Shown here one piece after another: positions 1 to 33,921 of a DNA stretch of 33,921 nt. How positions within the stretch are numbered: position 1 is the first letter of the stretch; each line of letters opens with the position of its first letter. A program made the translations under genes and the position numbers. The stretch is from Hyphochytrium catenoides (Eukaryota > Protista > Hyphochytriomycota), in contig FLMG01002414.1 in assembly GCA_900088475.1 (NCBI GenBank), forward strand, positions 1 through 33,921, given 5' to 3'. The notes below the pieces were generated by a model. The model was not told the DNA's origin and made no database searches. It saw only the letters and a program-made list of their open reading frames with translations.

Positions 1-321
1 GGCAGGATGGGTGTAGTCGATGCCGCTGTCAATGATGCCCACCTTGACTCCTTTGCCAGTTATGTTCAGCTTAGTGTGAACCTGGTTCATTGCTGTTCTG
101 TTATGAGCAAACTTGAGCTGCGGCTTGGCTGTAGCTTTATCCACGACGACTGCGCTTCCTTGACCCGATTTAGTGATGATGAAGTTCTGAGAGACGTTGT
201 CAACGCTAGCGGTGAGATTTGCCACTGCGGAGATATCGGTAGGGTTTTTGAAGTTCAGAGAGATGCCGTTAATCACCGAATCAAAAACCGTGCGGACTTC
301 GTACCCATTCCCTAGATTTAA
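1..321 (-). pseudogene. Inverted N-terminal part of a subtilisin-like S8 protease (I9-type prodomain plus catalytic Asp motif); runs off the left window edge
   Basis: The reverse complement of 321->1 is open and reads LNLGNGYEVRTVFDSVINGISLNFKNPTDISAVANLTASVDNVSQNFIITKSGQGSAVVVDKATAKPQLKFAHNRTAMNQVHTKLNITGKGVKVGIIDSGIDYTHPA. TGKGVKVGIIDSGIDYTHP is the classic subtilase Asp motif (catalytic D codon at 30-28). It is not in the supplied ORF track. Confidence 0.9.
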
Positions 322-2400
322 AACGACCCAGAGAAATGGATTCCGAAGCCTGGGGATGATCCTCGTGACTGCGACGGTCACGGCACGCATGTTGCTGGCA
401 TCGTTGGAGGGAGATTTCTTTGAATTTGTTGGCGTCGCTCCAGAAGTGACGTTTGGAGCCTATAGGGTCTTTGGCTGCGCTTCTAATGGTCTTGACAATG
501 ACCTCGTCCTTGCGGCACTACTTGACCGCGCCTTCAAGGATGGCATGAACATTATCAACTTATCACTGGGCATCCCTCTCGCATGGGGGCAGACTGTTTT
601 CGGGAAGGCAGTCAATCGGTTAGCAAGCAGATTGGTGGTGGTCGTCTCTGCTTTGGGAAATGATGGTGCGGATGGCTTGTGGTATGCTGGAAATACTGGG
701 AGTGCTACCTATGGACTGGGTGTTGCTGCTTCTGAAAATGACTTCTACTTAGAGTATACCTTCAGAGCCTCTCCTGATAACAAGGAGACAGAGTACGAAA
801 TGGATCCGAAGGACCGTGAGCTCCTCAAGGACGGTGAGCTGATGGTATCAAACACAGATACGGAGGTTAAGGACGACGGATGCGCTCCCTACCCTAGTTC
901 TACATTTACCGGCAAGATCGCCCTCATTCGACGAGGAACCTGCCCATTTAGAAACAAAGCGCTCCATGCCCAAGCAGGCGGCGCTATTGCTGTCATCATC
1001 TATAACAATAGGCCCGATGCTATAGGGGGATTAATAGCTGCTCATGAGGACCTCCACATCCCAGTGGCTGGCATTTCCGGGAAGGATGGTGAAGAGCTTG
1101 TGCGAAGGAGCAAGACTGCACCAGTGACGGTGCAATGGTCTAAAACTCGCAGTGCCTTTCCTAATCCTCTTGCCGGTCAGGTGGCGGACTTCAGCTCTTG
1201 GGGCATGACTGCCGAACTCGACATCAAGCCGGAAGTGACAGCTCCTGGTGCACTCATGTTTTCGTCCGTACCAGCATGCATGGGAAGTTATGCCACTTGG
1301 TCAGGAACATCAATTGCCACGCCTTACGTATCAGGGGTGGCAGCGCTCTATCTCAACAGGGACGGCAAGACGGTCAGAAGAGTTGCGCCTGGAAAGATGA
1401 AGAAGATCTTGATGAACAATGCGTGCCTATCCATTTGTTGGATGGAGGCATGCCCGCTCCCGTAGCCCGCCAAGGCGCTGGCCTAATTAATGCCTTCCAG
1501 GCCGTGCAGAGTAGCACGCTTGTCTATCCCTTCGCCCTAAAGTTAGGGGACGACCGAGTGGGCCAGACAAGGATTGCCAGGACACTTTACGTCAGGAATG
1601 CGGGCAACATACAGGTGAAATACAGTCTCAGCCACCTTCCGGCCGCATCTGTGAACGGTACCGTCAGCGAGGAACCTACACTGGACACGAGATATTCCGC
1701 GGTAGTGATAACACCGTCAACGTTGGAGCTGGCGCCAGGAGCGATGGCGACTGTGAAAATCACAATCACCCCTAACGCCACTATGCCGGCTCAGGAGCGG
1801 TGGCTGTACTCTGGATACATCAAGGTCGACCCCGTAGCTCCACCTGCGACTCAAAGCTCGAGATACAATCCTGTCTTCGTCCCTTACGCGAGACTCAAAG
1901 GCGACTACACTGGCTACCCCGTGCTTCCTACGGGAGAAGCAGCTCCCGTTCTCGTAAGTGAAGGACAGTGGTTGGCTGCAGATGACCCCACCATTTACCA
2001 ATCTCCAAACGAAACAGCCACTTTCACTTTCAGCGAGGAGACTAAAGACTTCCCGGTCATCCGAACTCGTACTCTTCATCCCGCACCCCTCATAACGATC
2101 ACGCTGCACAAGATCCAGAATGGCCAGCAAATGGGCTTCGTGGCTTATGACAGATATGTTCCTAAGACGGTTCTTGACCCAACTGATGCTGAGAAGTACT
2201 ATCTCTCCTTCCCCTGGCGGGGCCCTGGAAACGTTAAGGCTGCAGTGCTGAAGGATCCCGTTAACAAGCCCAATGAATGGACTCCAGTCCCAGACGGCAC
2301 TTACTACCTTATGATGACTGCACAGAAAGCGCTCGCAGGCCCGATGAAGAAGGAGACCTGGCGCTCCCCTAAGATTGTGATAAGAATTGGAAGAAAGTAG
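322..2400 (+). pseudogene. Subtilisin-like S8 serine protease (Vpr-like: catalytic domain with PA insert and C-terminal Fn3-like domain), intronless, disrupted
   Basis: Frame 1 from 322 reads [29 protein letters not shown] (catalytic His at 379-381). A +1 frameshift at ~409 leads into frame 2: FVGVAPEVTFGAYRVFGC, INLSLG, GNDG, PA domain (GKIALIRRGTCPF..KALHAQAGGAIAVIIYNN), FSSWG..ELDIKPEVTAPG, SGTSIATPYVSG (Ser at 1310-1312). A -1 frameshift at ~1422 returns to frame 1: PVARQGAGLINA, RTLYVRNAG, LYSGYI, stop TAG at 2398-2400. Confidence 0.88.
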
Positions 2401-2825
2401 AAGATTGACGCATTGATTGAGTAACAAGAAGCTTCCTATGGAGGGCGCAGAAGCCTCATGGTGACGAGAACAATAAGAGAACAGCCATTGATAACGCTTC
2501 CTTTTTTTCCCTAAAGTATAAAGCAAACAACGTGCATCAGACTTTGTTCCTCTGGCTACGATGCTTCTTCCTTTCTATCATTCTTCTTTCTTCCTCCGTT
2601 CGTACCTGGCTCTTGCAGACATATCATTGCAATGAGCGTTTAGCGCATACCTCTGACAAGGACTCAGGAAGACTCAAAGCACGCAAGCGAGCCAGCACCA
2701 CTCGACGCACCAATCGCTGGTAAGGTCGTAGGCTGGCAATAGCTTTTCTCTATAATGACTGACGCGTATGGAGGAGCAGCGGCAATGGAATCGATGACAT
2801 GACGTGACGAGACGAAGGCGTTGCC

Positions 2826-2896
2826 GCTCTTGTTGTCTCTTCTTCTCTTCCTCCTCCTCCTTGTATTTCTTCTTCCTCTTCTTCTGCTGCTGCTGC
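2826..2896. repeat. Low-complexity trinucleotide tract (TCT/TCC/CTG)
   Basis: Runs such as tcttcttctcttcctcctcctcc and cttctgctgctgctgc. Confidence 0.7.
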
Positions 2897-3254
2897 CTCG
2901 TACTTCCTAGTAGAGTAATTGTTGTTGCCGATAACAAGTACAAGTAGCTTTGTCAAGTCAAGTATAAGGTGTAATTACTTGTTACTTGATAACGGAACCA
3001 GAGACATGAAAGGAAACCTTCGAAACGGAGACGAATTTTTTGGAAGTTTGTCACACGCTTTGACACGGGAGTCAGCCACTGAAAGAAACAGGGAAAGAAA
3101 GTTAATAGACCGGAAAAAATGGAGAGCCAGAGTTATGAGAGACAAAGAAGAAGGGACATTTGTACCAGAAGAATCTCCGAGAGGAAGACAGAGCGAGAGA
3201 GAAAGAGCGAGTACTTGTATTTACAGGAAAGAAAGAGGTCAGAACCAACCAGGA

Positions 3255-3366
3255 AAGACCGAGAGAGACGGAGAGGGAGAGAGATGGAGAAAGAGAGAGA
3301 GAGTGAGGGAGAGGCAGACTGTGCGGGTAAGGGGGTGCGAGGAGAGAGAGAGAGAGAGAGGAGAGG

Positions 3367-3426
<60 letters not shown>

Positions 3427-3530
3427 AGAGAACGGAGAAATGAAGAGAGACAGTGAATGATGAAACAGGGAGAGACAGGTGAACAGAACTGAGAGAGAAA
3501 CAGAGAAAGAGCGAGGGAGAGAAGAGCGAG
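3255..3530. repeat. GA-rich microsatellite region containing a pure (GA)25 tract at 3371-3420
   Basis: Directly visible. It generates the spurious ER-repeat and SL-repeat ORFs in the track. Confidence 0.95.
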
Positions 3531-3737
3531 TGTTGAAGGGGGAACCGCACAAAGTACGGTTTTCCCCTGCATCAGATCATCGAAGGCTATCATCATCCTC
3601 TCAAGTCTCTTTCGGCCGAATAGCCAGCACGCTCGCTACAGTCTCTTCTTTCTCGATTCTGGGAGCACACACAAGCCAAGACAAGAGGCAGAGCCGGTCC
3701 AGTGTTTATTGAAGACTTTCTCTCACTTCTTTCTTTC

Positions 3738-3809
3738 NNNNNNNNNNNNNNNNNNNNNNNNNNNNNNNNNNNNNNNNNNNNNNNNNNNNNNNNNNNNNNN
3801 NNNNNNNNN
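3738..3809. other. Assembly gap (72 N)
   Basis: Run of n characters. Confidence 1.
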
Positions 3810-3917
3810 TCTCCATTCTGCCGCTGAAGGTCTTGCCGATAAACTCTTATCTGGAGATATAGAGGAAGATATTTGGTTACGCTTCTCTTTCCCGTCCTCC
3901 TTCTCTCTTTCACCTGA

Positions 3918-6618
3918 ATGGACGGGCTGAGCACGCCTTATGAGCAGGCCCAGGGCCTCTCTCCTGCAGCGAAGGATGACCCCAGACGGGAGGATTCACA
4001 AGTTGCCGTTGATGTATCAGATCACCCAGCCTTGCTGCACAAGGGTTCTTCTTCATCCTTAGAAGACGATAAAGCCTCAAATAGACCGAAAGACACAGAT
4101 TGGAACCAACAGAGACTCAAGAGGACCCAGCCTCAGTATACGCCCAACTATGTCAGTCTGGTCTCCTTTGTGGTTCCCTTTCTTTTCTCATTGACAGATA
4201 GCGCTTGCGTTCGCGCTCACTTTAGCCCTCTCTCTCTTTGGTGCTAGGTCTCCCTTTCCTGTTCTCTGGCTCTCTCTTCCCCTTCCGATCAATCCTCTCT
4301 TGCCCTGTCCTTCACGCAAAGCTCAACCACTGACACTCTGTCTCAGGTGATCGGCACGTTTTACATCTTTGCACTCGGTTTCATAGCGTTAGGCGTTGAC
4401 CTTGTCATCGAGTCACAAAATGCTGCGGACTATGAGATCATCTACGATGGGCCCAACAGATGTAAAGGGCGATGTACCGATGGTTATATAATAGACGGGG
4501 ACAAGTGCGTCTTAGCGGAGGGAGAGGTACTTGGGGACCCTGACTTTGCTGCTTCCTGCTCTCTGGTTGCTAAACTCTACCTTTCTCTCTCCTCGTGATC
4601 TGTTCTTTCCATTTTTTGGTTAGAATGACTCCTTCAGCGAGGCACACACCTGCTTCGTAACCTTCACTGTAGACAAGGACCTACAACCGCCCATCTATGT
4701 CCAGTATGGGCTTCAGAAGTACTATCAGATTCACAGGCGTTACGTGGGCTCACAGCTCTACGAGCAGTACGCGAATACGTTTAAAGAGGGCAGCAGCACG
4801 CAGGTGTGCTCACCCTATGAGACAACACGGAGTGAAGTCTCAAAGTGAGTCGATAGCGCTTTTATACGGAGTGAGAGAGAGGACGATAGGGAGAGGAGAG
4901 GTTGGTAGCACATCTAGCATTGGCAAGCGGAGAGAATTGGCTCTTGCTTCTGACGCGGGGGCGATTGCCTCCTCAACGGTCCACCTTGATCCCGGGACCT
5001 CCTAGGATTGCCCCCGTCGGATAAGAATGAGAAATTATGGAGACATAAAGGATGCCAAGGAGACCTGGAGATAGGAAAGGCATGAAAATGGGATGCAGAC
5101 GACTGCCACTGTTAGGTGGCCAAATTGGCATTCTAGCGGCTACACTTCAAACTTTCCTGTCTCTGTCTCACACACAAACGCCTGCGGTGTTCCTGCTTGT
5201 CATTGTGCATGCAGGTACGACTTGTCTAAATGTACCAACTCCTCCAGTCCAAATGTTGAGTGCGGAAAGATTCCTGACACTGCGAAAGTGTACCGACCTT
5301 ACCCCTGCGGCCTAGGAGCGAACACCATTTTCAACGATATTTATAAGGTCTATTGGCTTACGAACTTCTCGATCCTTCTGTTTAAACTTGTTCTGTGTGG
5401 TCTACTTGTCATAACCAAAGAGGTACCAAAATCGTGTGCCCCTGTTATGGCTGTATCTTTAGCCCTACCTTTCGACCACTTCTTTCTACTGAGCTCCCTA
5501 TCCGACCTCTCTCTTTTATCCAGGTCATCTCGCCCGCGGGCCAGTATCGCCTGCAAGTGTCTGGCATCTCAAGGAACTATTCCTACCTCCCGTTCACCAA
5601 CCCTTCTTCTACAATCCAGTCCAACCCCGAGTACATATTTCCTTGGCAGCAACGGAACTTCTACTGGCTAATCCCGTCGTCCTACCGTCAGCCACCGATC
5701 CCCAATGTTACTCTTTGGGAAGAGCCGATGGAAGAATGGGGCTTAAACTCGTCTTTTTTCAAGAATTGGGTACAGATTCCAGCCACATTGAACTTCAGAA
5801 AGCCGTACGCAGTGATAAACGCGGTAAGTGAGGAAGAACACCAAAGATATCTTTACATCGAGGAAGAAAGTGGGGAGAGTTTGGCAGTCAAAGCAAGGGA
5901 CACTGGTAAGGGAAGACAGCGAAAGGCTTTAACAACGAGCAAACCAGATGGAGGGAGATTGAGTTTGCTGCGAGCATGGACGCGTTCTCTCCGTTCCTGG
6001 CTTTGGTCTCTCTGTTTCTCTTCCTTGTTCCTTCCGCAGTTCTGTCCTTGGTCTTCTATTCTGGTTGATCTCACTCTCTCTTTCATCGACGTCCTCGTGC
6101 TACCCTTAGCCCATACCTAAAGGGACCAATATCACATTCCGAGTGATGTCAAACTTTCTCGTGGCTCCGTGGGAAGGCAGCAAGTCCATTTCCTTACAGG
6201 TCAGCGTTTGTCTCTCCTATTTTCTGTCTGTGGATGGTCGCTTTGTCTTCACTTTGCCTGGTCCCGTTGGCTTTACTGATGTACCATAGTCAGCAAACTT
6301 CCCATTTGGCTCCTCTTTTCTGTGTTCCCTGTGATTACACGCGCTTCTTACCCCATCGTGCTGTCCGCTTTCCCTGGGCTCGTCCCTGTCTACTGTCTCT
6401 CCGCTGTGTAGACCCTCGTCTGGTTTGGAGACGCCAATCTCCCTTTGGGATGGATGTGCATCGGCTTCGGTGCTCTTTTCTTCCTCATGGCGCTTGTCTT
6501 TCACCTGAAGGTTATGCGACATCCGAGGCCGCTGGCTGATGCCAGTGTGCTGGAGTGGAAAGAGATAGAATGGGCCAAGAAGAAGCAGCGGAAGAACAAG
6601 AAATACAAGCTCTCCTAG
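3918..6618 (+). CDS. CDC50: CDC50/LEM3 family P4-ATPase (phospholipid flippase) beta subunit, ~454 aa, 7 exons
   Basis: Phase-consistent GT-AG exons: 3918-4151, 4347-4526, 4624-4844, 5215-5347, 5524-5823, 6110-6199, 6412-6618. Family motifs: SNRPKDTDWNQQRL..QP.YTP, TM1, PPIYVQYGLQKYYQIHRRYV, YPCGLGANTIFND, WVQIPATLNFRKPY, SNFLV..WEGSKSI, WFGDANLPLG followed by TM2, HPRPLAD. Confidence 0.92.
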
Positions 6619-6624
6619 ATTCCC

Positions 6625-7574
6625 TCATTTTCCTCTTTCTCGGATAGTTCCGTTCGCACTCCCCTTCTCTCTCTCTCGCTCCCTCTCTCTCTTCTCTCCC
6701 TCACTCTCACTCGTTCTATTTAAACCTTTCTTACTCCGTAGCCATAGAGGAGACCAAGGATAGACGAGCCGCGTGCCTTTGGCCTCATATGAATACCTTC
6801 TATTGTTTATATAACAAGACGATGAAGCACTTGGTTGACTAAATTTTTAAGAGAGGCCAAGCCATCGTGAAAGAGAGCACGAAGAAAGCTACTAACTGGG
6901 AAAATCTATCGACTCCCATTCTTGTCCTTCTCTCTCCATCTTTTCTCTTTCTCACCCGCCATATTCTCTATTTTATAGCGTGCCCATCTGCTTGCCTGCG
7001 CACAGGGGGTCCTCTAACTCTTCCGTAGCTCTTCTTTTCTCTTACCTCTTCCGTCTCGCGCAACCTCCTATCGATCCTGCTACCTGTCCTCCGTTTCCTC
7101 CTTCGGTCTTTTCTTCCCAATGGGAGGATGGGCTCTCTCTCGCTCTCTCATCACGCTTACTTTCGCTCCCTCTCTCCGCCCCTGCACCTCTCAGTCTTTG
7201 TTCTTTCTCTTCCTCTCTCTCTCTCACTCCCTCTCTTCTTTCTCTCTCTCCCCTCTCTCTCTCCCTCTCTCTCTCCTTTCCCTCTCTCTCTGTCTCTCTC
7301 TCTCTTTCTCTCTCTCGTTTCCTCTTTTTCTTTTTGTCTCATCTCGCCTTCCTTGATGACTCTCTACAACAGCGCGCTCTCTCTCCCGTCAGATTTTGTC
7401 GCGGTTTTGACTTATCACTTACTCCATTTAGTTATGGGCGGTTAGTCTATGGGTAGGTGAGCAATACTCAAGCCTTGTGTTTTAAACAAGAGTTGGAGTG
7501 TGAGGCTAAGGTTTAGATCGTTAGGTTTACGTTATGCCCGAACTAAAAGATCGTCTGTCCCCTCTCTCTCTCTC

Positions 7575-7605
<31 letters not shown>

Positions 7606-8720
7606 CACTCTCACTCTCTCTCTCTCTATGTGTCTCTGTCTCCGTCCCACTCTTTTTCCTCTGCTTGATCTGGCATCCTCTCTTACTCTCGCTCTTTCTT
7701 TCTCTCTCGTCTGTCCACCTGCTCACTCATCTCTCTCTTCTCCTACAGCTTGTCTGCTCTTCGTCTTTCGGTTTGCCAACTTACACTTGGGGTCAACTCT
7801 CCCTCTGTGACAACACAGGAGTCTTTCTCTCTCATCTTTAGCCTCTCTCGCGTCTCTTCCTGTTTCCTTGTCATTCCATCACTGAGCCTCAGTTGCACGC
7901 TTCAGTGATAACTTGGAACGCTTTGACGACCGACAGGCATCCCAAGACCATCCAGCGCTGCAGCGCAGAACTTGATTGCCACATACCACGAGTAAGTCAG
8001 AGAAAATGAGAGAGATTGGCAGGAGGGGAGACAAAGTGATAGAGAGGAAAAGGAAGAGAAGAGGCACAAGAAGAAAGAGAGAAGAGATTGTAAGAGACCG
8101 ACGTAGCGAGGGTAGTGAACTAGCGCTCTGCGTCCGATCTTAGCTATACTCTTGTGGGAGAGCGCTCTCTCTCTTCTCTCTCTCTCTTCTCTCTCTCTTC
8201 TCTCTCTCTCTTCTGTCTGTCTGTCTCTCTCTCTCTCTCTGTGTCACCGCTCAGTGTCAGTCTTTTCTCTCCTCATTGTCTCTCTCTTTGCTGGCTTTGT
8301 CCCTCATATCTTATTCAACGCTATCGTGCTCATCGCGACTTCTCTTCTGCTATCCCCAGGTGGACGAGAGAGATGGAGTACTTCAACGAGTGGTGGACTC
8401 ACAATGGACGGCCACTTGTGGACGTAAGTCCCCTTAGGCAGATGGCTCTCGGGTTGTCTTTTTGAGGGCTCTCAGCTTCTCTGCCACACTGTTCCTTTCT
8501 TCCGTCTCTCTCTCTCTCTCCCTCAGGTCTGCTCTGCATCCGTTTTCTTTCTCTCCTTCATCCGGGGCGTCTCTTTGTTGTCTCCCTGAAGTCCCTCCAG
8601 CATTATCAGTCTTCTACAACTGCTTCCTTCTGTCTTCTTGGCTCTTTCCTCCCTTTTCACTCTCTCTAGTTCCTCTTTCTCTCTCTCTCTCTCTCCCCTC
8701 CGACCCGTCTCTTTCTCCGC
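6625..8720. repeat. Clusters of CT microsatellite / polypyrimidine tracts (e.g. ~7130-7340, 7560-7630, 8165-8240, 8505-8525, 8660-8700) upstream of LCB1 and in its 5' introns
   Basis: Directly visible (CT)n runs on the sense strand. Confidence 0.9.
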
Positions 8721-11700
8721 CATTTGCTCTGTCTGTCCGCTAAGCGCTGATCGCGATCCTTCCTTGATTACAGGCTGTCCTAGCTGGAGATGCGCAGCAG
8801 ATTGCCACAGCCGTGAAGAATATACCTCAGGCTTATGTTCAGTAAGAGCTGATCTGTCCCCTTTCCCTCTGTTTCCGTTTCCCGTCATCAAACAATCTCT
8901 GCCCTGAGATGTGTCGTTCCGCCTGTCCCAAGGGGCTCTGACTGATGTCAGTCCTACTTTCTTTTACACATGCTCTAAGCTCATGGTCTTTGGCTGCCTG
9001 CGGCATCTTTAGCTGTGTTTGTTACCCTTCTTTTCATCTCATGCACTCTCTATCACGCTTCTTCGGTGCGCTAATTATGCCCCTTTCTGTCCTTCTCCCC
9101 TCTCTCTCCTGCTGTACAGGTACATCAAGGATATGTATAAGGAGAGTCCTGGCCATGTGATCATCGAGACTTTCCTGATCTGCTTTATTATCTACATCAC
9201 CTTCTTCAAGAAAAGGTTGGCAGGCTCCTCCTGCACTTTCTTCTCCTCCTTCTCTTCTTCTTATTCATTGCGTTACTCGTCGGCAAGGTTCCCTCCCGCC
9301 GTCATTCGCATCTTGCTTGATACTTCCGCGGGCTTCAAAGTCACATACGCCTGGACCCCTTGTTTGGCTGCTACTGTCTATCTGGCATGGGTCTGGAAGT
9401 CTGTTTCTTTGAGGAGTGTCTGAAGGCTGTATCTCTTGAAGAGAGAAACTTAGTCTATTTGAACCGTATGATCCGCAGCGATGACCCGGCACAAGAAGGA
9501 GGAGGTTACATCCCGTCAAGTGTGCTTACTAAGAGAGAGGTAGACGAGCTGCTGGAGGATTGGCAGCCAGAGCCACTCGTGCCTAAGATACCAGAAGAGG
9601 TCCTCCAAGCTGGAGGTGAAGAGCTGGTAAGAAGCTCAATGAAGAGAGGAAGAGGGGGAGACAGGCATATGCCCACTGATAGTTCTTGTCGGTCTCATGG
9701 ACGAACTCGTCCTCGACTTTCTAACCATACTCCGCTTGGTCCTGACTGCCCCTATTCATCTTTGGGATTGCAGGTTGTTGAAGCTTCGGGAACGACGCAT
9801 GTGAAGCTGCAAGGCAGGGACGAGGAACTTCTTAACTTTGCAACATTTGACTATCTAGGCATCGGTGGGAGGCCAGAAATGAAGGAGGTCTCGTTGAAGA
9901 CAATGGACAAGGTGTGTACGAATCGGGGCGGGGGCCATAGACCGAGGTGGAGAGTAATGGGAACCAGCACAGTGAAAGCAGGTATACAGGGAAGAAGGAT
10001 GACGTTTAGCACTTGAAGACTGATAGCGGCTACTACGAGGGTGACACAGCGGAGGCAGAAAGACAGGGAGTGCATAATGGTGAATGGGTTAGTGTGATAG
10101 GGACGGGGGAACGACAGGCGAGAAGGGAGAAACTAACTAGCCTATCCATGCAGTTTGGGCTAGGCTCTTGTGGACCTCGAGGGTTCTATGGGACCATCAC
10201 GGAACACCTAAAGGTCGGAGAGCGTAGGAACCAGGAAGAACAGCCGTGAAATGGAGCTTACAAAGTCTTTGTTTTGCAGCTCTGCCTTTCCCCTACTGTC
10301 GTTGTCTAACTGTCTCTTCTTTCACCTGTAACACATGTCGTATACTTCTCTCACTTGCATCTGACACTATTGACTCTCTCTTTCTGTCTCTACTTTCCCA
10401 GTTGGAGGATAAGATTGCCAAGTTCTTCGGCACCAAATCATCCATCACATACTCAGATAATGCATCCACATCATCGTCCGCTGTTCCTGCTTTCTCCAAG
10501 AAGGGTGATCTTCTTATAGTGGACGCTGGCGTCTACCATACCCTGACAACTGGTAACCGATATACACCCAGAAGCGGAGACGGATTGTCCATTAGTAACC
10601 GCCCCTCGTCACTTTGGATACTTTTTGCTCGGTCTTTCTCTCTTTCAGGTGTTCAGCTTTCACGTAGTCAAACAATTTACTATAAGCACAACGATATGGA
10701 GGATCTAGAGAGGGTGCTGAAGGCCGTGCAGGTAAACCTATTTGACTACACATTGGAGACCATTTGAGCGTTTGGGGTGCTCCCACCTATGTCAGACGAG
10801 AGATGGGCATTGAGAGACGGGATGCAAGTGTAGAGAGAACAAAGAAGTAGATGAGGAACGTTGATAGCCTCTGATATATTTGTTCTTGGCTATGCAATGT
10901 ATGGTATAGGATAAGGACCGCAAGTTGGGCCGTTCTTCTGATTGTCAGCGGCGGTTCATTGTCACTGAAGGGTTGTTCCACAACTACGGAGATGTCTGCG
11001 ATCTACCGACTTTGGTGAAGCTTAAGGAGAAGTACTTCTACAGACTCATTGTTGATGAGACTAACTCTATAGGCGTCTTAGGTAGTCTCTTGCGGCTCAA
11101 GCCCCGCTTTCTACCCCTGTACTACTTTCGATCTCTCTTCCTATCACCCCTTGTCTATCCTTCTGGGGAAGTCCATTGAGAAGGCTTGCAGGTCTGCCAC
11201 CCACTGTCAGAGAATATTTGCTGCTACCGCATTGGACTTGTCGCTTGGCACTTCCTGCCTGAAACAACCGCCTCACCGTATGGACCTACTCTTTCCCTTC
11301 GTTGCTTGTTGGTTAGGCAAGACTGGTCGGGGCCTGACGGAGCATTTCAATCTTCCGATATCCTGTATCGATATTTTGACTGGTTCTTTGGAATACTCTC
11401 TCGCGTCTATTGGAGGTTTCTGCATTGGAAAAGAGGAAGTTGTTGACCATCAAAGGCTGGGAGGCGCAGGATATGTATACTCGGCCTCCGCGCCCCCTTT
11501 CCTATGTGCGGCAGCGACAAGGGCTCTAGAGATTTTGGAAGGGGAAGGGGAAACCTTGTTGAAGACGCTAAGAGATAATGCCAAGATACTCTATGAAGGC
11601 CTACGAAAACTTCCTCAACTGGAGGTAGGACGATCTTCCTTGCTGGATTTTGGCTCATCTCCGTTCTGCTCGCTTTCCTTACAACGTTTTCCGTCGGCCC

Positions 11701-12730
11701 ACCACTGTGATTATTGGGCAAGGACTAAATGTCTTCCATCTATGCCTGCGTCATTCCTAGTCCTCAGCGGCTATTCCGCACACCAAACAGTCTGTTTCTT
11801 CCTCCTTTGACTCCAAACATCTGACACATCTCGCCTTCCCCAGGTTACGAGTGAGCTGGGGTCTCCGATCATCTACTGTCGTATCTCTGCTGACCTTCTA
11901 GAAGAACGAAGTCTGGACGATTCTTCACCGGATGATTGGTATAAAGTCAGAGACATACTTGGGGAGATTCGCCGTGAAGCGCTAAACAGAGGTAAGTGGC
12001 TGAAGAAAGGGGAAACTTCAGAGAAGAGACAGTTGAGTAGGGATACCGTATATGTATATTCGCTAAAGCTGAGGCCTTAGAGGCTAAGCGACTGACTTGG
12101 TCTGAGGCCAACAGCCAGCGAGCATAGTGCGGAGGGCACGTTGGATTCAGCAACAGAGAAAAAAAGAATTAGTTGATAGGGCTTGATAAGAGATATAGAA
12201 CCACTACAGAGCAAGAAGACTGATTATTGCTACACCAGGACTCGTCCTCGTTGCCATCAACCACATTCCAAGCATGGTTGAGGTCCCACCGCCCACCCTT
12301 CGACTGATAGCTAAGGCTGTGCACACAAAGGAGCACATTCAAGCTGCAATAGATGGTGAGACTGCCCCGATCCCCTGTCTGTTCTCCATCGCTTGTTTCT
12401 CGAGTTCACTCCTTTTTATCGCACATGACTGTTGACTTTCTTCAACTTCCTTCAAACCTCCTTCTACTTTTCCTGCTTCTTTTGCGCATTAGGAGGTGAT
12501 TAGTCCCTTGCAGAAGTCTCCTGGGTGCTTACACTCGATTTCAACATTCTTCGTTTCTAGCGCTAGGAGGGGCCTGTGAAGCTGTTCTTGGGAAGGTAGA
12601 AGCCGGCAATAAGAAGAAAGCTTCCACACCAAAGAAGAAGAAAGAGTCAACAGACAAGAATAAGGCGGTAGACACTCCTCTTAGGCGAAGCACTAGGACG
12701 AAGAAACCTGCAGATCTACCAAATCTGTAG
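8373..12730 (+). CDS. LCB1: Serine palmitoyltransferase subunit 1 (LCB1/SPTLC1), ~569 aa, 13 coding exons; N-terminus slightly uncertain
   Basis: Phase-consistent exons: 8373-8423, 8774-8841, 9120-9215, 9479-9626, 9774-9911, 10154-10213, 10402-10552, 10649-10731, 10910-11081, 11317-11624, 11844-11991, 12239-12355, 12561-12730. Motifs: N-terminal TM ([18 protein letters not shown]), [88 protein letters not shown]. It has [14 protein letters not shown], which lacks the PLP-binding lysine of LCB2 (GTFTKS), identifying it as LCB1. A probable upstream intron lies at 7992-8359. Confidence 0.95.
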
Positions 12731-13102
12731 CTTTTTCCTTTGATCTCTCAGTCTTCAGCTCATCATTTCCATCACCACTTATGTGGCTGTCGAAGTCCCA
12801 TGCTAAACCTCTGCCATTCTATATCGGTCGCTCAGCGCTGTCAAGAGTCTTCACTCTGAAGAGAAGAGGCGTACCAAAATCTATAAGAACGTAGCACTTA
12901 AACTTGCTCATAAGGTTTCATTACACTGTTCACTATACAAGCCCAGGTCACTCTCCCCTTCCTTCTCTCGGGGTCTTCGGTTTCTTCCTCTCCTCTCCAA
13001 CTGAGACTTATGAGTGCTCCCTTTCACCTTCCTAATCTTCCCGTCTCCCATGAAGTGGGATCACCCCGACCACAAGTAGTAGTGTTCTAGATAACACCGC
13101 AG

Positions 13103-16100
13103 TCACTCCTCGTCATCTTCATCACTCTGAAGACTGCCGAGATCAATATCCTCGTCATCCTCTTCTCCGTCATCTTCCGTAATGAAGAAGCTCTCTTCAT
13201 CATCCCACCCGCTTGACTCATCCTCTCCCTCACTCTCTTCGTCATCTTCCGCTCTCTCGTCAGTCTCATCACTTCCATCAGCCAATCCGTCAATGAAATT
13301 AGCAATGGCCTACAACGATAGGGAAAGCAGACGAGAGCAGGGGTCAACACGTCCGGCAAAGTGAAAGAACACAGCCACATGCTAATGTGGGAAGAACTAT
13401 TTACGATCGTTCTTACTTCAGACTCATTCCCTGACTCCTCCTCCACACTGGATCCTTCCCACTCATCGTCATCCTAAGGACAAAGGGCGAGAGACAAAGA
13501 TCAGTCTGATCCATTTAAAAGTGACAATATCTGTCGCATCTGCCTCTCCTCTGTGTACCTCTTCTGAGTCCGCCACAGCGTCATCGACATCTGAGTCTGC
13601 CTCATTAGGACGCTGTCTTCCAATCTAGAAGACGAGAGCATGACTCAGAGGTGCGTTTTGAAAGCTGCTGATCTTTAAGATAGACACAAGGATCCAGCGT
13701 AACAAGACGAGAGGGAAAGAGAGGGAGCTAACAACAGAATTAAAAATGCCTTCGTCCTACCTCATAGAGTCTCACTGAGGTCTCTGCATTCATCGGTCCT
13801 ACAAAGTTAGGGTACCATGGTACGCCTTCCACAGTCTAAGGAAACAAGAGAGATACCAAGTACCCGAGTTAAGCTCTGATAACCTTCTTAGGACTGCTCT
13901 CTGCCTTGCTACGCTTTTCACCTGTCGACCTCCCATTCCTTCTCGTTCTCCTTCCCTGTCTCGCCTTTGCTAAGTCAATGATGCACTTACCGCTAGGTAA
14001 CTATCATTGTCATCAATGGCTAAATCGTAGAGCTCTCTCTCCACATCAATGGTGGCAATGTCTCTATAATCTTCAGCATCCAAGACCTTGTAAGTAGAGG
14101 GCCACTTTCGGCGTTTCACTTGCTCACCCTCGTCCTGTGTAGGCCAAGATGTAGACGCGTGAATACCCGGGAAAAGGATAGAAAAACGACTGCAAAAACA
14201 GAAGGAATGGATGCTCTTCCCAGCGCCCAGAGACAGAGTGTAATGCAAGGAAGGAGGATGGACGGCACCAGAAGCAAGCGGAGAGAGAGTATCAGTACCA
14301 TCTTCGGTCTAAAGGAGTAGATTATGTCCCCAGCATTAGTGAACTTCGTCACCGACTGATCAAGAGAAGGAAGCATGCGAAGAAGCTTGAAGGTCCTTAT
14401 GTCCCAGACGGCAGAGTTGATGATAACTTCACTCCTCAGAGGATGGAAGTTCCCAAAGCCAAACGATGAGAGTTTATCAAACTTGTGCACCACTCTCTGT
14501 GGTACCCTCAGATCCCACAGCACACCATCCGATAAGATCAGCTCATCAGAAGGCGAAAAGACGGCGCTAGTGTACTTATGATGGTTGCTGTAAGGTATCG
14601 ACTCTAAAGAGAAGAGAAGAGAGCCCATCTCCGAGTCAAACACGTCCGTTCTGTGGAAATGAGAGAGTGAGACTTTAGCTACCGAAGTGGAGCAGGTAGT
14701 GGTGAACTGAGCAGTGATGGCACAAAATTGGCTTCAGGTCCCACGCCCAGAATGCCAATGCATTGTCCAGCCCTGCTCTTTCCCATTCTTTAGCACATAG
14801 TCGCCTTGACACGCACCTATTTGCATTGGGCACCATAGCGAGAAGCTTGTCGCCACCATGGGAGAAACTCCCTCCCTTACATTGCGGAAATGTGAAGAGC
14901 GATCGGTGCATCGTGGCGGCGTCCCAGAGTTTAACCTCTCCAGGTCCCGAGTGGGAAGACGTCAGCAGCAGGCGCGAGTTCTAACAAGCAAAATTGCAGG
15001 GTCGCACGGAAGGGTCAGGGTAGGGAATATGAGAAGACCATGGCAAAGATCAGGGACAAGCGAAACATGGGGCCATGACGACAGTTCAAACTGAACACGA
15101 TGAGTTTACTACAGTTGTTAGCGCCCGGCCATAATTGAACCCAAGTAGTAGAGAAGTGGCTCACCGAGGAAGTATCAATCTTGGATACTCCAAAGTCATG
15201 ACACTTCCAGGTGTCAACAACATTCATTTGCAAGAGGTTGAAGAGAGAGATGTCACCCTCATCCGATCCGCAGACTATCCGGTCTGGTCCAAAGAACGAA
15301 ACAGTTGTGATGATGCTGTCCTCCTCGCCATAGCGCCGCCACTGGAACCACAGCAAGCAGTGAGAAGAGATGAAGAGTGTAGACGCGGTGGATTGTGGAT
15401 GAGTGCATCGTCACACTTTGCGTTTTGGAGTATACTGATCATGGAGTATACTAATCAACTAAGTGCAGCATATAGTACTTCTTTATGGCAGCGGTAGGTA
15501 AGATCATCCACGGAATAGCACGGCTAACCTGCCTGAACCGAAACAAAAGGCTAACGGCCACTAAGAGGAGGGATATGGAGTAAGAGATTGCGTACCGGCC
15601 TGAATCTGCTATGGACGAGGCGCTTGCAGAACCTCTTGCCCTTAGGTCCACCAAAAGGAGGAACGATCTGCCTCTCCAAAAGAAGTGATGCTAGGTTCTG
15701 TGGCGCAGAGAGAGGTACGGGAGTGGGGCACTTGTGCGGTGAAAGCAAAGAGAGGGGAGGAAGCGTGGCAATTGGCTTGGCACAAAGTCTGTGCTGGTGC
15801 CTCAAATACTCCGTCACTATGTTTTCCAGTTCTGTCTTCCCTCCGGCTCCTGCTCCACCCGCTGTCCCCGCTGTCGAAGGGAGTTTTCTTGAGCTCGGGG
15901 TCTTCTTCTACAAGTGAATAAAGCTTGGAATTAGGTTCATTTATATGGACACGAAGTCAGTGAAAAGCTCAGGAAGTGTGCTTGATCGCAACGGCCAGGA
16001 TGAACGACACAGAATGTCCTATGGCTAAGGGAAGACGACGTCACAAAGTATAACGAAAGACATGTGTACGGAAATATGGCTTGTAGTCCGGGGAGGCCGA

Positions 16101-19100
16101 TCAACATGAACATAGTTTGGAGAGTGGGCTTCCAGCCTTTCTCTAAAATAGCAGACAGGCTTACCTTAGCAGACAAAGGCTTGTAAGTTGTCAAGCTTAA
16201 AGCCCCTTGATCAGGATGCGAAACACTTCTTCTCAGCTCTATGGGCGAACTGACCGGCATTGACGAGGTAGACGAAAGAGGGTGTCTGCCTGGTGACCCT
16301 AATCGTCTCCTTTTCCTACTAAACCCAGCGGAGACGCCACTTTGCCAGGCTGCAGAGGCCGACGGCGTAGTAGGAGGAGAGGGAAGATAGTGTGAAGGTC
16401 GGCTGTGCTCTTCGGACGTCCTATATAAAAAAGTAAGTGGCCCACAATTAGGTTATAGGAGTCGCGACATGGACGGTCCACTGAAGCTAACCTGAAGAGA
16501 GAACTATAGATAAGGGCTTACAACGCAAGCAGGAGAAGCCAAACGGCAGTAAGGGCCAAGCTGGACTTAATGATCAATGAAGGGATTCAGGATTAGAAGC
16601 CCAAGGGTGACGATAGAGACTAAACTACGTACGAGACGTCCGAGTTTGACCCATTGAAGAGATGTGGAGTGCCAATAGCGGAGGCTATCATAGAACGCTT
16701 TGATTCAGTTCCGCTCCTAAGTGAAAAAGGTCCCAGCTCCGCCTTCTCCTGTGTCTCTTCTGTCGCTCGTTCTTTATGGCTTTGGACGCTAAAAGAGCTC
16801 TCTGCCTTCTTCTCTGCCTCCAAATCCTTCAGCACTGGACGCTTAACTTTCGTGTTAGGAGTCCTAAGACTTCCTGGTCCACCTCTGTCTCCCACAGATC
16901 CCGTCGTATGGGCGTGGGATCCTCCAGCCCCAGCGCCAGCTGCTGTACGGATGCAGGAAAGGATTGAGGGGCCGGTAAGCTAGGGTAGAATAGAGGATGG
17001 AGAAGCTAGTTGTCACTAAATAACAAGAAGTATGCCTGAACATTTGAGCCCTCGGGACTTGGATGAATAAGAGGGTTTGACGCGACAAAAGCACTCTGCG
17101 GAGGACCACTACCTCTACTGTTACTGGGCATTGCGGGTACTCTGAGAGGAGAGAGGAAAGTGTTGTCATCCAACTCTCCTATCAGGTTTATGGCCGGAGT
17201 CCCAAGATTCGCTACGATGCAAAGGCAAAGGAAGATATTAGCTTATCCGCTGAGCTGTCGTAATGCCCGATCTTGGCTTTTCTCTCCTCTCTGGTTCCTT
17301 CACGAAGCCATTACCTGTGATCTCTCTTGTTGAGTCAGCTACACGGTGATCTACCGATGGAAGAGGTGATATTTTCGTTTCCTGCGGCATCGGAAGGACG
17401 TAATAGACATGATTAACTAGTAAGTACCAAGGTGCAGGACACTGAGTGAATTTATACGATGAAGTTCAAATTAAGGCAAGGAGAGGCGGTGCGGCCCATA
17501 CACAGATATGGAAAACGGTAGTGAGGGACACGACCTAGGTGGCAAATACGTCCCAACTAGAACGAGCTGCTAGTAGCAATCAGTCGACAAAAGGTGGCGG
17601 TGGAAGCTCTCATCACCTTAAGAAGAGCTGTTGCGGAGTGATGCAGGCCTTTCGCATGTAGATGGGCGTGAATAACTTGCAAAAGCTCCTCTGCGTTGAA
17701 GGTGATGTTCGTTTGGGAGACAATGTTTGCCTACCACACATAGAACGAAGTTTAAGGACAGTCATCGTTGCCAAATAGGAGTCAAGCAACTCAATCGCAA
17801 CACTATGAGATAAAGGTCTATTGTAAGGTGGACAGCAGCTCCAACCTTCTCTATCTTGACAGCCGCTGTCTCTGTAGCATCCGCTGGCAGAAGATTGGCA
17901 GGGATGGTGTCCGCCCCCGACATCTCCGCGAGTAGCTGTGAGGAAGCCAGCAAAGAGCGGATGTCAGACACAATGTAAGGAGAAAGGCACCAAATGCTGC
18001 CAAGGTCAAGGCCACAAAGTAAGGCGTTAGCCAGATTGTCGTAGACTACTTGGACAGAATAGAAGGTCGATGCTTAGATGCAAACAGAACAGGGACCTGA
18101 TAAGCACATTCAGCAAATTGAACGTGCAGGCTGCTGCTCGTGTCCAACACTGGGTCAGCGCGTATCAACTCTGCCAAGAGTTGGCTGATCTGCAGGAGTA
18201 GGATGGAGAATCAGACTGCGCATGTGCCGCAATCACGGTTAACCACTCAACGAATAGCACTCAAATAGCTAGCCTCCGCCACATCTGCATGGAGGTATAT
18301 GACCATGGAGTTGAAAGGTAATAGAAGGATGACGGGCGGCACAAGGGCACCCGTGGCAGCATTTAGAGAACCGCAAAACCCATAATGAGAAAGGTCCAAG
18401 GCCGAATTCTGGGCGCAGTACGTAAGTGAAAAATTGCACGAGAGTGAGGAACCCTATGTCCGCACCTGCATTTTCTGTAAGATTTGCACTATCTGCCAAT
18501 CCCTCGATAGTCCCCACAATGCTCTGCAAGCAAGAAGACGTATCTCATCTGCTGCTTGGACCGAGCGGCGGTAGCGGAGAAGCTGTAGGCAAACCTAGGA
18601 ATAGCCAGACACATTAGACCAAAGGTAAGATTGTAGACCCCACTTGGCAAGGTACAGCACGCTGATCAGGCGGAGGGAACTTTGAGAACGAGTGAACGGG
18701 AAGCTTTCTCTTCTTATATACTACCTTGATTCCATTTTTCGCCCTAGCAAATTTTCTTGCTTGCTTCTGAGCCCGATCATCCAAGGCCTCAAAGCGTGAC
18801 TCTTCTCTCCCTGACCCTGACGCTTGTCCAGCTCGGTCTCCTGGGGCCAAAGCTCTATCTGCACCTGTTTCTCGCTTTTCCTCAAGCCTCTTATGGTGCG
18901 GGGTCACGCAGTTGCAAAGGACCTGGAGAGCTGCCCTTATAACGTCTGCATCTCGATAGCTCCCTCCGGCCGCGGCATCCAAAATGACAGACATGCCGCA
19001 CCGCCCTGACTCAGAAGAGAGCTCCGCGCCGCAAACCTAGAGAGGCAAAGGTAGGCCGTAGCACAAGGTAAAACAACAAGTTTAAAAAAAGTAAATGTCG

Positions 19101-22100
19101 GAGATGTAGAGCCTAAGAACACATCGATCCCAGGAAACATGCAGACAAAAATCATAGGAAGAGAAAGCAGTCGACTAGGCAGCAAAAGAGGTTCATGTCT
19201 CCACATAGGTGGTCATATCCACCCAGTACACAGCCTTTAAACTTCAAGAGCATTCGCAGAGGACACGGACATACCTCAATGTAGGTAGCAGGGACGAGGG
19301 TAACGATTCTAAGTGCTTCTAAGGCGAATTGTGCAGTTTCTGCGACACCGCTCCGGTGCTCGCTGCTGATAGAAATGTCTATTAACTGGAGCAGCTCAAT
19401 CACCCCCCTGCAATCAGTCATAGGTTAGTGAAGAACCTACACAGTGAGGGCATCACGACATTGGTAGAAATACAAACGTGTCAGTAGCAATGGGTCGTTC
19501 AGACAGAAGGAACCCACTAACCAAACCATGATATAAGTAGATAAAGGTTGTTATTGGGCGAACGGAAGACTCCAACCATCTACGGAAGGGACAATTACAC
19601 AGAAGAAGTGTCCAAACGGACAGGCTTTACCGGTGGTGTAGTAGCTGTTGAATAGGCTGCCACTTCAGAGTGGGAAACTGAGGCGTATAGCGGCAAAGCT
19701 CCAAGATATTGATGTTATTAGCTGTGGCAGTATCATCAACATCGACAGCCTTGTTGTACGACAGCTTCGATATCGCCCGGCTAGAGACAGGATGGACAAT
19801 AAAGACAGTCAGCCGCGATGAGACAGGAGCTGGTTAGTCCTCGAGGCTATTGCGTGAGCTCTGTTCTGTTGAATGTGACAACCCACCTCTGTGATATCAG
19901 TGAGAGCCGGACACTAGGGTTCATCAAGTCCTGGGACATGTTCCTGTTGTTGAATGCAGCGATCATTGCCAAGTCTAATCAGCAAGTACTACAGAGGTAG
20001 ACAAAGACAGAGGCCATCTATGCCTTGTCTTATTTCCTACCTTCTCTTTGTAAGGAGTGTCGGGGCTACCTTCCTTCCTAGAGCGTTGGCCGCAAAAGCT
20101 AGGTGTACTCTGAGATACTGACGAAGACAGAGACAAGCATGATGGGCTATCTGTCTTTCCTATGGTAGAAGTGCGAGAAGAATTTACGCGGGTACTTAGT
20201 GACGATGAGCAGTTGTGGAGCCCTGACGGGTTGAAGTAGACAGCTAGCTAGACAAAGTACTGATAAAGAAGAAGTCTCGAAGAGCTAAAATTAACACTGA
20301 AAGATACTGAGAAAAGTCTATCGCTTTTTGCCCTTGAGCCTCACCATTGGAGAGCGACTTGGTCGGCCCGTAACAGCTCGAATGAGGTTGAGAAGCTTGT
20401 AAACTCCATCATTATCATCAAACGCATCCAACACCTTTCTGCTCCATGAGCATTGTTAGTAAATCTAGTCTGCGTTGTGTTATCAGCACATCCTGGCCAA
20501 TCAAAGGCAGGCCGCCCCTAGCTATATAGGAGCAAGGGCGGCTGTTTATGTTAGGGGAGGACACCAGCGGTTCTTACCTGAATGGTAATGCCAAGCTAAA
20601 AAAGAGCACTGAGTGCTTTCTGGCATAGTCTTGATGGGATGTCAGTAAGAATATTGCCAACTTTAACACTTCCTCTGGCACCGGAGGAGGCAGGCTCATA
20701 ACCTGAAAGGAAAGAGAGCCAAGAGCAGTGGATCGGTAGTGTCAGACTGTGCACAGAGGGTGACCCGAAGAACAGATTGGGAGCCTTAATGAGGTAAAAA
20801 CGATTTATCTGGATTGACAGACTTTGCGGAACGATTTGCAGGCAAACAAAGGTGCTACACGACAAGTTCTCTACGAACTCAAATCAGGTTGAACAAGTCG
20901 GGTATCAGTATAGGACAAGAGTAAGAAGTGCAACCAAGGATCGAAGATGGGACTTTGAAGAAATAATAACTAACCTTCTCCATGACAGCGGAGAGAGAAG
21001 CCAGGGCGAAGAAACAAAGGGCCAGCGCCCCGTGAGTGAAGTATTTCGTTTCCTGGCTCATTCTAAGCAGAAGCTGGACTCCCCCGCATTCCACGAACTG
21101 AAGGCCGAACTTCTTGTGGGCAAGTAGATGTGCCACCATACATAAGGAAGAGAACTGGATCTGAATGCGTCAAGGAGAGGATAATGGAAAGGGTTAACTT
21201 TATACAAGAGATAACCCTACGAGAGAAGTTCAAGAACTATCCATAGTTTGCGACAGGAGAGCTCAAAGAATGTAAGGGTACCTGCTCGTCTGAAGAGTGA
21301 AGGAAGATAAGCGAGAGAGAAACGCCATCCTCTTGCAGCACCGGCGCCAGAATTTCTTGATAGTCGCCAATATGAGCTAGGCAGTCAAGGAGAAATCGCA
21401 TCTCCAGTCGCCTAGCTTTCTCTTTCTGTTTTAACTCTTCAGGACTAGCACCCCGGTATTCCCCTGCAAGGATTGCTGTCTTATCCTCCTCCTTCCTCTC
21501 CTCCTGCAGAGTCCCTCCCCTGGTCTCCCCCCGTCCAATCGTTTGACCAGAAGACAAAGAGGCCGCTTCGGCTTCGGCAAGCTGTTGTTTATCAGGATGT
21601 CTCCGCTTGGTCCCCCCTCTGTGATGCTCCTTTTTCAACTGTCGTTCATGCTCATGATTGGCTTGAGCCTATATTCACAACGTTTCGTCATTTCGGATGT
21701 TTGGCAAGCCAGCCGGTGAGGAGTGTTTGTGGAACGTATAAGCACAACGTAAGATGCAGGTTCCTCAAACTTCAGGACACCTCTCCATAACGCACCATTT
21801 GCTCTCGAAATGCCTCTGCCCGGGCGGCCTCTTCAGTCAGCGATCCAGCGAACTCCTTTGAGCGCAACCTCCTGAGCAGTAGATATGTATGTGCTTCATT
21901 GCTTACAAGCTCATTCGCAAAGTTCCGGAAGCCTAGGGAGACTGACGAAAAGTCACAATTCAGTGCATGTGCATCAGGCGAGAACCCAAACAAGAGACGG
22001 ATAATCAAAAGAAGGAAGACATAGACTTATGACCAAAAGAGGTAGTTAGGATCCACACGGTTGAGGCCATCTTATGGTACCTGACAACAGGCCAGTAGCC

Positions 22101-22953
22101 CAAAGTCTAAGTGGCTGAGGAGCTTCTTCTACCCACTGAAGAAGTTGTTCTTCGAAAGAGTCCTGTGGAGGACACGACAGTCAGGAACGACAAAGCCTGC
22201 AACGACTTGCATGTCGACCCCCTTTTCGCAATACTCTCTCACGTCCAAGAGTCAAACTGCATACGCTGTTCCTATAGCTTACTCTTCCGTCTTGTGCCTT
22301 ACTTGTCCTTTACCTGTGACAACGTCTCTAGCATTAGATCCGGGATGCCAGGGGTCAGTCTCATGGTAAGCCTACAGCAGGCAGCGTTCATCTCGACATC
22401 GCGGCCCGAGCTCCCAAGTCGGGAAAAGACCTTAATGAATTCGAAAGGTCCCGGCATAAGAGACAGAAAGACGTCAGAATGATTGGACCATGCAAAGCGC
22501 CAACGCTAACTTACCGCGTCTAGGAAGTCTTCATGAGCCGACAGTATGCGGGACAACCCTCCTAATAGAACGTCTGCAAGACACCCACAGTGAGTGCGGA
22601 AGATAAAGGAGACGTAATCAACAAAGAACCACAAAGAGCGTAATGCAGTTAGAGAAGTACACAGCTGCCACCATGCTTGTATGTATGCGCTTACCATCTC
22701 GGAAGTTGTTAGAGAAAGGGTTCTTCTTCCTAAAGTGTTGTTCTGCAAACTCAAGAAGTTCCGATAGCCTAAGGAGTAGCACCAGACAAGGAGAGATAAG
22801 ATAAAGACCATGGGAGGAAGAGGGGATAAAGGTAACAGAATCATACTCATTCATCGCCTTAATCCTTGACTCTCTTTCCTCAGAGTCACTGACGATCTTG
22901 CGAATGTTGTCCTCCGCTCGGAGGATGTAGTCTGTCACGTCAAACTCATCCAT
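13103..22953 (-). CDS. DCAF1: DDB1- and CUL4-associated factor 1 (DCAF1/VprBP): ARM-like region, LisH, helix-loop-helix, WD40, acidic tail; ~30 exons
   Basis: A GT-AG exon chain was traced from ATG (22953) to TGA (13105-13103). Motifs: QWVEEAPQPLRLWATGLL, LLAHKKFGLQFVECGGVQLLL, ADEIRLLACRALWGLSR, KIEKANIVSQTNITFNAEELLQVIHAHLHAKGL (LisH), LENIVTEYLRHQHRLCAKPIATLPPLSLLSPHKCP, RLVHSRFRP, LSDGVLWDLR..HKFDK, EVIINSAVWDIRTFKLL..PSLDQ, SVRLYEIGR, D/E-rich C-terminus. An in-frame acceptor just upstream of the ATG means an extra 5' exon is possible. Confidence 0.95.
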
Positions 22954-24266
22954 AATGCCGGCAAGCAGGTCCTAGTGAACTCCCACTAAAGAACAAACTA
23001 AGGATTCTGTGACTAGTCAGAAACGGTGCCTGATGCGGTGCCCGGGTTCTAGAGCTGCAAACCGGCTGTGATCTGAGCTGTGAAGAGTTAGGCCTTGCGG
23101 AGGACCACACAGCGGCACTGCAGCCTCAGCTTTACGTGTCACAGCAAAAGCTGCTCCTCGACCAGTCCATTGCGGCTAACGGTCCTTGTGACAGATTATC
23201 GACCTAAGGACTCATCACCAGCCGTGCAGTGCTGCCCTGCTCAAGTCTTGTCATCTAAAGGACGCTGAGGCTCGCGATTCTTATCCAAAAGATGCGAAGC
23301 GATCTATGGTCATCGCGTTTTCTTTCTCATTTTGCGGACAGACAACTGAACATTTGAACTGCTGGAGGAACAGACAAAGGTCAGAAGCAACATATCCCGA
23401 ATGATGTATTCAATATGGGTCCAAATTAGGAACACAGTCATTCTTATCCAGAGCCCTCATGTGAGAGTTGAGAAAAACTGAGAATTGCAGCCCAGTTGCA
23501 GGCTTCAGAATCATCCCGACAATAACCGATTTGCAACCACACTAACCCAGTCACAGCATTCTCCAAATACAAGTCCTGGAATTGGACTTGGATACTTGCC
23601 CCTATGGCCCATAACTGGAACATGGAGACAAGTATTACGAGACATTACCAATAGGTATCCGGAAGCTATATAAGTATTCTGATCCAGCGTTTTGTAAATG
23701 TTTCCATTCAACAAGTTAGTTACCAGTCCTCCTCCCCTCCAGTAATCACATCTCGAAGGCTTCATGGCGTTGTCTCTCTTTTCTCTTTCTCAACATCGGT
23801 TCTTTTTCTCCCTCTTCTTTTCCTTCACAAAACATCAACAGCGGTGACATCGCATCTCCAACTCAACAGCCCCATCATCGTCAATCGTCAAGCATGGGTT
23901 GTTGGTTTGCTGCTGCTGCCGGGCGCCATGGTCTCCTTCAAGACGCATTGAGACGCAGCTTAGAATGAAGGCGGGTTAGGGAAGGCGTGCAAAGAGGTAG
24001 GAGAAACATAGGATGCCCGCAGGACGAGTACATAGCGGTACAAGTCGCGTTAAGGCATCAGAACCCCATGGTTGATGATTCATAAGCCCTTTCATCGCGG
24101 AACGACAGCAACAAACCCTCTCTAATAGTAACGGCAGTCAAAAGAGACCAATGGTTGCATCGTTGGCAGAAGTCGTGGTCCTAGCCACGAGCAATTTCCA
24201 CCATGAGGTGGTCAAGGGCTGATTTGCCGACTCATCCTGAGAGCTTGTCCCATGTGACTTCTCAGA
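22954..24266. promoter_or_regulatory. Divergent intergenic region (~1.3 kb) expected to contain the promoters and 5'UTRs of DCAF1 and SCAPER
   Basis: Inferred from the head-to-head gene orientation only. No specific promoter motif was identified. Confidence 0.5.
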
Positions 24267-27200
24267 ATGATGCAAATGGACTCACCGATAGCAGGCTCAG
24301 CAAGCGCAGGTTACGGCGCCACTGAAGGTGAGACTGACGCACTTTGCTTGTTTTCCTCCTCTTCCCCAGCCCTCGAGCTGGTTAGGGATGTCTCCTTCTC
24401 TTTTCATCGAGAGTGGGCCAACAAGGACGTTTCGGCCTACATTTATTATACTTCTTACATCTTCTTCTCTTTACCCTCAGCTCTGTCTGTTGGATCCTTG
24501 GAACCACCTACGGTACCCAGACAGATTGCATATCCCCGCCTCCAGTCAGAACTTCGGCTAAAGCTCGATGAAGTGGACAGGAGAGAAAGAATCCTCCCAA
24601 CCAATAAGGGGAGTGATGGACACACAGAAGAGGAGGGAAGCACTCCTCTCCTTCCTAGTGCTCTCTCTTTTTCTTCAGGAGTGGATGAGGTGGTTTGGGA
24701 TCGGGTGATCAAGAGCCTCGATCGCTCTGTATGTGTTCTGTACAACTGCTGTCAGGAGGAGGACTCAGAAGAAAAGTGTGTGAAGGCCATGGAGCTCTTC
24801 GAACTCTACCTTTCTGACTTTGAGCGGGTAAGAGCTATAACTTTGTCTTATCTTAAGGGAACCATTCCGCTTCTTTTGTTATTGTATCGCTTTAGTCCTT
24901 GGTCCTTAAGCTCTATGACACTATTGACTCTTTGTTTCAAGGTTAAACGACGCAGGGTTCATTCTTGTTCTCTATCTGATAAGCCTAAGACTGAGTTGCT
25001 CTCGGAACCGATCCTTCACAGCCTTACTTATCAGCTCTCTTAGTTCTACTATGTGCTCGGCGCTATTCCCTCCTGCGCTTAGCCTCTGCTTATCTCACCT
25101 AGTAGGTGTCTTTCTTGCAGATCTTTTCGAGGGTTCCTCGCGTCATCGCCTTATCGATTGATGATATACCACGTTATATATTCATATATTGTGATTCTTG
25201 GCCCCATCCTGACTGGCTTTGCTTCTATTACAGCTTCTTCACACTAAGCGGCTCAGTCAACGGCTAGAGACGTGGGGGACCGGTGGCGAGGAGTTGTCCC
25301 TCTTGCCGTTGGACGAAGGTGGGCAGCGTTCGAAATTCTCCCCTCTTCACTTTCCCGTCACCTTAGCACGCCGTCAGCTCATGCCATTGTTCCACTATCT
25401 TTTCCCATTATTGGTAATAGGGGCAGACTCTTTTTGCAAGCATGCTTAACGTCGAGCACGTCTTTCTGTAACAATTTTCATTCTAGACCTTCCTCCTCCT
25501 ATCTAAATAACCGCCTCCATGCCCAGCGCTTCCTCCGTTCTCACCGTTCAACGTTTGTGTCGCGTTCAGGAGGGCGAGGACAAGTGCAACAGGAAGGTGG
25601 TGGTCGCTGGCACGCTGCAGGACTGTATTGCAACGGTCCTCGAGACTCCTTTTATCACAGTAATCACAGTGACACCCAAGCTAGCATGGAACCATGGGTA
25701 TGATGTGGCTAAACGTTTTTTATCCCTGATGGCAAGCATTGGAGGGGTTTAGCGGAAACAGTGGACCGTACAGGAAAGGGTCAAGCGAAAAGCGTCGTTC
25801 TAGGGCCATGAGAAGTAGGAAAGGACACTTGCTTCACAAACGTTGAAGAGATAGGCGAAAGGACAACCAAGCGCGGAAGTACTTACAAGTGCCCTACTCC
25901 GTCAATTCTTGGCAGGTGCATGGGCCCGAGGCATTGGGACTGGAAGATGATGATATGGAAGAGGATTTGGAAACGCTACGCCTCTTGGACATGGACTTTA
26001 TGGCCGATGGCGATCATATCGCAGAAGAACCCGACGAAGGAAGGGAGAGACTTCTTCGGAGCTGCAGTCCCTCCACCGTAAGCACTATTGATGAGGGTGA
26101 GGAAGAAGACCGAGATAGTGAGCAGCCTACGGGTAAGTCACTTAAGAGGGATGGGAAGTATCGGTCCTTCTCCCTATCCCTCAACCATTCTATGAGGAAT
26201 ATATAACAGTGTCTCCACGCAGATAATGATAATGTGAGGAAGGGATCCAGGCTAAATCTTCGTATTGATATTGAGGAGGTGACCCCTTTGATTGCGAAAA
26301 GCACTGAGGAAGATAGGGGACTAGGCGGCCAGCCTAGGTGTGTCGGCACACTCTTGTTTTCGTGTTATCTCTTCGCCTACAATCTCTTACCTGTTTCTCT
26401 CCTTTGTCAATAAAACCTGTTTGCGTCTGTCTTGGTCAGCGAGGGCCTCCTTCTCTCTTCCTCCGCTTCACCCCAGCATCGTCTACACCAGAAGCTTTCT
26501 TCCCCCGAGAGGAGGAAGAAGACTCCGTCGGAGACAAGAAGGAGACATGAGAAGAAGATGTTGGTAGCTGAGCAGAATCGGAGTCGAATAGACAGCGAGA
26601 GACAGGCTAAGCTCAGAGTTGCGGCGGACAGAGTGAAAGGAGTTAGTCAACGACAGGCTAAGAAGCTGCAACAACAGGAAGAGACCTTGCTTGCGAAGTT
26701 GGACAGAGCAGGTGATTTTCATTTCTCTCTTCCCAGAGATCGCTTCCTGTTCCTTTTGCCGTTCGGCTGATCATCGTTCCTGTACTCTATGTTGGCTACT
26801 AGGTAGTCATTCTTGACTTCCTAGCGCTCCAGACCCCGGATTTGGGGCTGAACTATAAAGCTATGCATGCTCTGCTCTGTGAATCCGTGACAGCTCTTCT
26901 TGATGAATGCCAACTGTCGTCTTCCTTTTTTTTTTCTTTCGCTATGTCTTATCCTTCCAACTTAGGTGAGCTACACTCGGCGCATCTGCGTACTATCGCT
27001 CGGAAGGCTGGAAATGAGAATACGAAAGTGGAAGAAGTCGGATTCATCAAGACACTCACAACTGAGAATATGAAGGTGAAGCAGAGAACGCTGATTCATG
27101 CTTCAAGGCCGAGGGGATTGCTAGTTCTGACTGCGGTATGCTGCAGGTCAGCCTAGAACAGAGGTTAGAGAGCAGCGAGCTAAGAAGGCAACAGCAGCTT

Positions 27201-30200
27201 CTCCGGCTGAGGGAAAAGGCAAAGGGTAAGGCAGAAAAGGAGAGAGAGGCTGCTGAAAGAAGGAAGGAGATAGAAAGCGCTGGAGCAGAACGGTTGGCAG
27301 CTCTTCAGAAACGATTGGAGGATGTAGAGGCCAGGAGGCAGGAAAGAAGAGCCGCGGCAAAGAGACGAGAGAGTCTTAACAAGGTAACCACGTCTTTGAC
27401 TACCATCCGATGATATGCAGCTCGCGACGGGGCCATGAGACCGCTATGTTCCCTGAATGCCTACTTCCTGCTTCATGGTATTTTCTCTTCGCTGGGATCT
27501 AAGCGCGTCATCAAACGCATCACTTAAGAGCCAGGCGTACGTTCTTTGGTCCTTCACTATCTCACATTCGTCTGTGAGTCTCATGAATCCTTCTTGCTCA
27601 TAGACTGACCTTGACATGAAGACCCCGGAGAAGTCAGAGCACTCTCCACTTTCTCTGTTGGCAGGGGTCGAAAATGTCATGGGTATCCGGCCAAGAAGAG
27701 AGCGAGAGAAGTCTATGCGTCAGAAGGCTAGGAAGATCAGACAGAAGCTAACTGCAACATCACCGGGTACGGTCCTGCGTTACTCCCTATCTATGCCTTA
27801 CTCTGCCTGTTTCCTCCGTTTTCCGGTCACCGCCATCTTACTGAAATTGCTTTCACCACCAGGTGTTAAAGAGTCGGATCTCCTCATTCCAAAGTCTCTC
27901 CCCGCAAGTGAGGCGACGTCAAGAAAACTTCAGCGCTGTCTCGAGACTCTGGCGCAGACGTATGAGAAGTATAGCGGAGACGAGTTCCCCTCCTATTCTT
28001 CAGCTGGAAGGGTAATTCTTCCTAGAGACACCGTGCAAGCGGAGGCGGCACTGAGAGAGATTAGCAGGATTACAGATCTCAGATCCGATAGTGATCTACA
28101 TTTGATTCGGTCTCTTGGAGGGATACGAGTACTATCTCTGTTGGCCACGCTTGAGATACTGCTTCCTTCCCTCTCCTCAGCTGCACTTAGTGTCCTGGCA
28201 ACACTTTCACTTCTCCCGGCCAACAGAGACTATCTACTCGCCTCTGATCTTCTACCCGAGCTGGTAGATCTCCTAGTGCGAGTGTTAAGCAGCCGTAAGC
28301 CTTTAAGCTCGACGGATGAAGATCACGAGCAGCTGATTATCAATGTGCTCAATCTGATGATCCTTCAGCTATGGCATAAGCCTAGGGAAGAGCTGCAGCC
28401 AACTAAGAGCGAAGTTTTTAGGTGCGTCTCCCGCCATCGTGGTGTCTTTCCGTCTTTGTCTCTGCTGCGTATCAATTTCGCAGCGTGCTGTGTTTCCGTA
28501 CGATAACTCTATCAGAACCACTCTTTAGTAAAGGAGACAGTTTCTCTTACTTCTGTTAACTCATCGAGTTGACCACCCTTGTGTCTACTACTAGGTATCT
28601 AGTCAACGCCGGGGCTATGATGCGGATTGCCGACCGGTTCATTTCTTACCGACAGGGCTATTATACGGGTGTCGAGGCTTCCAACACGCGCCTACTGCTG
28701 AAAAGCTTGGCGTTTTTGGAGGCACTGACGGGATCCGCGGCCGGGTACGAAACATTAAGGAGAGACAGGGCGTGGACCGACGCACAACACGCCGCTAGGC
28801 TAATCATGCACCTAGAGCAAAATGGAACTATAGGCCCATGACTTGGTTACTCCTCACCAATATCCTTCTTGTCTCTGACCTCTCTCACACAAATCGCTCC
28901 CTTTTGACATCCTTCAGTACCCGTGCCCAACCCGCTTTTACCATGGCAGACCTGCGCCTCCCCGTCATAAGTGTCTTTAAAGAGACTGGACTCATGGGTA
29001 AAGTAGAATGCTTTCATCCCTCTCTACGTCAAGGACAGACTCTGACTCTGCTCCATCAGGTATTGTCTCTCTCTTAATCTCTTTGATATGGGCGAATCGA
29101 GGCCCAAACAGCCAGCAGGTGGACTCTCAGGACCTCTCTGTTCCCATGATGAAGATTGCTTGGATGGCTCTCAAAGTTCTGAACAATGTTGCGAGAGTGG
29201 ATGTGAAGTTGGTGCAGGTATGAGAATCTGGAATGAACTGAAGAGCGTCGAAGGACCAGAAGATTAGAAGTAAGGCCGACGCGAGACCAACAAATGGCCT
29301 ATAAAGGACGGAAAGACCTGCACAGAGAGAAAGTGATTGTCGTAGGAGGTTTGAGGAATATCACTCTCCGGCAGAAGGGCCAGGTCTTTGAAGAGAGGAC
29401 GAGAAGTGGCATCCCATGAGCTTTCTCCAAACCACTGTTAATGTGCTCTCATATCCATGGACGCTATCCATCCTTTGATTCCCGTTAACTATTTTGCAGG
29501 CTACTCTTTGCTCGGCTAGCGTACAGCGAGAGTTTAACCACCTTCAAGGATATCTTCTCCCCAGGATCCATCGCCAGCTTCGTCCTTCCTTTTCTCTCTC
29601 TCCCTCTTCTTCTCCTTCTCCCTCCTCTTCGCTCTCTCCTCATGATTTAGACGAGGCCGATGAACTGTTGCACGAACTGCTCATCCTCTTGGGCTACTAT
29701 GCCCTACAAAACCCTAAGAGTCAGGAGACCTTAAGATGGGGAGTGCCATCAGTTCTGCAGCAACTCACAGCTTTGCCATTTAGATATTTCTCTGATGTCA
29801 GGTAAGGGCAAGCACCTCTTCTTTTGCAAGCGAATTATCGAGTTAAATAGTTGTTTCGCCTTTGCCGAAAGATTCCCTTCAAACGATGGGGTATCCCTAT
29901 ATGTTCTCGGCTTGATGACACGGTTTAAAACTGACTTTACTGTCCTTCTATGGACCTGCCTCTGGCACCCGCACTCTTGTCGCACTTAATATCGCTAATC
30001 CTTGTCACATTGAATGTCGCTAATCCGGTCTTACCAGATTTCAGGACATCCTCTTTCCGACCCTTATAGCTGCGTGCTTTGAGTCTCCCCAAAACTGCTG
30101 GATTGTGGAGCAGCAATGCAGCTGCAAGTTTCTTCTGGTCTATCTCCTTAGACATAAGACTAGCCGCGAAGACGGTATCGCAGCCGTGAAGAGTGATGTA

Positions 30201-30477
30201 GTCTCTTCCCTGGCGTACCATTGCTCAGGGACAGCAGAGGCTGCGGAATTTGAGGAAGGTAAGAGCCTTCATCTGGATTGTGCCCTTTTCCTTTCCGTCC
30301 TCATGTTCGGTTCCTTCGTCTTTCCTTCCTCGCCCAGCCGATGGGGAAGCTCATGACGTTCCCTCCTGGATAAATTTTGCCAATCGGTTTCCTGTCTTTC
30401 TCTGGGACCGAGCCATCCAGTTCTTTTCCTCACCGGCCAAGTGTGGAGATTGGGGGCTACTAGATTGTCAAGAGTAA
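24267..30477 (+). CDS. SCAPER: S-phase cyclin A-associated protein in the ER (SCAPER) homolog, ~17 exons
   Basis: Approximate exons: 24267-24327, 24481-24827, 25234-25318, 25570-25697, 25916-26132, 26223-26337, 26440-26711, 26966-27075, 27147-27383, 27604-27766, 27863-28421, 28595-28744, 28918-28997, 29060-29217, 29500-29801, 30038-30258, 30338-30477. Motifs: SCAPER_N-like WDRVIKSLDRSVCVLYNCCQEEDSEEKC...DFE, LHQKLSSPERRK, IARKAGNENTKVEEVGFI, coiled coil, LLHELLILLGYYALQN..Q..LRWG.PSVLQQLTALPFRYFSD, ILFPTLIAACF, RFP..LW..A..FF. Confidence 0.9.
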
Positions 30478-31061
30478 GAGGAAAGTCGAGAGATGGTGAA
30501 AGAGACAGATGAAGGCACTGTGAGAGGGTCAGGTAGAAGTCCTTCTTTGACTCTGAGTTTGGAAAGACTGTCCACCATATTCGGCAGCGCTCTTCTTAAT
30601 TGTGGTTAGTGTCTTCTGACATGGAGCAGCGCTCCTTGTCACAGAAGCTAAACGCATGTGTACTCATAAGCACAGAGCACTAGGCACAGAAGCAGGCTGT
30701 GACCTCATTACGTGCTACATAATAAACTATTTATCAGGTAAAGAGCGATTAAGGTATCACAAGCGTAGAGGACAGTGAGAGTATAGCAATGGGAGAATGT
30801 CATACTTGGTGGCAAGATATAGGTCCATACAGAGCCCTTAATCGGAAGTCGCACGTCGAACCAGAGCACGCCACTGAAATAGCGCCGCCAATAATAACCA
30901 ATACCGGGCTCATCTGCCCTAACCTGATGCTTTTAGGCGCCGGTGTGAAGTCCTATCCTCTCTATTCTTGTATCTCAGGTTTGGGAAACTTCTTTTGTCA
31001 TTGCCTCCAATGATTGACGCAATTCACCCCGCCACTGAAGGACGAGTATGCGCAGTCTCCC

Positions 31062-33501
31062 CTAGCGTTGTACTTGATGAAGGTTCGACATCAGCCGAAA
31101 GACTGCAAAGGGATCGATTGGGGTCAGGGTAGATAAAGAGTGGGTTGATCCAACGAAACCACAGGCAAACATCAGATAGCACACAATGACGTCGAAGGAA
31201 GGAAAGATCTGCGTGTCGTTAGGACTTTCAACGGTCGTTAGAGGGCTACCATTTGCTCCGTTACCTTTGTTGAGCATGTCCGAGGTCTCATCGATGGCGG
31301 TTCTACACGATGCAACTGATGATGATTTCTTGCACAGAACCAGGAGTGTGCCCCGTTCCATACGACGAAGAAATATGCGGGAGTTTCTACTTCCTTCTAA
31401 GTCCAGAGTTAACGCGCTGTCGCCGTTGAAAGACACTGGAAATACCACGTGGTGCCAAAGAAACGACGCAGAGCAACTAGTTAATACTCTGGAGGTCCAT
31501 GAGATCCATGGGTAGAGAACATGGTGTTTCTCACTTAGCGAAGAATGGCGGGAGTCAAAGTACAGGCTAGAAAATAGAGTTCAAGGTGCCGCCACCACGA
31601 GGAAGAGGGCGGGAACTGCCAGAGAGGAGGCAAGTGCTCCGGAAAACTAGATGCAAAAGGCTATTCAATGCGACACACTGGCAACGTTATGGAAGAGCCG
31701 AGAGAGACACGGAGCAAAGGGCCCAGGAGGAGCGGGGAACATGTCAACAAGGAGCGGCTAGCAAAATCCTTTTTGCCCAGGAAGGGTTCGACAGGCTATC
31801 TTACTTATATCCGTTGAAAGACTAAGTAAGGCTTGCAAGTTTGCCATCACACCGAGCTGATCCACTTCTGAGGTCGAGTGCGTGACAGAATCATCCGTCA
31901 CAAGTACTGCCTTCATAATCCCCCGACGATGGTGTACTATTCCAAGCAATGACATGCAGTGAGAAAGAGTTAGTGTCCAGAAGAGGAAAATCAAGTAACA
32001 TGAACTTCGTGTGCCGTCTCTGAAGATAGTATGCTGACCAAAGAATTAGCGCAGAGAAGGCAGTAGACGAGCTGATGCAGGAAAACAAGTCCAGAGCTCT
32101 CTTCTCTTACATTTTGAAAGTATTGGCTTCACAGACCGTCGTATTACCTGCACGAGCATAGATGACAGATACGGAGTCTTAAAACCGAGTGATACCCCCA
32201 GGGTATAGAGGACGGACAACTGTCACGAGGAAATGTCACAGCCAGCTCATACAGTGATGGGTGGTCTTTCAATTCAGAAAGATCTGAAGGAGAGACACCA
32301 GATTTCTCAGTAGTTGGTGGCAGGATAGCTCAACAGAGAGGAAGCATTCCTTAGGGCGCTTGGCCTAAGGAGATGTGTGACAGACCTCTGAGACCCTGGA
32401 ATTGAAGCTATGGAAATCCTTAAGGTTGTGTGCGCCTGCACCCAAAGATGAAGAGTGTTCTTCCACGAAGGCAGAGAGGAGCTCGTTGGCGATCAACTTT
32501 CCAAAGTCCTGGCCGTAGGTGTGAATTAAGGCTCCATAAGGCACAACAGACGAAGACAGGAAAGTATTCTGGACGACAGCAATGAGGGTTCTGAGCGCAT
32601 CGACGAGTAGAACATAGGGAACAATAGAACAGAGACTGAGATGGAAGGACATAAAGCGCAAGAAGCTATTCATCTACGACGACGGCGAAGGGAAAAGAGT
32701 AGGATATGTCTTCTTTGTCCTGGAAAAGCGCGCAAAAGACTTTGGCTGTCTCATTGATGACGAGGGTCACGGCCACTGCAATAACAAATAACAGACATCA
32801 GAGGGAGCTGACCCAGATGGCTTTGCATTTACCAGAGAACTATGCTTTTGCAGGCAAGTTGGGGAGGATAGGACTGCGATTCTACTCTGAAGGATAAAGC
32901 GCCATAGGGGTGGATAGTGATGTGGAAGCCGATCGGGGAAAGCACCACGATAAGGAGACGGAAGGGGCGAAGCGACGAACCGTGAGAGAGCTCAATGTAT
33001 GACACTGGAAGCCCTGTCGTTTTCGAAGAGAACTCTACCAATGCAGTAAGAAGTGAGCCGACGAGCCGTGGCTGGCAGAAGGAAAGGGTGTCAGCACGAG
33101 GACAAAGAGGTCGGCGAAGCATTTCGCGCTTTGTCATCTCATCTCCCTCTTTGACAAACCTCCTACCCACGTCCCTTTCCGACGCTTTGTTTGATGCTCT
33201 CTCTCTCTCTCTCTTCTTCTCTCTCTCTGAGATCTTTTTCTCGGTCTCTCTGGGATGAGAAATATCTGATGCCTAACCTCATGCCAGCTTTTCTTTCTCT
33301 CAGAAGAGGAAACCTAGTTCCAGCCATGAAGCTTTCTTCCTCTCTCTCCTTTTTTTGCTCTGTCTCCCTGCCTCTGTGTGTGTGTGTGTGTTTGTCTCTC
33401 TCTTTCTCCCTCTCATCTCTTACCTGTGCCACAGCGTTGACAAACTCTTTGGAGAAAAGGAGCAAGCCGCTTGTGGACATTATCAAGACAGTTCGAAGCA
33501 T
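31062..33501 (-). CDS. Unnamed ~248-aa protein, predicted N-terminal longin domain plus C-terminal roadblock/LAMTOR-like domain; 8 exons
   Basis: Phase-consistent exons (5'->3'): 33501-33424, 33071-32981, 32775-32708, 32514-32386, 32147-32111, 31936-31805, 31435-31265, 31102-31062. Protein: MLRTVLIMSTSGLLLFSKEFVNAVAQPRLVGSLLTALVEFSSKTTGLPVSYIELSHVAVTLVINETAKVFCALFQDKEDGQDFGKLIANELLSAFVEEHSSSLGAGAHNLKDFHSFNSRVSEVIRRSVKPILSKLHHRRGIMKAVLVTDDSVTHSTSEVDQLGVMANLQALLSLSTDIMSFNGDSALTLDLEGSRNSRIFLRRMERGTLLVLCKKSSSVASCRTAIDETSDMLNKVFRLMSNLHQVQR. The gene structure is well supported; the domain call rests on pattern recognition only. Confidence 0.8.
32515..32707 (-). other. U12-type (minor spliceosome) AT-AC intron, 193 nt, intron 3 of the longin/roadblock gene
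   Basis: The minus-strand 5' splice site is GAC|ATATCCTAC (U12 consensus RTATCCT). The 3' end is GAGCCTTAATTCACACCTAC|GGC, with a CCTTAA branch motif ~11-12 nt before a terminal AC and no polypyrimidine tract. Removal joins exons in phase 0 to give FQDKED-GQDFGKLIA; read-through hits a stop. Confidence 0.85.
33195..33420. repeat. CT and GT microsatellites inside intron 1 of the longin/roadblock gene
   Basis: (CT)n at ~33197-33228 and ~33396-33420, and (GT)n at ~33375-33391 on the + strand. Confidence 0.9.
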
Positions 33502-33921
33502 TGCCCTCTTCTGTAGGACGCCAACGAGGACGACAGAGCTCCTACTACACTACGGTGCCAGGGCCATGATGCCAACTTGTCCTGAGGATGTCCTTATGGT
33601 CTTCGAGTTCCGGGTAAAGTTGCAAGCAATCCAACAGTCAAGATTGGCTACAGGGATGAGGACGGCGCATTGATACCGACTGACAAACGCGACAACAGAA
33701 AAATTGACTGGAAGACAAACAGGATGAAGCCTTGGAGGGAGGACGAGAGCTAGAGAGATGCCAACGAGGAAAGTCAGGAAGCCGCCCCTTCGAAGAGGGA
33801 TGCCAATCTGCTGGGACCTGGTGCAGCGGAGAAGCCCACGGATGGGAAGGAGTGAATATATATAGATACGGATGACGAGCCAGAAGCGAGAAAGCAATAG
33901 AGAACCGCACCGAGCAAGTTG

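What the first reader, a model, noticed from the sequence alone, without database searches (positions are those of the whole stretch)
31062..33501. Unnamed single-chain longin + roadblock protein: candidate uncharacterised small-GTPase regulator
Seen: a clean 8-exon gene encoding 248 aa with two compact alpha/beta halves. Residues ~1-125 follow the longin order beta-beta-alpha-beta-beta-beta-alpha-alpha (VLIMSTSGLLLFSKEF / RLVGSLLTALVEFS / SYIEL / VAVTLV / VFCALF / FGKLIANELLSAFVEEH / DFHSFNSRVSEVI). Residues ~128-248 follow the roadblock/MglB order alpha-beta-beta-alpha-beta-beta-beta-alpha (KPILSKL..GIMKAVLVT / DQLGVMANLQALLSLSTDIM / LTLDLEG / RIFLRRM / TLLVLC / RTAIDETSDML). Established: longin domains form small-GTPase GEF/adaptor platforms (MON1-CCZ1, HPS1-HPS4, Fuzzy-Inturned, TRAPP sedlin-like subunits, sigma adaptins). 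Roadblock domains do so in Ragulator/LAMTOR, Rag C-terminal domains and MglB, and both folds are expanded in Asgard archaea. Inference: a stand-alone fusion of the two matches no named animal or yeast protein that I recognise. It may be a subunit of an ancient, patchily retained endomembrane or nutrient-sensing GTPase module. Hosting a U12 intron would be compatible with an old eukaryotic gene.
Basis: partly seen in the sequence, partly recalled or inferred. Interest (0 to 1): 0.8.

Follow-up and report, generated by a model that had tools for sequence, protein, structure and literature searches.

The report
Conserved unnamed longin-plus-roadblock protein gene
This is a real 8-exon gene for a 248-residue protein built from a Mon1/Fuzzy-type longin domain followed by an MglB-type roadblock domain; it belongs to a conserved but unstudied family found in scattered protist and red-algal lineages, and it most likely serves as a docking or regulatory platform for a small GTPase.

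Summary
A minus-strand gene (33501..31062) has 8 exons and encodes 248 aa, with six GT-AG introns and one U12-type AT-AC intron.

- **Gene model.** The spliced product aligns end to end with ~250-aa proteins of other eukaryotes. Identity is 57.6% to Aphanomyces astaci, and all 27 family-conserved columns match.
- **Selection.** Two haplotypes in the DNA runs differ by about 5-9% within introns. None of the 52 listed variants falls in an exon.
- **Fold.** Residues 1-126 form a longin domain, closest to Fuzzy LD1 (Z 12.9). Residues 127-248 form a full roadblock domain, closest to MglB (Z 15.4).
- **Characterised relatives.** No reviewed or solved protein has this architecture. The nearest are the first two domains of tri-longin Rab GEF subunits (Mon1, Fuzzy, HPS1), at about 10% identity and with a different domain arrangement.
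- **Distribution.** The family (107 hits, all unnamed) occurs in oomycetes, ochrophytes, Rhizaria, cryptophytes, cyanidiophyte red algae and the breviate Pygsuia. Asgard archaea hold look-alikes of the same size.

The GTPase-regulator function is inferred, not shown. The spliced window protein itself could not be handed to the structure tools, so orthologues stood in for it.

The parts
33424..33501 (-). Exon 1. ATG at 33501-33499; encodes residues 1-26 (longin strands beta1-beta2).
   Evidence: Donor GTAAGA. The junction Q26|P27 is shared with Aphanomyces and Choristocarpus. The region upstream of the ATG is variable between haplotypes, including the only upstream AG (33511).
33072..33423 (-). 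Intron 1 (352 nt, GT-AG), containing CT and GT microsatellites.
   Evidence: read laying skipped the repeats at 33186-33242 and 33363-33415.
32981..33071 (-). Exon 2. Residues 27-56 plus one base. Carries the invariant motif QPRLxGSLLTA at the start of helix alpha1.
   Evidence: This exon found the family.
32776..32980 (-). Intron 2 (205 nt, GT-AG, phase 1).
   Evidence: Haplotype variants lie here. The position is shared with Aphanomyces.
32708..32775 (-). Exon 3. Residues 57-79 (longin strands beta4-beta5; invariant D76 and D79).
32515..32707 (-). Intron 3: a U12-type AT-AC intron of 193 nt. 5' site ATATCCTAC, branch motif CCTTAAT at 32531-32525, terminal AC.
   Evidence: The junction D79|G80 restores the conserved DGxxFG motif without an indel. 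Haplotype variants are confined to 32532-32692, so both splice motifs are untouched. Not shared with Aphanomyces or Choristocarpus.
32386..32514 (-). Exon 4. Residues 80-122 (longin helices alpha2 and alpha3).
32148..32385 (-). Intron 4 (238 nt, GT-AG).
32111..32147 (-). Exon 5. Residues 123-134 plus one base. Holds the end of the longin domain (32147-32136) and roadblock helix alpha1.
31937..32110 (-). Intron 5 (174 nt, GT-AG).
   Evidence: An allelic bubble is confined to 31941-32104. The position is shared with Aphanomyces and Choristocarpus.
31805..31936 (-). Exon 6. Residues 135-178 (roadblock beta1-beta2 and the long helix alpha2).
31436..31804 (-). Intron 6 (369 nt, GT-AG).
   Evidence: Haplotype variants lie here. 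The position is shared with Aphanomyces and Choristocarpus.
31265..31435 (-). Exon 7. Residues 179-235 (roadblock beta3-beta5 and the start of the C-terminal helix).
31103..31264 (-). Intron 7 (162 nt, GT-AG). It is open in frame, which is why a 128-codon ORF spans it.
   Evidence: Nineteen substitutions and three indels between the haplotypes all lie within 31110-31260. The position is shared with Aphanomyces.
31062..31102 (-). Exon 8. Residues 236-248 plus the stop TAG (31064-31062).
   Evidence: The C-terminal helix continues as in the orthologues.
32136..33501 (-). Genomic span encoding the longin domain (residues 1-126).
   Evidence: AlphaFold2 model of orthologue P0012, strand/helix order b-b-a-b-b-b-a-a. 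Z 12.9 to Fuzzy LD1. Sub-threshold Pfam Fuz_longin_1 and Intu_longin_1 hits in relatives.
31065..32135 (-). Genomic span encoding the roadblock domain (residues 127-248).
   Evidence: Order a-b-b-a-b-b-b-a. Z 15.4 and rmsd 2.1 A to MglB. Robl_LC7 hits in 10 of 44 relatives. The family profile hits dynein roadblock chains over profile positions 126-213.

Best explanation
The locus is an intact gene under purifying selection. Its 248-aa product belongs to a conserved eukaryotic family of ~250-aa two-domain proteins. The N-terminal domain is a longin domain of the Mon1/Fuzzy/HPS1 'LD1' type. The C-terminal domain is a complete roadblock domain of the MglB/LAMTOR2 type, including the C-terminal helix.

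Both folds are the standard platforms on which small GTPases of the Rab, Arf/Arl, Rag and MglA kinds are bound and switched. I therefore infer that the protein docks a small GTPase and acts as, or as part of, its exchange factor, GTPase activator or membrane scaffold. It would do this alone, as a dimer, or with an unknown partner.

The longin half is the more conserved, with invariant motifs SGL and QPRLxGSLLTA at the beta1-beta2 hairpin and the start of helix alpha1. It is the likely functional face, as LD1 is in Mon1-Ccz1 and Fuzzy-Inturned.

Shown here: the gene model, family membership, the two folds, and the absence of a characterised equivalent. Inferred: any contact with a GTPase, its identity, and the direction of regulation.

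Confidence by part: about 0.95 for a real gene of this family with longin plus roadblock folds, and about 0.5 for a GTPase-regulatory role. The overall figure given is 0.6.
For: - **Gene and splice model:**
- **Exons invariant between haplotypes that diverge by roughly 5-9% within introns:**
- **Family:** 107 members found with a profile, most of the full-length ones about 240-270 aa.
- **Structure models:** AlphaFold2 models of two members have pLDDT 91.2 and 91.9 and pTM 0.88 and 0.87, with identical element order.
- **Roadblock half:** Z 15.4 to MglB, 14.7 to an Asgard roadblock and about 12.4 to LAMTOR2.
- **Longin half:** Z 12.9 to Fuzzy LD1.
- **Foldseek top hits:** all are GTPase-regulator subunits, namely MON1A/CCZ1, Fuzzy/Inturned, BLOC-3, MglB, the Rag C-terminal domain and Ragulator.
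- **Conservation by half:** the longin half has median identity 55% against 37.5% for the roadblock half.
- **Literature on mechanism:** LD1 of the Mon1/Fuzzy side supplies most of the Rab interface (PMC12383261). Dimers of longin and roadblock domains are general GTPase platforms (PMC3747258 abstract; PMC10933270).
Against: - No GTPase partner, complex, localisation or expression data exist for any member.
- Longin and roadblock folds also serve roles unrelated to GTPases, in SNAREs, coat small subunits and dynein LC7.
- Pfam matches in relatives are few and weak: the longin models score below their curated cut-offs, and Robl_LC7 matches 10 of 44 members (best E 1.8e-4). The window's own exon pieces match nothing.
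- The structures are of orthologues at 57.6% and 40.6% identity, not of the window protein.
- No RNA evidence was available for this organism.
Confidence: 0.6

Rival explanations
1. The protein is a structural scaffold or adaptor subunit that does not act on a GTPase. Candidates are a dynein LC7-like light chain, a regulator of a coat or SNARE as in the sigma/zeta small chains or Sec22/Ykt6 longins, or a Ragulator-like anchor that only tethers other proteins.
For: The best sequence-level hits of the family profile in the PDB are dynein light chain roadblock proteins (E 0.12-0.7). The longin half also resembles VAMP7, Sec22b, Ykt6, AP-3 sigma and COPI small-chain longins at Z 11-12.4. No GTPase domain is fused in the longer members.
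Against: The roadblock half keeps the C-terminal helix that LC7-type light chains lack, and it matches MglB best (Z 15.4). From my own knowledge, not tested here, cyanidiophyte red algae lack dynein and flagella, yet they have this family. There is no SNARE motif or transmembrane segment. The best two-domain matches are Rab GEF subunits.
Confidence: 0.25
2. The protein is a shortened paralogue of a tri-longin Rab GEF subunit on the Mon1/Fuzzy/HPS1 side. It has lost its third domain and still pairs with a Ccz1/Inturned/HPS4-type partner to activate a Rab carrying the Y-K/R switch-1 motif.
For: The top Foldseek hits in the PDB and Swiss-Prot models are MON1, Fuzzy and BLOC-3 subunits over their LD1-LD2 regions (E 1e-8 to 1e-5). 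There are sub-threshold Pfam hits to Fuz_longin_1 in 4 members and Intu_longin_1 in 3 members. The Atlas aligns the family model to a 619-aa Mon1-like cluster over residues 1-229.
Against: Identity is only about 10%. When both domains are aligned the rmsd is 12-17 A, so the domain arrangement differs. The second domain has roadblock topology with an N-terminal helix and matches MglB far better than any Mon1 LD2. The family has a tight length of about 250 aa across distant lineages, which suggests an old independent architecture rather than repeated truncation. Archaeal proteins of 218-247 aa fit the two-domain shape better than Mon1 does (TM 0.53-0.65).
Confidence: 0.12
3. The locus is not a functional gene. 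It would be a chance chain of ORF fragments or a decaying pseudogene.
For: No RNA run was listed. No identical protein is present in the public collections searched.
Against: The product aligns over its full length at 57.6% identity to an orthologue with no frame break. All 27 conserved columns are kept. Five intron positions are shared with Aphanomyces. None of the listed haplotype variants lies in an exon, although the introns differ by roughly 5-9%.
Confidence: 0.01

Closest known systems
Tri-longin-domain (TLD) Rab GEF subunits Mon1, Fuzzy and HPS1 (in the Mon1-Ccz1, Fuzzy-Inturned/CPLANE and BLOC-3 complexes)
   Same: They are the best two-domain structural matches (Foldseek E 1e-8 to 1e-5). 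The N-terminal domain is closest to Fuzzy LD1 (Z 12.9, rmsd 2.7 A over 124 residues). Relatives give weak Pfam hits to Fuz_longin_1 and Intu_longin_1. In these complexes LD1 is the GTPase-binding domain (PMC12383261).
   Different: This protein has two domains in 248 aa, not three in 400-650 aa. Its second domain is a roadblock with N- and C-terminal helices. Identity is about 10%, and the relative orientation of the two domains differs (rmsd 12-17 A). No partner subunit is known. The Pfam scores are below threshold.
MglB and archaeal/Asgard roadblock proteins (the GAP/platform for the small GTPase MglA)
   Same: They are the best single-domain match. Residues 119-241 superpose on M. xanthus MglB at Z 15.4 and rmsd 2.1 A over 119 of 127 residues. 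They also superpose on Prometheoarchaeum and Thorarchaeota roadblocks at Z 14.2-14.7. The C-terminal helix is present in both.
   Different: MglB is a stand-alone ~130-160-aa homodimer without a longin domain. Identity is 11-15%.
Ragulator LAMTOR2/LAMTOR3 and the Rag GTPase C-terminal roadblock domains
   Same: The roadblock fold is shared (Z 11-12.5). UniRef names two Peronospora members 'Roadblock/LAMTOR2 domain-containing protein'.
   Different: The LAMTOR proteins are single ~100-125-aa domains that form heterodimers held by LAMTOR1. No longin domain is attached to them.
Asgard-archaeal ~218-247-aa hypothetical proteins (Promethearchaeota) annotated 'FUZ/MON1/HPS1 first Longin domain' or 'Roadblock'
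   Same: They have the same size and, by predicted shape, the same two-domain build (Atlas TM 0.53-0.65 over 164-185 residues). They are the nearest non-self clusters by language-model features (0.93 and 0.92, with 197 and 193 shared features). Archaeal entries follow directly after the family's own clusters in the AlphaFold DB.
   Different: No sequence-level homology was shown here, because their sequences could not be fetched and a pattern scan of prokaryotic genomes found none. Foldseek rmsd for some is high. They are uncharacterised too.

Membership tests
Longin domain (SNARE-like superfamily) | Element order beta-beta-alpha-beta-beta-beta-alpha-alpha, forming a five-stranded sheet sandwiched by helices | tested here: met
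   AlphaFold2 models of orthologues P0012 and P0023 show E4-9, E14-19, H27-44, E51-53, E58-64, E69-75, H77-104 and H110-126. These were transferred residue for residue to the window protein.
Longin domain (SNARE-like superfamily) | Superposes on solved longin domains | tested here: met
   Residues 1-130 give Z 12.9 to Fuzzy LD1, 12.4 to VAMP7 and Sec22b, and 11.4-11.8 to Ykt6, AP-3 sigma and COPI.
Longin domain (SNARE-like superfamily) | Passes a curated Pfam longin model | tested here: not met
   Fuz_longin_1 scores 13-15 bits against a cut-off of 26.1. Intu_longin_1 has a best E of 0.0038, in 3 of 44 relatives. The window's exon pieces give no hit.
Roadblock/LC7/MglB (PF03259) | Element order alpha-beta-beta-alpha-beta-beta-beta, with or without a C-terminal helix | tested here: met
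   The model shows H128-136, E141-148, E153-155, H161-181, E188-192, E197-204, E207-214 and H218-245.
Roadblock/LC7/MglB (PF03259) | Superposes on solved roadblock domains | tested here: met
   Z 15.4 with rmsd 2.1 A to MglB, Z 14.7 to an Asgard roadblock, and about 12.4 to LAMTOR2. Foldseek TM by target is 0.74-0.81.
Roadblock/LC7/MglB (PF03259) | Sequence match to the family model | tested here: inconclusive
   Robl_LC7 matches 10 of 44 relatives (best E 1.8e-4). The family profile's top PDB hits are dynein roadblock chains, but only at E 0.12-0.7. The window's exon pieces give nothing.
Tri-longin-domain Rab GEF subunit (Mon1/Fuzzy/HPS1) | Three consecutive longin domains per subunit | tested here: not met
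   There are only two domains in 248 aa. No further exon is possible downstream, because a convergent gene ends about 600 nt away. The sequence upstream of the ATG is unconstrained between haplotypes.
Tri-longin-domain Rab GEF subunit (Mon1/Fuzzy/HPS1) | LD1 of the Mon1/Fuzzy type | tested here: inconclusive
   Fuzzy LD1 is structurally the closest and there are weak Pfam hits to it, but the scores are below threshold and members hit both the Fuz and Intu models.
Tri-longin-domain Rab GEF subunit (Mon1/Fuzzy/HPS1) | Obligate heterodimer with a Ccz1/Inturned/HPS4-type partner and GEF activity on a Rab with the Y-K/R motif | not testable with these tools
   No multimer prediction or assay was available. 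The feature is defined in PMC12383261.
Dynein light chain LC7/roadblock (DYNLRB) | Stand-alone ~96-aa roadblock domain lacking the C-terminal helix | tested here: not met
   The protein is 248 aa, has an added longin domain and has a 28-residue C-terminal helix. The distinction between roadblock proteins with and without this helix is described in PMC10933270.
U12-type (minor spliceosome) AT-AC intron, applied to intron 3 | 5' site /ATATCCTT-like, branch site TCCTTAAC-like 10-15 nt from the 3' end, terminal AC | tested here: met
   The intron has ATATCCTAC, then CCTTAAT followed by 11 nt, and ends in AC. The junction is confirmed by protein homology. Both motifs lie outside the haplotype-variable stretch 32532-32692. 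The consensus sequences are from my own knowledge.

The most novel reading that the evidence does not exclude
The family is a direct descendant of the single-chain longin-roadblock proteins of Asgard archaea. It was present in the last eukaryotic common ancestor and was then lost many times, including in animals, fungi and land plants. It represents the kind of building block from which the tri-longin Rab GEFs (Mon1-Ccz1, Fuzzy-Inturned, BLOC-3) were elaborated. In the lineages that keep it, it regulates a small GTPase whose GEF or GAP is still unassigned.
Probability: 0.2. Interest if true: 0.85.

Novelty: new variant of a known kind. Interest (0 to 1): 0.62.

Why it matters
Longin and roadblock domains are the oldest known platforms for switching small GTPases. 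They are central to ideas about how the eukaryotic endomembrane system grew out of Asgard-archaeal parts. Every well-studied eukaryotic example is either a single-domain subunit of a multi-protein complex or a large multi-domain protein.

A compact protein with one longin and one roadblock domain in a single chain is different. It is conserved at about 50% identity across stramenopiles and is recognisable in Rhizaria, cryptophytes, red algae and a breviate. It appears to be missing from the usual model organisms. It would therefore be an overlooked regulator, and a possible intermediate between the archaeal proteins and the tri-longin Rab GEFs.

The hypothesis can be tested. Members exist in genetically tractable organisms such as Cyanidioschyzon merolae and oomycetes, and the proteins are small and confidently modelled.

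For genome annotation, the gene also shows how an AT-AC intron can hide a conserved gene from standard predictors.

Tried and rejected
- Pfam on five pieces gave nothing.
- phmmer against PDB sequences with exons 4, 6 and 7 gave nothing meaningful.
- The Atlas search on exon 7 gave only noise.
- A word-index search on exon 7 returned nothing.
- A metagenome scan with exon 7 returned nothing.
- Only exon 2, embedded in a 147-codon open stretch so that the length filter allowed 250-aa targets, found the family.

**Other dead ends.**
- Adding the C-terminal exon pieces to the family alignment misplaced them (A1), so only exons 1-4 were kept (A2).
- The two halves show no internal sequence similarity.
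- Rfam found no RNA family in the window.
- A scan of prokaryotic genomes with the family's two best motifs found no relative, so the Asgard link rests on predicted shape and language-model features only.
- No RNA run was listed, so splicing could not be seen in reads.

**Readings considered and rejected.**
- An extra coding exon upstream. The only upstream AG is polymorphic and the region is unconstrained.
- Extra exons downstream that would add a third longin domain. A convergent gene occupies that space.
- A GT-AG alternative to the AT-AC intron. It would add 10 residues and remove 2 inside an invariant motif.
- Fusion domains in the longer family members. None was found.

Structure prediction on it was left out and orthologues were used instead.
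Full report
**1. What is in the sequence**

The minus strand between 33501 and 31062 carries eight exons: 33501-33424, 33071-32981, 32775-32708, 32514-32386, 32147-32111, 31936-31805, 31435-31265 and 31102-31062. Together they give a 747-nt reading frame of 248 codons plus a TAG stop.

Six introns have GT...AG ends with good donors and pyrimidine-rich acceptors. Intron 3 (32707-32515, 193 nt) begins ATATCCTAC, has CCTTAAT followed by 11 nt, and ends in AC. That is the signature of a U12-type AT-AC intron. First-stage notes report similar introns elsewhere in this genome.

The gene is complete at both ends.
- A large plus-strand gene converges on it and ends about 600 nt from its stop.
- The sequence upstream of the ATG is as variable between haplotypes as the introns are. 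This includes the G of the only upstream AG.

**2. Is it real?**

Three independent lines say yes.

(a) Homology. The spliced product, built in a script from the window, aligns over residues 1-245 with a 251-aa protein of Aphanomyces astaci (P0012) at 57.6% identity, E 1e-103. It also aligns over full length at 40-55% identity with dozens of ~250-aa proteins. In an alignment with 44 relatives, all 27 columns that are at least 90% conserved carry the same residue in the window protein. No indel falls at an exon junction. The AT-AC junction (D79|G80) lies inside the invariant stretch D-x-x-D-G-x-x-F-G. A GT-AG alternative would insert ten residues and delete two there.

(b) Gene structure. The A. 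astaci gene has introns at five of the seven positions used here: after Q26, after H56, and near residues 134, 178 and 234. The brown alga Choristocarpus shares three of them. Neither has the U12 intron or intron 4.

(c) Population evidence. The DNA runs that hold this stretch contain two haplotypes at roughly equal depth. All 40 substitutions and 12 indels that were listed lie in introns 2, 3, 4, 6 and 7 or upstream of the ATG, and none lies in an exon. Three allelic bubbles are each confined to one intron (7, 5 and 3), with at least 30 identical bases running into the flanking exons. Exons make up 29% of the stretch, so this pattern indicates purifying selection. A further 71 variants were not displayed by the tool.

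No RNA run was listed, so splicing was not observed directly.

**3. Finding the family**

Exons 4, 6 and 7 found nothing in Pfam, PDB sequences, the Atlas, the exhaustive 1.8-billion-protein search or metagenomes.

Exon 2, embedded in a 147-codon open stretch, hit 249-253-aa hypothetical proteins of Galdieria. A profile of these plus exons 1-4 then returned 107 proteins. None has a curated name or a precomputed Pfam domain. Two Peronospora entries carry the automatic name 'Roadblock/LAMTOR2 domain-containing protein'.

Named sources cover the following groups:
- oomycetes (Aphanomyces, Achlya, Peronospora, Bremia);
- ochrophytes (Choristocarpus, Discosporangium, Chrysoparadoxa, Chrysophaeum, Phaeothamnion, Paraphysomonas);
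- a rhizarian (Leptophrys vorax);
- cryptophytes (Baffinella, Cryptomonas paramecium);
- cyanidiophyte red algae (Galdieria spp., Cyanidioschyzon merolae CMT615C);
- the breviate Pygsuia biforma.

No animal, fungal or land-plant protein appeared. The search is word-indexed, so this is absence of detection, not proof of absence.

In a quick tree the window protein sits on a short branch at the base of the stramenopile-rich clade, apart from the red algae, cryptophytes, Pygsuia and Leptophrys. No identical protein is in the collections, so this gene appears to be unannotated publicly.

**4. The fold**

AlphaFold2 with the 44-sequence alignment gave confident models for two members.

| Member | mean pLDDT | pTM |
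|---|---|---|
| P0012 (Aphanomyces astaci) | 91.2 | 0.88 |
| P0023 (Pygsuia biforma) | 91.9 | 0.87 |

Both show the order beta-beta-alpha-beta-beta-beta-alpha-alpha, then alpha-beta-beta-alpha-beta-beta-beta-alpha.

Structure comparison with solved chains:
- Residues 119-241 superpose on MglB at Z 15.4 (rmsd 2.1 A, 119 of 127 residues).
- The same residues give Z 14.2-14.7 on Asgard roadblock proteins and Z about 12.4 on LAMTOR2.
- Residues 1-130 superpose on Fuzzy LD1 at Z 12.9, and on the VAMP7 and Sec22b longin domains at Z 12.4.

Foldseek ranks MON1A/CCZ1, Fuzzy/Inturned and BLOC-3 chains first, at E 1e-7 to 1e-5. The rmsd is 14-18 A, so the two domains match individually but are arranged differently.

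At sequence level the evidence is weak but points the same way. Robl_LC7 matches 10 of 44 members, with a best E of 1.8e-4. Fuz_longin_1 and Intu_longin_1 give sub-threshold hits. The family profile's top PDB hits are dynein roadblock chains over profile positions 126-213.

**5. Comparison with what is known**

Among the Swiss-Prot models only MON1 and Fuzzy match, over their LD1-LD2 regions and at about 10% identity. Nothing of similar size matches.

Among AlphaFold DB clusters the first hits are the family's own uncharacterised or plainly mis-named entries. Archaeal proteins of 240-360 aa follow, annotated with the Fuz/Mon1 first longin or roadblock domains.

The ESM Atlas gives the same picture. 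The nearest non-self clusters by features (0.93 and 0.92) are Promethearchaeota hypothetical proteins of 245-247 aa. By shape, archaeal clusters of 218-247 aa reach TM 0.53-0.65 over both domains.

I could not fetch those archaeal sequences, and a motif scan of prokaryotic genomes found none. The Asgard connection is therefore a lead, not a demonstrated homology.

Three literature searches found no paper on this family. Reviews and structures give the established background:
- Longin and roadblock dimers are general GTPase platforms (PMC3747258 abstract; PMC10933270; PMC3521125).
- In tri-longin GEFs the first longin domains form the active site (PMC12383261).

**6. How it most likely works**

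Shown: a conserved two-domain protein whose longin half is the more constrained. Median identity to the window protein is 55% for the longin half against 37.5% for the roadblock half. Invariant residues are concentrated in the beta1-beta2 hairpin (S11, G12), the start of helix alpha1 (P27, R28, and near-invariant Q26, L29, G31, S32, L33, T35), the beta5-alpha2 turn (D76, D79), and helices alpha2 and alpha3 (L92, F95, F113, F116).

Inferred: the protein binds a small GTPase on its longin face, as Mon1/Fuzzy LD1 does. The roadblock domain would provide the second half of the platform or a dimerisation or membrane-facing module.

I put the GTPase-platform role at about 0.5, and fold and family membership at about 0.95.

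Rivals:
- A non-GTPase scaffold role (0.25). The MglB-like C-terminal helix weakens this. So does the family's presence in cyanidiophytes, which to my knowledge lack dynein.
- A truncated tri-longin paralogue that still needs a Ccz1-like partner (0.12). The roadblock topology of domain 2, the different domain arrangement and the uniform ~250-aa length across distant lineages weaken this.
- A non-gene (0.01).

**7. Verdict**

The 'unnamed' and 'patchily retained' claims hold up as far as these tools can see. The U12 intron is genuine but is not positionally conserved in the two orthologous genes examined, so it says nothing extra about the gene's age. The shared GT-AG intron positions do.

This is a new variant of a known kind: a longin/roadblock GTPase-platform protein with an uncharacterised single-chain architecture. 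Its function remains to be shown.

Limits of this work:
- The structures are those of orthologues.
- There was no RNA evidence.
- No partner is known.
- The taxonomic range comes from a word-indexed search.

Noticed in passing
window 31000-33600 (runs X1, X2, X3): The sequenced organism carries two haplotypes at roughly equal depth. They differ by about 5-9% within introns, including many small indels. Short-read contigs therefore break into bubbles at almost every intron and rejoin in the exons.
   Followed up: partly
window 32515-32707: This is a U12-type AT-AC intron. Its 5' site and branch motif lie outside the haplotype-variable stretch. The position (D79|G80) is not shared with the Aphanomyces or Choristocarpus orthologues, while five other intron positions are shared with Aphanomyces.
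   Followed up: yes
window 24267-30477 (+): A large multi-exon plus-strand gene encodes a helical-repeat (ARM/HEAT-like) protein. It converges on the longin-roadblock gene, and their 3' ends lie about 600 nt apart. It was not identified.
   Followed up: no
window 33186-33242 and 33363-33415 (intron 1): CT and GT dinucleotide microsatellites lie inside intron 1. Similar CT-rich tracts give long 'SLSLSL' pseudo-ORFs elsewhere in the window (for example 3100-3600 and 6980-7456).
   Followed up: no
window 197-2400 (+), about 9360-11810 (+), 14116-14643 (-): By eye from the ORF translations, the neighbouring genes are a subtilisin-like protease, a serine palmitoyltransferase-like aminotransferase and a DCAF1/VprBP-like WD40 protein. 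None was searched.
   Followed up: no
window 31103-31264 (intron 7): Intron 7 is 162 nt long and open in the exon frame. A naive ORF finder therefore reads a 128-codon ORF (31062-31448) straight through it, which would add 54 spurious residues to the protein.
   Followed up: yes
P0096 (Cyanidioschyzon CMT615C, 390 aa), P0089 (Baffinella, 376 aa), P0129/P0130 (cryptophyte transcripts, 464 and 520 aa): Some family members are 100-270 residues longer than the ~250-aa norm, yet no Pfam domain is detected in the extra sequence. These may be insertions, extensions or gene-model errors.
   Followed up: partly
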